Assembly: GCA_046299515.1 (NCBI GenBank) | Contig: JBKBID010000003.1 | Coordinates: 42,345-106,344 of the forward strand | DNA length: 64,000 nucleotides | DNA from: Thermoflexales bacterium | GTDB taxonomy: Bacteria; Chloroflexota; Anaerolineae; J036; Brachytrichaceae | Direction of reading: 5' to 3' | Part shown: positions 1 through 64,000 of the stretch, piece after piece | Layout: every line of letters begins with the position of its first letter | Numbering within the stretch: position 1 is the stretch's first letter | Notes under the pieces: generated by a model | The model's database searches: none | Told to the model about the DNA's origin: nothing | The model's input: the letters and a program-made list of their open reading frames with translations, nothing else | Translations under genes and position numbers: made by a program

Positions 1-405
1 CTGGACCTGGCCGCGCCGTCGGCGGGCGCAGCCGGACATCACGGTTACGGCGCGCTGCATCGCGTCGAAGCGCCGACGGCGGATCCCAGCGGCTGGCGCA
101 TCCCCATTTTGAAGACGATCGCGACCGAAGGCGACGGCGTCGCAGCCGTGCTCGACGCCATCGCGCGCCACCGGCAGTATCTGGAGCAAGGCGCAGGCGC
201 GCGGCGTCGGGCGCAACGACTGGAGCAGGAAGTGACGCTCCGGCTGCGCGACCTCCTCTTGAAACGCGCGATGCAACAGATCGAGCCGACGCGCTATCAC
301 GCCTTGATCGAGGCGTGCATCGCCCGCAAACTGCACCCTCAGGAGGCGGCTCAGGAATTGCTGAACGAGTTGGCGCGCGACGGCGGTCACGCGCCGGCCG
401 GGTGA
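1..405 (+). CDS. meaB: MeaB/ArgK-family GTPase (methylmalonyl-CoA mutase chaperone), C-terminal part; 5' end outside window
   Basis: Frame 1 is open from base 1 and reads ...GWRIPILKTIATEGDGVAAVLDAIARHRQYL...HPQEAAQELL, typical of a MeaB C-terminus. Confidence 0.75.
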   Translation: MDLAAPSAGAAGHHGYGALHRVEAPTADPSGWRIPILKTIATEGDGVAAVLDAIARHRQYLEQGAGARRRAQRLEQEVTLRLRDLLLKRAMQQIEPTRYHALIEACIARKLHPQEAAQELLNELARDGGHAPAG

Positions 406-443
406 CCCAACGCCGACAAAAACGCCTTCACGACAACCGCGCT

Positions 444-1040
444 ATGCTCACTGCCTACCTCGTCCGGCACGGACAGACCGCGTTCAACGCCGAGGGCCGC
501 GTACAGGGCTGGCTGGATGTGCCGCTGGACGCCGTCGGCCAAATTCAGGCGGAATGCGTAGCCCGCCGCTTCAGCGAGAAGTCCGTCCAGGCAATCTACT
601 CCAGCCCACTGGTGCGCGCCGCCGACACCGCGCGCGCCATCTCGCAGGCTTGCCGTCTGGAAGTCATCTTCGACGAGCGGCTGCGCGAGTACCACATGGG
701 CGACTGGACCGGACTGACCGCTGACGAGATCCGAATGGCAGCGCCGACGGCGCACTTGGACGATCCGGAGGCGACCATCCCGAACGGCGAGAGCGCGCAG
801 CACGTGCGCGAGCGGGTCACCTCTTTCCTGAGCGATCTGATCGCGCGCCACGACGGAGAGGCGGTCGTCCTCGTTTCGCACGGCGGCACGCTCGGCGCCA
901 TGGTCGGGGCGATGCTGGGGCTGCCGGTCATGCGGCGACATCCGTTTGCCTTCGGCAACGCTTCGCTCACCGAGGTCGGTTACGACGGCAGGCGATGGCG
1001 ATTGCGCAGCTTGAACGACCGCTGCCATTTACAAGGGTAG
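444..1040 (+). CDS. Histidine phosphatase superfamily protein (PhoE/CobC/GpmB-like)
   Basis: RHGQT..N...QG..D.PL, RLRE...G.W.G and SHGG motifs; ATG at 444. Confidence 0.9.
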   Translation: MLTAYLVRHGQTAFNAEGRVQGWLDVPLDAVGQIQAECVARRFSEKSVQAIYSSPLVRAADTARAISQACRLEVIFDERLREYHMGDWTGLTADEIRMAAPTAHLDDPEATIPNGESAQHVRERVTSFLSDLIARHDGEAVVLVSHGGTLGAMVGAMLGLPVMRRHPFAFGNASLTEVGYDGRRWRLRSLNDRCHLQG

Positions 1041-1082
1041 CGGCGCGCCACACCGCAGCCCGGCAGCCGTCGGACGGCGCTT

Positions 1083-2054
1083 TCAACGCTCGACAATCTC
1101 CGCCTCAACCGGATCGATGCCGCTGTGCGAGCGGTGCGGGAGTACGGCGCCGATCGCGTCCACGATGTGGTCAAAGGCTTCCTGCACGCGGCGCAGAGGC
1201 GGTTTCTCCGCAAAGTGCTCGGCGTAGTCGGCCACCGCTTCCTCCGGCGGCACATCGCAACCGCAATGCTCCTTCAAATAGTGCTTGTGGTCCATGATCC
1301 ACAGATACAGGTCGGCTTCGGTGCGGCCGGGGAAGTCGCGCAGGATGCCCTCTTTGCGGATCGCCTCGACGATGGGCAAATAGACGTTGTCGTACCAATC
1401 CGTCACGGCCTCATCTTCGCTCACCTCGCGCCGGAGATCCAGGCCCATGAAATAGCGATGCACGGCGATGTGCTCGAGCAAGCGCGCGTAGCCGCCGCCG
1501 ATGGAGAAGCGAATGTTCTGCTCCGGCCGCAATACGTCCAGCCGCGTGCGTTCGAGGAACTCGGCGTACTCGCCGAGCAGCTCGAGCGCGTCGGCGTTGA
1601 CATCCTCGGCCGTGACCGGCACCGGCGTGATCGCCTCTTGCACCTCGGCGTCTATGTATTTCACGCCGTGTTCGCGGGCGACCGACACGCGATGGTTGCC
1701 GTCTAGCACAAAATACACATCCCCGACCTTGTAGAGCGAGACCGGCGGCAAGCTAACATCGTCATAGAAGGCGCGGTTGATCTTGCGCCAGCGGCTGCTG
1801 CTGCTGTCGTTGACCGGCAGGAAGGCGTTGTCGAAGTCGTGATAGCGCCCCACGCTGCCCTTGATCTTATCCACCGGCACCGCCTGGATGCCGCGCCGGA
1901 TGAAGCCGCGCAGCTTGAGCTTATCGCGCACCTCGTCCCATGCCATCAGCTCGGTGTTCCGCCCGGACAGCAATGACCACGCTTTGCGCAGGAAGCTTTT
2001 TGAGCGCGCCCGGCGAAAGTCGAGGTAATCTTGAGTCGAGAGTGCTTCTGACAT
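1083..2054 (-). CDS. ParB/sulfiredoxin-like domain protein of unknown function
   Basis: GSVGRYHDFD..FLP, PPVSLYKVGDVYFVLDGNHRVSVA (DGxHR motif), C-terminal RTEADLYLWI region. Confidence 0.7.
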   Translation of the reverse strand: MSEALSTQDYLDFRRARSKSFLRKAWSLLSGRNTELMAWDEVRDKLKLRGFIRRGIQAVPVDKIKGSVGRYHDFDNAFLPVNDSSSSRWRKINRAFYDDVSLPPVSLYKVGDVYFVLDGNHRVSVAREHGVKYIDAEVQEAITPVPVTAEDVNADALELLGEYAEFLERTRLDVLRPEQNIRFSIGGGYARLLEHIAVHRYFMGLDLRREVSEDEAVTDWYDNVYLPIVEAIRKEGILRDFPGRTEADLYLWIMDHKHYLKEHCGCDVPPEEAVADYAEHFAEKPPLRRVQEAFDHIVDAIGAVLPHRSHSGIDPVEAEIVER

Positions 2055-2236
2055 CTGAGAGGACTATATCACCCGGACGCGAAACCGGCCCTCCTTCTGG
2101 CCGGTTGTCAAGTTGTCAATCACTTGACAGCCTGCCCTGACAAGCCAAAGCGAACCCAGGCCGGCAAAAAGACGCCGCCGCAGTCCTCGCCTAAGGACTC
2201 AGCGTATTTCTGACAAGGGACAGACGCAACGCATGA

Positions 2237-2267
2237 GGGTAGGCGCAGGCGTTGCCTGCGCCTACCC
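2237..2267. repeat. Perfect 14-bp inverted repeat (REP-like hairpin or possible nrdJ terminator)
   Basis: GGGTAGGCGCAGGC-gtt-GCCTGCGCCTACCC, 57 nt downstream of the nrdJ stop; no U-tract. Confidence 0.7.
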
Positions 2268-2323
2268 GTGTCTCGCTGCTGCGGAGAAATGCCCCCTGCG
2301 GCGGATGCTGCTCAAGTCAACGG

Positions 2324-5300
2324 CTACGAACAGCCGGTGGTGCTGCCGCACGTTTCACACTTCAAGCAGGTCCCATTGCGCACCAGCGTCCATGCGCCGC
2401 ATTCTGGGCACGGGTCGCCTTCGTAGCCCTTCAGGCGCGCGAGCCGCGCCTGCTCGCTGCGGCTGACGCCGTTGGCAGCGCCGCTTTTGGTGGCCCGCAA
2501 ACCCGCTTGGCCGTTGTCGGTCCTCTTGTGCGCGCCGACGCGTGCGTGGCCGTTCTGCTGCGCCGTCTCATCGCTGAAGGCGCGGCCGGGCAAGCGCAAC
2601 TGGGCGGGCGGCACCGCGCGTTCGCTGATCACTTCTTCGTCGAGATATTCCGGCTCAGGCACCTCCGATGTCGCGCCGGCGTGGGCCAGGTCTTCGCGAC
2701 CGAGATAGGTGATGGCCAGCTCACGGAAGATGTAATCAATCACGCTGGTGGCCATCTTGATGTGATCGTTGCCGGTGACGATGCCGGACGGCTCGAACTT
2801 GGTGAACACAAACTGATCCACGAACTCATCGAGCGGCACGCCATACTGTAGGCCGAGCGACACGGCAATGGCGAAGCAGTTGAGCAAACTGCGGAAGCCG
2901 GCGCCTTCTTTGTGCATGTCAATGAAGATCTCGCCCAGCGTGCCGTCTTCGTATTCGCCGGTGCGCAGGAAGATGCTCTGGCCGCCGATCTTCGCCTTTT
3001 GCGTGTAGCCGGCGCGCCGGTTGGGCAGGCGGCGCTGCTTGGCCAGATAGCGCACGACGACCTTCTCGATCACCTGCTGTTGCTGGGGCGTCACCGGCAG
3101 TTGCTGACCCGCCTCGCTCACCAGCTCCGCCGCTGCCTCCTCCAACTCATCGCTCGACGTGTTCAGCGGCTGGCTGAGCTTCGACCCATCACGGTACAGC
3201 GCATTGGCCTTCGTGCCGACCTGCCAGGACAACATGTAGGCGTTCGCCACATCCTCGACTGTGGCCTCATTGGGCAAGTTGATCGTCTTGCTGATGGCGC
3301 CGCTGAGGAACGGCTGCGCCGCCGCCATCATCAAGATATGCCCTTCGGGGGAGATGAAGCGCTTGCCGTACTTGCCGCACTTGTTGGCGCAGTCGAACAC
3401 CGGCAGGTGTTCGGCTTTCAGATGCGGCGCGCCTTCCAGGGTCATCGTGCCGCACACGTAATCGTTGGCCGCGCTGATCTCGGCCTTGCTGAAGCCGAGC
3501 GCCTGCAACAGGTTGAACTTGTAGTCGTTCAATTGCGCGTCGCTGAAGCCGAGGACATTCTTACAAAAATCCTCGCCCAGGGTCCACTTGTTGAAGGCGA
3601 ACTGAATCTCAAAGGCCGTGGCCAGCGCCGCCTCGACTTTGGCCAACGCCTCGTCGGTGAAGCCGCGCGCCTTGAGCGACTCGGGGTTGATGAACGGGCA
3701 TCCGACCAGCGTGCCATGTCCGACGGCATACTTGACGATGTCCGCGATCTGCGTTTCGCTGTAGCCCAGGCGACGCAGCGCCGGCGGCACGCTCTGGTTG
3801 ACGATCTTGAAGTAGCCGCCGCCGGCCAGTTTCTTGAACTTGACCAACGCGAAGTCCGGCTCAATGCCGGTGGTGTCGCAATCCATCACCAGGCCGATGG
3901 TGCCTGTGGGCGCAATTACGGTAACCTGTGCGTTGCGATAGCCATGCCGCTCGCCCAGCGTCAACATGCGGTCGGCATCCTCGCGGGCTGCCTTCAACAG
4001 GTCAGGCGGGCAATGCGCGGGGTCAATGCCCATCGGCGGGATGCTCAAGCCCTCATACTCCGCCGCCGGCGCGTTGTAGGCGGCGCGACGATGGTTGCGG
4101 ATCACGCGCAGCATGTGCTCGCGGTTGCGCGCGTAGCCGGGGAACGGCCCAAGCTCGGCGGCCATTTCCGCGCTGGTCGCGTAGGCGCAGCAGTGCATGA
4201 TGGCGGTCAGCGCGCCGGCGATGGCGCGGCCCTGCGCGCTGTCATACGGGACGCCCATCACCATCAGCAGCGCGCCCAGGTTGGCGTAGCCCAGGCCCAG
4301 CGTGCGGAACTCGTAGCTCAGCTCGGCCACGCGCCGGCTGGGGAACTGCGCCATCAGCACGCTGATCTCCAGCACAATCGTCCACAGCCGGACGGCATGG
4401 CGATAGGCCTCAACGTCGAACTTGCCGCTTTCGACGTCGTAGAAACTCATCAGGTTCAGCGAGGCCAGGTTGCAAGCGGTGTCGTCGAGGAACATGTATT
4501 CCGAGCAGTTGTGCACGACAATTCCGTTGGCGACAAAGTGATGCGTCTCCGGCTCGGTCAAGTCATAGACCGGCTCGACACCCAGGTACTCCAGGCTGGC
4601 CACCTGGTCAAACAACGGATCGCGATAGGCGCCCACCTCGCGGTTGAGCTGGGCCAAACGCTCGGCTTTCAGGCTGCCGGGGATGAAACCGATCTCCTGC
4701 TCGAAGCGCAGCCGGGAGCTGCGGCTGATCCGCAGGCTGTGCGTCTGCTCGACGGGGTACTCGCGCAGTCCGCCTTTCCCATCCGGCATCATTGTCACCG
4801 TCTGGCCGGCCACGCGGCGATTGCGATACAGCTTGCTCTTGATGCCGAAGGCAAGCAGCATGAGCTGCACCTGGCGCAGCAGGGTTTCGCTCGTGCTGTC
4901 TAGCGCGACATACTGCGACTTTTCGCCATAGTTGGCCACAGTGCCATCGGCGGTGAAAAGGCCGCGCAACAACGCAGCCATAGACTGGCGATCCAGGCTG
5001 AACGCCTCGGCAGTAAACTGCTTGCGCGCGCTGCCCTCGTTCAACACAGCAAAGCGCTCGGCCTGCTCGACTACGACGCGCGAAGCGGTTGCCACGCGCA
5101 GCATCGCCTGCGGCTGGTTAACGCGCGTCTCACGGCGAGAACGGCCGTCCGAGGCGTGTTCCATCTTGTAGGCCATGACGCCTTCGTGAATGCGTTCGGC
5201 GACAGCCATCTCTTCGGGCGCCAGCGTAACAACGGCAGTCTTTTGCTCGCCCATCAAGCATCCGTCGCCGACGAGCAGACCGATGAACTCGGCCAGTCTC

Positions 5301-8224
5301 TCATCCAGGCTCATCTCGCCAAAGCGAGGGGGGAGCAACGCGACGCGGTCATCCTTCGTCAGATGCGCTGCCGGCACATCGCCGCGATTGAATGTGTAAA
5401 CGCGATGATCGGCGGTGAGATTCACTTCGTAGCCGGAGCGGGTGCGCAGGCGATAGACCGGTTTGAAGCCGGTGCGAAAGGCCGGCCCGACGCGATGCAG
5501 TTGCCCATCGCCCCCCAACACGTCGAACGGCTGGTCGAGCAGCGTATCAATACGGCGCAAGCCTTGCGCTGTGGCGACCAGCGTGTCGCCGGTGACGCAC
5601 GGGTTGCTGCCGCGAATCTCGCCATCGGCCGGGCAGGTGTGCCACTCGTTGATGGTGGTGTGATATTGGATGCCCGGGTCGGCGCAGTGCCACGCCGCTT
5701 CGGCGATCTTGCGCCACAGCTCGCGCGCCTTCACCATGCGCTTCGGCTTGGGCGCGCGGCCCTCTTTCTTGGCCTTCTCGATCTCCGTGCGCCAAATCAG
5801 CCCCCATTCCTTGTCCTCGATCACCGCCTGCATGAATTCGTTGGTGACGCGCACGCTGTTGTTGCTGTTCTGGCCGCTGACGGTCGCGTAGGCTTCGCTG
5901 TTCCAGTCGGTGTCGTATTCCGGGAAGTGGATGCTGGTGTACCCCTGCTGCGCAAACTGGATGACGCGCTCGATGTAATTTTGCGGGATCAGGACGCGGC
6001 GCGCCTCGGCAATCGCCTGGGCCAGCTTGGCGTTCTGCTTGCGGTCGAAGCGCGTCGCCGGGTCGGGCCATTCGTGGCAGGCCCGCATGATGGCGTTCAG
6101 GTGCTTGTTGTTGAGCTTGCTGCCGGTCACCAGCGACGCCACTTTCTGCTCTTCGATCACCTTCCAGTCAATGAAAGCTTCGATGTCGGGGTGATCCACG
6201 TCCAGGATGACCATCTTGGCCGCGCGGCGCGTCGTGCCGCCGCTCTTGATCGCGCCGGCGGCGCGGTCGCCGATCTTGAGGAAGCTCATCAAGCCGGACG
6301 ACTTGCCGCCCCCGCTCAGCGGCTCATTCTCGGCGCGCAGCTTGGAGAAGTTGCTGCCGGTGCCGCTGCCGTATTTGAAGATGCGCGCCTCGCGCACCCA
6401 CAGATCCATGATGCCGCCCTCGTTCACCAGATCATCCTCGATGGACTGGATGAAACAGTTGTGCACAAGGACGTTGTTGCACAGATACTGACCGGACTCG
6501 GTTTGGATGTCGTAGACCGGCAACACGCCGACCGGCTCGATGCGGATGATCGTCTCATCGCGCAGCGCCGGCAGCCCCTTGCCGGCGAATTCTGACGAAC
6601 ATGCCCGGTCGAGCCGCGCCGCCTTATCCGAAGACACAAATCCGATCGCCGCGCGAAAGGCCATGCGCGACTCGGCGTAGCCGATGGAGACAAACCACGG
6701 CGTCCTGCGATTGAGCCGCTTCTCCACGCCGGCTTGAACGCGGGCATAGATGCCCAGGTTGAGCAGCAGCGCCTGCACGTCTCTGGCCAACCTGGCCGAC
6801 GCAGTATTGAAGACGACATCGGCAGCGCGTGACTCGCGTTGTCGCGCAAACTCGGGTCGCAATAAGCCGTTCGGCGCGGGAGGCGCTGCGTCCAGGGCCA
6901 AAGCGGGCGCAAGAGCCAAGCGCAACGCACGGCGCCGCAGTCGCACTGCGCCGTTGGTTTGAAAGAGCGAGCGCAAATAGGCGCACTGGGCCTGACGGCC
7001 GGCGCGCCGAACTGCGGCCGGGACGCCGCGCTCACGTTCTTCGCGCAGCAGTTCGTATTTCTCGACGAATGGACGCAATCTTTCGCCGTAGAGCCGGATG
7101 CGCCGAATCGTCAACCTCGGGTCGCCGGACTCGACCGGGCGCACGTGGCAATGCGCGCCCGGGAACACCGTCTCGACCAACTGCATGACGTATGCGTGCT
7201 CTTCGTCGTTAACGGTCATCAATTCGACCGTCAAGCTGCGGTTCGCGCCCTCGTCGTAGTGCCCGACGAATCCATCGCCCTGAATCCAGCCGGCCAGCGC
7301 GCACTCGGCGATGTCACGCTCCTCTGAAGTTCGCCCGACAGCCGTAGTTGTCACGAGGCGCATGCGCTGGCCCGGCGAAAGCTGATCCACCCTCAACCAG
7401 CGGCCCGCGCCGCGCCGCTCATCGGCCGCCCAGACCAGATGATCGCCGGTCGCTTCGACGCAGACGCCATTCTTCAACACGATGCGATACACGAGCTTCT
7501 GGCCGTTAGATTTGACGGCGACTACGCGCGTCTTCCCCGCGCCGCCCGCAGACCCGTCGAAGACCTCTAGGCCGATCAGGTTCTGCGTGACAATCTCGCC
7601 GATGGCCAGCGGGCCGGATGGCGTAGAGATGAGCGCGTCGAACGGCTGGCATGCGTGCGGTTGCGGGTGCGTGTAAGCGTCCTCGGAGCGCTTCACCTTG
7701 CCGGTTTGCGGGTCCACGTAATAGTGCCCTTGCGATGGGCCGGTGATGCCATACGCCCAGTTCAGGCCGGTGTTAAACCATTGCGGGCTGTTCGGCGCGG
7801 CCATCTGCTTGGCCAGCATGTAGCACAGCTCATCATAGAAAGCGCGGGCGTCGTCTTCGGTGTCGAAGTAATTGTGCTTCCAGCCCCAATAGGTCCAGCA
7901 TCCGGCCAGGCGGTTGAACACCTGTTTGCTATCGCGTTCGCCGTGGTCGAGCGTCGCGCCCTCGGCCGGCGCGCTGCGTTGCAGCCAACCGGGCACGCCG
8001 CGCTCACGCACGCGCACGGTGGCGCTGGGCACGCCCGCCTTCCGAAAGTACTTTTGCGCCAGGATGTCGGTGGCCACCTGCGAAAAGTTCTCCGGCACAT
8101 CAATATCGTGCATCTCGAACACCGCCGAGCCGTCGGGATTGCGAATGACAGAACTACGCTTAACGAACCGGATGTCTGCGTATGGGCTCTCGCCGGCTCG
8201 GGTGAATCGTCGTGTAATCTTCAT
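2324..8224 (-). CDS. nrdJ: Class II adenosylcobalamin-dependent ribonucleotide reductase precursor (1966 aa) with two inteins; mature protein about 1204 aa
   Basis: [67 protein letters not shown] motifs; TSCPD-like C-domain and terminal Cys ribbon. Confidence 0.97.
4508..5599 (-). mobile_element. Intein 2 of NrdJ (364 aa) with LAGLIDADG homing endonuclease, inserted at SNP/CSE
   Basis: Begins [10 protein letters not shown], block B TADH, endonuclease blocks FIGLLVGDG and LRGLFTADG, ends VYDL...GIVVHN followed by Cys. Confidence 0.95.
6458..7651 (-). mobile_element. Intein 1 of NrdJ (398 aa) with LAGLIDADG-type domain, inserted at PQPHA/CFI
   Basis: Begins [10 protein letters not shown], block B TGDH, blocks LAGWIQGDG and LRSLFQTNG, ends VYDIQT...VLVHN followed by Cys. 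Confidence 0.95.
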
Positions 8225-8263
8225 ACGGATGCCTTACCTGAGTGATGACTGGTTGACTGATGA

Positions 8264-8716
8264 CTAGCGCTCTCCTAAGAGCCGTTCGATTTCGTTCTTC
8301 ACACTTTCGAGGTCCTTCAGATTAAGGTAGACGATGGCATAGCGGATGTAGGCCACTTCGTCCAGCTCGCGCAACCCTTGCAACACCATGTCGCCGATGG
8401 TGCGCGCAGCCACCTCGCTAACGTTCATGGCGAAAACCTGCGCCTCGATCTGGCTGGCCAACCGCTCGATGTCCTGTGCGGCAACCGGCCGCTTGGCACA
8501 GGCGATGCGCACCCCTTCTAGAATCTTGTCTCGGTTGAACGCCTCGCGCCGACCGCCGCGCTTGACGACCAGCGGCGTCGCCTCGAGGATGCGTTCGATG
8601 GTGCTGAAGCGATAGCCGCACGCTTTGCAACTGCGCCTGCGGCGTATTCCCCCCGAAGGCTCACGCACCGTGTCAATCACGTGGGTGTCACCGGAAGCAC
8701 AGCTTGGACATTTCAC
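8264..8716 (-). CDS. nrdR: Transcriptional repressor NrdR
   Basis: CPSC...IRRRRSCKACGYRFST zinc ribbon, ATP-cone, DEVAYIRYA; directly upstream of nrdJ; GTG start. Confidence 0.97.
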   Translation of the reverse strand: MKCPSCASGDTHVIDTVREPSGGIRRRRSCKACGYRFSTIERILEATPLVVKRGGRREAFNRDKILEGVRIACAKRPVAAQDIERLASQIEAQVFAMNVSEVAARTIGDMVLQGLRELDEVAYIRYAIVYLNLKDLESVKNEIERLLGER

Positions 8717-8725
8717 GGCTCATTT

Positions 8726-8772
8726 ATGCCACATCTGGCGTTAGAACATTTGCCCTACGCCATATGTAGCCT
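8726..8772 (-). promoter_or_regulatory. Two tandem NrdR boxes
   Basis: ATGCCACATCTGGCGT (8726-8741) and ACGCCATATGTAGCCT (8757-8772) keep the C.A.AT.T.G core of the NrdR palindrome and start 31 bp apart. Confidence 0.85.
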
Positions 8773-8785
8773 ATAAGGGACGCCG

Positions 8786-8814
8786 ATTTTAAGGATTCAT
8801 TTGCTCAAAGTCAA
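8786..8814 (-). promoter_or_regulatory. sigma70-like promoter of nrdR-nrdJ
   Basis: TTGACT (8809-8814), 17 bp, TAAAAT (8786-8791) on the minus strand, upstream of the NrdR boxes. Confidence 0.75.
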
Positions 8815-8938
8815 CAAGGGACAGAAAATTTTAAGGTTAGCGACAGGTCATCCAAACGGCGACAGGGTGACCGCAATGAGGCCAGATCACCCTGTCGCTG
8901 TCGTGGACAAGCGCCAATGGAACTTCGACGTGCTGAGG

Positions 8939-10093
8939 CTATCGCCGGCGCAGGAAAGAAGGAAGCTCCAGGTTATCGGGATCGAACTGAGAAGCGCGGG
9001 CCAGCGAAGGCTCGGCCTCGCTGCGCGATGCGTCTGTGTTGAGCGAGGACGACGCATACCTGGCCGCGGCTGTCCGCATTGCTGCGCTGCTCGAGCGGAT
9101 CATCCGGTACGGCGCATTGCCCTGATGGTCGAAGCCGGTGGCGATCACCGTGATGCGCACTTGATCTTTCATATTTTCGTCCACAACCGCGCCAAAGATC
9201 ACATTGCAGTCGGGGTGCGCTGCCGACTTGATGATCATGGCTGCCTCGTTCACCTCAAACAGGCTGAGATCCGGGCCGCCGGTGATGTTGAACAGAATGC
9301 CGCGCGCGCCGTCAATGGTTACATCCAACAGGTTGGACGTAATCGCTTGCTCGGCCGCCGCGCGCGCCCGCCCCTCGCCGCTGGCCGTGCCCACCGCCAT
9401 GAGCGCGGCGCCGCCCTCGGACATGATAGTGCGCACGTCCGCAAAGTCGAGGTTGATCAGCCCTGGGACGGTGATCACCTCACTGATGCCCTGGATGCCC
9501 TGACGCAACACATCATCGGCCGTGCGGAAGGCCTGTTGAAGGGTGGCCTTCTGGCCGACGATGTCCAGCAAGCGGTCGTTGGGGATTACGATCAACGTGT
9601 CCACGTGTTCTTTGAGCCGCTCGATGCCGGCCTCAGCCGTGCGCATGCGCGGCGTCCCCTCAAACGAGAAGGGCTTGGTCACCACGCCGATGGTGAGCGC
9701 GTTCAGCTCTTTGGCGATGCGCGCGATGACGGGCGCGGCGCCGGTGCCCGTGCCGCCGCCCATGCCGCATGTGATGAAGACCATGTCGGCGCCCTTGAGC
9801 AAGCTGTAAATCTCATCGGCTGACTCCTCCGCGGCTTTCTCGCCAATTTCGGCGTTGCTCCCCGCGCCTAGCCCGCGCGTCACCTTCTCGCCGATGCGCA
9901 CGCGAATCGGCGCATGGCTGAGCATCAGCGCTTGCTGGTCGGTGTTGACGGCGATGAACTCAATGCCGGCGAGGCCCTCGGCGATCATCCGATTGACCGC
10001 ATTTTGGCCGCCGCCGCCGACGCCGACGACTTTGATTTGAGCAGGTGACTCAGCACGCATGCCCGTCAAATACTCTTCTGGTTGCATGTTCAT
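8939..10093 (-). CDS. ftsZ: Cell division protein FtsZ
   Basis: [19 protein letters not shown] tubulin signature, NLDFAD, C-terminal [10 protein letters not shown]; start placed after GGAGGA SD. Confidence 0.98.
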
Positions 10094-10142
10094 CGGAATG
10101 CTTCCTCCATCGCTGCTGCGGATATCCCCGCTCACTCACAAG

Positions 10143-10194
10143 TAGTTCACAGATTCTATGCTGCTTATCCACAGTGTCAAGCGGTTTATCCACA
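10143..10194 (-). promoter_or_regulatory. ftsZ-proximal sigma70-like promoter bracketed by DnaA boxes
   Basis: TTGACA (10175-10180), 16 bp, TAGAAT (10153-10158); perfect TTATCCACA at 10165-10173 and 10186-10194; degenerate box at 10143-10151. Confidence 0.85.
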
Positions 10195-10321
10195 GCTTTT
10201 TCCCAAAATCGAGAGTTTTAAGCTAGGGAACGTCCGGATAACCCAGCGTACGCGCGCGACGTTCGCAGGCAGACGAATCCGGACACTCCACGCAACGCGG
10301 TCAAGATGACCACCCTTCAGT

Positions 10322-11551
10322 TCAATCCGGCAACAAATTCCTCAACCATCCTGGCAAGTCCAGGCGAGGGCTGAAGCGTCGGCGTTTGCTAGGCTTCGCA
10401 ACGACGCCCTGCAACCCCCAGTGCAGCATTCCGACCGCAGTCGAGAAAGCCGGGGACTGCAGAGCGTCCACCAAGCCATACAAATTCATCGGGCGCGTCA
10501 AGCGAACCGGTCGTCCCGTCGTCTCGCGCGCCGACTCCCTCAAGCCTGGCAATAGCGAACCACCTCCTGTGATCACGAGTCCGGCCGGCAACAGGCCGTC
10601 ATAACCGCTGCGTTTGATCTCCTGCTCAATCAAGCTGAACAGCTCGTCAGCGCGGGCGCGCAGAATCTCCGCCGCCTCGCGCCTGGAGACGCGCACCAGC
10701 GGCTCATCACCAAACCCCACGATGTCGCAAACCTGATCGCCCGGCACATCAGGCGGATGGGCGTGCCCATAGTGCACTTTCAGGTGCTCGGCTGCGTCCA
10801 TCGGCAGTCGCAGCACCTGCGCCAGGTCGCCGGTGAAGTGCGACCCGCCTACCTCCAGCACTTTGGTATGCCATGCCGATCCGTCAATGAACATAGCGAT
10901 GCCCGTAGTGCCGCCGCCGATATCCACCAATACCGCGCCCATCTCGCGTTCGGTCGGTGTGAGCACGGCCTCGGCCGAAGCCAGCGGCGAGAGCACGAAC
11001 TCGCTCACGTCCACGCCGGCCATGTGCGCGCACTTGAGCAGGTTCTGCATCGCCGTCGTCGCGCAGGTGATGATGTGGGCCTGCGCTTCAAGCCGGAAGC
11101 CCAGCATACCGACCGGGTTGCGCACGCCATCCTGATCGTCCACTCGGAAGTGCCGCGGGATCACGTGCAGGATTTCGCGGTTGTTCGGCACGGCGATGGC
11201 CTGCGCCGATTCCAGGCAACGATTGATGTCGTCGAACGACACGCCCTGGTCGCCTCGGCCGATGGCGACCGCGCCCTGGCTGTTCTGCGAAGCGATATGG
11301 TTGCCGCTGATGGACATGAGCACGTGCGACGCCCTCACCCCCGAAGAGGCTTGCGCGCCGGCCAACGCCTCCTTCATGCACGCCACTGCGTCGCTTACGT
11401 TGATGATTTGACTGCGCCGGATGCCGCGGGCGACCGCCACACCCACGCCGATGATGGTGAAGCCGGCCTCGTTGTCGGCGGCCTCGCCCACCAGCGCCAC
11501 GACCTTCGTGCTGCCGATGTCCAAAACGGTGATCGTCTTCGGTTCTGCCAT
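10322..11551 (-). CDS. ftsA: Cell division protein FtsA
   Basis: LDIGSTKV, VDIGGGTT, GLVITGGG actin-like motifs; between ftsQ and ftsZ. Confidence 0.97.
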   Translation of the reverse strand: MAEPKTITVLDIGSTKVVALVGEAADNEAGFTIIGVGVAVARGIRRSQIINVSDAVACMKEALAGAQASSGVRASHVLMSISGNHIASQNSQGAVAIGRGDQGVSFDDINRCLESAQAIAVPNNREILHVIPRHFRVDDQDGVRNPVGMLGFRLEAQAHIITCATTAMQNLLKCAHMAGVDVSEFVLSPLASAEAVLTPTEREMGAVLVDIGGGTTGIAMFIDGSAWHTKVLEVGGSHFTGDLAQVLRLPMDAAEHLKVHYGHAHPPDVPGDQVCDIVGFGDEPLVRVSRREAAEILRARADELFSLIEQEIKRSGYDGLLPAGLVITGGGSLLPGLRESARETTGRPVRLTRPMNLYGLVDALQSPAFSTAVGMLHWGLQGVVAKPSKRRRFSPRLDLPGWLRNLLPD

Positions 11552-11632
11552 GATTGCGAGAGCGAGAATCTGAGCTAAGCGTCTGCAATTCGGAACTTGC
11601 CACCAGCCTTTCGCTTATCGTCCGGCCGCGTC

Positions 11633-12415
11633 TCATCTTATGTAGTACGGCGCCTCCACGAAACGCACATCCAACACTCGCGCTTCGACGCCCTTATCCA
11701 CCAATTGCTTTTGCAACGCGCGCGCCAGGCGCAACTTGTCGCTCATCGCGCCGTCATAGGGCGCGTCACCCAGCCGAACGCGCCATTTGCGGTCGTTGAC
11801 CCACATTAGGCCGAACTGCGACGAGTATGAATAGCGCGTCACGTTCGGCTGCGCAGCGATCAGCTCGTTCAGGGCGCGCAACAGACGCGGGTCAAGCCGG
11901 CTGCCCAACGGCGGCAACGCGTCATCCTCGACGCGGATGAAGAGACGAGCCGGCATGTTCTCCCGCGCGACTTGCACCCTGCCCTCAAAGTCGTTCCACA
12001 CGTTACCGCCCTTGCCTTGCCACAGCGCCATCGGTCGCGCCGGCTGGACGGTGATCACGCACCGAACGCGCCACTCCCAGCGACACGTGACCAACGCCGC
12101 TTCCACACCCGGCAGCTCATCCACGGCTTTAGCCGCCGCGTCCAAGTCGGCGAAGTGAAAGTGCTCGCCCTGTAGCCCGCTCGCGCCGATGATCGCTTCA
12201 ACCGGCACGCCGTCGTTGTTCTGCACTTCGATGTCGCCGACGCGCCAGCTCTCGCCGCCATACCACTGCGCGCCGAGCATCGCGCCGGCGATGCACACGG
12301 CGGCGACAAACACCCGCGACCAGCGCGCTTGGCGCCGCTCGGCGCGCTGCGCCAGCGCCACATCGAAGCGCGTCCGCGACGCCGGCCTGCGATCGCGCTG
12401 CGGTCGGTAGTTCAT
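11633..12415 (-). CDS. ftsQ: Cell division protein FtsQ/DivIB
   Basis: Basic N-terminus, one TM helix, POTRA-like region, C-terminal LDVRFVEAPYYIR; position ddl-ftsQ-ftsA; SD before ATG 12415. Confidence 0.85.
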   Translation of the reverse strand: MNYRPQRDRRPASRTRFDVALAQRAERRQARWSRVFVAAVCIAGAMLGAQWYGGESWRVGDIEVQNNDGVPVEAIIGASGLQGEHFHFADLDAAAKAVDELPGVEAALVTCRWEWRVRCVITVQPARPMALWQGKGGNVWNDFEGRVQVARENMPARLFIRVEDDALPPLGSRLDPRLLRALNELIAAQPNVTRYSYSSQFGLMWVNDRKWRVRLGDAPYDGAMSDKLRLARALQKQLVDKGVEARVLDVRFVEAPYYIR

Positions 12416-12423
12416 CGCCTCCC

Positions 12424-13437
12424 TCATTTCTCCATGGCCAGCGCGATCAGCCGGTCGAGCAACTCGCTGTATGGGATGCCGGTGGCCGCCCACAGCTTCG
12501 GATACATGCTGATGTCGGTGAAGCCGGGGATGGTGTTGATCTCGTTGACGAACACTTCCCCGCTCTCGCCGTTCATCAAAAAGTCCACCCGCGCCATGCC
12601 GCGCGCGTCGGCCAGCGTCGCCGCTTCCACCGCCATCTCGCGAATCGATTGCGCCAGCGCGTCCGGGATAGGCGCCGGGATATGCAGGCCAGAGGCCGCC
12701 TCGCCCTTATCCAGGTATTTGGCGGCGTAGTCGTAGAACTCGCGGCTGGGCGTAATTTCGCCGACGACCGACGCCTGCAGCTCGTCGTTGCCCAGCACGC
12801 TCACCTCCAGCTCGCGCGCGCGCGGCACCGCCTGCTCGACCAGCACCTTGCGATCCCACCTCAGCGCCTCAATCATGCCCGCGCGCAATTGCTGAACGTC
12901 CTTCGCTTTGGTGATGCCGACGCTGCTGCCCATGTTGGCCGGCTTGACGAAGCACGGGAAGCCGAGCTGCGTCACCACCACATGCTCAACATGCTCTGGA
13001 GCCGATAGCCACTGGCGCCGGCGCACGACGATGTGCTTCGCCACCGGCAACCCATGCGCGCGCATCACATCCTTGAAAATCGCCTTGTCCATCCCAACCG
13101 CCGAGCCGACCACGCCTGCGCCGACGAACGGCACCCCCATCAGGGTGAGCAAGCCCTGCACCGTGCCATCCTCGCCCATCGGCCCATGCAGCACCGGAAA
13201 GACCACGTCGAACTTGCGCAGGTCGTCCAGGGGGATCGCCCACTCCCCCGCTTTGCTGATGAACACCGGCGTGACCTCGTACTTGCGGTCGTCCAACGCC
13301 TCCATGACTGATGCCGCCGACATCAAGCTCACTTCGTGCTCGCCGGATTGCCCGCCGTACAGCACGGCCACCTTGAGCTTTGCGCCGTGAGCCGCAAGCC
13401 CCGGACTTTGAGCCTCGGGCGATGCGTGATCACTCAT
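12424..13437 (-). CDS. ddl: D-alanine-D-alanine ligase
   Basis: GGQSGEHEVSL, LHGPMGEDG, KPANMGSSVG, NEINTIPG. Confidence 0.97.
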   Translation of the reverse strand: MSDHASPEAQSPGLAAHGAKLKVAVLYGGQSGEHEVSLMSAASVMEALDDRKYEVTPVFISKAGEWAIPLDDLRKFDVVFPVLHGPMGEDGTVQGLLTLMGVPFVGAGVVGSAVGMDKAIFKDVMRAHGLPVAKHIVVRRRQWLSAPEHVEHVVVTQLGFPCFVKPANMGSSVGITKAKDVQQLRAGMIEALRWDRKVLVEQAVPRARELEVSVLGNDELQASVVGEITPSREFYDYAAKYLDKGEAASGLHIPAPIPDALAQSIREMAVEAATLADARGMARVDFLMNGESGEVFVNEINTIPGFTDISMYPKLWAATGIPYSELLDRLIALAMEK

Positions 13438-14401
13438 GTTCGATTCCAGACTCCTGGCCGCCGCTTCGCAGCCTCCCGGCTCTCAGCTCTGCGGCCGCCC
13501 ACTCACCCACCAACTCAACTTCCAGCTCCAAGTCCACGCCGAAGCGCTGCAGCACGGCATCGTGCGCCAGGTCAATCAACGCCTTCACATCGCTTGCGCG
13601 GGCGTCGCCGGAGGCGTTGATGAAGAAGTTGGCATGCTTGTCGCTGATCATGGCGCCGCCGATGCGCTTGCCCTTCAGGCCGCAGGCTTCAATCAACCGG
13701 CCGGCGTAGTCGCCTTCGGGATTCTTGAACATGCTGCCGATGGACGCGCCGGAAGGTTGCGTCGCTTTGCGTTTGGCGATGAATTCGTTCGCCCGGCGCT
13801 CCAGGTTCCCGCGATAGTCCAGCCGCAGGTCAAAGGTGGCGCTGAGCACAATCGGCCGGTTGGCCGGCGCGTAGCGCTTGAGCGCGCTGGTGCGATAGCC
13901 GAACTGCAACTGGCGCGGCGTCCAGTATTCCGGCGGTTGGCCGCGTCGCATGACGCGCGCCAGGTTCAGGTTGCCGGCGATGTCCGCGCCGTGGGCGCCG
14001 GCGTTGCCGACCACGCCCCCGCCCACCGTGCCGGGGACGCTTATCGCCCACTCCATGCCGGCCAGCCCGCGCTCGATGCAATCGCGCGCCAGCGTCGTCA
14101 GCATCACGCCGCTGTCCACCTCGACGCGCGCCTTGCCCCCGCGCAGATTGAACTTGATCTCCCGTGCGCGGTTGATGATCACCAACCCGCGCACGCCGGC
14201 GTCGCTCACCAGCACATTGGCGCCGCCGCCGAGCACGAGATAGGGCAACCCCATGTCGTCGGCGCGCTGGGCCACGGCGATCAGCTCATCGGTGGTGCGC
14301 ACCTCGATCAGCAGGTCGGCCGGGCCGCCGATGCGCGCCGTCGTGTGCTTAGACAGCGGCTCGTTGCGCTTGGCGCGGGACTGAAGCTCTGCAATCTGCA
14401 T
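13430..14401 (-). CDS. murB: UDP-N-acetylenolpyruvoylglucosamine reductase
   Basis: IGGPAD, LGGGANVL, IPG/VPGTVGG..GNAGA, GSMFKNP, HANFFIN, LELEV. Confidence 0.96.
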   Translation of the reverse strand: MQIAELQSRAKRNEPLSKHTTARIGGPADLLIEVRTTDELIAVAQRADDMGLPYLVLGGGANVLVSDAGVRGLVIINRAREIKFNLRGGKARVEVDSGVMLTTLARDCIERGLAGMEWAISVPGTVGGGVVGNAGAHGADIAGNLNLARVMRRGQPPEYWTPRQLQFGYRTSALKRYAPANRPIVLSATFDLRLDYRGNLERRANEFIAKRKATQPSGASIGSMFKNPEGDYAGRLIEACGLKGKRIGGAMISDKHANFFINASGDARASDVKALIDLAHDAVLQRFGVDLELEVELVGEWAAAELRAGRLRSGGQESGIEHE

Positions 14402-14436
14402 AAAACACCTGGCGATGTATGGGCCGGCGCTGCGCC

Positions 14437-15852
14437 TTACTTCGACAACATCTCGAGCAACCGCTCCCCCACCTGGTTGCCATCCCCGGCGCTGAGCGTG
14501 ATGACCACGTCGCCGCCCTTCACCTGCGCGATCAGCATGCCCAACGCATCGCCGAACGAGGCCGCGTTGCGCGCGTCGCGATGACGGATCTTGCGCGCGA
14601 TCTCGATCGGATTGAGCGCATTCGCGACGAAGCCGAAATCCTCCTTGCGCTCGCGCGCCGCGTAAATCGGCAGCACGATCACGTGGTCGGCGTCGTCGAA
14701 GGCCTCGGCAAACGCATCGAGGAGCGCAGCGGTGCGGCTGTAGGTGTGCGGCTGCCAGATCGCCCAGATGTTGCCCAGCGGATAGCGCTGGCGCGCGCCG
14801 CGCAACGTCGCTTTGATCTCGGTCGGATGATGCGCGTAATCGTCGAAGATGCGCACGCCGCGCGCCTCGCCCTTCAGCTCAAAGCGCCGGCCGGCGCCCC
14901 TGTAGCCGCCGAGCGACTTGACCGCTTCGCCCATCGGCACGCCGCAGGCGTCGGCCACGACCAGCGCCGCCAGCGCATTTAGCACGTTGTGTTCACCCGG
15001 CACGCGCAGCGAACACACCCCACGCACTTCGCCGTTGATCCCTGCGCCGCTGAACGAGAAGTCCACGCCGCCCAGCGCGTTCGCGCGCAGGTTGGACGCG
15101 CGCCACATGCCGCCCTGGATGCCGTAGTCCACGACGACAGGGGCGGGCGCGCCATGCGCGGACAGGTCGGCGCGCTTGAGCATGGCCACGCAACCGGGGT
15201 CGTCGGCGCAGGTGATCACTACGCCGTCTTTGGGCACGCTCCGCGCGAATGTTGCGAAAGCGTTTAACGTCGCATTGAGATCCGCAAATGTGTCGGGATG
15301 GTCATACTCAACGTTGGTCACCACGGCGACCTTCGGTTGGAAGTGCAGGAAGGTGTGGTCGTACTCGTCGGCCTCGACGATGAACGCCTCGCCCGCGCCC
15401 CAGCGCGCGTTCACGCCCAGCGGCTGCGGCGTCGCCCCGATGACGAACGACGGGTCCAGTCCGGCATCGGTCAGGATCGTCGCGATCATGCCGGTCGTCG
15501 TGCTCTTGCCGTGTGTGCCCGCGACGGCGATGCCCACTTTGTCCTGCATCAAGGCGCCGATCAAGTCGCCGCGATGCCACACCGGGATGCCGCGCCGTTG
15601 CGCTTCGACCAGCTCCGGCTCATCTTTGGCGATCGCCGACGATGGCGCAAGGATGTCCACCCCTTCGAGATGGCGCGGATCATGGCCGACGACGACCGGG
15701 ACGCCTTCGGCCTGCAGCGCCCTGAGCGTCGGCGAATCGGCGCGGTCGTCGCCGCTGACGCGCACCCCGCGCGCACGCAGCAGCCGGGCCAGCGCGCTCA
15801 TGCCGGCCCCGCCGACGCCCATGATGTGGATGTGTTTATCGAGCCAACTCAT
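14437..15852 (-). CDS. murC: UDP-N-acetylmuramate-L-alanine ligase
   Basis: GVGGAGMS, AGTHGKSTTT, EADEYD, DDYAHHPTEI, WQPHTYSRT. Confidence 0.97.
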   Translation of the reverse strand: MSWLDKHIHIMGVGGAGMSALARLLRARGVRVSGDDRADSPTLRALQAEGVPVVVGHDPRHLEGVDILAPSSAIAKDEPELVEAQRRGIPVWHRGDLIGALMQDKVGIAVAGTHGKSTTTGMIATILTDAGLDPSFVIGATPQPLGVNARWGAGEAFIVEADEYDHTFLHFQPKVAVVTNVEYDHPDTFADLNATLNAFATFARSVPKDGVVITCADDPGCVAMLKRADLSAHGAPAPVVVDYGIQGGMWRASNLRANALGGVDFSFSGAGINGEVRGVCSLRVPGEHNVLNALAALVVADACGVPMGEAVKSLGGYRGAGRRFELKGEARGVRIFDDYAHHPTEIKATLRGARQRYPLGNIWAIWQPHTYSRTAALLDAFAEAFDDADHVIVLPIYAARERKEDFGFVANALNPIEIARKIRHRDARNAASFGDALGMLIAQVKGGDVVITLSAGDGNQVGERLLEMLSK

Positions 15853-16382
15853 ACGAGCACCACGATGACAAACAGAAAGATGACAATCAGCACGAAGACC
15901 AGCAACGAGCCGCTGAAGATGACCGGCGCCCCGCTCTTGATGAAAAAGAACTCGTTCCAACCTCCTGGCGGCGGCGTGAAGAGATTGGCATATTGCCCGT
16001 CCAGCAAGCCGGCTTGTAGCGCCCAGAACGCCAGCGCGCTGAACAACAAATAACCGTTGAACATGCCAACCAGGAACGACAGCAAGCCGTACTCGAAGCG
16101 ATTCGCAGCGTTGACCTGAAAGCGACTGCGCGCGACGATTGGGCTGAGATAGCCAAAGAACACAATCAGCAAAAAAGGCGTGGCGCGCCAGAAGAAGCGC
16201 CAGACCGGGTCTTCATTCGCCCACAGCGGGTTCATGATGTTGGTGAACTGCGGCAGCGAATAGATGAACAGCGCAAACAACATGGTGAAGGTGACGATCA
16301 CCTCGCGCACCCAACCGCGCGAGGTGCCGATAAACCCCCACACGACGAGATAGAAGACGAAGAAGATGTCGGCGTTGATCAT
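15849..16382 (-). CDS. CvpA-like multi-pass membrane protein inside the dcw cluster
   Basis: GFIGTSRGWVREVIV resembles the CvpA G..RG..RE motif; 4-5 hydrophobic segments; abuts murG and overlaps murC start. Confidence 0.6.
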   Translation of the reverse strand: MINADIFFVFYLVVWGFIGTSRGWVREVIVTFTMLFALFIYSLPQFTNIMNPLWANEDPVWRFFWRATPFLLIVFFGYLSPIVARSRFQVNAANRFEYGLLSFLVGMFNGYLLFSALAFWALQAGLLDGQYANLFTPPPGGWNEFFFIKSGAPVIFSGSLLVFVLIVIFLFVIVVLV

Positions 16383-16383
16383 G

Positions 16384-17565
16384 TCAATGGCTATGGCTCG
16401 CTTCAACCAGCAAGGCCGCGATCTGCGCCGCGCCATCGCGCCGGCCCAGTCGCAAGGACGCCTGGCGCATCGCGTTCAGGCGCTCCGGCGCGCCGAGCAG
16501 CGCGATGACGCGCGGCAGCAGACCTTCTTGCTCATCCATGAGCGCCCCATCTTCGACCACCACGGCAGCCCCCCGGTCGGCGAGGTATTGAGCATTGACC
16601 TGCTGATAACGCCATGCGTAGGGATACGGCGCCAGGATAGCCGGCAGGCCGAGGTAGGGCAGCTCGCCCAGCGCGCTCGCGCCGGCGCGGCAGACCGCCA
16701 GATCCGCCGCAGCCATCGCCAGCGCCATCTCGTCATGCAGATATTCAAAGGCCAGATAACGCGCGCGCTGCCCTTCCGGCAACTGCGCGCGCGCGGCGCT
16801 CACCTCCGCCCAGTCGTTCGCGCCGGTGACGTGCAAGACGACGGCGACCTCCAGCAAGCGCGCAAGCACGGCCAGCACGGCGCGATTGATGCTGCGCGCG
16901 CCCTTGCTGCCGCCATACACCAACAACACGCGTTCGTCCGGCGCGATGCCGAAGCGTTGGCGCGCCTCTTCGCGCGAGACCGCCGCGAAGACTTCGCGCA
17001 CCGGGTAGCCGGTGACCACCATCTTGTCCGGCGTGATGAAGCGCGCGGATGCCTCCGTCGTCGTCGCCACTCTCACGGCGAAGCGCGCCATGACCCGCAA
17101 CGCCTGGCCGGGTTCAATGTCCGGCAAATACACCACGCTGGGTATGCGCTGTAGCCATGCCGCTAAGCTCACCGGCACGCCGACGAAACCGCCGGTCAGG
17201 AACACCACGTTCGGCTTGAATTCGGCAAGGATGCGCCGCGCCTCGACCATGCCGCGCAACGTGCGCAGCGCGCCGCCGACGGCGCGCGCCGGCCCGACGC
17301 CGTGCATGGCGCCGGCCTGGATCGCCCGAAAAGATACGCCCTCGCGGCTCACCAGACTACGTTCCATGCCACTTGCCTCGCCAACGAACAGCGCCTGGAC
17401 TGCGCCGGCCGTTGCGCCCGCGGAGCGCGCCGCCGATGCGAACGTCGCGCCCGATGATGAGGACATCGGCGGATTCGGCCTCAGCTGCGCTTCCAGCGCT
17501 TTGAGCACGGTGAGCGCGGGCAAAACGTGTCCGGCTGTGCCCCCGGCGGATAGTAGAACTCGCAC
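16384..17565 (-). CDS. murG: Lipid II GlcNAc transferase MurG
   Basis: AGGTAGHV.P, GGFV, GGSKGA, CRAGAS, QQVNA; GTG start behind AAGGAGG (alternative ATG 17589). Confidence 0.96.
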   Translation of the reverse strand: MRVLLSAGGTAGHVLPALTVLKALEAQLRPNPPMSSSSGATFASAARSAGATAGAVQALFVGEASGMERSLVSREGVSFRAIQAGAMHGVGPARAVGGALRTLRGMVEARRILAEFKPNVVFLTGGFVGVPVSLAAWLQRIPSVVYLPDIEPGQALRVMARFAVRVATTTEASARFITPDKMVVTGYPVREVFAAVSREEARQRFGIAPDERVLLVYGGSKGARSINRAVLAVLARLLEVAVVLHVTGANDWAEVSAARAQLPEGQRARYLAFEYLHDEMALAMAAADLAVCRAGASALGELPYLGLPAILAPYPYAWRYQQVNAQYLADRGAAVVVEDGALMDEQEGLLPRVIALLGAPERLNAMRQASLRLGRRDGAAQIAALLVEASHSH

Positions 17566-18772
17566 GAACTGCCCTGCCTCCTTTTGCATGGCTGGCTGCG
17601 ACGGACAGCCCAGCCTCTATCTCCCTTCCCTTCAACATGCGGCTGCCGCGCGCGACGCTGGTCACCACGCCGCAGGCGATGAGCAACGAGACGAGCGACG
17701 ACCCGCCGAAGCTCAGGAAAGGCACCGGCACGCCGGTAAAAGGAATGATCGCCATGATCGCCATCACGTTGAGCAACATCTGGCCGATCACCCAGATCAC
17801 CACGCCGATCACGATGAACGAGCCGAATGCGGTATCGGCTGTCTGCGCGATGCGCAACCCGCGCCACGCGAAAATAACGAATAACCCCAACGTGATCGCT
17901 AATCCCAGCAGCCCCATCTCGTCGCCCAGCACGGCCATCACGCTGTCGGTGTGCGGCGTCGGCAAATAGCCAAACTTCTGGCCGCCGGCGCCGATGCCGT
18001 TGCCGAACAAGCCGCCGCCGCCCAGCGTGATCAGCGTTTGGCGGATGTGATAATCCATCTCGCTCGGCGCCCGCCAAACTTTGATGAACTCGTTCACCCG
18101 GACGGCGGCGTGCGGGACGACGGTGACCAAGACCAAGAAGGCCGATACGGCGATCAACATCACCAGGCCCAGTTGCTGCCAGCTCGCCCCGGCCATGAAA
18201 AACATCGCCATCGCCACAATCACGATCACAGCGGTCGTGCTGAGATCGGGCTGGACGACGATGAGGAAGCTCACTGCGCCGACGATCACGCCAAACGGCA
18301 TCAGGCCGTTGGACAGGCTCCGCACCTGATCGCGACGCGAGGCTAACCAGGCCGCCGCGTAGATGATCACGCCGAGCTTGACCAGCTCGCTCGGCTGCAC
18401 CGAGCCGTTCAGCAGCGTCCGGCGCGCGCCGAACACGTCGTCGCCGAATAAGAGGACGGCGATGAGCGCGGCCAGACACCCGGCCATGATCCATACGGCA
18501 AAGCGCCGGAGGATGCCGTAGTCGAGCCAACTGAAGAACACAAGCCCGACCAGGCCGACGCCGGCGTAGAGCAACTGCCGGCTGAAGATGGTCAGCGGAT
18601 TGCCCTCCTTCACCTGCGACCAGAAGAAGGTTGTGCTGTAGGCCATGACGAGGCCCAGCGCCGTCAGCAGCAGCACCGCGCCGATGAAGACCCAGTCGGC
18701 GCCCCGGCGCGCGGCTGCCGGCGCGCCGGCCCGCCCGCTCGAGGATCGCCCTCGCTGCACAGTTCGCATCAT
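17357..18772 (-). CDS. ftsW: Peptidoglycan polymerase FtsW with long C-terminal tail
   Basis: GARR, QPSELVK, QPDLS, YHIRQ, PHTDSV.AV.G.E.G, GVPVPFLSFGGSS. Confidence 0.95.
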   Translation of the reverse strand: MMRTVQRGRSSSGRAGAPAAARRGADWVFIGAVLLLTALGLVMAYSTTFFWSQVKEGNPLTIFSRQLLYAGVGLVGLVFFSWLDYGILRRFAVWIMAGCLAALIAVLLFGDDVFGARRTLLNGSVQPSELVKLGVIIYAAAWLASRRDQVRSLSNGLMPFGVIVGAVSFLIVVQPDLSTTAVIVIVAMAMFFMAGASWQQLGLVMLIAVSAFLVLVTVVPHAAVRVNEFIKVWRAPSEMDYHIRQTLITLGGGGLFGNGIGAGGQKFGYLPTPHTDSVMAVLGDEMGLLGLAITLGLFVIFAWRGLRIAQTADTAFGSFIVIGVVIWVIGQMLLNVMAIMAIIPFTGVPVPFLSFGGSSLVSLLIACGVVTSVARGSRMLKGREIEAGLSVAASHAKGGRAVRASSTIRRGHSRTRFARAHRAQSAGSAAEAESADVLIIGRDVRIGGALRGRNGRRSPGAVRWRGKWHGT

Positions 18773-18812
18773 CGAGCCTTTGTCCGCCACATCAACTCCT
18801 GAAGATTCGCGC

Positions 18813-20267
18813 TTATCCGCCCGCCGCCCGCGACGCCGGCAATGCCTCCACCCATTCGCGGAAGCGCTCGCCGCGCTCGGCGAAATCCTTGAATGCGTCG
18901 TAGCTCGTCCCGCCGGGCGAGAGCAGCACCACATCACCCGGTCGGGCCAGCCGGTGCGCTTCGGCCACTGCCTCTTCCAGCGAATCACATAGCGACCATC
19001 GAAAGGAGGGCCGACTCATCCTCTTCGCCTCATCGCTCAACCTTTCGGCGACCATCGGCCCCATTTCGCCGAATAGCACGACGGCCTTACAGCGCTCCAG
19101 CATCATGCGCGCGGCTTCGTCCCAGGGCAGATGCTTGTCGCGCCCGCCGCACAACAAGATCACCGGCTGATCGAAGCAGCGCAGGGCGGCCATCAGCCGC
19201 TCCGGCGCGGTGGCGATGGAATCGTCATACCAGCGCACACCGTCGCGCTCGGCGACGAGTTGCAGGCGGTGCGCAACGCCGCGAAAGGTCGTCGCGACGC
19301 GGCGCATGGCTTCGACCGGCGCGCCGGCTGCTGCGCAGGCCGCCGCCGCCGCCAGGACGTTCGCGATGTTGTGCTCGCCCATCAGCAGCAGCTCGCGGCG
19401 GTGACAGATCACCGCGTCTATGCGCGATTGGCTATCGCCGACCGGCGATTCGTCGGTGCGATCCACCCGAACGCGCAAATAGCCGGCCGCGTCCATCCAT
19501 GCGCCGTCGCCGCGCGGCTCGCTCCGCGTGCTGAACCACAGCGCGCGCGCCGACGCATTCAGGCCGGCCGTCACCGCGTTATCCGCCGAAAGCACCCGCC
19601 AGTCGCCGGGCGATTGGAAGTCGAGGATGCGCCGCTTGGCGGCAATATAGGCCTCCATCGTGCCGTGCCGGTCAAGGTGGTTCGGCGTGATGTTGGTCAC
19701 GCAGGCGATGTGCGGGCTGCGCGTCATCAGCTCGAGTTGAAACGAGGACAACTCCATCACCACCCAGTCCTCCGGGCGGATGCGTTCGAGATCGCCGATG
19801 AGCGGGTTGCCGATGTTGCCGCCGACCCACACAGATCGAGCACGCGCGGGGCTTTCCGCCGCCGCTTGGGCGCTGAGCTTCAAAATCTCGCCGATGAGGG
19901 TCGTGGTAGTGGTTTTGCCGGCCGAGCCGGTGACGCCGATGATGCGCGCCGGGCAAGCCTCAAAGAAGACCTGCGCATCATTGCTGAGCCGAATGCCGCG
20001 CCGACGGGCCTCTTGGACGATGGGCAAATCGCTTGGCACGCCGCCGCTCAGGCAGAGCACATCACAACCGTCGAGCAGCGTCAACGGATGGCCGCCGAGC
20101 GCGAAGTCCACGCCGGGCAAATCCGCCAGCAGTCGCAGGTCGAGCTGTTCGCGCGGCTTGAGGTCGCTCAGCGTCACGCGCGCGCCATGCGCGACGAGGT
20201 AGCGCGCCAGCGCCGTCCCCTGTCGCGCAATTCCCAGAATCACCGCTCGCTTGCCTGCCCAGTCCAT
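18813..20267 (-). CDS. murD: UDP-MurNAc-L-Ala-D-glutamate ligase
   Basis: GIARQG, GSAGKTTTT, ELSSFQL, PNHLDRH, HRLQLV, DDSIAT, LSPGGTSYDAF.DF.ERG. Confidence 0.97.
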   Translation of the reverse strand: MDWAGKRAVILGIARQGTALARYLVAHGARVTLSDLKPREQLDLRLLADLPGVDFALGGHPLTLLDGCDVLCLSGGVPSDLPIVQEARRRGIRLSNDAQVFFEACPARIIGVTGSAGKTTTTTLIGEILKLSAQAAAESPARARSVWVGGNIGNPLIGDLERIRPEDWVVMELSSFQLELMTRSPHIACVTNITPNHLDRHGTMEAYIAAKRRILDFQSPGDWRVLSADNAVTAGLNASARALWFSTRSEPRGDGAWMDAAGYLRVRVDRTDESPVGDSQSRIDAVICHRRELLLMGEHNIANVLAAAAACAAAGAPVEAMRRVATTFRGVAHRLQLVAERDGVRWYDDSIATAPERLMAALRCFDQPVILLCGGRDKHLPWDEAARMMLERCKAVVLFGEMGPMVAERLSDEAKRMSRPSFRWSLCDSLEEAVAEAHRLARPGDVVLLSPGGTSYDAFKDFAERGERFREWVEALPASRAAGG

Positions 20268-20312
20268 CTCGCCGAACCTTCCCATTCTGTGCTTCCCTGC
20301 CCTCCGGCGCGC

Positions 20313-21473
20313 TCACATCGCCGGGTTGCCGAAGGTGGCCAACCCTATGCCGATCATGCCGAAGAACAGCGCGATCACGAAGAAGCGTTGCACGATCTGC
20401 GGCTCGCTCCAGCCGATCAATTCAAAGTGATGGTGCAGCGGCGCCATTCTGAAGAAGCGCTTACCCTCGCCGAACCGGCGTCGGGTGTATTTGAAATACG
20501 CGGTCTGAATGATGACGCTCAGCACCTCGGCTACCGGGATGATGGCGATGATCGGCAGCAGCAGCCACTGGCCGGTCATCAATGCGACTACCCCCAGCGT
20601 CGCTCCGAGCGCCTCGCTGCCCAGGTCGCCCATGATCATCTGCGCCGGATGAACGTTGAACCATAAAAAGCCGAGCATTGCGCCCACCAGCACCATGCAC
20701 AACATCGTCAAGAACACCTGGCCCTGCATGTAGGCGATCACGCCATAGGCCACGAAGGCCACGCCGCTGATCAAGGTCGCCAGCCCGTCCAGGCCATCGG
20801 TGAAGTTCACCGCGTTGGCGCTGCCGTGGATGACGAAGACGGCAAACGGTATCCAAAACACGCCCAGGTCTATCGGGTCAGGGATGCCGGGGACGGCCAT
20901 CTTGCTGATGCCGAACAGCGGCCGGTCGGGGATGAGCGTGATGCCGGTTGCGGCGAGCGTGAACGACGGAGCCAGGTTCATCACCACGGCCGCTGCCAGC
21001 GCGATAAGCAACTGGAACAGCGCCTTGCTGCGCCCGCGCATCCCCTCGCCGCGCCGGACGCCGCGCACGCCCATGTAATCGTCAATAGCGCCCAGGATGG
21101 CGAAGCTCAGCATGACGAACATGGGGATGGCCAGCGAGCGGCCGACCAGCACCACGCCGGCGAAGTTCGGATTGACGCGCACGGCGATGCGCGAATACAG
21201 ATACATGGCCAGGATCAGCGCCAACGTCACGCCGACGAACAGGACGCCGCCCATCGTAGGCGTGCCCATCTTCACGTAGTGGCTGGCCGGGCCTTCGATG
21301 CGGATCTGCTTGCCGATGCGCAGATACTTGAGCATTCGAATCAACGGTCGCCCAAACAGAACGGCGATCATGAAGGCGACGCCGCCCATCAGCAAACAAA
21401 CACCCATTTCGGGTGGCGAAGGGGTATGCATAGTATCGAATGTTCGATGCCGCATGCGCTGTCGCATCGGCAT
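20313..21473 (-). CDS. mraY: Phospho-MurNAc-pentapeptide transferase
   Basis: KMGTPTMGG, GAIDDY, NAVNFTDGLDGL, MGDLGS, MAPLHHHFEL; start after GAGGAGG SD (exact start uncertain). Confidence 0.96.
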   Translation of the reverse strand: MPMRQRMRHRTFDTMHTPSPPEMGVCLLMGGVAFMIAVLFGRPLIRMLKYLRIGKQIRIEGPASHYVKMGTPTMGGVLFVGVTLALILAMYLYSRIAVRVNPNFAGVVLVGRSLAIPMFVMLSFAILGAIDDYMGVRGVRRGEGMRGRSKALFQLLIALAAAVVMNLAPSFTLAATGITLIPDRPLFGISKMAVPGIPDPIDLGVFWIPFAVFVIHGSANAVNFTDGLDGLATLISGVAFVAYGVIAYMQGQVFLTMLCMVLVGAMLGFLWFNVHPAQMIMGDLGSEALGATLGVVALMTGQWLLLPIIAIIPVAEVLSVIIQTAYFKYTRRRFGEGKRFFRMAPLHHHFELIGWSEPQIVQRFFVIALFFGMIGIGLATFGNPAM

Positions 21474-21483
21474 CCGTTCCTCC

Positions 21484-22938
21484 TCAAGCTCCATTTGCGA
21501 GTCCCCCAAGACCGGCGACGATCTCCTCCATTCGCATGCTGCGCGAGCCTTTCACCAGGATCACGCACTGCTCGCGCACGATGGCGTTCAACACCTCCAG
21601 GGCCTCGCCGTTCGTCATGACGTGAAAGACGCGCTCCGGCGGCATGCCGCACTCGACCGCCGCCCGGCACGTCCATCGCGCGCGTTCGCCCACGCCGATC
21701 ACATACTGCGCCACCAGCGCAGCCCGGCAGCCTACTTCATCGTGCGCCTGCCTTTCCATGTCGCCGAGTTCGAGCATGTCGCCCAAAACGGCAATGCGCG
21801 GGCCGTTGCCTTCGATCTCGGCGAGCAAGTTAAGGGCTGCGAGGGTGGATTCGGGGCTGGCGTTGTAGGTGTCGTCCAACACAATCGAGTTGAACGGCCC
21901 TTTGGCCGTCACCAGCCGCAACTGCGCCGGCGGCGCGCGCAGGGCTTCGACGATCTCGACCAGGTCCATGCCTTCGATCAGCCCAACCGCCGCCGCACGC
22001 AGCGCCGTTTGCACGCTATGCCGGCCGATCAACGGCAGTTTCGCCAGTTGACGCTCGCGGCCGTAGTGCAGCGTGAAAGAGATGCCGTTGAGGCCGAAGC
22101 TCTCGATGCTGCTGGCCCACACGTGCGCGCGGGGCGTCAACCCGTACGTGACCACGCGCGCGGCAGTCAAGGCAGCCATGCCGCGCACGCGCTCGTCGTC
22201 GTCGTTCAGGACGGCCACGCCGCCCAGCTCGGCGGACGGCAGCGCCGCCGGCAGCTCCGACTTGGCCTTGACGATGTTCTCGATCGCGCCCAGGCGCTCC
22301 AGATGCACCGGCGCGACGATCGTGACCACGCCGACCTGTGGCCTGGCCCACCGGCAGTAGGCGGCAATCTCGCCCAGCGCATACATGCCCATCTCGATCA
22401 CGGCGCGTTCGTGCTCCGGTCGCAGTTTGAGCAGGGTGAGCGGCACGCCGATCTCGTTGTTGTAGTTGCCCTCGCTCTTGAGCGTGCAGTAGCGCGCGCT
22501 CAGCACTTGGGCGATCAGCTCCTTCGTCGTGGTCTTGCCGATGCTTCCGGTGACGCCGATCACGCGCAGGTTGAACTTCGCCCGCCAGTAGGCCGACAGG
22601 CGCTGCAGAGCAGTCAGCGTGTCATCCACGCGGATGAGCACAGGCAACGTCAAATCAGGGGTCTCCGCGACGGCCGGATGCCGAGCATCCAGCCGCCCAG
22701 TCGCCAGACCCTCCAAGTTGGGCACGCGATCGTGATGCACCAGCGCCGCCAGCGCCCCACGGCCGAACGCATGGCCGACGTAGTCGTGGCCGTCCCGCTG
22801 CTCGCCGGGCAACGCGACGAATAGATCGCCGCGCAGCGCCTGCCGCGAATCTATGACCACGTTCTGGATGGGATGCTGCGCCAACGCCTCGATGCGCCGG
22901 CCGCTCACCCCTTCGACTACGTCTGCGAGCGTCAACAT
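21484..22938 (-). CDS. murF: UDP-MurNAc-tripeptide-D-Ala-D-Ala ligase
   Basis: IDSR...DLFVAL.GE..DGH, TGSIGKTTTK, NYNNEIG, DDTYNASP, LGDMLELG, KGSRSMRME. Confidence 0.96.
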   Translation of the reverse strand: MLTLADVVEGVSGRRIEALAQHPIQNVVIDSRQALRGDLFVALPGEQRDGHDYVGHAFGRGALAALVHHDRVPNLEGLATGRLDARHPAVAETPDLTLPVLIRVDDTLTALQRLSAYWRAKFNLRVIGVTGSIGKTTTKELIAQVLSARYCTLKSEGNYNNEIGVPLTLLKLRPEHERAVIEMGMYALGEIAAYCRWARPQVGVVTIVAPVHLERLGAIENIVKAKSELPAALPSAELGGVAVLNDDDERVRGMAALTAARVVTYGLTPRAHVWASSIESFGLNGISFTLHYGRERQLAKLPLIGRHSVQTALRAAAVGLIEGMDLVEIVEALRAPPAQLRLVTAKGPFNSIVLDDTYNASPESTLAALNLLAEIEGNGPRIAVLGDMLELGDMERQAHDEVGCRAALVAQYVIGVGERARWTCRAAVECGMPPERVFHVMTNGEALEVLNAIVREQCVILVKGSRSMRMEEIVAGLGGLANGA

Positions 22939-22943
22939 GGATT

Positions 22944-23020
22944 CAGAAGCCAGAAGCCAGAGGCCAGAGGCCAGAAGCCAGAGGCCAGAGGCCAGAAGCC
23001 AGATGTTAGATGTCAGAATC
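22944..23020. repeat. Tandem heptamer array (CAGARGC)x8 plus 3 degenerate units
   Basis: cagaagc cagaagc cagaggc cagaggc cagaagc cagaggc cagaggc cagaagc cagatgt tagatgt cagaatc, starting 5 nt upstream of the murF ATG. Confidence 0.95.
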
Positions 23021-23083
23021 CACAACCCATAAGATTCAAGCCAATTGGTATCAATCGCGAACTCATCTTTACTCAATTCCCGA

Positions 23084-23122
23084 TTTTCAATCTCAATCCA
23101 CGGTCTTTTCAATCTCAATCCA
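23084..23122. repeat. 17-bp direct repeat TTTTCAATCTCAATCCA x2
   Basis: Copies at 23084-23100 and 23106-23122; the second overlaps the ftsI stop codon. Confidence 0.9.
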
Positions 23123-24818
23123 TAGTCGGTGGGATGCCCAGGATCTGGCAGGCGCGCTCGGCGACGTCGTGAAAGACCGGCACCGTCGTCGGCGCTGACC
23201 ACTTCGAGCTCTGCGGCTGATCGAGCTTCACTAGAATCGTGATGCGCGGATCGTCGGCGGGCAAGAAGCCCACATACGTCACGATGGTCGTCTCCTGCTT
23301 AACGCCGTTCAGATACCAATCGGCCGTGCCGGTCTTGCCGGCGACCGGATAGCCTTTGATCAACGCCTTGGGCGTGCCGCGCCGCGTTGCGTTCGTCATC
23401 ACCCGGCGCAACGTGCGCGCCGTCTGCGCCGAAATGACGCGCGCCACCGGCACAGGCTGCTTGCGGACGATCTCGCCGTTCGTCGCGCGCCACTGTTGCA
23501 CAACGTACGGCTGCATCAACACCCCGTCGTTGGCGATGACGTTGATGGCGTTGATCACCTGGTAGGGCGTGGCCATCAGGCCCTGGCCGTAACTGTTGGT
23601 CGCCAGGTCGGCGCGCGACCATTCGGGATCGGACGGCGTGCGCAGCACGCCGCTCGCCTCATTGCCCAGATCAATACCGGTGCGATGTCCGAAGCCGAAC
23701 AAGCGGAATCGCCGGTAGAACGCCTCCGCGCCCATATCCAGGGCAATCTGCGCCGTTGGCACATTCAACGAGTTCGCCAGGATGTCCTCGATATTCACCC
23801 GCCCGTAACGCCTGCGGTCGGAGTTGTAGATGCGCTTGTTGTGGATAACCAGCCGGCCGGTATCGGTGAGGATCGTCTGTGGGGTGACCTGACCCAGCTC
23901 CAACGCCGCAGCGATGGTGAGCACCTTCAAAACCGAGCCCGGCTCATATGCGTCGCTCACGGCGGGATCGCGCAGCAGCCGGGCGTCGGGCGTGCCGGCC
24001 AGTTCAATCGCGCGATTCGGGTCGTACCCCGGCCATGACGCCGAAGCCAAGACGGCACCGGTCTTAGTCTCCAACACGATAATCGTGCCGCCGCTCGCGC
24101 CTGTGTCCTGAATCGCCTGCGCCAGCCGCGCCTCAACGTAGGTCTGCAAGGTGAGATCGAGCGTAAGCACCAGGTCGGCGCCGCTGCGCGTAGGGGTGAT
24201 CACGAGCAGCTCTAGCCGACTGCGCTCTCTGCGCTGGCCGACCGGGGAGCTGAGCTGAGCATCGTAGTAGGCTTCCACGCCTGAGTAGCCCACCGGTTGC
24301 AAGCTGACGAAGCCGAGCGTCGGCCCCGCGATCGGGCCGTAAAGATACGCGCGCGCCCAGGTCTCGTCCACCAGCAGGCCGCCGCGCGCCAACGACTGCA
24401 TGGTTCGGGTCAATTGGTAGGTCGCCCGCGGCGAGAGGTTATAGGCGACAATCGTGCTGAGCGTAGGGGTGAGGGACTTGCGATCTTCGAGGATGGCCTC
24501 GATGCGCTGCTGCGCTTCCTCCACGCGCTTGCCGATGATCGGCGCGAGCGCCGTCGCAACCGTGGCCGTATCGGTGAGCGCGCGCGCGTCTACGCGGACG
24601 ATGTAGGCGCGATTGCTCACGGCGAGCGGGCTGCCGGTGCGGTCGAAGATCGCCCCGCGCGGCGCGAGCGTGATGCGCGTCTCGATCTGCTGGTCATGAG
24701 CAGCAGCGGCGTACTTCGGACTCTCGAAGACCTGCACCTGTATCGCCCGCGCAAACGCAACCGAGAGGGTCAGGCCGATGATGGCCGCCAGGATGCTCAG
24801 CCGTCGTGGAGATAACAT
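23115..24818 (-). CDS. ftsI: Class B penicillin-binding protein FtsI
   Basis: N-terminal TM, RG.IFDR, YEPGSVLK (SxxK), SLN (SxN), KTGTA. Confidence 0.95.
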   Translation of the reverse strand: MLSPRRLSILAAIIGLTLSVAFARAIQVQVFESPKYAAAAHDQQIETRITLAPRGAIFDRTGSPLAVSNRAYIVRVDARALTDTATVATALAPIIGKRVEEAQQRIEAILEDRKSLTPTLSTIVAYNLSPRATYQLTRTMQSLARGGLLVDETWARAYLYGPIAGPTLGFVSLQPVGYSGVEAYYDAQLSSPVGQRRERSRLELLVITPTRSGADLVLTLDLTLQTYVEARLAQAIQDTGASGGTIIVLETKTGAVLASASWPGYDPNRAIELAGTPDARLLRDPAVSDAYEPGSVLKVLTIAAALELGQVTPQTILTDTGRLVIHNKRIYNSDRRRYGRVNIEDILANSLNVPTAQIALDMGAEAFYRRFRLFGFGHRTGIDLGNEASGVLRTPSDPEWSRADLATNSYGQGLMATPYQVINAINVIANDGVLMQPYVVQQWRATNGEIVRKQPVPVARVISAQTARTLRRVMTNATRRGTPKALIKGYPVAGKTGTADWYLNGVKQETTIVTYVGFLPADDPRITILVKLDQPQSSKWSAPTTVPVFHDVAERACQILGIPPTMD

Positions 24819-24872
24819 GTGTCTTGCCCGCCTTCGTCGCGTCGTTTGTTGAGCGCAGCGCGTGTTCGCGCC

Positions 24873-25226
24873 TCATGGTTTCGCCGAATGCGTCATCGTA
24901 ATGGCCGGCGCGCCGTCCGGCGTCGTCACCAGATATTCGATTCGCTCGGCCGGCCGGAAGCCCAGGCGCCTGGCGCGGTCTTCCATTGTCCGCGGCGAGG
25001 TCGCTTCGCCGATCTCCGTCCACGTCCGGTTGATTTCGTCGGTCAGCCGAATATGTTTCGCGTCCAGCTCGTCGAGCTGTTGGTTGAGCAGCGCCGTGCG
25101 CGTGGACGCGGTCAGCCAAACCGCCATGAGCGCGACCAGGACGGCGCCGCTCACGGTTGCCATCGCAACCGCGCATCGGTCATTCACGTAGAGCGTTCGC
25201 GCCCTGCGCCACCAAGCCTGCGCCAT
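24873..25226 (-). CDS. ftsL: FtsL-like cell division protein
   Basis: One TM helix, coiled coil, SPRTMEDRARRLGF motif; between rsmH and ftsI. Confidence 0.75.
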   Translation of the reverse strand: MAQAWWRRARTLYVNDRCAVAMATVSGAVLVALMAVWLTASTRTALLNQQLDELDAKHIRLTDEINRTWTEIGEATSPRTMEDRARRLGFRPAERIEYLVTTPDGAPAITMTHSAKP

Positions 25227-25241
25227 CTCGCCTCTCCAACC

Positions 25242-26180
25242 TCAACCGACCCACTCAGCCCGCTCGCCGGCCACCCGCTCTGCCACGCGCAGCTTGGCGC
25301 TCCGCGCGCGCGGGTTGCGCGCCACCTCGGCTTCGCTCGGCCTAATCGGCTGCTTGTTCACCGGCCGGATGCGCGCCGGCCGATCTGCGCCCTCGCCGAA
25401 GCCCGGTTGAGCGACCTCGCCGCGCCATTCGCGCCGAAAGACCTCCTTGACGATCCGATCCTCCAGCGAATGAAAGGCGATCACGGCGATGCGTCCACCC
25501 GGCCGCAATAACGCGATCAACTCCGGCAACGCCCGCGCCAACCGCCGCAGTTCATCGTTCACCGCGATGCGCAGCGCCTGAAAGACCTGCGTTGCGGGAT
25601 GGATGCGCTCCGAGCGCGTCCGCGCCACGCCGGCGACGATGTCGCGCAACTGACCGGTCGTCACGACCGGCCGGGCCTGCCAAATGGCCTCGGCGACGCG
25701 TCGCGCGTTACGCACCTCGCCGTATTCGCGCAGCACCTCGGTCAAGCTTTGTATGTCCATGTGTTCGATCAACGCCCATGCCGGCTCGCCTCGCGCGCGA
25801 TCAAATCGCATATCGAGCGGGCCATCGCGCATGAACGAGAAACCGCGTTCGGCCGCGTCGAGCTGGTCCGACGACAACCCCAGATCCACCAACACGCCAT
25901 CCAGCGGCGCGAAGCCGAGCGCCCGCGCGAGCGCCGGCGCTTCGTCCAACCACGCCTGTCGCAGCGTCAATCGGTCTGCGTATGCGCCGGACAGCCGCTC
26001 ACGCGCGCGCGCGATAGCCTCGGCGTCGGCGTCCGTCGCCAGCACGCGCCCATCCGGCGCGCTGGCGTCCAGGATGCCCTTGGTGTGTCCGCCTCCGCCC
26101 AGCGTGCAATCGAGGTAGCGCCCGCCCTTCCTCGGCTGCAACGCTCGAATGACCTCGTCGAACAACACCGGCGCATGCAT
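25242..26180 (-). CDS. rsmH: 16S rRNA m4C1402 methyltransferase
   Basis: HAPVL, DCTLGGGGHT, DLGLSS.QLD..ERGFSF..DGPLDMR, FHSLEDRIVK, NPRARSAKLR. Confidence 0.98.
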   Translation of the reverse strand: MHAPVLFDEVIRALQPRKGGRYLDCTLGGGGHTKGILDASAPDGRVLATDADAEAIARARERLSGAYADRLTLRQAWLDEAPALARALGFAPLDGVLVDLGLSSDQLDAAERGFSFMRDGPLDMRFDRARGEPAWALIEHMDIQSLTEVLREYGEVRNARRVAEAIWQARPVVTTGQLRDIVAGVARTRSERIHPATQVFQALRIAVNDELRRLARALPELIALLRPGGRIAVIAFHSLEDRIVKEVFRREWRGEVAQPGFGEGADRPARIRPVNKQPIRPSEAEVARNPRARSAKLRVAERVAGERAEWVG

Positions 26181-26227
26181 GGCCTAAACCCTGTTCCCTG
26201 CAAATGTCCCACTGCTGCAGTCCAACC

Positions 26228-26656
26228 TCAAATTCCCAGACTGGCCCACGTCTCTTTCTGAGACGCATGCGCGCGCACCTCCTCAAGCGCACGCTGCCAC
26301 TCGCGCGGATTCCAGACCTCGATGAACTTGCCGACGCCGACGACGACGGCCTCGTTCGTGATCTCGGCGTATTCGCGCAACGGCTGCGGAATGACGACGC
26401 GGTTTTGCTTGTCGGGCACGGCGTCGTGCGCGTTGCTGTAGAGCATGCGCCGCAGCGTCGCCGCCTCTCGGCCCATCACCGGCAACGCGCTCACGCGCTC
26501 GAACAAAAGTTTGAACTCGTCGAGTGGATAGATCAGCAGACACTTGTCTGTTCCGGTCGTCATCACCACCCCATCGGCCAGGCGCGCGCGGAACTTGGCC
26601 GGCAGCGTCAGGCGGCTCTTCTCGTCCAGGGAATGCGTGAATTCACCGAGAAACAT
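26228..26656 (-). CDS. mraZ: Division/cell wall cluster repressor MraZ
   Basis: MFLGEF.HSLDEKSRL.LP, DKQNRVVIP, VGVG..IEVW. Confidence 0.97.
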   Translation of the reverse strand: MFLGEFTHSLDEKSRLTLPAKFRARLADGVVMTTGTDKCLLIYPLDEFKLLFERVSALPVMGREAATLRRMLYSNAHDAVPDKQNRVVIPQPLREYAEITNEAVVVGVGKFIEVWNPREWQRALEEVRAHASQKETWASLGI

Positions 26657-26700
26657 CCAAACTCTTCCACTCTATTCCATATTAACCCACTTTTTCCCAC
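26656..26700 (-). promoter_or_regulatory. MraZ operator array: five pentamers at exact 10-bp period
   Basis: Minus strand GTGGG-aaaaa-GTGGG-ttaat-ATGGA-ataga-GTGGA-agagt-TTGGA, the last running into the ATG. Confidence 0.85.
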
Positions 26701-26710
26701 TAACGCCCCT

Positions 26711-26774
26711 ATGATACTCGCAAATGGACATATCGCAACCACTTATCCACAGGCTGGGGATAAATCGTGGACAA
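26711..26774 (-). promoter_or_regulatory. mraZ/dcw promoter with upstream DnaA boxes
   Basis: TTGCGA (26733-26738), 16 bp, TATCAT (26711-26716); perfect TTATCCACA at 26743-26751, 1-mismatch box at 26755-26763, 2-mismatch box at 26766-26774. Confidence 0.75.
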
Positions 26775-26879
26775 ATTTGGATACGCGCGGACTCGGCAGC
26801 GCTCCGGCATCGAAAAGAGAGAGGCCTCAACCAACTGGTTGAAGCCTCTCTGCGCGAAATCACACCGGCGCCGGAGCGC

Positions 26880-27728
26880 TTATAGCCCGACCATCTCCGC
26901 GCTCAAATGCCACAGCTTCTCCTGCGCTTGGGCGTCATACGACGCCTGGGAGGACGGTTTGGGCTTGCAACGGTAAAAATATTTGCCGGTGACGCCGGTC
27001 ACCTCGGGCGAGGACGCCAGGTACACGCTCGTCTGTGCGCCTTCTTCTGGGCTGATGGTGAAGCGCCCAAACAGCTTGAACAACATGCCCCACACGCCGC
27101 TGTTGTTCTTTCCGAAGTCTGTCGCCACCGCGCCGGGATGCAACGCATTCACGGTGATCGCGCTGCCTTCCAGCCGGCGCGCCAGCGCGTAGGCGTGCAT
27201 CACGTTGGCCAGCTTGGATTGGCTGTATGCGCCGAACCCACTGTAGCGCCTGCGTTCAAACTGCACGTCGTCAAAGGCGATCGCCCCCATCCGGTGCGCG
27301 TCGGACGACACGTTGATCACGCGCGCCGCAGGCGCGGCCTTCAAGGCATCCATCAGCAAGTGCGTGAGCAAAAAGCAGCTCAAATGGTTGAGCGCCCAGG
27401 TCATCTCGATGCCATCTGCGCTGACCTGCCGGGCGGTGAAGATCGCGCCGGCGTTGTTCAGCAACACATCGAGGCGTGGGTAGGCATCCAGAAAGCGTCG
27501 CGCCAATGCGCGAACCTGCGACAACGACGACAGATCCGCCGGCATCGCCTGGACCTTCGGGTTGCCCGTCTGATGCCGGATTGCCTCGACAACGTCTTCG
27601 CATTTGCGGGGGTTGCGGCTGACGACGATCACCGTCGCGCCCATTTCCGCCAACCGCTGCGCGCTCACCCGGCCGATGCCGGCGGTCGCGCCTGTTACGA
27701 TGCATATCTTGTCTTGCAGATTCAACAT
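26880..27728 (-). CDS. SDR family oxidoreductase (retinol-dehydrogenase-like)
   Basis: TGATAGIG, NNAG, NVSS, YSQSK, HPG.V.T. Confidence 0.93.
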   Translation of the reverse strand: MLNLQDKICIVTGATAGIGRVSAQRLAEMGATVIVVSRNPRKCEDVVEAIRHQTGNPKVQAMPADLSSLSQVRALARRFLDAYPRLDVLLNNAGAIFTARQVSADGIEMTWALNHLSCFLLTHLLMDALKAAPAARVINVSSDAHRMGAIAFDDVQFERRRYSGFGAYSQSKLANVMHAYALARRLEGSAITVNALHPGAVATDFGKNNSGVWGMLFKLFGRFTISPEEGAQTSVYLASSPEVTGVTGKYFYRCKPKPSSQASYDAQAQEKLWHLSAEMVGL

Positions 27729-27786
27729 ACCTGGCTCGTGTAATCCCCCCAGCGCGCCAATCAGGACGAAGCGCAGGCAGAGACAT

Positions 27787-29235
27787 TCACTCCGTCAATA
27801 AGTCTTTGAAATTCGGATTGTTGCGCAGGGCGGCGAGCTCGTTCGGGTCGGTCTCGAGCCGCAGATATTCCTGCATCATCCGCCGCGCGGCGGTCATGTC
27901 GCGTCGCTCAAGATATAGCACCATCAAGTTGTAGGCGATTTCCGGATCGCGCGGGGCGACGCTGCGCGCGCGCGTCAGCGAATCGAGCGCGCCCCCCCAA
28001 TCCCCCACCTCTTTTAAGGCCAGGGCCATCGCCTTGAGCGTCTGCGCGCTCTCCCCCTCGGCGCGCAGTCGGTTGAATAACACACCGACCCGCTGGGCCG
28101 GCGTTAACCTGTCGAGGTCCACGTCCTGCCAGTTTGCGCTGGTCGGTGGCGCGGTCGGCGTCGGCGACGCAGCAGGCGCGGCCGGAGCTTCCGGCTGCGG
28201 GGCTGCGGCTTTCGCCAGCAACGCCGCAAGGTTTTCTTTGCGCACGCGCAAATCCAGATAGTTCAACGCCGTGAAGACGACGCGAAACGGCGCAAACAGC
28301 AGCGAACCGATGAAGCTCGTGGCAGTGATAGCCGCGGCGATTGCAACGAAGCCGGGCAGCATAACGGCGTCCTGGTTGATGCCGTTCGACAGCGTCCCCT
28401 GCGAGAGCGCGAACACGCCGATCAGCGCTATAGCAATCAGCACGAGCAACAGCGCGGCCGTCACGACGAATTCGAGGATGAACAAGAGGACGTAGCGCCA
28501 AAAGATGAGCCAGCGACTGCCGCGCGCTATGGCGGCGCTGCGGCTGAGGCCCTGCACGCTGCTTGCGCCCTCGCCAACGATGGCCGGCGCGCGAAAAGTC
28601 CAATTGATTGCCAGCACGACCGAGACGACCACCGCGCCGATGATGCTCGGCGCGCAAATGGCCACAACGGCAACCGCGACGATGGGCGAAACGCCGGCGA
28701 AGAAATCCGCGCCAAAGACGGCAAACGTGGGCACTGCCAGCGCCACGCCTAGGACGCCGATCAGCGCCAGATAGACGACGACGAGAGGCAGGTTAATGCC
28801 GATTTGCGCCAGGAAGTTCGCGATCCACAATGCAGCCCAATACCGGCGCGTTTGCCCGTATGAGGCGCGCACACCCAGCGCGCGTCCCAGCACCTGCTCG
28901 ATCACATTAAAGGTCAATGCACCCTCCGCCCAAGGCCACAGGATGCCCAGCAACCAGACAAACGCCACAGCGCAGCTGGCGACGACGCTCAGTCCGGCGA
29001 TTGCCACATCTGGCGTGCCACTCAGCATGAACTGCGGGTCTTGCAGTTGTAGGCCGCCCACCGCTGTAAGGATCACCGCCGCCGCGCTCAGCAGCGCGTT
29101 CAACCCAAAGATGGGCAAAAGCACAGCCGAGGTGATCGAGACGAAGGTCAGGAAGCGCCGCCGGTAAAGCCGGAATGCAAGCGCAAAAATTTCACCGGTG
29201 GAGCGCGGGCGTAATTCGACAGAGCCTATCGCCAT
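27787..29235 (-). CDS. Multi-pass membrane protein (GDPD membrane-domain-like) with Pro-rich linker and C-terminal TPR
   Basis: LRPRSTGEIFALAFRLYRRRF N-terminal motif, about 6-7 TM, Y.DLRVRKE, then TPR-like helices; -10 hexamer TATACT 7 nt upstream of ATG. Confidence 0.7.
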   Translation of the reverse strand: MAIGSVELRPRSTGEIFALAFRLYRRRFLTFVSITSAVLLPIFGLNALLSAAAVILTAVGGLQLQDPQFMLSGTPDVAIAGLSVVASCAVAFVWLLGILWPWAEGALTFNVIEQVLGRALGVRASYGQTRRYWAALWIANFLAQIGINLPLVVVYLALIGVLGVALAVPTFAVFGADFFAGVSPIVAVAVVAICAPSIIGAVVVSVVLAINWTFRAPAIVGEGASSVQGLSRSAAIARGSRWLIFWRYVLLFILEFVVTAALLLVLIAIALIGVFALSQGTLSNGINQDAVMLPGFVAIAAAITATSFIGSLLFAPFRVVFTALNYLDLRVRKENLAALLAKAAAPQPEAPAAPAASPTPTAPPTSANWQDVDLDRLTPAQRVGVLFNRLRAEGESAQTLKAMALALKEVGDWGGALDSLTRARSVAPRDPEIAYNLMVLYLERRDMTAARRMMQEYLRLETDPNELAALRNNPNFKDLLTE

Positions 29236-29334
29236 GCGCATGAGTATAATTGCATGGTCACGGAACAAAGCAAAGGCGCAGCCCATGCCGACAGGCAGCT
29301 GCGCCTTGTTCTTAAAGTGTAGGAGACTAGAGCG

Positions 29335-30087
29335 ATGGAAAGTGTCATTCGACCTGATGTCGCGGCGGTGCGCACCCAATCTCAAGCCCAAGTCACGCGC
29401 GGAATCGGCGCAGCAGCCTTCGCCATGTTGATCGTGGCGCTGGCGCTGGTGTTCTTGGTCGCTCCCAGCGGCGACGCGCGCTCCGGCGGCGAAGCGCAGC
29501 GCATCTTTTACTTTCACATCTCCTCCGCCTGGCTCGGCTTCGGCGCGTGGCTGGTTACTGCCTTTTGCGGCGCGCGTTACCTGCAAACGCGCGACATGCA
29601 GTGGGATCGCCGCGCGCACGCCTCGGCGGAGATCGGCGTGCTGTTCATCACGCTCGTGCTGCTGAGCGGCATGCTGTGGGGCCGCCCCACCTGGAACACC
29701 TGGTGGACGTGGGACTTCAAGCTCACGCTGAGCGCGCTGCAGTTCCTGATGTACGTCGCCTACTTGATGCTGCGCAGCGGCATCGAGAACCCAGAACAAC
29801 GCGCGCGCTTCGCTTCGGTGTATGGCATCGTCGGCGCGCTGACCGTGCCGCTCAACTTCCTGGTCAGCCGCGTGCTGCAGAGCATCCATCCGGCCGTATT
29901 CGGCCCCAGCGTGAACGCCGCGCAGCAGGGCGGTTTCGGCGTCTCGGCCGACCGCATGGTCATCCTGCTGTTCTGCATGGTCACGTTCACGCTGATCTAC
30001 ATCTTCCTGTTTCGCTCGCGCGTGCGCTTGCTGGAGCGGGAAGACGAATTAGCCGCGCGCAAAGCCGCCTTGATTGAAACGACGTGA
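29335..30087 (+). CDS. ccmC: Heme exporter / cytochrome c biogenesis protein CcmC
   Basis: QRIFYFHISSAW, WWD motif WGRPTWNTWWTWD, conserved C-terminal IHP. Confidence 0.88.
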   Translation: MESVIRPDVAAVRTQSQAQVTRGIGAAAFAMLIVALALVFLVAPSGDARSGGEAQRIFYFHISSAWLGFGAWLVTAFCGARYLQTRDMQWDRRAHASAEIGVLFITLVLLSGMLWGRPTWNTWWTWDFKLTLSALQFLMYVAYLMLRSGIENPEQRARFASVYGIVGALTVPLNFLVSRVLQSIHPAVFGPSVNAAQQGGFGVSADRMVILLFCMVTFTLIYIFLFRSRVRLLEREDELAARKAALIETT

Positions 30088-30254
30088 ACCTGCTCGAAGA
30101 CAAAAACGCCGTCTACCTCTTCACCGCCTATGGCGTCTTCCTCGGCGGGCTGGCGGTCTATTTTGTCTCGCTGTGGCTCCGTCGGCGCAACCTAGACCGC
30201 GACGAAGAATTGCTGCGGCAGATCGAGGAAGAGGAACGCGAAAAGCGCAAGTAG
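30084..30254 (+). CDS. ccmD: CcmD-like small membrane protein (56 aa, absent from the ORF track)
   Basis: Hand translation MNLLEDKNAVYLFTAYGVFLGGLAVYFVSLWLRRRNLDRDEELLRQIEEEEREKRK; GTGA overlap with the ccmC stop. Confidence 0.7.
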   Translation: MNLLEDKNAVYLFTAYGVFLGGLAVYFVSLWLRRRNLDRDEELLRQIEEEEREKRK

Positions 30255-30338
30255 CCAGCAGCAATGTGACCGGCGCGCCGGCGCCGGAGAACGCCCCATG
30301 CAAACAGCGGTTCGGCATGGGGCTACAATTTTCCGGCC

Positions 30339-30920
30339 ATGGACGCCCTCCCCAGAGATGGAAGCATCGAAGTCATTTGTGGTTGCATGTTCAGCGGCAA
30401 GACCGAGGAGCTGATCCGCCGCGTGCGCCGAGCCGTCATTGCCAAGCAGAAGGTGCAGGTGTTCAAGCCCCAGATTGACAACCGTTACGCCGCCGATCAG
30501 GTCAAGTCGCACAACGGCCTGGGGTTCGACGCCATTCCGGTAGCCTGTTCCGGCGACATCCTGCGGCTGATCGAACCGGATACAACCGTGGTCGCCATTG
30601 ACGAAGCGCAGTTTTTCGACGACGAGCTGCCGCGCATCGTGAACGCGCTGGCCGATAGCGGCAAACGGGTGATTTGCGCCGGCCTCGACCTGGACTTTCG
30701 CGGCGAACCGTTCGGCCCGATGCCCACGCTGCTGGCCATCGCCGAGCGCGTGGACAAGCTCACGGCCATTTGCGTCGTCAGCGGCGAGCCGGCCACGCGC
30801 ACCCAGCGCATCATCAACGGCAAGCCCGCCTCTTATCACGACCCGATCATCTTGGTCGGCGCGACGGAAAGCTACGAGGCGCGCGCCCGCAAGCATCACG
30901 AAGTGCCGGATAAACCCTAG
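30339..30920 (+). CDS. tdk: Thymidine kinase
   Basis: [35 protein letters not shown]. Confidence 0.97.
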
Positions 30921-30923
30921 GTC

Positions 30924-31457
30924 ATGTCCACCGAACTGACTGCCGGCATCAAGCGCGTGTTGTTCACCGAGTCGCAGATCGCCGCGCGCGTGGCCGAACT
31001 CGGCGCGCAAATCTCGCGCGACTACGCCGGCAAAGACCTGTTGCTCGTGGGCATCCTGCGCGGCGGCGTAGTCTTCTTGGCCGACCTGATGCGCCACATC
31101 ACCATCCCCTGCGGCCTCGACTTCATGGCGGTCACGTCATACGGCGTCGGCGCGCGCGAGTCCAACCGCTCGCCGCGCATCATGCTCGACCTGCGCGAGG
31201 ACATCCTCGGCCGCAACGTCCTGCTGGTCGAAGACATCGTGGATAGCGGCTACACCTTCGACCATCTGCTGCAACTGTTGCGCACGCGCGAGCCGGCGTC
31301 GCTCAAAGTGTGCGCGCTGCTGAACAAGCCGGCCCGCCGCGAGGTGCATGTGCCGATTGACTACCTCGGTTTCGAGATCCCCGACGTGTATGTGTGCGGC
31401 TACGGGATTGACGCCGACGAGCGCTACCGCAACCTGCCCTACATTGCGACGGTATAG
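30924..31457 (+). CDS. hpt: Hypoxanthine phosphoribosyltransferase
   Basis: GILRGG..FLADL, VEDIVDSGYT, LLNKP, GYGID. Confidence 0.96.
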   Translation: MSTELTAGIKRVLFTESQIAARVAELGAQISRDYAGKDLLLVGILRGGVVFLADLMRHITIPCGLDFMAVTSYGVGARESNRSPRIMLDLREDILGRNVLLVEDIVDSGYTFDHLLQLLRTREPASLKVCALLNKPARREVHVPIDYLGFEIPDVYVCGYGIDADERYRNLPYIATV

Positions 31458-31481
31458 GGCCGGCGCGCGTCGCGCCTGCGC

Positions 31482-32594
31482 CTATCGCACCAAATACCGC
31501 TCGACGATGGCCTCGTCGAGTTCCACGCCTAGCCCCGGCTCTTCCGGCACGCTCACATAGCCATCCACGACGGGGAAGGTCTGACGGGTGAGTTTCTGCC
31601 GCAGGGCGCCCTGCTCGACGCAGTATTCCAGCCAGGCGGTGTTCGGCAACGCTGCCAGGAAGTGCAAAGAAGCCGCGATGCTCACGCCGGTTTTGTAGGA
31701 GTGATTGACGCACATGCGGTTCAGGTGATGCGTCAACTGGCCGATGCGCCGCGCGTTGGTCAAGCCGCCCACCCGCGCCACGTCGGGCTGGGCGACGGCG
31801 ACGCCGCACGCCAACAGACGCTCGAAGTCGCGCAGCGTGACTTCCTGCTCGCCGGCTGCGATGCGCAGCGGCGAATTCGCCGTCAGGCGCGCGTAGCCAT
31901 CGTAGTTGTCCGGCTGCAACGGCTCCTCGAACCAATACGGCTGGAACTCGGCGAACTGGTGTGCGCGTCGGATCGCAGTAGCCGTGTCGTAGGCCAGGCC
32001 GGCGTCAATCATGAATTCGTTGCCGTCGCCCACTCCCATGCGCGCCGCGCGCACGTGCGCCAGGTCGCTCGCCTCGGACCGGCCCAGCGGCCCCCAGCCG
32101 AACTTCACGGCGGTGAAGCCGGCGTCCGTCCAGCGCCGACCGATCGCATAGGTCTCCTCCGGCGTGTCGCCGAACAAGATCGAGGCGTACGCGCGAAACT
32201 TCGTCCTGAAGCCGCCGCCGAGCAAGCGATAGACCGGCTGCTGATAGACCTTGCCGGCGATGTCCCACAGCGCCATGTCTATGCCGGACATCGCCTGCTG
32301 CGCCGCGCCGCCGCGCCCGAAGAAGATGCTGCCCTGATACATGCGCTGCCACAGCACTTCGATGTCGAGCGGATTCTGGCCGATCACGCATTCGGCCAGA
32401 CCGCGCGCGATCGCATGGGACATGGGCGCTTCGATGATGGCTTTCGCCACAAGGGGCGATGAGTCCACCTCGCCAACGCCGACGATGCCGGCGTCGGTGT
32501 GCACGCGCACGATCAGCGTGTCCTGTGTGCCGTCCGCGCGCTCGGTGATCTCCGGCAGGCGCAGGTAGAGCGCCTCTACTTTCGTGATCTTCAT
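31482..32594 (-). CDS. Mandelate racemase/muconate lactonizing enzyme family protein (enolase superfamily)
   Basis: [24 protein letters not shown], metal ligands in IDAG, EEP and GEQ, QPD, PGLGVE. Confidence 0.92.
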
Positions 32595-32673
32595 GATGAT
32601 GGGGGAGATATTCGACAAGACGACCGGTTGGGGTCGGTAGATGTATCGCGTTCGGTTTGCGAACGCGCCGCAT

Positions 32674-33297
32674 TCAAAAGCGCTGCCGGCCTTCCAACGC
32701 GCGGCTCAGCGTGACCTCGTCGGCGTATTCCAGGTCGCCGCCTGCCGGCAAGCCGCGCGCCAGGCGCGTCACGCTGACCTCCAGGCCGGCCAGTTTGCGC
32801 TGAATGAACGATGCCGTCATCTCACCTTCGACGGTGGGGTTGGTGGCGAGGATGACCTCGCGCACCGGCTGACCGACCTCCGCCGATCGGCGAATCCGGC
32901 TGACCAGTTCCTCAATGCGCAAGTCATCGGGGCCGACGCCGTTGATCGGCGAGATCACGCCGTGCAAGACGTGATAGACGCCGCGATAGACCCGCGAGCG
33001 CTCGATAGCGGCGACGTCGAGCGGCTCTTCCACCACACAGATTAAGCCATGGTCGCGCGAGGGATCGGCGCAGATCGCGCAGGGGTCGTCCTCGGTGATG
33101 TTGAAGCACACCGAGCACAGCCGTGTGCGCGCCTTCAGATCGCGCAATGCTTCGGCCAAAGCCAGCGACGTTTCGGCAGGCGAACGCAACAAGAAAAACG
33201 CCAGCCGCGACGCCGACTTCGGGCCGATGCCGGGAAGCTGCGTGAGCGCGTCGATCAGCCGCGTGACCGATGGTGGAAGCGTTGGATTGGGCGACAT
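32674..33297 (-). CDS. recR: Recombination mediator RecR
   Basis: [13 protein letters not shown]4 zinc finger, [21 protein letters not shown]. Confidence 0.98.
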
Positions 33298-33317
33298 CAA
33301 ACGGCCTGCCGATTGGA

Positions 33318-33686
33318 TCAGAACAAGCCGGGCAGTTCAATGCCGCCGGTTACGGCCTCCAGCCGCCGCGCAGAATGCTCCTGAGATGCCACAATCGCCT
33401 CGTTGATTGCCGCGACCAGCGTGTCTTCAAGCATCGCTACGTCGTTCGGGTCAATCAAAGCCGGATCGAGCTTGATGCTTTGCACGCGCTGGTGTCCGGT
33501 GATGACGATGGTGACTGCGCCGCCGGCGGCGGTGACGTTGATCAGCTCGGTCTCCAGGGCTGCTTGCGCGGCCGCCATTTCCTCTTGCATCTTCCTGATC
33601 TTCTCCAGCATGCCGGGCTGCAGCCCTGCGCCGGCGGCGGGTTGCGCGCCGCGCGGTATGTAGTCACTTCGTCGTCCTTTAGCCAT
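33318..33686 (-). CDS. ybaB: YbaB/EbfC nucleoid-associated protein
   Basis: AGGAVTIV.TG, DVAMLEDTLVAAINEA; dnaX-ybaB-recR synteny. Confidence 0.93.
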   Translation of the reverse strand: MAKGRRSDYIPRGAQPAAGAGLQPGMLEKIRKMQEEMAAAQAALETELINVTAAGGAVTIVITGHQRVQSIKLDPALIDPNDVAMLEDTLVAAINEAIVASQEHSARRLEAVTGGIELPGLF

Positions 33687-33783
33687 GGATTCTCCTCTCT
33701 GTTGCGTCAGGTATCAGGCGTCATTCGCCGAGGGTTATCGGCCACACATCACGTTCCGCGCTTGGGCGTATGTAAAGAATCCC

Positions 33784-35373
<1,590 letters not shown>

Positions 35374-35445
35374 ATCAGCAGTGTACCACGGCGCGCGAGA
35401 TAATCGGGGCGACGGCGAGCGAAGAGAGGAGGCTACGCGAGCCGC

Positions 35446-36918
35446 TCAACCGTCGCCGCGCGCCAGCCGATGCGCCAAAGCCAGGGCTTCCTTGCGCGAG
35501 ACGATCTCGCCGATCATCTGCGCCTCGCGCACGGCCTCCAGGATCTCGCCGACGCGCGGCCCAGGCTTGACGCCGAGCGCGATCACGTCCCTTCCGGCAA
35601 GCAGCGGCGCCGGGGCGACCGAGCGCTCGAACCGCGCGTAGTATTCGCCCAGCAGTCGTCGGGCGATTTCGGCGCTCGGCGCACAATCCTCGGCGGCAGT
35701 CTGCGGGCCGCGTTTGCCCACGCAGTCGGCGATGGCGAACAGCGCCAGCTCCGGCGCGCAATCGCCGACGTCGCGGAAGAAGCGATACAGGGCGCGCAAC
35801 GTGGGCGCGTGCGCCTGCCGCGCCATGAAGTTTGCCCGCATGTGATGACGGACGATGGTGTGCACGCGAGCGACGTCGTCGCCGCTGAACCGCAACGCGC
35901 GGGCGCGCGCCGCGGCCAACGCTGCGCCGGCCGTTTCATGGCCGTAGAAGTGCGCGCGGCCATCCTCGCCGATCGAGCGCGTCGCCGGCTTACCGCAATC
36001 GTGCAGCAGCGCCGCAAAACGGAAGACCGCGGCGCGCGTGCGGTGCTCGGCCGTGATTGCGCCGAAATGATCGGCCAACCGCTGCCGATCGGACAGAGCG
36101 AATCGCGCGCCGCCCACCTCCAGCGCCCAATCCTCCAGCAGGCTATCGAGCGCCTCCATCACCTCCCATGTGTGCCGCAAAACCGTGAAGTGATGAGGCG
36201 GCGGCTGATCGCACGCGCGCATCGGCTCAATTTCGGGCACGATGGGGACGAGCAAAGCGAGGTCATCCAGCATCTGCAGGGCGCGTCCGGCATCGCGCAG
36301 GTTCAAGATGGCCGTCAGTTCGTCGCGCAACCGCTCGGCGCTGGGCCGGTCGAGCATCCGGCCGGCGGCGCGCACCTGCGCCAGCGTCGCCGGCTCGATG
36401 CGCATGCCCAACGCGAACGACAAGCGCACGGCGCGCAACGCGCGCACCGGATCGTCGTCCATGATGTGTTCGTTCGCCGCGCGGATCACGCCCGCGTCCA
36501 GATCGGCCAACCCATTCGCCTCATCCACCGGCGCGCCGTCGTCTAAGTTCACCGCAATAGCGTTGATGGTGAAATCGCGCGCGAGAGCGTCGGCGCGCCA
36601 ATCTGGGCCGCGACATACGGCGAAGTCCATCACAATGCCGCCCGTTGGCGTTCGCTCGCGCGTCAGCACGCGCGCCGTCCCCCGCTCGGTGTCGAGCACG
36701 TAAAAAGATGCGCCCAGGGCGTTCGCCACGGCGCGCCCCAAGGCCACCGCGTCGCCCTGAACGGCGAAGTCCAGGTCACGCGGCGCAGGCCGGCCGAGCA
36801 ACGCGTCGCGCACCGCTCCCCCCACCAGCAAGACGGGCGCGCCGCGCGCACGCGCCAGGTCGCGCACGATCTGCACCTCGGGCCGGCCGACGAGCGCCCG
36901 CAACGCATCGAAGTTCAT
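35446..36918 (-). CDS. Class II tRNA nucleotidyltransferase with HD domain, probably CC-adding type
   Basis: VGGAVRD, DLD, RDFTINA, DDPVRALRAVR, SAERLRDEL, LLHDCGKP; only 9 aa between DFA and D...RDFTIN. Confidence 0.85.
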   Translation of the reverse strand: MNFDALRALVGRPEVQIVRDLARARGAPVLLVGGAVRDALLGRPAPRDLDFAVQGDAVALGRAVANALGASFYVLDTERGTARVLTRERTPTGGIVMDFAVCRGPDWRADALARDFTINAIAVNLDDGAPVDEANGLADLDAGVIRAANEHIMDDDPVRALRAVRLSFALGMRIEPATLAQVRAAGRMLDRPSAERLRDELTAILNLRDAGRALQMLDDLALLVPIVPEIEPMRACDQPPPHHFTVLRHTWEVMEALDSLLEDWALEVGGARFALSDRQRLADHFGAITAEHRTRAAVFRFAALLHDCGKPATRSIGEDGRAHFYGHETAGAALAAARARALRFSGDDVARVHTIVRHHMRANFMARQAHAPTLRALYRFFRDVGDCAPELALFAIADCVGKRGPQTAAEDCAPSAEIARRLLGEYYARFERSVAPAPLLAGRDVIALGVKPGPRVGEILEAVREAQMIGEIVSRKEALALAHRLARGDG

Positions 36919-37769
36919 TGAAACGTAGCGTAGCCTAGGGATTCGGCAAGCGCTCTGCCCTGTGGACCGAGCGCCCAAGCGACGAAATTGCGCAACTCGC
37001 CCTGTGGTTCGTACAGACTCACCAGGTTGAGCGTGCGCGCCAGCGGATATTCACCGCTCATCAGTTTCTCGGATGTCAACGGGACGCCGTCCAGGGCGAG
37101 CGCCTTCACGTTAGGCCGCGCCGCGCCGCTGCGATCTCCCAGCGCGCTGGCCGACGGCGCGTAGCCAATCGCGCCTGGCCGAAGGGTCACGAAATTCAGC
37201 ATCGTCTCGACCGAAGGCATCACCAGCGCATCGAACGTCAGGCGTTGATCGCCCATCACCACGCGGTCGAAGACCACCCGCGCGCCGTCGCCCTCTTCGC
37301 GCACGGCTACCTCGATGTTGCCGAGTTCATCCTCGCCGTAATCCGCCCATGTATTACGCACCCCGGCGAAGATGTCGCGCAGGTCGTTCAGCGTCAGCTC
37401 GTCAATGGGGTTATCGGCATGCACGATCACGGCTACGCCATCGAGGGCGAGATCGGCCAGCCACCACTTCAACCCCTGAGGCGCAGGCGGCACAAGCGAG
37501 GTCGCGCCCAGCAGCACTCGGCCGGAGCGCAGCCGCTCGACCACGCGCTCCGGCGCGCCCTGCTCAATCGTGAACCGCGCATACGGGTTCACAGACTCCA
37601 CATAAGCGTCGGCAAGCCCGCGCATAAGCGGATAGGTCGCGCTGTCGGCGATCAAGCGATAGTGCTCGGCCACCGGCGTGGGCTGCGGCGGCTCGGCGCG
37701 CGCGCACCCGGCGAACAGCGCGCACGCCGCCAGCGCCATTGCGCGCGCCGGGCTTGACCGACGCATCAT
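36915..37769 (-). CDS. PstS-like (PBP2) substrate-binding lipoprotein, orphan
   Basis: Lipobox LFAGC; DGVAVIVH..NP...LT...L.DIF.G...W, GAIGY, YPLARTL; no pstCAB nearby. Confidence 0.8.
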   Translation of the reverse strand: MMRRSSPARAMALAACALFAGCARAEPPQPTPVAEHYRLIADSATYPLMRGLADAYVESVNPYARFTIEQGAPERVVERLRSGRVLLGATSLVPPAPQGLKWWLADLALDGVAVIVHADNPIDELTLNDLRDIFAGVRNTWADYGEDELGNIEVAVREEGDGARVVFDRVVMGDQRLTFDALVMPSVETMLNFVTLRPGAIGYAPSASALGDRSGAARPNVKALALDGVPLTSEKLMSGEYPLARTLNLVSLYEPQGELRNFVAWALGPQGRALAESLGYATFQ

Positions 37770-37990
37770 GCTCTGTCCTCCGCGTCAACCGCCTGCAGAC
37801 GCGGCAAGTCTCCCTCTGGCACAGGTGCATAGGCGGATGTCGCGCTGAGCACGGGCTGTCGCTCCGGCTGCAGCCCCCACTCGCTTAGGCGTTCTTGGAC
37901 GTAGTCAGCCGCTTGAGCTTCGCCCTCGGTCGCGCTCCCGCGCAGGCCGATGTCTTCGGAGATATGACGGATATGCCCCAAGAGCGACAT
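37766..37990 (-). pseudogene. Truncated N-terminal fragment resembling an M28-family peptidase
   Basis: LGHIRHISEDIGLRGSATEGEAQAADYV..L..WGL.P..Q resembles the M28 N-terminus; the ORF ends after 74 aa with no Zn-binding motifs. Confidence 0.55.
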
Positions 37991-38127
37991 GCGCGGCATT
38001 GTAGCAAGCCGCGCCGCCGATTTCGTAGGGGAAGCGTAGGGGAAGCGTCCAGCGCGAGGAACAAGAATGCGTTATGAGATGCGCGCGGGAGTCAGGGCGG
38101 GACCTCCTCTTCTCCTCCTTTTAGTAA

Positions 38128-38157
38128 GAGAGCCAGCTTTTGGCGTAGCTGGCTCTC
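38128..38157. terminator. 11-bp hairpin downstream of the cupredoxin gene
   Basis: GAGAGCCAGCT-tttggcgt-AGCTGGCTCTC. Confidence 0.6.
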
Positions 38158-38223
38158 ACGCTTTTCGAGCGAAGCACACCGTTTAGACCAACCGGGGCGA
38201 TCTAAACAGTGCGCGCTGACGCG

Positions 38224-38736
38224 TTATTTGACGATGAACTTGCCACGCATGAGAGTAGCGTGACCGGGGAAGCTGCACAGGAAGTCGTATGTGCCAGGCG
38301 CCGGCGCGTCAAACGTCACCGAGACCGTTTCCCCCTCTTTGGCCAGCTTCGTGTGGGCGATCACGCGATTGTCATTCGGCTTGAGGTAATCATTCGCTTC
38401 GCCGGCGGCAATCCCATCCGCTGCGACCGCGTCAATTGTGCCCGGTCGCACCAGCACCCAGTTGTGATACACCCCCGAGCCGGGCGAAGCGTTGTTCTTC
38501 AAGTTCAACGTGACTTTCGACCCGGCCGGCACCTCGAGCGAGGCCTTATCGTACTCGAGCGCATCGCCCTTCGAGGCGATCTCCAGCGTCACAGGGGCGC
38601 CGCTCGCCGCCGGCGCCTGGGTCGGCGCAGATTCGCCGCCGCCGCAGGCTGCGACCAACACACCTCCTACGAACAAGCCACCGGTTACTGCTACGGTCCT
38701 CAAAAATCCTCGGCGTGAAATATGCGTTGCCATCAT
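38224..38736 (-). CDS. Auracyanin/azurin-like type 1 blue copper lipoprotein with Tat signal
   Basis: SRRGFL twin-arginine, lipobox LVAAC, Cu ligands in YHNWVL and FLCSFPGHATLM. Confidence 0.9.
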   Translation of the reverse strand: MMATHISRRGFLRTVAVTGGLFVGGVLVAACGGGESAPTQAPAASGAPVTLEIASKGDALEYDKASLEVPAGSKVTLNLKNNASPGSGVYHNWVLVRPGTIDAVAADGIAAGEANDYLKPNDNRVIAHTKLAKEGETVSVTFDAPAPGTYDFLCSFPGHATLMRGKFIVK

Positions 38737-38832
38737 TTGAACCTCTTCAGTTATGCTTGAGTTAGCGAGAGTATATCATCAGTCCATGTCCGGCTGCCGC
38801 CAGTGACGACTTGCACTAAAATCATAGGATAA

Positions 38833-39465
38833 ATGGCAGGCGTGATCACCGCCCTAAAGGCGCAGCGCGGCAAGGAGCGCGTAAACGTCTATCTAGACGG
38901 CAGGTTCGCGTTTGGCCTGGCGTTGGTGCATGCAATATGGCTGAAGGTCGGCCAAACGTTAAGCGACGATGAAATTGCCGAACTTCGAGCCGCCGATACG
39001 CTAGAGCAAGCGCGCCTGCGCGCGCTGAACCTGATCGCGTATCGCCCGCGCAGCGTGCGCGAAGTGCAGCGTCGGCTGAAGCGCGCCGGCGCCGACGACG
39101 CAGCCATCACGGCCGTCATCGCGCGCTTGAAAGAGGCCGGCTTGCTGGACGACGGCGCGTTCAGCCAGGACTGGGTGGATAGCCGGATGCGCGTCAGCCC
39201 GCGCAGCAAGCGCATGATCGCCTGGGAGCTGCGCCAAAAGGGCGTGAGCAGCGCGGATATTGAGGCGGCCTTGGAGGAGGTGGATGAGGAAGACGCCGCC
39301 TATCGCGCTGTCATGCAACGCCTGCCCAAGCTGCGGGGCCTTGCGCCGCCGGAGCGCAAACGCAAGTTATACGAGTATTTGGCGCGCAAAGGATTCGACT
39401 ACGAGACGATCGAGCGCGCCGTGCAACAGGTTGAGTCGTCGGTAGAGAGGGATGTTGATTGTTGA
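38833..39465 (+). CDS. recX: RecX family regulator
   Basis: ERVNVYLDG.FAF, RPRS..EV...L, LLDD..F, LARKGFDY. Confidence 0.92.
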   Translation: MAGVITALKAQRGKERVNVYLDGRFAFGLALVHAIWLKVGQTLSDDEIAELRAADTLEQARLRALNLIAYRPRSVREVQRRLKRAGADDAAITAVIARLKEAGLLDDGAFSQDWVDSRMRVSPRSKRMIAWELRQKGVSSADIEAALEEVDEEDAAYRAVMQRLPKLRGLAPPERKRKLYEYLARKGFDYETIERAVQQVESSVERDVDC

Positions 39466-39606
39466 AGTCGTCTGCGCTAGATTCGCGTTGATCGGACGAT
39501 TTGAGCACGAGATCATCATTGACGTGACACACGAATTGACGCACACACGCTGAAAGAACTATCAACACACCCTTGTCCGACGGCTCGGTTCACAACGAGA
39601 GGACAC

Positions 39607-41154
39607 ATGGAAGCATTGATCGTGATCGAAGCCGTCATCGGGGTGATCGCGGCGGCGGTGGTCGGGTGGCTGGCCTATCGCGTCGGCCGCCAGCAGGCAA
39701 AGGACGAAGGGACCGTGCTGCGCGCCGAGGCGGAGAAGACGCTGAGCGAGGCGCAAGCCAAGGCGCGCCAGATGCTGGTCGAAGCCAAGGATGAAGTCAT
39801 TAAGATTCGCGACGAGGCGGATCGGGAGATCAAAGAGAAGCGGCTGGAGCTGCAGCGCGAAGACGACCGGCTGAAGAAACGCCGCGAAGAGCTGGATAGC
39901 CAGCGCGATCGCATCGAGCAGCGCGAGAAGAAGCTGAACCAGCGCCAGTCGGCGCTGGACAAGCGCGAAGCGGAGCTGGAGCGCCTGCAAAAGGAACGGG
40001 TGGCCGCGCTGGAAGCAAAGCTGGAGGAAGTGGCCGGCATGACGCGCGAGGACGCGCGCAACGAACTGCTGGCCGCCGTGCGCGAGACGGCGCGCAACGA
40101 CATGGCGCGGGTGATCCGCGAGGTCGAGGCGCAAGTGCGCGAGACGGCCGAGCAGCGCGCCCGCAAGCTGGTGATTGAGACGATGCAGCGCGTCGCGACG
40201 GACGTTGTGGCCGAGCGCGCCGTGACCACCATCGAGCTGCCCAGCGAGGAAGCCAAAGGGCGCATCATCGGCCGCAATGGCCGCAACGTGCAGGCCTTCG
40301 AGCAAGCCGCCGGCGTGGACGTGATCGTGGACGACACGCCGGAGACGGTGACGATTTCTTGCTTCGACCCGGTGCGGCGCGAGATCGCCCGGCGCGCGTT
40401 GGAGTCGCTGGTGCGCGACGGGCGCATCCATCCTACGCGCATCGAGAAGGCGCTCGAAGACGCGCGGCGAGACGTGGAGCGCATCATGGCCGAGGAAGGC
40501 GAACGCGCCACGGTCGAGGCCGGCGTGCCCGGCTTGCCCACCGAGATCGTCAAGACGCTCGGCCGGCTAAAGTACCGCACGAGCTACGGCCAGAACCAGC
40601 TCTACCATTCGGTCGAGACGGCCAAGCTGGCCGGCCTGCTGGCATCCGAGCTGAAAGCCGACGTGAAGGTGTGCAAGATGGGCGGCCTGCTGCACGACAT
40701 CGGCAAGGCGCTGGACCGGGAAAGCGAAGGCACACACGTGCAGCTCGGCGTGGACTTGCTGCGCCGGTTCAACATCAACCCAAAGGTGATCCACTGCGTC
40801 GAGTCGCACCATCACGACGTGCCGCAGGAGACGCTGGAAGCGGTGATCGTCGAGATCGCCGACGCGATCAGCGGTTCGCGGCCCGGCGCGCGCCGCGAGA
40901 CGTTGGAGACCTACGTCAAGCGCGTGCGCCAGCTCGAGGAGACCGCCAAGTCGTTCAAAGGCGTGAGCGAAGCTTATGCGGTGCAGGCCGGCCGCGAGCT
41001 GCGCGTCATCGTCAAGCCGGAAGCGGTGGACGACCTGACGTGCATCCAGCTCAGCCGCGACATTGCCAAGCGCATCGAGGAGACGATGGAGTATCCCGGC
41101 CAAATCAAGGTCACCGTGGTGCGCGAGATGCGGGCGATCGAGTATGCGAAGTAG
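39607..41154 (+). CDS. rny: Ribonuclease Y
   Basis: N-terminal TM, coiled coil, KH (GRIIGRNGRN), HD (LLHDIGK), AVQAGRELRV. Confidence 0.98.
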   Translation: MEALIVIEAVIGVIAAAVVGWLAYRVGRQQAKDEGTVLRAEAEKTLSEAQAKARQMLVEAKDEVIKIRDEADREIKEKRLELQREDDRLKKRREELDSQRDRIEQREKKLNQRQSALDKREAELERLQKERVAALEAKLEEVAGMTREDARNELLAAVRETARNDMARVIREVEAQVRETAEQRARKLVIETMQRVATDVVAERAVTTIELPSEEAKGRIIGRNGRNVQAFEQAAGVDVIVDDTPETVTISCFDPVRREIARRALESLVRDGRIHPTRIEKALEDARRDVERIMAEEGERATVEAGVPGLPTEIVKTLGRLKYRTSYGQNQLYHSVETAKLAGLLASELKADVKVCKMGGLLHDIGKALDRESEGTHVQLGVDLLRRFNINPKVIHCVESHHHDVPQETLEAVIVEIADAISGSRPGARRETLETYVKRVRQLEETAKSFKGVSEAYAVQAGRELRVIVKPEAVDDLTCIQLSRDIAKRIEETMEYPGQIKVTVVREMRAIEYAK

Positions 41155-41216
41155 AATTGCGAGGTCCAACTCGCACACAGTTGAGAAACGCGCATGTCAA
41201 GAATGAGGTAAGAGCG

Positions 41217-41957
41217 ATGTCAGGTCATAGCAAATGGGCAACGATCAAACGCGCCAAGAGCGCCAACGACGCCAAGCGCGGCGCGATGTTCACGCGGCTC
41301 GCCCGCGAAATTGCGATTGCGGCGCGTGAAGGCGGCGGCAACCCCGACGCCAACTTCCGCCTGCGCCTGGCGATAGACAAGGCGCGCGCCGCGAACATGC
41401 CGAAGGAGAACATCGAACGGGCAATCGCCCGCGGCACCGGCCAAGTCGGCGAAGCGGAAGCGCTGGAGGAGATCATCTACGAGGGCTACTTGCCGCACAA
41501 GGTGCCCGTCATGATTCAAGTGTTGACGGACAACCGCAACCGCACCGTGGCTGAAGTGCGCAAGGTGCTCACGCGCGCCGGCGGCCAACTCGAAGGCGCT
41601 GCCGTGTCCTGGCAATTTCAACGCAAAGGGGTGATCGTGATCGAGCGCAAGGCCGGGGTGAATCCGGATGCGGTGTTTGAAGTCGCGCTCGAGGCCGGCG
41701 CTGACGACATTGACATCGGCGAAGAAGCCATCGAGATCACCACCTCCGTCGAGAGCTTCCGCGATGTGCGCGAGGCGCTCGTCAAGCAGGGTTACGAGCT
41801 GGCCAGCGCCGAGATCGCCCTGGTGCCGAACAGCTATATGGAGCTGGAGCGCGACAAGGCGGAACAGGTCCTCCACGTCATTGATGCGCTGGAGGAGATG
41901 GACGACGTACAGCAGGTGTATCACAACCTGCAGATCCCCGACGAAGTTGCAGCGTGA
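41217..41957 (+). CDS. yebC: YebC/PmpR family protein
   Basis: MSGHSKWATIK, NPDANFRLR, NMPKENIERAI, TDNRNRT, DDVQQVYHN. Confidence 0.96.
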   Translation: MSGHSKWATIKRAKSANDAKRGAMFTRLAREIAIAAREGGGNPDANFRLRLAIDKARAANMPKENIERAIARGTGQVGEAEALEEIIYEGYLPHKVPVMIQVLTDNRNRTVAEVRKVLTRAGGQLEGAAVSWQFQRKGVIVIERKAGVNPDAVFEVALEAGADDIDIGEEAIEITTSVESFRDVREALVKQGYELASAEIALVPNSYMELERDKAEQVLHVIDALEEMDDVQQVYHNLQIPDEVAA

Positions 41958-41960
41958 CCG

Positions 41961-42452
41961 GTGATCGCTATCGGCATAGACCCCGGCATCGCGACGACCG
42001 GCTACGGCATCGTGCGCGAAGGAGCGGACGGTCGGCCGATCGCGCTGGCGCACGGCGTCATCGAGACGCCCAAAGGCGAAACGCTGCCGCGCCGGCTGCA
42101 GATGTTGCAGCAGCAACTCGACGCGCTGATCGCGACCTGGCAACCCAGCGAAGCCGCCGTCGAAGAACTGTTCTTCGCCGCCAACGCCAAGACGGCGATG
42201 ACCGTCGGCCAGGCGCGCGGCGTGGTGTTGCTCACGCTGTGCAACGCGCAGATCGAGGTGCATGAATACACCCCCCTGCAGGTCAAGCAGGCCATCTCCG
42301 GCTACGGCCAGGCCGACAAGCGCCAGATGCAGGAGATGGTGCGGCTGTTGCTCGATCTGCCGTCCATCCCCAAGCCCGACGACGCAGCCGACGCGCTCGC
42401 CATCGCCGTCACCCATCTGCAGAGCCGCCGGTGGGTCAAGCTGAACGCCTGA
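41961..42452 (+). CDS. ruvC: Holliday junction resolvase RuvC
   Basis: GIDPG...TGYG, EELFF, GQARGV, YTPLQVK, DDAADALA. Confidence 0.97.
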   Translation: MIAIGIDPGIATTGYGIVREGADGRPIALAHGVIETPKGETLPRRLQMLQQQLDALIATWQPSEAAVEELFFAANAKTAMTVGQARGVVLLTLCNAQIEVHEYTPLQVKQAISGYGQADKRQMQEMVRLLLDLPSIPKPDDAADALAIAVTHLQSRRWVKLNA

Positions 42453-42498
42453 TTTCGCGCGGCATGACCTGCTCGTCCAGACCGCCCGGCTCCCCGCT

Positions 42499-43074
42499 GT
42501 GATTTCCAGAATTCGCGGCGTTGTGCTCAGCCTGAAGCCCCCGATCGCCATTGTGGATGTGCAAGGGGTGGGCTTTCGCGTGCTGTGCTCGCAAGCTGCG
42601 CTCGATGGGCTTACCCTTGGCCGGCCTTGCGACCTGCACACGCGCCTCATCGTCCGCGAGGACGAGCTGGCGCTCTACGGCTTTGCCGGCGAGGAAGAGG
42701 TCGAATGGTTCTCGCTGCTGCTCGGTGTGCAGGGCGTCGGCGCGCGCACAGCGCTGGCGCTGCTGTCGAAGCTGCCGCCGGATGCGCTGCGCCAGGCCAT
42801 CGCCAACCAGCAAGTCGAGACGCTCGCCCGCGCGCCCGGCGTGGGCAAGAAAACGGCGGAGAAGATCATCTTCGCGCTTCGCAGCAAGCTGGGCGAATTG
42901 GACGCGCTGCCGGCCGGCGCGCCGCTCTCGGCCATGGATGCCGAGGTGATCGCGGCGTTGACGGCGCTTGGCTATAGCGTGGCCGAGGCGCAGCAGGCGC
43001 TGGCATCGCTGCCGCGCGACGCGCAACTCGACCTCGAAGAGAAGATCCGTCGCGCGCTAGCTTACTTCGGCTAA
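42499..43074 (+). CDS. ruvA: Holliday junction branch migration protein RuvA
   Basis: VRED...LYGF, two HhH motifs (GVGARTAL, PGVGKKTA), ALTALGYS. Confidence 0.96.
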   Translation: MISRIRGVVLSLKPPIAIVDVQGVGFRVLCSQAALDGLTLGRPCDLHTRLIVREDELALYGFAGEEEVEWFSLLLGVQGVGARTALALLSKLPPDALRQAIANQQVETLARAPGVGKKTAEKIIFALRSKLGELDALPAGAPLSAMDAEVIAALTALGYSVAEAQQALASLPRDAQLDLEEKIRRALAYFG

Positions 43075-43185
43075 CGCATTGCGCCGCATGTCGCCCACGA
43101 GTGCGCGGGCGGCGCCGCTTCGCAGCAGGCGCAGGCAAGCGCCGTGCGCGATCCGCAGCGCTCTCAGGGCGTAGAATCCGGCATC

Positions 43186-44853
43186 ATGCAAGCCACCGAG
43201 ACCGAGTCGCTGCCCGCACCGGCGCTCGCGCCTCTGCCGGCTGACCCGATTTCAACGGGGCGCGCGCCTCGGACGAATCCCGTCGGCGTCCAACGTCGGA
43301 TCGCCTGGGCTGCAGCCATCACCTCGCTCGGCAACCTGAGCAGCCGCGTGATCGGCCTGGCGCGCGAGATGGTCAAGTCGTTCTATTTCGGCAACGGCCA
43401 GGCAGCCAGCGCCTTCGAGTTGGCGGCGAACATCCCCACGCAGTTCTACGATCTGCTCGTGGGCGGCATGCTCAGCTCGGCGCTGGTGCCGACGCTCAGC
43501 GGGCTGGCCGCGCAGGAGGACGACGAGGCCCGGCGGCGCGAGTTTGGCGCGCTGCTCGGCGCGCTGATCGGCCTGTTCACGCTTGGCCTGTCGGTTCTCA
43601 TCGCCATCTTGTGGCTGTGCGCGACGCCGATCGCGCGCCTCATCGGCGGCGGCCCAAACCAGGATGCTGAACTCGTGGCTTCGCTGCTGCGCATCACCAT
43701 CCCGGCGATCCTGTTCTTGAACCTGAGCGGGATCGTGAGCGCGGCGCTCTTCGCCCGGCACAAGTTCGGTTTCACGGCGTTCACGGCCACGGTCTTCAAC
43801 CTGACGCTGATCGTGTGTATGGCGCTGTTCGAGTCGCGGCTGGGCGTAGCGTCGCTGGCGCTGGGGCTGCTGGCCGGCAGCGCGGCGCAGGTGCTGATTC
43901 AGCTCCCCGGCCTGCGCGGCGTGCCGATCAAGCTGTCGTTGAACTGGCGCTTGCCCGGCGTATCCCAAATCATCCGGCTGTTCCTGCCGGTGGCCGGTGG
44001 GCTGGCGCTGGCGCAGATCGCCGTGCAGGCCAGTTTTATCTTCGCCGGCCGCATCAGCGCCGAAGGGCCATCCACCATGCGCTACGCCGCTCAGGTGATC
44101 CAATTCCCGCTGGGCATGATCGTCACTGCCGTATCGGCGGCGATCCTGCCTTCGCTCTCGGCGGCGCGCGGCGAGGCGTTCAAGGCGACGCTGGCGCAAG
44201 GGCTGCGGCTGGTGTGGGTGCTCATCGCGCCGGCGACCGTCGGGCTATACGTGCTGGCGACGCCGGTGATCGCGCTGCTCTTTCAACACGGCGCGTTTAC
44301 GGCGGAGAGCACGGCCTACACGGCCATCGCGTTGCGCGCGGCAGCGCCCGGTTTGTTGTTCGCCGCCATAGACACGCCGCTGATCTTCGCGTTCTACGCC
44401 CGACGCGACACGCGCACGCCGACGTTGATCGGGCTGGTCTCGACAGCGTTCTACCTAGTCCTCATCGGCGGGCTGGCCCAGGCGTCGCAAGCCGGCATAC
44501 GCCCGTTCACCTTGGCCGACCTGATCCTGGCCAACTCGCTCAAGACCGGGGTGGACGCGACGCTCATGGGATTCTTCCTCTGGCGCAAGATCGGCGGCCT
44601 AAGCGGCTACGGGTTGGCCGGCTTGATCGCAAAGGTCAGCTTGGCCTCAATGGTGATGGGCGGCGCAGTATGGCTGGTCATGTCGGCATTGCTGACGCGC
44701 TTCGGGCTGGAGACGCGGGCGGCGCAAGCGTCGGTCGCCATCGGCGCAGCGCTGGCCGGCGCCGCCGTGTACACCCTGTGCGCTTCGGCGTTGCGCATAC
44801 CGGAATGGGTGGCGGTCAGCAGCGCCGCGCGCCGACGATTGGGGATGGGATGA
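43186..44853 (+). CDS. murJ: Lipid II flippase MurJ
   Basis: SRVIGLAREM, ANIP..FY.LLVGG.LSSALVP, QFPLGM, FYARRDTRTP. Confidence 0.93.
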   Translation: MQATETESLPAPALAPLPADPISTGRAPRTNPVGVQRRIAWAAAITSLGNLSSRVIGLAREMVKSFYFGNGQAASAFELAANIPTQFYDLLVGGMLSSALVPTLSGLAAQEDDEARRREFGALLGALIGLFTLGLSVLIAILWLCATPIARLIGGGPNQDAELVASLLRITIPAILFLNLSGIVSAALFARHKFGFTAFTATVFNLTLIVCMALFESRLGVASLALGLLAGSAAQVLIQLPGLRGVPIKLSLNWRLPGVSQIIRLFLPVAGGLALAQIAVQASFIFAGRISAEGPSTMRYAAQVIQFPLGMIVTAVSAAILPSLSAARGEAFKATLAQGLRLVWVLIAPATVGLYVLATPVIALLFQHGAFTAESTAYTAIALRAAAPGLLFAAIDTPLIFAFYARRDTRTPTLIGLVSTAFYLVLIGGLAQASQAGIRPFTLADLILANSLKTGVDATLMGFFLWRKIGGLSGYGLAGLIAKVSLASMVMGGAVWLVMSALLTRFGLETRAAQASVAIGAALAGAAVYTLCASALRIPEWVAVSSAARRRLGMG

Positions 44854-45353
44854 TGGAAATCCAACGCCGAATCCGCACCGTGGCGGTCGTCAAAGCGATT
44901 GTCGCAGCCGGCTTCCTGCTCATTGTGCTCTTCACGCTGCGCCACCCGATCAGCATCGCCTTCGGCTTGGCCGACCTTGCGCTCATCCCGTTCTTCCTCT
45001 GGCTGGCGCGGCGACACCCCCGCGCCGCAGCCTACGGGCTAACAGCGCAGACGGCGCTCTTCCTCACGCCGCGCCAGTTCGCGCAGGGCTACGTCAACGG
45101 CGTGAACTGGCCGATCTACATCGTGCTGCCGCTGATCGCCGGCTATGTGCTGATGGAGCAGCGCGCCGCGCTGGTCGGCGGCGCATTGACCGGCCTGGTC
45201 GCCGCGCCGGCCATGTTCTTCGCCGCGCTCACCCTACCGCCGGGGATCACCCGCGCCGACGTGTTGACGCTGGCGACATTTGTGATCGGGCTAACCACAG
45301 CCGTCGCGCTCATCGCGCGCGAGATGACGACGGATTCATCATCGAAGCAATGA
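44850..45353 (+). CDS. Hypothetical membrane protein (167 aa, about 5-6 TM)
   Basis: ATGA overlap with the murJ stop; several hydrophobic segments; no recognisable catalytic motif. Confidence 0.75.
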   Translation: MMEIQRRIRTVAVVKAIVAAGFLLIVLFTLRHPISIAFGLADLALIPFFLWLARRHPRAAAYGLTAQTALFLTPRQFAQGYVNGVNWPIYIVLPLIAGYVLMEQRAALVGGALTGLVAAPAMFFAALTLPPGITRADVLTLATFVIGLTTAVALIAREMTTDSSSKQ

Positions 45354-45440
45354 CCGCGCCCGGCAACGGCGGCGCAGCACTCTCCGCCTCAGGCAGCGTT
45401 CTGCGATGCGCGCTTATGGGTCATCGCGCCGTCAGCGGCA

Positions 45441-47459
45441 TCATGGAATGCGCTCAGGCGGCGCGACCAGCGGCTCGACACCGATGCGGAGGATGGCCGA
45501 GGGTTGATCCACGACGGTGGAGAAGCCGAACAGCGGGACATTGACGCGCACCGGCCCATCGTTCACCACGGAGACCCGCACGCGACCGTCGGAGTCGGTG
45601 AACGCCTGACCGAGCGGCGCGCCGCTTTGTTCATCCGACAGGCGCACCGGCGCGCCGATGATGCCCTCGCCTGGGTCAAGCTGGCCGTTGCGATTGCGAT
45701 CGTTGAACACTTGCACGTCAATCAAAAGCACGCGCGGCGTAGGCGTGGGCGCAACGGTCGGCTGCGATGGGCTAGGCGCTACCGGCCGAACAACCAGATT
45801 CTGCGCCGGCCGTGGCGAGGGGAAAGGCGTTGGCGTGGCCTCGGGCGGCGGCGGCGTCGGCGGCAACGGCGGAGGCGTCGCCGTGGGTGGGAAGGGATTC
45901 GGCGTGGGCGTCGGCGTGGCTGGGATGCCGATGTTGCAGATGAGCGAATAGCTGCGGATTTGGCCCTCGTTCGCGCGCGGCGGGTTCACCTCGCCGATTA
46001 AGATATAAGCGTAGCCGGTGTATCCCGAAAGCCAGACGAAGCGACTCTCGAACCGACCGATCGCTTTGTTTTCCGGCGAGATGTCGTCGTTGCCGCCAAT
46101 GCCCACGCGATCCTGGTTATAGACGATGATGTTGGTATCCGCGCCGCCGGCCAGGTCGAGCGTCTCGCAGGTGTAATACACGCCCTGCTTCACCGGCATG
46201 CGGAAGAAATCATTGTCCACCGTGTCGGGCGAAGGGGGCTGGAACGGCACGAAGTTGAGGTTGTCATACTTGACGCCGGGCGCAATGAGTGTGGCGCTGT
46301 CGAAATCGCCGTTGTATTCAAAGCGGTCGGCCCCTGCCGGAAATGGCGTCGGCGGAGGAGTCGGCGTGGGCGTGCCGGGCGCGAGTTCGACCACGGTCAA
46401 GCTGTAGGTCTGTCCGCCTATTCGGGGCGAACGATCCTTGTTCCACAGCTTAATCCAATACACCCCTTCATAGGGCGCGACGAAGATCACCTGCGAGCCG
46501 CGATCCAGCGGCTGGTAATCATCGTTTGCGGCAACTAAACCTACGTTGGTGAACAAATTGTTCGGCGGCAACTGGTCGTTGCGATAAATAAACAGTTCGG
46601 TGTCCACGCCGGGCTGCACGGCGGTCGTCACGCGATAGGTGGAGCCGGCTCGGCCGTAGAAGAAATACCAGTCCACATCTCCCTCGTGGAAGACCGGCGG
46701 TCCGCCATTCGAACCCAACGCAGAGGTGTAGAAATTCAAGTTGGTAAGCTGCTGGCCAACGTTGATAAAGCTGACGTTGGTCTGGGTCACTTGCTGCGGG
46801 GAGTTATTCGGCTCATACGCATCCGGCACGGCGCCCAGCGGCGTCGGCGTCGGCGGCGGCGGCGGCGGCGTAGGGGTAATCGTAAGGTCGGATTGACACA
46901 CCAACAGCAAGTAGGTCTTCTGTTCGGGATTTAAGACCGAGGGGTTGGTGGCGCCGACGCGAACGAAATATTGCGATCCCAAATTTAAGTTGTATGTGGT
47001 CAGCGTGATGGGCTGGGCATACGTGACGATGCCGCCGGCAAGCACGTTGCTCCCCGTCGCATCGAGGAGCTGAACCAGAAGGCTGAGGTCATTGGAAGCC
47101 CCTCCCTGGACGGTGACCACCACAGTGATCACGCGCTGCGCGGCCGGCACAAAACGGTAGTAGTCTATATCGCTGGCGGGCGGAATAATCCCCCCACGAT
47201 ACAGGGTTAAATTGGGAATGGGAAATGCCGTGGAACAGGTCGCAATCGGTATCGCCGAAGCCGTGCCGGTCGAGTCGTTGTTGATCGGGCCGGCGTCATA
47301 CGTGTCGGTGAAGATATTGGTTTGAAGGCGCGGCGCATGCAGACTCCACATGCTGGGCGAGCTTGCCCGCGCCGGGGAAGCGCTTAACCACCAAGCGGCA
47401 ACCGCAGCAGTCAGCGCCGTCGCTGCCAGCAACGCAAACAGAACCACTCTGCTACGCAT
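45441..47459 (-). CDS. Secreted protein with three PPC-like beta-sandwich modules, Pro/Thr linkers and C-terminal SdrD-B/Cna-like domain
   Basis: Signal peptide ending ARA; repeated D.YE.N / D.D.(Y/F)F / DT....Y / NDD modules; (PT)n linkers; VFNDRNRNGQLDPGE. Confidence 0.8.
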   Translation of the reverse strand: MRSRVVLFALLAATALTAAVAAWWLSASPARASSPSMWSLHAPRLQTNIFTDTYDAGPINNDSTGTASAIPIATCSTAFPIPNLTLYRGGIIPPASDIDYYRFVPAAQRVITVVVTVQGGASNDLSLLVQLLDATGSNVLAGGIVTYAQPITLTTYNLNLGSQYFVRVGATNPSVLNPEQKTYLLLVCQSDLTITPTPPPPPPTPTPLGAVPDAYEPNNSPQQVTQTNVSFINVGQQLTNLNFYTSALGSNGGPPVFHEGDVDWYFFYGRAGSTYRVTTAVQPGVDTELFIYRNDQLPPNNLFTNVGLVAANDDYQPLDRGSQVIFVAPYEGVYWIKLWNKDRSPRIGGQTYSLTVVELAPGTPTPTPPPTPFPAGADRFEYNGDFDSATLIAPGVKYDNLNFVPFQPPSPDTVDNDFFRMPVKQGVYYTCETLDLAGGADTNIIVYNQDRVGIGGNDDISPENKAIGRFESRFVWLSGYTGYAYILIGEVNPPRANEGQIRSYSLICNIGIPATPTPTPNPFPPTATPPPLPPTPPPPEATPTPFPSPRPAQNLVVRPVAPSPSQPTVAPTPTPRVLLIDVQVFNDRNRNGQLDPGEGIIGAPVRLSDEQSGAPLGQAFTDSDGRVRVSVVNDGPVRVNVPLFGFSTVVDQPSAILRIGVEPLVAPPERIP

Positions 47460-47578
47460 GGGCATTCCTCGCTGGCGAGTATTTTATATTGGCGGCCGCA
47501 GACTTTCATGACGACATGCATACGATTGCCCTTCTCAATCCCACGCTTGGCCGGTTCACACAACAACGGAACACTGCA

Positions 47579-49150
47579 TCATCGCCACTGCGCATAGGGC
47601 GAGGCTGCCACTGCGCCGATCAGCGGGCGCAGGCGCGGCGAGTCGCTGTTGATGGTAGCGGTGGAGTTGCCGTCGCCCAGGTAGTTGATGAGCGATGTCC
47701 GGTCGTCCGGGTGGATGGCGCGCCCGATGAAGCGCTCGATCAGTACATCCACCACCTCGGTTGCTGTCTTGGGCAGTCCCAGCGTGGTTTGCAAGGTGGT
47801 ATTGCTCGGCGCGCTCGTTATGCTGGTCTGATCGCCGAAGAAGCGCGCGACGAGCATGTTGGCCAGCGTCCAGCGGCCAAAGACTTGGTTAGCGTTCCAC
47901 CAGGCGATGGCGACGTCGGGATAGCCCGTTGGCGCGCTCAGCCCGAACAGCTCCTGGCCCAGCAGACCGATGTAGCGTTGGAATTGGCGCGGGCCGTTTC
48001 TGCTCCAGTCATCAGGCAATAGATTGACCATTTCGCTCAAACCCATCGCCCGCATAGTGGAGACGATCCACTCGAACGGCCGCTTGACCTTCTGGCCCCA
48101 GCTCTGCGCGAACTTTGGGTGCAACAAGATCGCGCGCACAGTTTGGCGGATGTCACCGTACGAGGTGAGGAAGGCTTGCGCGCCGGCCTCGATTGCGTCG
48201 GGGCAGAACTGTTGAGGCCTATCGCTGATGAAACGCCGACACAGCTTGAACGAGATGAAGTAGGCTGTGCTGGGGTGCTCGGCCAGAATGTCGAGCAACT
48301 GCTCGCCTTGCTCAATGCCGCCGTGTGGAAAGTAGTAGAGGTCATCGTTGCCGAGCCAAAGCCGTTTCTCTGTCCAGTCGTGCTTGGGCCATTGGAGAGT
48401 TGCGTTGAAGTAGAACGCTTCGTCGGAGGACCGCACGTTCGTCCATCCGCTGAGGATGCGCGCTGCATCATGAACGTCATCCTCTGTGTAGTTGGGACGC
48501 ACGCCATAGCCCGGGCCAGGCACGTAGCTGTAGCTCCCGACTGTGTGCAGCTCGAACAGCTCGCGCGCGTAGTTCTCGTTAGGGTTTGCGCCGTCGTTGT
48601 AGCGGTTGCTCAAAAAGCGCAGCATGGAAGGGCTTTTTGCGCTGGCTTCCAGCAAGTCGCGGAAGTTGCCCATGGCGTGCTGGCGAATCACATGGTAGTC
48701 CTCCCAGTATTTGGTGTGGGACGTGAGGATGTCGGTGTGAAAGTGATTCGTCCAAAAGTCCACCATCACCTCGAAGAGCTGGCGCTTGCTGAGCAAGGCG
48801 CGCGCATAGGTCGCCGTCCATAGGTAGCGTTGAAGGGCGCGATGACGCCCTGAGCCACTAGGATCCTCGACGTATTGCTTCAGCTCAGCCAGCGAGGCGT
48901 CCAGCGGCGGCACAGTGCTGCCGTCTGCTGCCGTTCGTGACATGCTCGCCAGGTAGCTCTCGCATGCTGAGTCGTCTATGTCCTCGTAAGCCAGTTGCTG
49001 ATCAACAAAGGTGGTCAAATCGAACGTGCCGAACGAAGGTATGTCCTCTGGGCGCGGACCGAAGGCGATGCGGTTCCAGGCTAGCCGTGCCAGCGAAGGA
49101 GGAGCGCCCGGAGGGTTATCGGAGGATACAGCGAACGGAGCTGTGATCAT
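47579..49150 (-). CDS. DUF1800 family protein
   Basis: NRIAFGP, LFEVMVDFWTNHF, ENYARELFELHTVG, YTEDDV...ARILSGW, KVKRPFE, PTGYPD. Confidence 0.9.
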   Translation of the reverse strand: MITAPFAVSSDNPPGAPPSLARLAWNRIAFGPRPEDIPSFGTFDLTTFVDQQLAYEDIDDSACESYLASMSRTAADGSTVPPLDASLAELKQYVEDPSGSGRHRALQRYLWTATYARALLSKRQLFEVMVDFWTNHFHTDILTSHTKYWEDYHVIRQHAMGNFRDLLEASAKSPSMLRFLSNRYNDGANPNENYARELFELHTVGSYSYVPGPGYGVRPNYTEDDVHDAARILSGWTNVRSSDEAFYFNATLQWPKHDWTEKRLWLGNDDLYYFPHGGIEQGEQLLDILAEHPSTAYFISFKLCRRFISDRPQQFCPDAIEAGAQAFLTSYGDIRQTVRAILLHPKFAQSWGQKVKRPFEWIVSTMRAMGLSEMVNLLPDDWSRNGPRQFQRYIGLLGQELFGLSAPTGYPDVAIAWWNANQVFGRWTLANMLVARFFGDQTSITSAPSNTTLQTTLGLPKTATEVVDVLIERFIGRAIHPDDRTSLINYLGDGNSTATINSDSPRLRPLIGAVAASPYAQWR

Positions 49151-49165
49151 GTCTGCCTCACCTAA

Positions 49166-51724
49166 TCATTCTGAATCGAGAAGGACGAGCGGGAGAAAGG
49201 CGCGTGGCCCGAATGCGTTGTCCGCGTAGGTGGTTGTCCAAATGCGCGGTGCGCGCCCGTTGCTGCGGTCAATCAAAGCGACGATAAAACGTCGAGCTAC
49301 TGGGTCAAAAACTGCGCTGCCGGCGCTGTCGCCTTCATACCAGATGTTGCGGTAATGATCGGACGGCGTCCATTTGCTATCCGACTTGAGTGTGTGGGTG
49401 AAGGCGATCGCGCCGTCTTGCACCATTGCAGCCACAAATGCGCCCTCGTTGCTGCCATTTCCACTGAGGAGAGAGGGAAAGACAACCATCACTTGCCCTT
49501 GTGCTCCCAAAGCAAGCGTGGGGCGTGTGCGCGCGCTGGCGGTGTTCGTGGTGGTTTGGCCCACCCTGAGCGGCGCGCTCCACGTCGCGCCTTGGTCGGT
49601 GGAATGAGCGTAGAGGGCATAGCCATCCAGCGGCCATGTCCGATTCGGAACGCGACGCTGGCAGCCAGCCCATGTCACATGCAGGACGCCGGACTGGTCC
49701 ACCTTCAAGGCGGGCGCGTAGTTCGGACACCACGTCACGTTTTGGGGCTGATCAATGCGGTGGTAACTCCAGCCGTCCGTGGCCTCTAGCCTGTGGCGGG
49801 CTAGCATGAGGAGCGTCTCACTGCTGCTGGGTTGCGGCTGTTCCCAGGCAACGTAGACGTGGCTCGCATCTACTGCTAGCGCGAAAGGAATTTGCCATCT
49901 GTTCGCCATTGGTGTAGTGAGCACCGCTGTCTCTGTGACCCAGCCGCTGCCGGTGTTCCATGTGGCGTAGAGCTGCGCGCTGCGATCTGTGCGGTTGTAG
50001 CGCGTCCAACCGACAGCGAGGGTTTGTCCGAAGGTGGCTATTGTCGCCAACATCTCGTCGCCGGTGATCACTCGGCTCAGCGCAATTGGCGGAAGCCAAG
50101 TCGTGTCGCTCAGCACCGAGTAGAAGACGCGCGTGCCGCGCGGCCACAGGGAGTCGCTCCACACAGCATGTAGGCGTCCATCCTGCGTGAAGGCGATCCC
50201 GCCGCTGCCGACGCTCAGCGAACCACCAACTCGCACGGCAGTGGGCAGCGCCATGGGCAAGGACCACTTCGTGGGCGAGATCATTTGGCTGAGGTACAGG
50301 TTGGGCGCTCCTTTGCCCTGGTCGGTGAATAGCGCCCAAGTTTGTCCTCCATGGCTGGCCAGCACGGGATACATCTGGTAAGGCAAGCGCGCAGGCTGAG
50401 TGTTGAGCTGAACAGCGTTCGTGATGCTATCGTACTTCCAGGTAGCAATGTAGACGTCGGCCTGCCCGTTGCGCGCATCTTGCCAGACCAAACGTGCGCC
50501 TGAGGAAGTGGCGTATAGCGCGGGCGAGGTTTGCGCACCCGGCTGAGTGATGGGAGTAGGTATTTCCGTCCAAGCGCTGGCTTTCCACCACAGGCGACGG
50601 GCAGCGTAAATATCGGCGTTGGCGCTGCCGTTGCGGTAGTCCTGCCAAGCGACGCCCACTCCTACGGTGCCACCGCCAACAACGATGGTTGGGTTGACGC
50701 TGCGCACGTTGCGCGGGGCGCTGTCTACGCGCTCGGGCGTTTCCCACTTCGTGCCGTTCCAGCGGGCCGCGTAGATGTCAGGTGGGGCAGTGGGAGAGCC
50801 GGCACGATGCTCCCAAACCACGTAGATTGAACCGTCAGGGGCATGGGCGACGGCAGGTTTGGTCGCTGCATCGCGCGGGCCAGGTGCGTTGCCGTCGAGT
50901 CGGTGGTTCACGCGCATGTTAGCGCCCCACGTCTGACCGCCATCGTTGGAGATGCTGGCGTAGATGCGCGGGTAGTTCAGGCCGGCCTCGCGCGTGTCTT
51001 CCCAGACAATAACGACCTGGTTGTTGTAGCGGCTGATGACAGGGTGCCGTTGGGTGTTGGTGGGAACGGCGTCGTCGTTGACTCGCACCGGCGTTGAGCA
51101 GTGCACCGGCGTGACGCTGCCGTCGCAGCGGGCCGCGTAAATGTCGCCCGGCCGAAGGCCGTTGGCACTTCGCTCCCTGAAATCTGTCCACACCAAGTTA
51201 AATTCGCCGTCAGCGTCGCCGGCGAGGCGCGGTCGTTGTGCCACCTCGTCCCATGCGCTCGCGGTGACCACTTCGCTGGTGGTGATTTGGAAGGTGTTGG
51301 AAATGAGTATTTGCGAGATATACAGTTGTTGCGCACCGCTCCACGCCACGACCGCTCGATCGCCCTTGAGCAGCACGGCAGGTTGCTTCGCTGCAGCGGG
51401 AACACGTGAAGAGGCAAAGTGGGGGGTCAGGTTTGTGATCCGTTGTTCGTGGATAACCTGGCTCCCTATTAGATAAGCAGCGTAGATGTCGGGCAGGGCG
51501 TTGCGCGAGTCAGTCCAGACAACAAGCGCGGCGTTGCCGTCTGCTGCGACAGCCGGCTCACTCTGCAAGGTGGCGCGGTCGTCCACAGTGAGGGGGGTCA
51601 GCGCCGTCCACTGAAAGTCAAGCGGGGCGAGTGGACCGGCATGGGTGGCGTGCACTGCATATGCCGTATAAGCCACCCCCAACACAAGGGCCAGCCAAGC
51701 TCTGAAGCGGACGTTTCGTGCCAT
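49166..51724 (-). CDS. Large secreted beta-propeller repeat protein with Asp-boxes and C-terminal FLPLVL motif
   Basis: Signal peptide; more than 10 blades of type VW.D.R....DIY; SNDGGQTW and STDQGATW Asp-boxes; ends GPRAFLPLVLLDSE; GAGGTGAG SD. Confidence 0.8.
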   Translation of the reverse strand: MARNVRFRAWLALVLGVAYTAYAVHATHAGPLAPLDFQWTALTPLTVDDRATLQSEPAVAADGNAALVVWTDSRNALPDIYAAYLIGSQVIHEQRITNLTPHFASSRVPAAAKQPAVLLKGDRAVVAWSGAQQLYISQILISNTFQITTSEVVTASAWDEVAQRPRLAGDADGEFNLVWTDFRERSANGLRPGDIYAARCDGSVTPVHCSTPVRVNDDAVPTNTQRHPVISRYNNQVVIVWEDTREAGLNYPRIYASISNDGGQTWGANMRVNHRLDGNAPGPRDAATKPAVAHAPDGSIYVVWEHRAGSPTAPPDIYAARWNGTKWETPERVDSAPRNVRSVNPTIVVGGGTVGVGVAWQDYRNGSANADIYAARRLWWKASAWTEIPTPITQPGAQTSPALYATSSGARLVWQDARNGQADVYIATWKYDSITNAVQLNTQPARLPYQMYPVLASHGGQTWALFTDQGKGAPNLYLSQMISPTKWSLPMALPTAVRVGGSLSVGSGGIAFTQDGRLHAVWSDSLWPRGTRVFYSVLSDTTWLPPIALSRVITGDEMLATIATFGQTLAVGWTRYNRTDRSAQLYATWNTGSGWVTETAVLTTPMANRWQIPFALAVDASHVYVAWEQPQPSSSETLLMLARHRLEATDGWSYHRIDQPQNVTWCPNYAPALKVDQSGVLHVTWAGCQRRVPNRTWPLDGYALYAHSTDQGATWSAPLRVGQTTTNTASARTRPTLALGAQGQVMVVFPSLLSGNGSNEGAFVAAMVQDGAIAFTHTLKSDSKWTPSDHYRNIWYEGDSAGSAVFDPVARRFIVALIDRSNGRAPRIWTTTYADNAFGPRAFLPLVLLDSE

Positions 51725-51728
51725 AGTC

Positions 51729-53189
51729 TCACCTCTGCACAGCAATGCCCATCCTGCGGGAGAAGCGGAAGCCGGGGAAGATGATGCTTTCGATCTGCTC
51801 TTGAGAGACGCCCATGCGCGCAGCGAGCACGTCGGCGATGACGAGGCGGTAGTCCGTTGTGATGCGCAAGCCATGGTTAAAGCCAAAGTGCGATAGGCCC
51901 GGCCATTCGCCGTAGATGCCGGCGTTGATGTTAGGGTTGCCGTACTCCCCGCCGCTGCCGATCACCAGCATCACGTTGCCGCTGCCGTGGTCGGTGCCGG
52001 CGCTGTCGTTCTGGTACAGCACACGGCCGAACTCGCTCAGCACAATGATCACGTAGCGCCCGCGCCACTGTGGGTCGGCGTTCATATCGTCGCAGAACGC
52101 TTTCAGGTTGTTCGCCAGGTTGGTGATCAAGCGCGGGAAGCGGTTGTTGCCGTTCCAATCCATCGTGCCCTGGTTGTCGTGCGTGTCATAGCCGCCGCCC
52201 ACGTCAATGGCCGCCACGCGCAGCGGATTGCTCAGCGAAGCCTTTGCGATTTGTGCGACGGTTTGTAGCGAGCGCGCAAAGTTCCCACCGTCCGGCACGT
52301 GTGAATTGTCGTTGACGTAGCTGGCTGCCGGCGTGTAGGTGGTGGCAAACACGTTGGCCAGCGCGTCATAGGCTTGGAAGGCATATCGCCCCACCGACTC
52401 GATAAAGGCGTTGCCGCGCTGGAACATCGGCTCGAGCAGGTTGCGCTGCGCCTGCACCAGCGCCTGTCGCGTTGCGTCCGGCATCCACGTTTGTGTGCGC
52501 CACTGCGGGCCAAAGTCTTTAGGGTCCGGCACGTTGATCGAACTGCGACCGGTGGGCGAAATCAGCGAGGGGGCAGGGTTCCACTGCGGCGCGACGGCCA
52601 GCGCGTCGTTTGGCTCGCCGATGGCGTCCAGGTAGCGCGACAGCCAACCGCCGCTGGCCAGGTTGTTCTTGCCGCCCATGTCCACATACAGCTCGGTGTC
52701 GAAGTGCGAGCCGGTCACATCTGGCGAGCCAGCAGCGTGCACGATTGCCAGGTCGCCGCGCTGATACAGCGCATACAAGCCGCCGCTGTCGCTGATGTGC
52801 GAGTTGGGCACATTGACGCCGCTGGCGCCGCGCGCCGCGTCGGGGTGCAGGCCAAAGCGCCCGTCCAGGTCAATTGCCTTGCGCGTCTCAGAGGAGTTTG
52901 GCGGCGGGATGTGCAGCGTGGGGCGGAGCACGTTGTAATACTGGCGGCGGTCCTTGTCGCTGGTGTTAAACGGCACCACCAGGTTTAGCCCATCCAAGCC
53001 GCCGCGCACGAACACCAGCACCAGCAAATCGCGGTTATTGGGCGGCGGGTCATTCGGGGCGAAAGGGCGCGCCGCATGAGCCGGCTTGGGGAGCTGCGAG
53101 TCGAAGATCAGATTTGTCAGGCCGAAGCCACGCACGGCTGCCACCGCCGCGAAGCTGGCGCAGCCTTTTAGGAAATCTCTTCTTCTCAT
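51729..53189 (-). CDS. DUF1501 family protein with Tat signal
   Basis: MRRRDFLKG; VFVRGGLDGLN.VVP, SHFD, GGYDTH..QG, SEFGR, GTDHG.G, TTDYR. Confidence 0.92.
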   Translation of the reverse strand: MRRRDFLKGCASFAAVAAVRGFGLTNLIFDSQLPKPAHAARPFAPNDPPPNNRDLLVLVFVRGGLDGLNLVVPFNTSDKDRRQYYNVLRPTLHIPPPNSSETRKAIDLDGRFGLHPDAARGASGVNVPNSHISDSGGLYALYQRGDLAIVHAAGSPDVTGSHFDTELYVDMGGKNNLASGGWLSRYLDAIGEPNDALAVAPQWNPAPSLISPTGRSSINVPDPKDFGPQWRTQTWMPDATRQALVQAQRNLLEPMFQRGNAFIESVGRYAFQAYDALANVFATTYTPAASYVNDNSHVPDGGNFARSLQTVAQIAKASLSNPLRVAAIDVGGGYDTHDNQGTMDWNGNNRFPRLITNLANNLKAFCDDMNADPQWRGRYVIIVLSEFGRVLYQNDSAGTDHGSGNVMLVIGSGGEYGNPNINAGIYGEWPGLSHFGFNHGLRITTDYRLVIADVLAARMGVSQEQIESIIFPGFRFSRRMGIAVQR

Positions 53190-53250
53190 ATTTACCAGCC
53201 TTTACATAGCCAAAAGCGCTTTGCCAGCTTGACGGCGGCTATGCGCTGCA

Positions 53251-54294
53251 TCAAAACTGCTCAAGGAAGCGCAGGTCGTTTTGCCAGAAGTAACGGATGT
53301 CGCTAATGCCGAGCAGGCGCATGGCCTGGCGCTCTGGCCCCATGCCGAAGGCGAAGCCAGACCATTCAGCCGGGTCGTAGCCCCCGTTGCGCAGCACGGT
53401 GGGATGCACCATGCCCGCGCCGGCGATCTCCAGCCAGCCGGTGCCTTTGGTGATCATCCGGTCGCGCTCGGTGGCCAGCCCCCAATACACGTCCACCTCC
53501 ACGCTCGGCTCGGTGAACGGAAAGTACGAGCAGCGAAAGCGGATGCGGGCATCGCCGCCGAACATGTGGCGGGCGAATTCGGCCATCACGCCCTTCAGAT
53601 CGGCGAAGGTGATGGCGCGCCCAATGGCCAGCCCTTCGACCTGGTTGAATTGCATCTCGCTGCGCGCCGTGACCTGCTCGTAGCGATAGACCATGCCAGG
53701 CAGGATGACGCGGATGGGCCGAGCGCCGTTGGCGCCGCGCTCGCGCATCACGCGGATCTGGCCGGGCGAGGTGTGCGTGCGCAACAACACGCCGGGTTGT
53801 GTGGTGTAGAAGGTATCCCACATGTCGCGCGCGGGGTGCTCCGGCGGCATGTTGAGCAAGCCGAAGTTCATCTCGTCGGTCTCCACCTCCGGCGAGCGAT
53901 ACACCTCAAAGCCCATGCGCGCGAAGATGGCGATGATGCGCCTCAGGGTCAGCGTGCTAGGGTGCAGCCGGCCGCGCGGGATCGTTACACCAGGCAACGT
54001 CACATCGAGCGCGCCGGCTTTCATCGCCGCTTCGAGTTCTGCTTCCTTCACCGCCGCCTGTTTGGCCTCGAACGCAGCAGTGAGCGCCTGCTTCACCTCA
54101 TTGGCGCGCTTGCCAAAAGCCGGCCGCTCGGTCGGGCTGAGCGACGCAATCGCCGCCATCGCCTGCTCCAATTCACCCTTGGCGCGTTTGGTGCCGAAGT
54201 ACTTGCCGTGCCAAGCCTGCAACGCCTCGCCGGTGTCGGCTTGCGCCAGCGCCGCCAGCGCTTCGCGTTCGAGTGCGTCGAGTGATGCATCCAT
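53251..54294 (-). CDS. pheS: Phenylalanine-tRNA ligase alpha subunit
   Basis: G.LHP, HPARDMWDTFY, LRTHTSPGQ, FPFTEPS, GFAFGMG.ER; pheT not adjacent. Confidence 0.98.
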   Translation of the reverse strand: MDASLDALEREALAALAQADTGEALQAWHGKYFGTKRAKGELEQAMAAIASLSPTERPAFGKRANEVKQALTAAFEAKQAAVKEAELEAAMKAGALDVTLPGVTIPRGRLHPSTLTLRRIIAIFARMGFEVYRSPEVETDEMNFGLLNMPPEHPARDMWDTFYTTQPGVLLRTHTSPGQIRVMRERGANGARPIRVILPGMVYRYEQVTARSEMQFNQVEGLAIGRAITFADLKGVMAEFARHMFGGDARIRFRCSYFPFTEPSVEVDVYWGLATERDRMITKGTGWLEIAGAGMVHPTVLRNGGYDPAEWSGFAFGMGPERQAMRLLGISDIRYFWQNDLRFLEQF

Positions 54295-54340
54295 GTGCTC
54301 GGCGCGGATTATAGCCAAGCGGGTTGATCACGCCGCGACG

Positions 54341-54913
54341 CTACAGCTTGGCGTAGAGAAACCAGAACTTGTCGGCCGGCGCAGCCGGGGCCAGCTCCGG
54401 CTCCCAAATGAACGCGCCGGGCTTGAAGCGCATGCGCAGTCGGCCGTCCAACAGGCGCAGCCGCGAGAGCTGATCGCTCAACTGCGCCACATCGTCCTTG
54501 AGCAATTCCAGCCGGAAGCGCGCATGCACGCGCTCCGCATAGCCGGAGCGCGGCGCGTTATACGGCTCGGATCGCGCAGTGGCCTCCTGTCGGTCGTTGA
54601 GGAACATCTCCCAACTGTCCAGGCGACTCCTGAACTCGCGTCGCGCCTTGTTCTGATATAGGTCAGGGATGCGATGGCGCACTTTGCGCACCGCCGCCTG
54701 CGCAGAGGCAAGCACATCGCCGATTTCGTCGGGATAGGCCTCGCGCAACGCGCTCAACCGCCACGCGGTCTCCAGCCATGCGCCGATGGTGAGCTGCGGC
54801 ATTTGCATCCCGTCCACGCTGCCGACGGGGTAGAAGAGCACTTCGGCGTGCAGGTAATCATCCATTTGTTCCGCCGCTACGCGCGCAAAGGTGAGATCGT
54901 GCTTCAGGTTCAT
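54341..54913 (-). CDS. Hypothetical protein (190 aa)
   Basis: Clean ORF with ATGA coupling to the upstream ResB-like gene; MPQLTIG and FIWE...FWFLY segments. Confidence 0.75.
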   Translation of the reverse strand: MNLKHDLTFARVAAEQMDDYLHAEVLFYPVGSVDGMQMPQLTIGAWLETAWRLSALREAYPDEIGDVLASAQAAVRKVRHRIPDLYQNKARREFRSRLDSWEMFLNDRQEATARSEPYNAPRSGYAERVHARFRLELLKDDVAQLSDQLSRLRLLDGRLRMRFKPGAFIWEPELAPAAPADKFWFLYAKL

Positions 54914-56211
54914 GATGGACTTGCTTCGCGGCGGGATTCGGCCAAGCGCGCCGCCTCATGCCGACTGTAGCGCCCGCCGGCGTAGAACTCCGTCCACTCC
55001 CCCCGGCGGCAGATGAGGAGGCGCTGCATGGGGTAGATCAGGCTGCCAATCATGCCGACCAGCGTCGCCGCCAGACCCAGCTGCCACAACAGGTCGCCGG
55101 GCGCGTAGCGCACATCTATCATCGCGCCCTGCGCCGGCTTGAAACGGAACTCGGCATCGCCGATGACCAGCGTCGGCTGAACCGTCGTGTCGGTGATGAC
55201 CTCGCCCGAGGGTATGACAAACGCGCGCAGCCGAACCGGTTGGCCGGCGGAATCCGAGGCCGTCAGCGCCAGCGCCAACTGCGCCTCCGGCACGGCGATG
55301 TAGCGCTCCGGCTCCTCGGCGCCGAGCGTGACCAGCAACTCCGTCGTGGGTGAGACGAAGTTTGAAGCGCGGATGAGCAGCGGCTTAGCTTCTGAGCTCG
55401 TCGCGCTTAGGCGATAGCCGGGCACGATTCGATTGAGCGCAAGGTTCAAGCCGGCGACGCGAGCTTGCCCGCCCTCCTGGAGCGTTACAGCGGCGTCATT
55501 CGGTTGCAACACAATCGTGACGCTTGCGGAATCAACGGCCGCATCATCCAGGGTGATCGCATAACCATCGCGCAGCAGCGTTGATGCGCCGGCGACGGCC
55601 ATCTTGTTTGTCGCCTCCCAGCCGGCGACCAGGTTGAGCGACAAGCCAACCGCTGCGAAAACTAAGCCCAGGTGTAGCGCGGCAGACGCCAGCTCTGCCC
55701 ATGGGGCGCGGTCGGCGACCAACACGTCGTCGCTGTGCCGGAGCACGCGATAGCGCCGGGCGCGCAGCCGGTCGGCGAGGTCGGCCAGCGGCGGCGCGTT
55801 CAAGGTCACGCGGGCGCGCCGTTCGTCGCGCAGCTCACCGTCGCGCCCGCCGCGCCACACCTCCGCCAGCCGAACCAGACGGTCGGCGAGGCGCAGGCCC
55901 GCTATTGGCATTAACGCAGCCAGCGCCATCCGCCACCAGGTCGCCTGCGCGACGTTATTGAGGCCCAGGCCGTTCAGGAGCGCATACAGCGCACCCTCGC
56001 GCTGCTTGGCTTCCGCTTCCCAGCGGCTGTAAGCTACCGGATCCGAGACGCCGGCCGACGGCTGCTGCGGCAAGATCACAGTCGCAATTAAGCCAGCGGC
56101 GACGACCGCACATAGCGCAATCAGCAGCGCATCGTGAGTCAGCAGCCGCCACAATGCGCGCCATGGATCACGGTCTTCTATGGGATCGGCGGGATCAGCC
56201 CAAACGGTCAT
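54910..56211 (-). CDS. ResB/Ccs1-like cytochrome c biogenesis membrane protein (divergent)
   Basis: TM-LPQ-loop-GL.NV...WW-TM architecture, conserved His in ALHLGL, large extracytoplasmic domain, C-terminal PG...G...G TM. Confidence 0.65.
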   Translation of the reverse strand: MTVWADPADPIEDRDPWRALWRLLTHDALLIALCAVVAAGLIATVILPQQPSAGVSDPVAYSRWEAEAKQREGALYALLNGLGLNNVAQATWWRMALAALMPIAGLRLADRLVRLAEVWRGGRDGELRDERRARVTLNAPPLADLADRLRARRYRVLRHSDDVLVADRAPWAELASAALHLGLVFAAVGLSLNLVAGWEATNKMAVAGASTLLRDGYAITLDDAAVDSASVTIVLQPNDAAVTLQEGGQARVAGLNLALNRIVPGYRLSATSSEAKPLLIRASNFVSPTTELLVTLGAEEPERYIAVPEAQLALALTASDSAGQPVRLRAFVIPSGEVITDTTVQPTLVIGDAEFRFKPAQGAMIDVRYAPGDLLWQLGLAATLVGMIGSLIYPMQRLLICRRGEWTEFYAGGRYSRHEAARLAESRREASPS

Positions 56212-56419
56212 GTGCAAGTTACGAGATGTTAACCTTTCTCATGCTCGATTATTCACGTCGGCTTCAGCCTCGTCTAAAGTCATTGGTGATGATCGAGCGT
56301 GGGAATCGCCGGCAATTTGGCCGGCGGCTTGAAGCTGGATTATAGATATGCGCGCTGCTCGACGCGCGATGGCGACTTCGCCGTCGGGCAGCCTTAAACT
56401 TTGAGGTAAACGAAAGATC

Positions 56420-57652
56420 ATGAAGAACAAACGACTGCTTTCGATCATCGCAGCGACGGCCATTTTGCTGTCGGGCTGCGGCTCGATCCCATCACTTGCG
56501 CGTTCGCTGGCCGATGAGGCCGAGGCGCGCGCCGCAGCCTTAACGCGCAGCGGCGAAACGGGGACGATCACACCGGTGATCAACGCGCCGGTCGTCATCC
56601 AACCCACGCCAACGGCGATACCTGCCGCTGCTCGCGCCAGATTCGACGAAGAGGAAGCCGTGCTCATCAACCTCTATGAGCGCGTCAACCGCGCGGTGGT
56701 CTCGATTTCCGTGCAACGCAACACCGGCAGCGGGTTCATCGGCGCAGGGGCGGGATCGGGCTTTGTGATTGACACAGCCGGTTACATCGTCACGAACAAC
56801 CACGTCGTGGATGGCGCAGATCGGATCAACGTCATCTTCTCCGACGGCACGCGCGCGCGCGCCGAGCTGGTCGGCACCGACCCCTACAGCGACCTGGCGT
56901 TGCTGAAGGTGAATCGCCCGGCGGAGCGGCTGACGGCAGTCGAATTGGCCGACTCGGATGAAGTCAAGGTGGGTCAGCGCGTGGTCGCCATCGGCAACCC
57001 GTTCGGACTGGCCGGCACCATGACGCTGGGCATTGTGAGCGCGCGCGGGCGCGTGCTGCCCGAAGCGTCGTCCAGCGGCCAAGGGTCGTTCTCCAACCCG
57101 GACATCATTCAGACTGACGCGGCGATCAATCCGGGCAACTCCGGCGGGCCGCTGCTCGATACGCGCGGCCGAGTGATCGGCGTGAACACGGCGATCCGAA
57201 CCAACAATCAAGTTGGGTTCGGCCAGCCGGCCAACAGCGGCGTGGGCTTCGCCGTGCCCTCGAACACGGTCAAGCGAGTGGTGCGGGCATTGCTCGAAGA
57301 GGGGCGCGTGCGCTATCCCTACCTCGGCATCCAGGGCGCGTTCAGCTTGGCCGAGGTCGGCGACCAGTTCGACCTGCCGATCGAGCGCGGCGTCGTGGTG
57401 GGCGGCGTGGTGGAGCGCGGGCCTGTCGCGCGCGCAGGGCTGCGCGGCTCAACCATCAGCCGCAGCACCGGCCAGATCATCAGCCTGGGCGACATCATCC
57501 TGGCGTTCAACGGCCAGCCGATCAGCAACTATGAGGAGTTGATCGCGCTGCTGGTCAAGAACCATCAGCCTGGCGACCGCGTCACACTGACGGTATGGCG
57601 CGACGGCCGGCAACTCGACCTCACCGTGACGCTGGGCGAGCGGCCGCGATAA
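56420..57652 (+). CDS. HtrA/DegP-like S1C serine protease lipoprotein with one PDZ domain
   Basis: Lipobox LLSGC; TNNHVV, DLALLK, QTDAAINPGNSGGPL; PDZ GDIILAFNG. Confidence 0.95.
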   Translation: MKNKRLLSIIAATAILLSGCGSIPSLARSLADEAEARAAALTRSGETGTITPVINAPVVIQPTPTAIPAAARARFDEEEAVLINLYERVNRAVVSISVQRNTGSGFIGAGAGSGFVIDTAGYIVTNNHVVDGADRINVIFSDGTRARAELVGTDPYSDLALLKVNRPAERLTAVELADSDEVKVGQRVVAIGNPFGLAGTMTLGIVSARGRVLPEASSSGQGSFSNPDIIQTDAAINPGNSGGPLLDTRGRVIGVNTAIRTNNQVGFGQPANSGVGFAVPSNTVKRVVRALLEEGRVRYPYLGIQGAFSLAEVGDQFDLPIERGVVVGGVVERGPVARAGLRGSTISRSTGQIISLGDIILAFNGQPISNYEELIALLVKNHQPGDRVTLTVWRDGRQLDLTVTLGERPR

Positions 57653-57682
57653 GGGCGCAACGCCAAACGCGCGAAAGCATAC

Positions 57683-57720
57683 AGAACCCCCGACTCCCTA
57701 TTAAAGAAGCCGGGGGTTCT
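57683..57720. terminator. Inverted repeat between convergent htrA and MFS genes
   Basis: AGAACCCCCG-18 nt-CGGGGGTTCT followed by TCTT. Confidence 0.7.
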
Positions 57721-57730
57721 TCTTCACCGT

Positions 57731-58996
57731 TCAACCCTCAAACCGGCGCACTGTGGGCGTCTTCAGGTTAGTCGCGGCATAGGTCGCCAGACACGCCAAG
57801 CCGCCGAAAAGCGCCGCCGTCGGCGCGCCCCACGTCTGCGCAATCCAGCCGATCAACAGGCTACCGAACGGCGCGACGCCTTGGAGCGCCCACAAGTAGG
57901 TGCTGATCACGCGGCCGCGCAGCTCGTTGGGCGTGACGAGCTGAATGATGGTGTTGCTGGTCGCCAGCGAGGTGACCGTCCCCCAGCCGAACAGCGTCAA
58001 GATCGGCAAGGTGAGCGCGATGTTGCGCGAAAGGCCGATGCCCAGCAGGGCAACGGAGAAGGCGAACTGGCCTGCCGTCAACAGGCGCCCCTTGCGACGA
58101 AAGGCGCTCAGCAGCGTGAGCATGAGCGCGGCGAGCAGCGCGCCGACGCCCTGAGCCGTCACCATGGCGCTGTTGCGCGCAGCCACTGCCGCGTCGGTGT
58201 CGCCTGGTTGCGCCAGCACATCGCGCGCAAATGCGGGGATCTGCTGGATGACCGGGAAGGCGAACAGGCCCGGCGCAGCGGCCATGACGATGATCAGCCC
58301 GATCAGCGTCGTTTGACGAATGTAGCGCTGACCTTCACGAAACTGCGCGAGCGCATCGTTCGGCGCAGCGGCGAGGGGATGTTCGCCCGCCGCTGCCGCA
58401 TCGGCCACCTTCGGATGAATCGCCAGCAGCCCCAGGATGACGACCAGGTAACTCATACCGTTGAGGAGAAACGCCCAGCCCTCGCCGCGTTCGGCGAAGA
58501 TCAACAGCAGCGGCGCGGAGAGCGCCGGGCCAACCACGCGCGCCACGTTGAACGCAGTCGAGTTCAGCGCGATCGCGTTGGGCAAGCCAGCTTTGCCGAC
58601 GATCTCGACCATCATCGCCTGGCGCGCGGTGATCTCGATCGAGTTGGCCGCGCCCAGGACGAAAGCCAGCCCAATGATCCACCAGATCGTGACGACGCCG
58701 GCGAGGGTCAGGAAGGCGAGCGCCAACGCCTGCGCCATCATCACAACCTGGAAGGCGATGACGGTTTTGCGCTTGTCGAGCCTCTCCACCCAGACGCCGC
58801 CGGGCAAAGTGAACAACAGCGAAGGCACGCTGCCGGCGACGCCGATCAAGCCGAGGTAGATCGGCTGGCCGGTGATGCGATAGGCCAGATAGGCCTGCAC
58901 CGTGGTCTGCATCCACGTGCCGATCAGCGAGATGAACTGCGTGACCCAGAAGATGCGGAAGTCGCGCGAAGCCAGCGCAGGGAAGCGAAGTCTCAT
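57731..58996 (-). CDS. MFS transporter (DUF894/EntS-like)
   Basis: RDFRIFW..QFISLIGTWMQ, NAIALNS..FN.ARVVGP, ELRGRV; about 12 TM. Confidence 0.92.
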   Translation of the reverse strand: MRLRFPALASRDFRIFWVTQFISLIGTWMQTTVQAYLAYRITGQPIYLGLIGVAGSVPSLLFTLPGGVWVERLDKRKTVIAFQVVMMAQALALAFLTLAGVVTIWWIIGLAFVLGAANSIEITARQAMMVEIVGKAGLPNAIALNSTAFNVARVVGPALSAPLLLIFAERGEGWAFLLNGMSYLVVILGLLAIHPKVADAAAAGEHPLAAAPNDALAQFREGQRYIRQTTLIGLIIVMAAAPGLFAFPVIQQIPAFARDVLAQPGDTDAAVAARNSAMVTAQGVGALLAALMLTLLSAFRRKGRLLTAGQFAFSVALLGIGLSRNIALTLPILTLFGWGTVTSLATSNTIIQLVTPNELRGRVISTYLWALQGVAPFGSLLIGWIAQTWGAPTAALFGGLACLATYAATNLKTPTVRRFEG

Positions 58997-59060
58997 CGCA
59001 GGCGCCGGCGCTATTAAACTCAATCCGCGCCGATGTGACAAACGGCGCGATAATCCTCTC

Positions 59061-59348
59061 ATGCACTACGCCGAGTTCAAAGCATCATTGGCATCGAACG
59101 AGCCGCCAGCCGGGCTGAGCCTGGCCATGCAAGCGCTGTGGTGGGACGCCAAAGGCGATTGGGGCAAAGCGCATGCCTGCGCCCAGGCGCAGGACGACGC
59201 AGACGGCGCATGGGTGCATGCCTATCTACACCGTAAGGAGGGCGACGCCTTCAACGCCGGCTACTGGTATCGCCAGGCGGGCAAGCCTCCCTTCACCGGC
59301 TCGCTCGAGGCGGAGTGGGAATCGCTTGTGCAGGCGTTGTTGCGTTAG
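59061..59348 (+). CDS. Small conserved hypothetical helical protein (95 aa)
   Basis: W.KAH...Q, WVHAYLHRKEGD..NAGYWY motif. Confidence 0.8.
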   Translation: MHYAEFKASLASNEPPAGLSLAMQALWWDAKGDWGKAHACAQAQDDADGAWVHAYLHRKEGDAFNAGYWYRQAGKPPFTGSLEAEWESLVQALLR

Positions 59349-60901
59349 GCTAACGAGTCGAGAAATCGCTTCGCCTGCGCGCGCAGCGCATTCACTTCGC
59401 CGGCCTCCATCTTGCGCAGAGCCATCACCGGCATACTGGTGCGCGGGTTCGCGCCCAGGGCATCGGCGTTGCGCGCGACGAAGTCCCAGTACAGCGCGTT
59501 GAACGGGCAAGCGCGTTCGCCCAGACGCCGCCGCGGATCGTAAAGGCATCCCTCGCAGTAGGTGCTCATCTTGTGGATGTAATTCGCGCTGGCGGCATAG
59601 GGCTTGGTGCCGACGATGCCGCCGTCGCCATACGTGCCCATGCCCACCACATTGGGCGTCACCACCCAGTCGTAGGCATCCACATACGTCGCGAAGAACC
59701 ACTCGTTGACCTCTTGCGGGCTGATGCCGGCGAGCAGCGCGAAGTTGCACAGCACCATCAGCCGCTGGATGTGATGCGTGTAGCCGCGCTCCCACACGCC
59801 CTGCACACACTCGCGCAAGCAGGCCATCTCGGTTTGCGCGTCCCAGTAGAACTTCGGCAGCGGCCGCGTCGCGTTCAGGGCGTTCATCTCGCGCAGCCTA
59901 GGCATCTCGCGCCAGTAACAGGCGTAGACGAATTCGCGCCAGCCGATCAGTTGCCGAATGAACCCCTCGACCGAGTTGAGCGGCGCGCGGCCTTTGCGAT
60001 AAGCCTGCTCCGCCATCGCGCACAGTTCGTCGCGCTCCAGCAGGCCGATGTTGAGCAGCGGCGAGAGCATCGAATGGAACAGCACCGGCTGCCCGCTCAC
60101 CATCGCGTCTTCGTAAGGGCCAAAGTCGGGCAGGCGATGGGCGATGAAGTCGGCGCAGAACCTCAGCGCATCTTCGCGCGTCACCGGCAAAGCGAAGCCA
60201 TCCAGCGCGCCCCAGGCCGTCTCCACTTGCGCGACTTCGGCGATGACCGCGCGGGTGATCGCGTCGGGCGCGAACACGGGCAGGGGCGGAATTGATGGGG
60301 CAGTCGGCCGGTCAGCAATGCTCAACGCGGCATGTTTCACCCGCCATTCTTTCGGCGGCGGCCGGCGGTTCTCATCGTCGAAGTTCCACTTGCCGCCGAC
60401 GGGTTGGTCGCCGTCCATCAGGTAGCCGGTGCGTCGGCGCATCTTGCGATAGAACGTCTCCATCAGCGGCGACCGACTCGCGCCCAAGTCTTCCGGCTTG
60501 GCCAGGAAGAACCGCGAATCGAGCAGCAAAAATTCGGCAACCGAATTGCCTCCTGTCCGGCTCAACTGCTCCACAAAGGCGCGACCCTGCCAGGTGTTGG
60601 GCTGCATGACGACGATGCGCGCAGGCGCATGCGCCGCGACGTGCGCGCGCAGGCCGGCCTCGAACGTCGCAGCTTTGCGATAGTCCACCTGCCAGCCCAG
60701 GTCGCGCATGACCTGGGCAAAATGGCGCATGGCGCTGAGCACCAGGATGAGCTTATGTTTGTGCCACGGCCGCGAACGAATCTTGGCCGCGCTCTCAATA
60801 AAGAGCAGCCGCGTGTTGGCCGGGCCTAACCCTTGTTGCGCCAGCCACTCCGGCCAGCGATGGGAGAGTTGATCGCCGAGGATCCAGGCCGTTGTGTGCA
60901 T
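59345..60901 (-). CDS. Fe-S cluster bacterial cryptochrome/(6-4) photolyase (PhrB/CryB-like)
   Basis: ILGDQL, HKHKLILVLSAMRHF, GGKWNFD.ENR, HHIQRLMV, Cys cluster YCEGC...CPFN. Confidence 0.92.
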   Translation of the reverse strand: MHTTAWILGDQLSHRWPEWLAQQGLGPANTRLLFIESAAKIRSRPWHKHKLILVLSAMRHFAQVMRDLGWQVDYRKAATFEAGLRAHVAAHAPARIVVMQPNTWQGRAFVEQLSRTGGNSVAEFLLLDSRFFLAKPEDLGASRSPLMETFYRKMRRRTGYLMDGDQPVGGKWNFDDENRRPPPKEWRVKHAALSIADRPTAPSIPPLPVFAPDAITRAVIAEVAQVETAWGALDGFALPVTREDALRFCADFIAHRLPDFGPYEDAMVSGQPVLFHSMLSPLLNIGLLERDELCAMAEQAYRKGRAPLNSVEGFIRQLIGWREFVYACYWREMPRLREMNALNATRPLPKFYWDAQTEMACLRECVQGVWERGYTHHIQRLMVLCNFALLAGISPQEVNEWFFATYVDAYDWVVTPNVVGMGTYGDGGIVGTKPYAASANYIHKMSTYCEGCLYDPRRRLGERACPFNALYWDFVARNADALGANPRTSMPVMALRKMEAGEVNALRAQAKRFLDSLA

Positions 60902-60902
60902 C

Positions 60903-60937
60903 CCCGATTGGGGCGTGGAAATTTGGGATTGACGATT
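60903..60937. repeat. Degenerate heptamer run (5 units) upstream of the photolyase
   Basis: Minus strand aatcgtc aatccca aatttcc acgcccc aatcggg. Confidence 0.55.
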
Positions 60938-60967
60938 CACGCGCGCTTACCTTCTAGAACTGGCGAC

Positions 60968-61831
60968 TCATTCACAGGGTTGACCGGCGCGCCACAGCGC
61001 TGCGAGATCGGCCGGCCGGACGGCCTCGGTTGCGATGCTCCACACCCGCGCGTCCTGCACGGCCTGGACGTCCGCGCCGTCGAAATCGGTCAGGATGAAC
61101 GGCGCGTCGTCCAGCGGCCAATCCTCCAACGAGGACACGGCATAGACGATGTGGTCGCCAACCAACGGCCCGTCCGAAGCATCTCGCAGCCAATCTGGGG
61201 CGCGAACCACGATGATGTTATCGGCGCGGTAGCCGCGCGCGACATCCACCATCCGCTGATTCATCGCGCGCCACTTGGGCGTGGCAATCGGCCGGGCAAA
61301 TGGTTCGAGCCACACGCCGGGCGCGCTGCGCAGATACGTCAGGACCAGCCGCAGCCACTCCTCGGCCGCTTCGCCCTGCTTGCGCACCGTCTCGCCGGGG
61401 TCGTTGCGATAGGCGAGGACGACGAGCATACCCAGCGCATTGGCCTGCTCAATGAAAGGCGATACGGCTGCCGGCACGAACGTCGGCGTAATCTCGCGTT
61501 GCTCGATGGGCAAGCGCACGACGCGCGCACCGGCTTCGGCCAGGCTGCGGAGGCGCTGTGCAGCATTGCGCTCGCTCTGCGCCATTTCCGTCAGCGTAGG
61601 CAGGCTCGCCCCATGCAGGATGATGACGTTGCCCCCCGCATCAACGATCCACCGTCCCGCGACGCGCAACGCGCAGTACTGCGGGACGACCGGCGTCGGC
61701 GTAGCCGCGACGGCGAGCGGGCGCCCGCCGCACGCGCAAAGCAAGAGCGCGCCCAAGGCGATCGCCGGCCAGCTCTGGGGAAGGCGCGACGCGCCGCCCG
61801 GCCGACGGATCGCCGAACGATAGATGTTCAC
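60968..61831 (-). CDS. Lipoprotein with degenerate GH5-like TIM-barrel sequence
   Basis: Lipobox-like LLCAC; LRV.G..IVD..G..IILHG, G.RVVRLP; catalytic motifs altered; GTG start 7 nt after TATACT. Confidence 0.6.
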   Translation of the reverse strand: MNIYRSAIRRPGGASRLPQSWPAIALGALLLCACGGRPLAVAATPTPVVPQYCALRVAGRWIVDAGGNVIILHGASLPTLTEMAQSERNAAQRLRSLAEAGARVVRLPIEQREITPTFVPAAVSPFIEQANALGMLVVLAYRNDPGETVRKQGEAAEEWLRLVLTYLRSAPGVWLEPFARPIATPKWRAMNQRMVDVARGYRADNIIVVRAPDWLRDASDGPLVGDHIVYAVSSLEDWPLDDAPFILTDFDGADVQAVQDARVWSIATEAVRPADLAALWRAGQPCE

Positions 61832-61936
61832 CTGGCCGAGTATAAATGTATGCCGATCGAGCAATGCATCTGACACAGCATCTCCGTCATATCGCACCTT
61901 CCGCGCTTCGTATAATCCTTGGCCGATCACGATCCC

Positions 61937-63268
61937 ATGGGCAAGACATTCGCAGAGAAGGCGCTGGCGCGCGCTTCGGGCCAGCCGGAGACGACCGCCG
62001 GGCAGATCGTTGACGCGCGCCCCGATCGCGTGCTCAGCCACGACAACACCGCAGCCATCTACCGATTGTTCAAGCAGCTCGGTATTGAGCGGGTCAAGCA
62101 CCCTGAACGCTTGTGCATCACGCTCGATCACGCTGTGCCCGCGCCGACAACGCAGCACGCACAAAACCACGCCGAGGTGCGCCGTTTTGTCCGCGAGCAG
62201 GGCGTCCGGCATTTCTTTGAAGTCGGGCGCGGCATCTGCCATCAGGTGCTCAGCGAAGAGGCGCTGGTGCTGCCGGGGATGACCATCCTCGGCTCGGACT
62301 CGCACACGACGCATTTTGGGTGGCTGGGCGCGTTCGGCGCCGGCATCGGGCGCAGCGAAGTAGCGGCCCTCTGGGCGACGGGCGAACTGTGGCTGCGCGT
62401 GCCGGAAAGCATGCGGGTCGTCGTCACCGGCAGCCTGCCGCCATGGGTCACGGCTAAGGATTTCTGCCTCAAGCTGATCGGCGATCTCGGCCAGGATGGG
62501 GGCCTGTATCGCTCCGTGGAATTTCACGGCGACGGCATCGGCCGGCTGAGCTTGGAAAGCCGGATGGTCATTCCCAACATGATGGCGGAGTTCGGCGCGA
62601 AGAACGCTTACCTGCCGCCGGATGAGGCAGTCTTCGCATATTTGGAAGAACGCCTGCAGCGTCGCCTGCGCACAGCCGCAGCGGAGCAGGACGCGGTCGA
62701 GTGCGCCGCTGTCGAATCACAACTGGCCACTCTGCGGAGCAACGCGCTGTATCCTGACGCCGACGCGAACTACGCCGTCGAATATCGCTACGAACTCGGC
62801 GCGCTCGAGCCGATGGTCGCGCAGCCGCATCGCGTGGACAACGTCGCGCCGATCAGCGAGGTGAAGGGCCGTCCGGTGCAGCAGGCTTGGCTGGGCACGT
62901 GTACCAACGGCCGGCTCGAAGACATCGCCGCCGCGTGCGACGTGCTGCGCGGGCGACGCATTGCGCGCACTACGCGCCTGCTGTGGAATCCGGCGTCGTC
63001 CGAGGTGCTGCAAGCCGCGCTGCGGCTCGGCTATGTGGCGACCTTCCTGGAGGCCGGCGGCGTGATCAGCGCGCCTGGGTGCGGCCCGTGCATGGGCAAT
63101 CACATGGGCGTGCCGGCAGTGGGCGAAGTCACGATCAGCAGCGCCAATCGCAACTTTCGCGGGCGCATGGGCACGCGGGAAGCCGAGATCTACCTCGCTT
63201 CGCCTGCAGTGGTCGCCGCCAGCGCCGTCGCCGGCGTCATCGCCGACCCGCGAGAAATTGCCGGCTGA
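61937..63268 (+). CDS. 3-isopropylmalate dehydratase / homoaconitase large subunit (LeuC2/HacA type)
   Basis: [43 protein letters not shown]; substrate ambiguous. Confidence 0.9.
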
Positions 63269-63324
63269 GGCGGCGGAAATCCGCGGATTTATGCCATCGC
63301 CCGTGCTATACTGTTGAGCTATAG

Positions 63325-63408
63325 GCCGAAGTGGCGGAACTGGCAGACGCGCACGACTCAAAATCGTGTTCCCTTGCGGGAGTGTGGGTTCGATTCCCAC
63401 CTTCGGCA
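63325..63408 (+). tRNA. tRNA-Leu(CAA), CCA not encoded
   Basis: Acceptor GCCGAAG/CTTCGGC, anticodon arm CACGA-CTCAAAA-TCGTG, long variable arm, GTTCGATTC T-loop; followed by ATC; TGcTATACT at 63304-63312. Confidence 0.97.
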
Positions 63409-63472
63409 TCTCGGCTGTAGTTTTGTCAACGCAGCTTGCCCCTCGCGCGGGCGCTACAATTGCGCCGGACGC

Positions 63473-64000
63473 ATGACTCAGGCGCGCCTCCCTACGTTTC
63501 TCCTCATTGCGCTGGCCATCCTGCTCGGCACCATCGCGCTAGATGTTTTGTTGCCGGTTGTGCGGCTGCCGACGGTGCCGCTCCCCGATCTGCTGCAGAA
63601 CTACGTCACGGTCTTCCTCGGCATTTTTATCGAAGCGGCACCCTTCCTGTTGCTGGGCAGCCTGGCTTCAGGTTTAATCGCCGAGTTCGTCACCGCTGAT
63701 GACATCGCGCGCCTCTTCCCGCGCAACAAAATCGCCGGCGCAGCAGCCGGCGCGCTCCTAGGGATGATCTTTCCAGTGTGCGAGTGCGGCGTGGTGCCTG
63801 TGGTGCGGCGGCTATACCAGAAAGGTTTCCCCATCTCGGCCGGCATCGCCTTTTTGCTCGGCGCGCCCGTGCTGAACCCAATCGTCATCGCCAGCACCTA
63901 CGCCGCCTTCGGCCTCGGGCCGATCTTCTGGGGGCGCATCGCTTTCACGCTGCTGATCGCGACCGGCGTCGGTCTGGTGTTCAGTGTGCAATCCAACCTC
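63473..64000 (+). CDS. Permease (DUF318/ArsP-like), 3' end outside window
   Basis: Hand translation: [36 protein letters not shown]. Confidence 0.88.

Follow-up and report, generated by a model that had tools for sequence, protein, structure and literature searches.

We consider it probable that ftsZ of this Thermoflexales bacterium is transcribed from a dedicated sigma-70-type promoter with a built-in, phased array of same-orientation DnaA boxes, and that DnaA acts there as an operator-bound regulator, most likely a repressor. The window (the whole stretch of 64,000 nucleotides that was analyzed; window positions are used throughout) carries ftsA and ftsZ on the minus strand, separated by a gap of 228 nt, with the following features.

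8939-10093, minus strand: ftsZ coding sequence, 384 aa (Pfam Tubulin, 1.2e-50; FtsZ_C, 5.6e-35)
10094-10146, minus strand: predicted 5′ untranslated region, 53 nt, with a Shine-Dalgarno sequence GGAGGA at 10108-10103
10132-10140, minus strand: weak box 4, TGTGAGTGA, 11 bp past box 3, about +7 to +15; added in the present analysis
10143-10151, minus strand: weak box 3, TGTGAACTA, a three-mismatch match that spans the predicted start (about -5 to +4)
10153-10158, minus strand: ftsZ -10 hexamer TAGAAT, 6 nt after box 2
10165-10173, minus strand: DnaA box 2, perfect TGTGGATAA, within the 16-nt spacer and 1 nt past the -35 hexamer, about -27 to -19
10175-10180, minus strand: ftsZ -35 hexamer TTGACA (consensus), from a sigma-70-type promoter scan
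10186-10194, minus strand: DnaA box 1, perfect TGTGGATAA (plus strand: TTATCCACA), 5 nt upstream of the -35 hexamer, about -48 to -40
10195-10222, minus strand: A/T-rich stretch TTAAAACTCTCGATTTTGGGAAAAAGC, directly upstream of box 1
10322-11551, minus strand: ftsA coding sequence, 409 aa (Pfam FtsA, SHS2_FTSA), the neighbor upstream of ftsZ

Read along the minus strand, the gap has the order ...TTAAAACTCTCGATTTTGGGAAAAAGC TGTGGATAA ACCGC TTGACA C TGTGGATAA GCAGCA TAGAAT C TGTGAACTA CT TGTGAGTGA GCGG...GGAGGAAGCATTCCG ATG, and a second, independent gene caller likewise began ftsZ at this ATG. Transcription is predicted to begin near 10146, if +1 is taken to lie 7 nt beyond the -10 hexamer. The initial annotation had described TTGACA-16-TAGAAT in this gap as a near-consensus promoter with one perfect DnaA box in its spacer (10173-10165), a second perfect box 5 bp upstream of the -35 hexamer (10194-10186) and a degenerate third over the expected start (TGTGAACTA, 10151-10143), at a spacing of 21-22 bp. 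Every one of these elements lies where it had been placed. The promoter agrees with the consensus at 11 of 12 positions and is the best sigma-70-type match between positions 8000 and 13000, and the head-to-tail distances measure 21 bp from box 1 to box 2 and 22 bp from box 2 to box 3. The A/T-rich stretch upstream of box 1 is possibly UP-element-like, or else an extended box flank; it is rich in A and T, but its sequence is not conserved between genera. Reading the sequence after box 2 for a DnaA-trio or unwinding-element motif yielded a single TAG only.

The surroundings of the promoter offer two further observations. An inverted repeat, GTCCGGAT...ATCCGGAC (10232-10284, minus strand), lies downstream of the ftsA stop codon and is recognizable in most close same-genus genomes (L004-L009, L011); it is possibly a processing or termination signal for ftsA. 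A terminator hairpin at this site gained no support, since the predicted fold is no better than that of shuffled sequences (z = -1.08) and is not accompanied by a T tract. On the other side of ftsZ, across a gap of 222 nt, lies nrdR with a promoter match of its own (TTGACT-17-TAAAAT, 8786-8814, minus strand), and this repressor of dNTP synthesis therefore sits directly behind the DnaA-boxed ftsZ gene.

Chance is excluded as the source of the box arrangement at ftsZ. Allowing up to two mismatches, the two-box pattern has one match in the window versus none in 100 shuffled sequences. The assembly as a whole (2.97 Mb, 64% GC, 202 contigs) holds 13 perfect 9-mer boxes, where about six are expected from base composition. 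Two of these 13 form the ftsZ pair, 21 bp apart, and no other two lie close together; the same is true in a complete genome of the same genus (G009, 4.67 Mb), in which the ftsZ pair is again the sole close pair among 17 perfect boxes. By our own reading of the ORF maps, eight of the 13 are intergenic or lie within about 50 nt of a start codon. Single perfect boxes at C20:8437, C117:1183 and C16:25496 fall outside genes or at the very start of a gene. Just downstream are genes that resemble proC (with an mreB-like gene diverging from it), a glutamate dehydrogenase gene and one for a thioredoxin-domain protein. A pair of a different kind, ATATCCACA and TTATCCACA at a spacing of 12 bp (G000 C1:158131-158151), precedes a gene for an apparently LysM/PA14-like exported protein. 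The identities of the genes beside these C1, C20, C117 and C16 boxes come from our own reading of their translations.

The arrangement is also widely conserved within the family. Loci for an ftsZ-anchored set were picked without reference to the motif: 40 relatives were searched for FtsZ, and the DNA upstream of each match was then scanned. Same-orientation boxes are present at 20 of the 24 family ftsZ loci obtained in this way, 21-22 bp apart or, in one genus, 11 bp apart, and they occur in all ten same-genus genomes with an ftsZ match. In the same set, 20 family genomes share TTGAC and a spacer of 16 nt, the -10 hexamer reads TA(G/A/C)AAT across the family promoters, and box 2 has an identical register in all of them. 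Anchored on the -35 hexamer, the promoters align as an ungapped block of box 1, N5, TTGAC, N3, GTGGATAA, N6, TAnAAT, C and TGTG(A/G)AC, bordered by flanks that have diverged.

A search with the composite pattern TTGACNNNGTGGATN8TANNAT leads to the same place. Exactly one match per genome is found in 29 of 50 family species genomes, which span 8 of 11 genera and include 22 of the 33 high-quality genomes, compared with 0 for a reversed control pattern. The matches always lie directly upstream of ftsZ: an FtsZ N-terminus follows in 27 of the 29, and the remaining two belong to a genus whose ftsZ had been located beforehand. Box 1 reads TGTGGA(T/C)AA in 28 of 30 family promoters even though it is outside the search pattern. 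The initial annotation had made its reading depend on the conservation of the boxes in relatives, and conserved they are, at 20 of 24 family loci and, by pattern, in 29 of 50 species.

Conservation is concentrated in the promoter and its boxes. Among genomes of the genus, the core that runs from box 1 through box 4 averages 89% pairwise identity, compared with 60% in the remainder of the gap (upstream) and 73% in the leader. Mean information per position is 0.84 bit in box 3 and 0.64 bit in box 4, versus 0.24-0.36 bit in the flanks. TGTG(A/G)AC is kept in box 3 within the genus, and in genus g8 both weak sites come nearer to the consensus, with box 3 reading TGTGGACTT and box 4 reading TGTGGATCA or TGTGGATTC. 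Genus g9 has a variant layout, in which two perfect boxes 11 bp apart stand upstream of the -35 hexamer and the spacer box has decayed. Four sampled family genomes (G012, G015, G017 and G018) are without boxes, and at least one of these, G018, retains a promoter, TTGACT-17-TACAAT. Because some members of the family have lost the boxes, the DnaA-box layer is dispensable.

Beyond the family, the two-box arrangement is absent at ftsZ in all 16 other families of the class that were sampled, six of which were judged by scanning the loci and ten by 21-bp pairs located on contigs other than the ftsZ contig. The layout is likewise absent from 80 outgroup ftsZ loci (Anaerolineales, other Chloroflexota, Bacillota and Actinomycetota), taken from FtsZ relatives at up to 67% identity. 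By its best FtsZ hits, the family belongs among Anaerolineae-type Chloroflexota. The sole box pair among these outgroup loci, in one Limnocylindria MAG (L063), has no -35 hexamer between its boxes.

A second site of the division and cell-wall (dcw) cluster carries a perfect box at a promoter.

26743-26751, minus strand: perfect DnaA box of the mraZ promoter, oriented like the ftsZ boxes and separated by 4 nt from the -35 hexamer TTGCGA downstream

This box is perfectly kept in the 11 searched same-genus genomes with an mraZ match, and also in genus g3. Within the promoter region (26656-26775, minus strand) an inverted near-box, TTATCCCCA, lies just upstream of the perfect box. GTGGG repeats follow the mraZ -10 hexamer, and we take these to be the MraZ operator.

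These arrangements suggest how DnaA might act on ftsZ. The two high-affinity consensus boxes, separated by two helical turns, would keep DnaA on the promoter, from which the protein, probably in its ATP form, would spread by cooperative head-to-tail extension onto the weak boxes over the start (about -5 to +15). Occupancy of the spacer and the start site would then bar RNA polymerase from a near-consensus promoter. Transcription of ftsZ would fall when free or active DnaA is high, as before initiation or under replication stress or arrest (the latter in line with what has been proposed for ftsL of B. subtilis), and would rise once DnaA has been titrated or inactivated after initiation. Consensus DnaA boxes are tightly bound by both nucleotide forms of DnaA, and it is for this reason that regulation probably acts on the occupation of boxes 3 and 4. 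If the perfect boxes were always occupied, repression would be constitutive and would not follow the cell cycle, unless the weak boxes served as the switch. The poor agreement of boxes 3 and 4 with the consensus counts against this explanation. Since the register of the boxes with both hexamers is conserved, a function in transcription seems more plausible than mere titration, and retention of the layout in most of the family suggests that replication probably throttles division-gene transcription directly.

Firing at about 10146, binding by DnaA and repression are all three features that we infer from the sequence. The sign of regulation in particular is not readable from sequence, but repression is more likely on several grounds. 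The -35 and -10 hexamers are near consensus (11 of 12) and invariant, so that an activator would have little effect. The spacer is taken up by one perfect box and the start site lies under weak boxes 3 and 4, and repressors usually have their operator in the spacer or over +1. The layout moreover resembles those of E. coli dnaA and nrdAB. The state of the hexamers and the placement of the boxes argue as well against the possibility that DnaA binds yet activates ftsZ, or acts both ways, with box 1 recruiting or stabilizing RNA polymerase and only high DnaA-ATP being repressive. We regard this as unlikely, although it has some evidence in its favor. Box 1 is centered near -44, and at mraZ, where the -35 hexamer (TTGCGA) is weaker, the box lies 4 nt upstream of it, in a position comparable to that of upstream activator sites. 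Furthermore, ftsZ of Caulobacter is activated by DnaA through two boxes (PMC3193534, PMC8203912), and nrdAB is under concentration-dependent dual control (PMC8203912).

We also advance a more ambitious proposal, tentatively and as a possibility rather than as the expected case. DnaA could be the direct gatekeeper of the whole division and cell-wall cluster in this family, with origin-type modules co-opted at its first gene (mraZ) and its last (ftsZ), and a DnaA-ATP oligomer, nucleated on the consensus boxes, could block divisome synthesis until initiation consumes or inactivates DnaA.

The bacterium has a DnaA that appears suited to these sites. One full-length DnaA is encoded (C18:14426-15802); it matches DnaA of B. 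subtilis (8BTG) with E = 6.5e-124, and its domain IV aligns to the E. coli chain 1J1V, from a co-crystal with a DnaA box. The segments RPRQ, LPEIG and GGRDHTT(I/V)LH, which in 1J1V hold the base-contacting residues, are intact. By its sequence the protein is canonical and should be able to read the box consensus. The region upstream of dnaA (C18:14289-14361) contains a promoter match, TTGTGT-17-TAGAAT, and the presumed leader has a single one-mismatch box, TTGTCCACA, in the opposite orientation, with no box array. No match to the ParB N-terminal domain (PF02195) was found in the 93.6%-complete assembly.

Box pairs with the geometry seen at ftsZ are common elsewhere in the class. The head-to-tail pattern TGTGGAYAA-N11-13-TGTGGAT is present in 143 of 301 class genomes, versus five for a reversed control, and the boxes lie 20-22 bp apart, often in chains of at least three. 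These pairs adjoin dnaA in seven of 30 fetched loci (L183-L212), whereas none of the 30, all from other families, is at ftsZ or mraZ. In other families of the class AAAAC often precedes the boxes of 21-bp-spaced pairs. In this class, then, the two-turn box pair looks like an origin-type DnaA module, and the ftsZ core promoter of this family appears to hold a copy of its geometry.

The origin itself is most likely elsewhere on the chromosome. Contig C40 has a cluster of seven NNNTCCACA words packed into 170 bp (G000 C40:8700-8880). It is flanked by two divergent genes, which from their sequence look to us like genes for a Ppx/CHAD-like and a translin-like protein. The cores of these boxes are conserved in the genus and their flanks vary. 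GC skew was read from the complete relative G009, the 25-kb contig C40 being uninformative by itself, and the counterpart of the cluster in this relative lies at C1:3162985-3163538 (L233). Coarse sampling found negative skew between about 1.2 and 2.8 Mb and mostly positive skew over the arc that begins at about 3.3 Mb and passes through the numbering start to 0.5 Mb; in a contiguous 400 kb around the switch (2.96-3.36 Mb), the cumulative minimum falls at 3.15-3.16 Mb, at the box cluster. The C40-type cluster is therefore likely to be the oriC of the genus; it is not linked to dnaA, and ftsZ lies about 420 kb away. Two other locations for the origin were rejected. Only one one-mismatch box is found upstream of dnaA. 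At ftsZ, which is at 3.5835 Mb in G009, 20-kb windows on either side (3.495 and 3.728 Mb) are both skew-positive and the cumulative minimum lies at the other cluster, from which it follows that the ftsZ boxes are not part of the origin.

These observations also bear on whether DnaA is the protein that reads the boxes. Some other lineage-specific transcription factor could recognize the same TGTGGATAA word, but this is very unlikely given that the 9-mer is the exact DnaA consensus, that the same core builds a conserved box cluster at a local GC-skew minimum, that the same word forms 21-bp arrays adjoining dnaA across the class, and that the recognition segments of DnaA are unchanged. Least credible of all is that the pair is a locus for buffering or inactivating DnaA, or a piece of the origin, whose overlap with the ftsZ promoter is incidental. 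Loci such as datA and DARS are box clusters that alter how much DnaA is available or which nucleotide it carries; they usually include an IHF or Fis site and act independently of any promoter. Two very high-affinity boxes about 420 kb from the likely oriC, a distance comparable to that of datA in E. coli, and the 21-bp spacing of the origin-type module of the class would fit such a role, but the strong boxes are only two, their register with the -35 and -10 hexamers is nucleotide-exact in 29 species, which a titration site would not need, and the positive skew on either side of ftsZ in G009, with the local cumulative minimum at 3.15-3.16 Mb in the other cluster, argues against an origin.

DnaA acting as an operator-bound regulator of ftsZ, most likely a repressor, would bear on how bacteria tie division to replication. 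If the gatekeeper proposal is true, a single protein would provide a checkpoint from replication to division, a kind of checkpoint whose importance, according to a 2021 review, has so far been shown in no bacterium (PMC8203912). The family offers an unusually clean case, with a fixed register in 8 of 11 genera by exact pattern, a ninth with a variant layout, and a matching mraZ box. Because the boxes and hexamers match the E. coli consensus, both the sign of regulation and its dependence on nucleotide state are testable in E. coli or in vitro without culturing the organism. By-products of the analysis are the likely location of oriC in the genus, not linked to dnaA, and the recognition of the 21-bp head-to-tail pair as a recurrent module of the class. 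The initial annotation knew of no description of such control in Chloroflexota, and our literature searches likewise yielded no paper on DnaA control of ftsZ in this phylum.

The closest counterpart within the phylum is the Limnocylindria locus mentioned above (L063; MAG DASVEH010000262, Candidatus Limnocylindria), where TGTGGATAA-N13-TGTGGAAAA occurs about 120-145 nt before the matched FtsZ segment. A TAGAAT hexamer lies about 35 nt downstream of these boxes, and the box-like words GTGGACAA and GTCCAC are nearby. As in the present case, two same-orientation boxes (22 bp apart in L063) stand upstream of ftsZ. However, those of L063 are well upstream of TAGAAT, with no TTGACA between them, whereas ours are embedded in the core promoter. 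The L063 layout is more suggestive of an activator site upstream of a promoter than of an operator built into one. The two arrangements may have arisen independently, because the 16 other sampled families of the class are without a two-box arrangement at ftsZ.

DnaA has been connected to division genes in other phyla. Under replication stress, DnaA of B. subtilis binds at the promoter of ftsL (Goranov et al. 2005, in PMC8203912). There, as here, DnaA at the promoter of a division gene is the proposed link to replication status, although the target in our case is ftsZ and the layout of the boxes is different. E. coli has boxes within ftsQA, upstream of ftsZ, that are irrelevant to ftsZ transcription (Masters 1989; Garrido 1993; Smith et al. 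1996, in PMC8203912), a precedent that counts against our reading. These share with our boxes a place upstream of ftsZ in the dcw cluster and a proposed role in coupling replication to division; unlike them, the boxes described here are not intragenic and away from core promoters, but lie in a core promoter and are conserved in the family.

A mechanistic parallel is provided by E. coli dnaA p2 and nrdAB, where high-affinity boxes together with weak sites that DnaA-ATP fills cooperatively occlude RNA polymerase (Speck et al. 1999, Olliver et al. 2010, in PMC8203912). Strong 9-mer boxes are combined with weaker sites in both species, and in E. coli the repression depends on the nucleotide state of DnaA. 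The target genes differ, however, and in E. coli the weak sites are of the AGATCT type and no box is phased by two turns inside the spacer of a consensus promoter.

A further comparison is offered by Caulobacter crescentus, whose ftsZ is activated by DnaA, reportedly as DnaA-ADP (Hottes et al. 2005, Fernandez-Fernandez et al. 2011, PMC3193534). This is the sole experimentally supported link between DnaA and ftsZ, and as a case of activation it counts against repression here (PMC8203912). The two systems have in common the target gene, the presence of two boxes in the promoter region and a tie between the initiator and expression of the divisome. They differ in phylum, and in our case two consensus boxes interleave with consensus -35 and -10 hexamers, an arrangement that points to repression rather than activation. 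That DnaA serves as a transcription factor, even at ftsZ of Caulobacter, is already known; what is distinctive here is the interleaving of consensus boxes with a consensus promoter at a phasing of two helical turns.

Follow-up and report, generated by a model that had tools for sequence, protein, structure and literature searches.

A putative DnaA operator at the mraZ promoter of a Chloroflexota dcw cluster

The question raised by this locus is whether the replication initiator DnaA doubles as a transcription factor on division genes. A perfect DnaA box is found next to the predicted promoter of mraZ, the first gene of the dcw cluster, and further perfect boxes are found at the promoter of ftsZ, at the tail of the same cluster. 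From the comparisons described here we consider it likely, with a probability of roughly 0.7, that the box at 26743-26751 is a DnaA operator, making the mraZ promoter (PmraZ) a DnaA-operated promoter.

The analysed stretch of 64,000 nucleotides (the window; contig C3:42345-106344) belongs to an assembly of 2.97 Mb in 202 contigs with 64% G+C, here labelled G000. Its genus is referred to as g1 and the closest genus as g3, and a relative with a complete genome, G009, was used for comparison. The dcw cluster spans 17.9 kb on the minus strand of the window. It starts with mraZ (26228..26656, minus strand; TIGR00242, 123 bits, against a cut-off of 98.35 bits), followed by rsmH (25242-26180), and further includes ftsI (23115-24818), ftsA (10322-11551) and ftsZ (8939..10093), all on the minus strand. 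No Rfam matches were found over window positions 8000-28000.

Architecture and conservation of the mraZ promoter

The only promoter-like site predicted in the region 26560-26900 is PmraZ (26711..26738, minus strand), with a -35 hexamer TTGCGA (26738-26733) that matches four of six consensus positions, a 16-bp spacer, a -10 hexamer TATCAT (26716-26711) and a predicted start near 26704. A sequence-only reading of this DNA, which preceded the present analysis, had placed a perfect DnaA box 4 bp upstream of the -35, and this box (box A; TTATCCACA on the plus strand, TGTGGATAA on the gene strand) is indeed present at 26743..26751, with its centre at about -43; it conforms to the 9-mer definition used here (TTATCCACA or TTWTNCACA). 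Next to it lies box B, TTATCCCCA, with one mismatch (26755..26763, minus strand; centre about -55), inverted relative to box A across a 3-bp gap. Further upstream are a degenerate box TTGTCCACG with two mismatches (26766..26774, minus strand) and box C, GTATCCAAA (26776..26784, minus strand; centre about -76), 21 bp upstream of box B. In four close relatives box C has the form TTATCCAAA, which we take to be identical to E. coli R3. The boxes would lie on one helical face, as the spacings of their centres are about 12 bp (A to B) and 21 bp (B to C). A double box of the E. coli type, i.e. two boxes in the same orientation 2-3 bp apart, is absent at PmraZ, where the neighbour at 3 bp is inverted.

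Downstream of the -10 hexamer, where the same reading had located an MraZ operator, four repeats (GTGGGA, GTGGGT, ATGGAA and GTGGAA) follow each other with a period of 10 bp (26665..26700, minus strand; about +5 to +40). With its 10-bp period and at least three direct repeats of the GTGG/TGGG type, the array lies upstream of the gene encoding MraZ, and it has no second copy in the genome. The complete order on the gene strand is GTATCCAAA-t-TTGTCCACG-at-TTATCCCCA-gcc-TGTGGATAA-gtgg-TTGCGA-16 bp-TATCAT-9 bp-GTGGGA-4-GTGGGT-4-ATGGAA-4-GTGGAA-...-ATG. The upstream gene, encoding an SDR oxidoreductase, ends in a predicted intrinsic terminator with a 15-bp stem (26818..26851, minus strand), and PmraZ would therefore be insulated from upstream transcription.

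The regions upstream of mraZ were collected from 30 relatives, and the 13 carrying the box were aligned with MAFFT. All nine positions of box A are invariant in these 13 genomes, i.e. the 11 g1 genomes that have the locus and two g3 genomes, so that the conservation by which the earlier reading could be checked extends over two genera. Variation is seen in the 4 bp separating box A from the -35 (gtgg, gcgg, gtag, ccag, acgg), in the upstream flank and in the identity of the upstream gene. An invariant box between variable flanks, 4 bp from the only predicted -35, is as expected of a position under selection. When all 50 family genomes were searched with the pattern TGTGGATAANNNNTTGCRAT, 11 of the 12 g1 genomes and both g3 genomes had a single match each, and there were no control matches. 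Its only other occurrence is on a 1.5-kb contig of G434, binned in a genome of genus g11; this contig (C238, 1510 bp; locus L230) is nearly identical to the PmraZ-mraZ region of the g1 genome G006 and has probably been mis-binned.

The accompanying boxes are less strictly kept. Box B is retained as TTATCCCCA in nine of the 11 g1 genomes and is degenerate in G004, G010 and g3. At the position of TTGTCCACG the relatives in the alignment of 13 have unrelated sequence, and this element was rejected as a conserved box; it is the adjacent GTATCCAAA/TTATCCAAA that is kept as a third element. Both inverted degenerate boxes of the earlier description thus exist, but only the first, TTATCCCCA, is conserved. 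The core promoter, TTGCGAT...TATSAT, is found family-wide, including genomes without the box, and conservation of the MraZ repeats that follow the -10 extends across the class. Other genera of the family keep both the core and the MraZ repeats, and no box was found there among the upstream regions of the 30 relatives. The presence of the core promoter in sister genera without the box suggests that the common ancestor of g1 and g3 acquired the box at a promoter that already existed, and, since this core works in those genera, that DnaA would be a modulator at most.

A different DnaA-like arrangement was observed about 60-85 bp upstream of mraZ in G035 of genus g10 (locus L024), where TAATCCACA-gg-CTATCCACT, in the opposite orientation, runs into a -35 hexamer TTGCCA. 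It is absent in two other g10 genomes and may represent an independent gain.

The ftsZ promoter and the rarity of perfect boxes

A single promoter, PftsZ, was predicted in the ftsA-ftsZ spacer (TTGACA-16-TAGAAT; 10153..10180, minus strand), and it agrees with the consensus at 11 of 12 positions. Two perfect boxes are interleaved with it. Box 1 (10186..10194, plus strand) lies 5 bp upstream of the -35 in the same orientation as box A, and box 2 (10165..10173, plus strand), 21 bp from box 1, is located inside the 16-bp spacer between the hexamers, giving the order TGTGGATAA-accgc-TTGACA-c-TGTGGATAA-gcagca-TAGAAT. The two are 12 bp apart from edge to edge and hence do not form a double box of the E. 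coli type; tandem boxes 2-3 bp apart are present in PftsZ of G019. The double-box layout, with at most one mismatch per box, could be identified in eight of the 11 genera of the family, and the composite PftsZ pattern was matched a single time in each of 12 out of the 16 family genomes sampled, but not in any of 385 genomes belonging to the other families of the class. The mraZ promoter had been described as mirroring the ftsZ arrangement, which is correct for the orientation and distance of the upstream box (4 versus 5 bp), whereas the spacer box of ftsZ has no counterpart at mraZ.

Some further elements near PftsZ were considered. About 31 bp upstream of box 1, and inverted relative to the PftsZ boxes, lies a site TTATCCGGA with two mismatches (10225-10233, minus strand). 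Several genomes of the genus have it as TTATCCGGG or TTATCCGAG, and it may represent a third, weak site, the counterpart of box B at mraZ. The GACAC within TTGACAC, a possible WhiA-type site, was rejected, as its extra C is not conserved across the family. The motif CTTAAAAC, shared by the regions upstream of PftsZ and dnaA, was also discarded as the site of a second regulator, with 15 matches in the genome against about 20 expected.

The longest open reading frame of ftsZ (8939-10135) begins at a GTG at 10135, just about 11 nt past the predicted transcription start near 10146. Judging from the relatives and from the Shine-Dalgarno sequence GGAGGA, the ATG at 10093 is the probable true start, which would give a leader of about 50 nt; the GTG is an unlikely start. 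Directly 3' of ftsZ lies nrdR (8264-8716, minus strand), with a promoter-like site of its own (TTGACT-17-TAAAAT; 8786-8814, minus strand), and no terminator was predicted after ftsZ. An open reading frame of 1966 residues (2324-8224) comes after nrdR. Genes for division and for dNTP supply are thus neighbours here.

An exhaustive scan of the window identified exactly four perfect TTATCCACA boxes, at 10165 (plus), 10186 (plus), 23840 (minus) and 26743 (plus), all in the dcw cluster, in agreement with the number counted by eye in the sequence-only reading. Dinucleotide shuffles of the window contain 0.18 boxes on average, and none of 100 shuffles reached four. The whole 2.97-Mb genome has 13 perfect boxes, compared to a mononucleotide expectation of 6.27; the latter corresponds to 0.135 per 64 kb, close to the 0.13 estimated beforehand, and perfect boxes are not common genome-wide. 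The Poisson probability of at least four boxes within the 17.9-kb dcw cluster is about 1e-6, and that of at least three boxes within the two spacers of about 200 bp that hold the mraZ and ftsZ promoters is about 3e-10. Among the 17 perfect boxes of G009, three are at the same dcw positions, and the ftsZ pair is the sole pair less than 100 bp apart.

The fourth box of the window, inside ftsI (23840..23848, minus strand), is common only to G000 and its nearest relative G008; the corresponding position of 15 other dcw clusters is without it. Being unconserved, it was rejected as part of the DnaA system and is probably a chance occurrence.

DnaA as a putative regulator of both dcw promoters

The genome encodes a DnaA protein (TIGR00362, 534.9 bits). 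Alignment of its domain IV with 1J1V, a structure of E. coli domain IV with DNA, shows identity at R399, P423, D433, H434, T435 and H439; the PRQ arginine and the motifs LPEIG and RDHTT.LH are kept, and the base-contact residues are unchanged. The architecture of the boxes, their statistical rarity and conservation, and the canonical box-reading residues of this DnaA are thus observed, whereas binding, the sign of regulation and the cell-cycle logic are inferred. The best reading of the comparative evidence is that DnaA would serve as a transcription factor on both dcw promoters, combined at PmraZ with autoregulation by MraZ. Control by DnaA and MraZ at the head of the cluster and by DnaA again at its tail, as originally suggested, is thus supported by the conservation of both promoters, the MraZ array and the DnaA residues.

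We propose that domain IV of DnaA would bind the perfect box A near -43, and that DnaA bound there could recruit more DnaA to boxes B (-55) and C (-76), which are weaker and in helical phase with it. Abutting the -35 hexamer, it would modulate access of RNA polymerase, with MraZ autoregulating the promoter from its four repeats at about +5 to +40. With repression, the more likely sign, a high level of free or active DnaA, before initiation or when replication is stalled, would throttle both dcw promoters; as replication proceeds and DnaA is inactivated or titrated, the promoters would be freed, so that the supply of division proteins would follow replication. Replication status would probably feed directly into division-gene transcription. 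Perfect boxes of E. coli bind both nucleotide forms of DnaA, and dependence on the cell cycle is therefore not guaranteed.

The closest precedent is from Bacillus subtilis, where DnaA binds the yllB(mraZ)-mraW-ftsL-pbpB promoter in vivo and acts negatively, with down-regulation on replication arrest (Goranov 2005, as cited in PMC2533591, PMC8203912 and bioRxiv 10.1101/2022.02.09.479790); the mraZ promoter of this species also has GTGG repeats with a 10-bp period that bind MraZ for autorepression (bioRxiv 10.1101/2022.02.09.479790). DnaA at the head promoter of the dcw or mra operon together with MraZ repeats is the same layout as here. The present organism differs in belonging to the Chloroflexota rather than the Bacillota, in its single perfect box, which keeps a fixed register of 4 bp to the -35 and is paired with a weak box in inverted orientation, and in having a second DnaA-boxed promoter at ftsZ; moreover, binding has been shown in Bacillus, whereas here it is predicted.

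If PmraZ is operated by DnaA, we lean somewhat to repression, the sign being deduced from three points. The spacer operator in the consensus promoter PftsZ argues for occlusion, and strong core promoters whose spacer holds an operator appear typical of repressed promoters; the mra-operon precedent of B. subtilis is negative; and in sister genera the PmraZ core functions with no box.

The opposite sign, in which DnaA binds the same boxes but activates, is less likely but a serious rival for PmraZ. At about -43 DnaA could contact sigma region 4 or the alpha-CTD and boost a weak -35, and division-gene transcription would then rise with DnaA. The -35 of PmraZ is weak indeed (TTGCGA, 4/6), and the identical position and orientation of the box relative to the -35 at two promoters suggests a stereospecific contact. 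The position of box A also resembles that in E. coli nrdAB, which is activated by DnaA, at low DnaA levels, and the Caulobacter ftsZ promoter, which has two DnaA boxes, is DnaA-activated as well (PMC3193534). Activation is, however, hard to reconcile with a PftsZ whose hexamers already agree with the consensus at 11 of 12 positions and whose spacer holds a box, nor does it agree with the same core promoter being present in sister genera without the box or with negative regulation in B. subtilis.

An improbable alternative is that the boxes are mainly non-transcriptional, forming within promoter DNA a titration sink like datA or a reactivating site like DARS. The strongest boxes of the genome are located here, the candidate oriC of G000 is without a perfect box, and the dcw cluster of G009, at a distance of about 0.4 Mb from the candidate origin, would be duplicated early. 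A pure sink would nevertheless leave unexplained why boxes stand in a fixed register to the -35 at two different promoters, and each site has one to three boxes, compared to the five boxes and the IHF site of datA. The opposed arrangement of boxes A and B is like that of boxes I and II of DARS (PMC6868365), but in the DARS core these are separated by a 5-bp gap and box III is in tandem with box II (PMC6868365, PMC11317965). Here the opposed gap is 3 bp and the third box is 12 bp away instead of 2-3 bp in tandem, and a DARS-like reading of the inverted A/B pair was rejected for this mismatch in spacing.

A variant of the DnaA-operator reading would have the dcw promoters act both as sensors and as the main high-affinity sink for DnaA, linking initiation and division-gene output in one titration loop. 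We regard this reading, in which DnaA would be more than a peripheral modulator, as unlikely. The best boxes of the chromosome would then be at four division, shape and wall loci and not at the origin.

It is more improbable still that the conserved 9-mer is read by another factor or kept for other reasons, e.g. as part of an UP element. The near-palindrome formed by A and B, TTATCCcCA-gcc-TGtGGATAA, could suit a dimeric helix-turn-helix protein, but G004, G010 and g3 have lost half-site B and still have a perfect box A, and at ftsZ the 9-mer forms direct repeats 21 bp apart, in which only single mismatches are tolerated across the family. The word is moreover an exact match to the universal DnaA consensus and occurs 13 times in the genome. 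Finally, the ftsI-internal box illustrates that perfect boxes do arise by chance in the cluster, but such an origin for box A is effectively refuted by its invariance in 13 genomes, by shuffles that in 0/100 cases reach four boxes and by the Poisson P of ~3e-10 for three boxes in two promoter spacers.

Taking DnaA again as a regulator of both promoters, the arrangement can be compared with other known systems. The Caulobacter crescentus ftsZ promoter is controlled not only by DnaA but also by CtrA and other cell-cycle regulators (PMC3193534). It resembles PftsZ in having DnaA boxes at a dedicated ftsZ promoter, tying the initiator to division-gene transcription; unlike Caulobacter, one box here is inside the spacer of a consensus promoter, suggesting repression, and in the literature searched no mraZ-promoter box was found reported for Caulobacter. 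In E. coli nrdAB a double DnaA box, tandem and 3 bp apart, lies immediately upstream of the -35 (PMC11317965, Table 1). At PmraZ, too, the boxes abut the -35 of a sigma70 promoter from upstream, but they consist of one perfect box and an inverted box with one mismatch, and the target genes are different. ChIP-seq in E. coli found 13 of 32 perfect single boxes bound, with a preference for tandem pairs 2-3 bp apart (PMC11317965); PmraZ is without such a favoured tandem partner and has only the inverted one-mismatch box. E. coli, too, has DnaA boxes upstream of ftsZ within its dcw cluster, namely in ftsQA, but these were shown not to contribute to transcription of ftsZ (PMC8203912); those are in coding sequence, whereas the present ones are intergenic, conserved and interleaved with promoter hexamers. 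MraZ and DnaA also meet on one promoter at E. coli mioC, where the MraZ site overlaps a DnaA box (Eraso 2014, as cited in PMC4446571); at PmraZ, in contrast, the core promoter separates DnaA upstream of the -35 from MraZ downstream of the -10.

A link between DnaA and division is thus already known in Bacillus and Caulobacter; what is added here is a case in the Chloroflexota, with boxes locked in register to the promoter and a gain that can be placed in the phylogeny. To our knowledge, cell-cycle control is unstudied in this phylum. The coupling of replication and division in bacteria is still unsettled, and its wiring is unusually explicit here: consensus boxes are register-locked to core promoters at the head and the tail of the dcw cluster, with a depth of conservation of the genus at mraZ and of the family at ftsZ. 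Sister genera with and without the box on the same PmraZ core provide an evolutionary series for what the box adds. As the organisms are uncultured, direct testing is confined to recombinant and heterologous assays.

A candidate origin and other DnaA boxes in the genome

In G000, some 8-10 boxes whose core is TCCACA or TTCACA form an array at C40:8740-8880, between Ppx/GppA-CHAD and translin-like genes. It is the only place in this genome with at least four TCCACA cores within 160 bp, and it contains no perfect box. The homologous array of G009 (C1:3162950-3163250, about 3.163 Mb; locus L231) does have a perfect box, and the sampled GC skew of G009 changes sign at 3.03-3.26 Mb. These arrays are candidates for oriC, and a candidate origin built of TCCACA-core boxes indicates that the lineage makes use of this motif family. 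As oriC, the dcw boxes themselves were rejected, since in G009 the skew is positive on both sides of the cluster, at 3.50 and 3.73 Mb, and a far denser box array exists elsewhere.

The dnaA gene of G009 is located at 4.02 Mb, about 0.86 Mb from the candidate oriC, so that the origin would not be beside dnaA. In G000 the region upstream of dnaA (C18:14201-14361; locus L097) has two TTTTGCACA sites 22 bp apart and one TTGTCCACA, and no perfect box; autoregulation of dnaA would therefore use weaker sites than those at the division genes.

The perfect boxes found to be kept in both G000 and G009, two species of the genus, are that of PmraZ, the two of PftsZ, a tandem double box in the leader of a LysM-PA14 gene and a box in the mreB-proC spacer only. 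Each of the other G009 boxes that were checked has changed at the corresponding position in G000 or aligns with nothing there, and the box at the origin is without a perfect counterpart in G000. Division, shape and wall genes are thus at the centre of the kept set. A tandem double box of G009, TTATCCACA-gca-AATCCACA (C1:2143637-2143657; locus L239), has its G000 counterpart between the ends of contigs C25 and C2, which may be an assembly gap.

The LysM-PA14 leader contains a tandem double box, ATATCCACA-agt-TTATCCACA, with CTATGCACA 21 bp further on (C1:158131-158172; locus L186). This 280-bp leader, which is unusually well conserved with 74-90% identity, lies upstream of a gene for a protein with LysM and two PA14 domains; it gave no Rfam matches, and its boxes are kept in nine genomes of the genus. 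The box between the divergent mreB and proC genes (C20:8437-8445; locus L158) abuts the ribosome-binding site of proC, and is perfect in six genomes of the genus and has one mismatch in three more.
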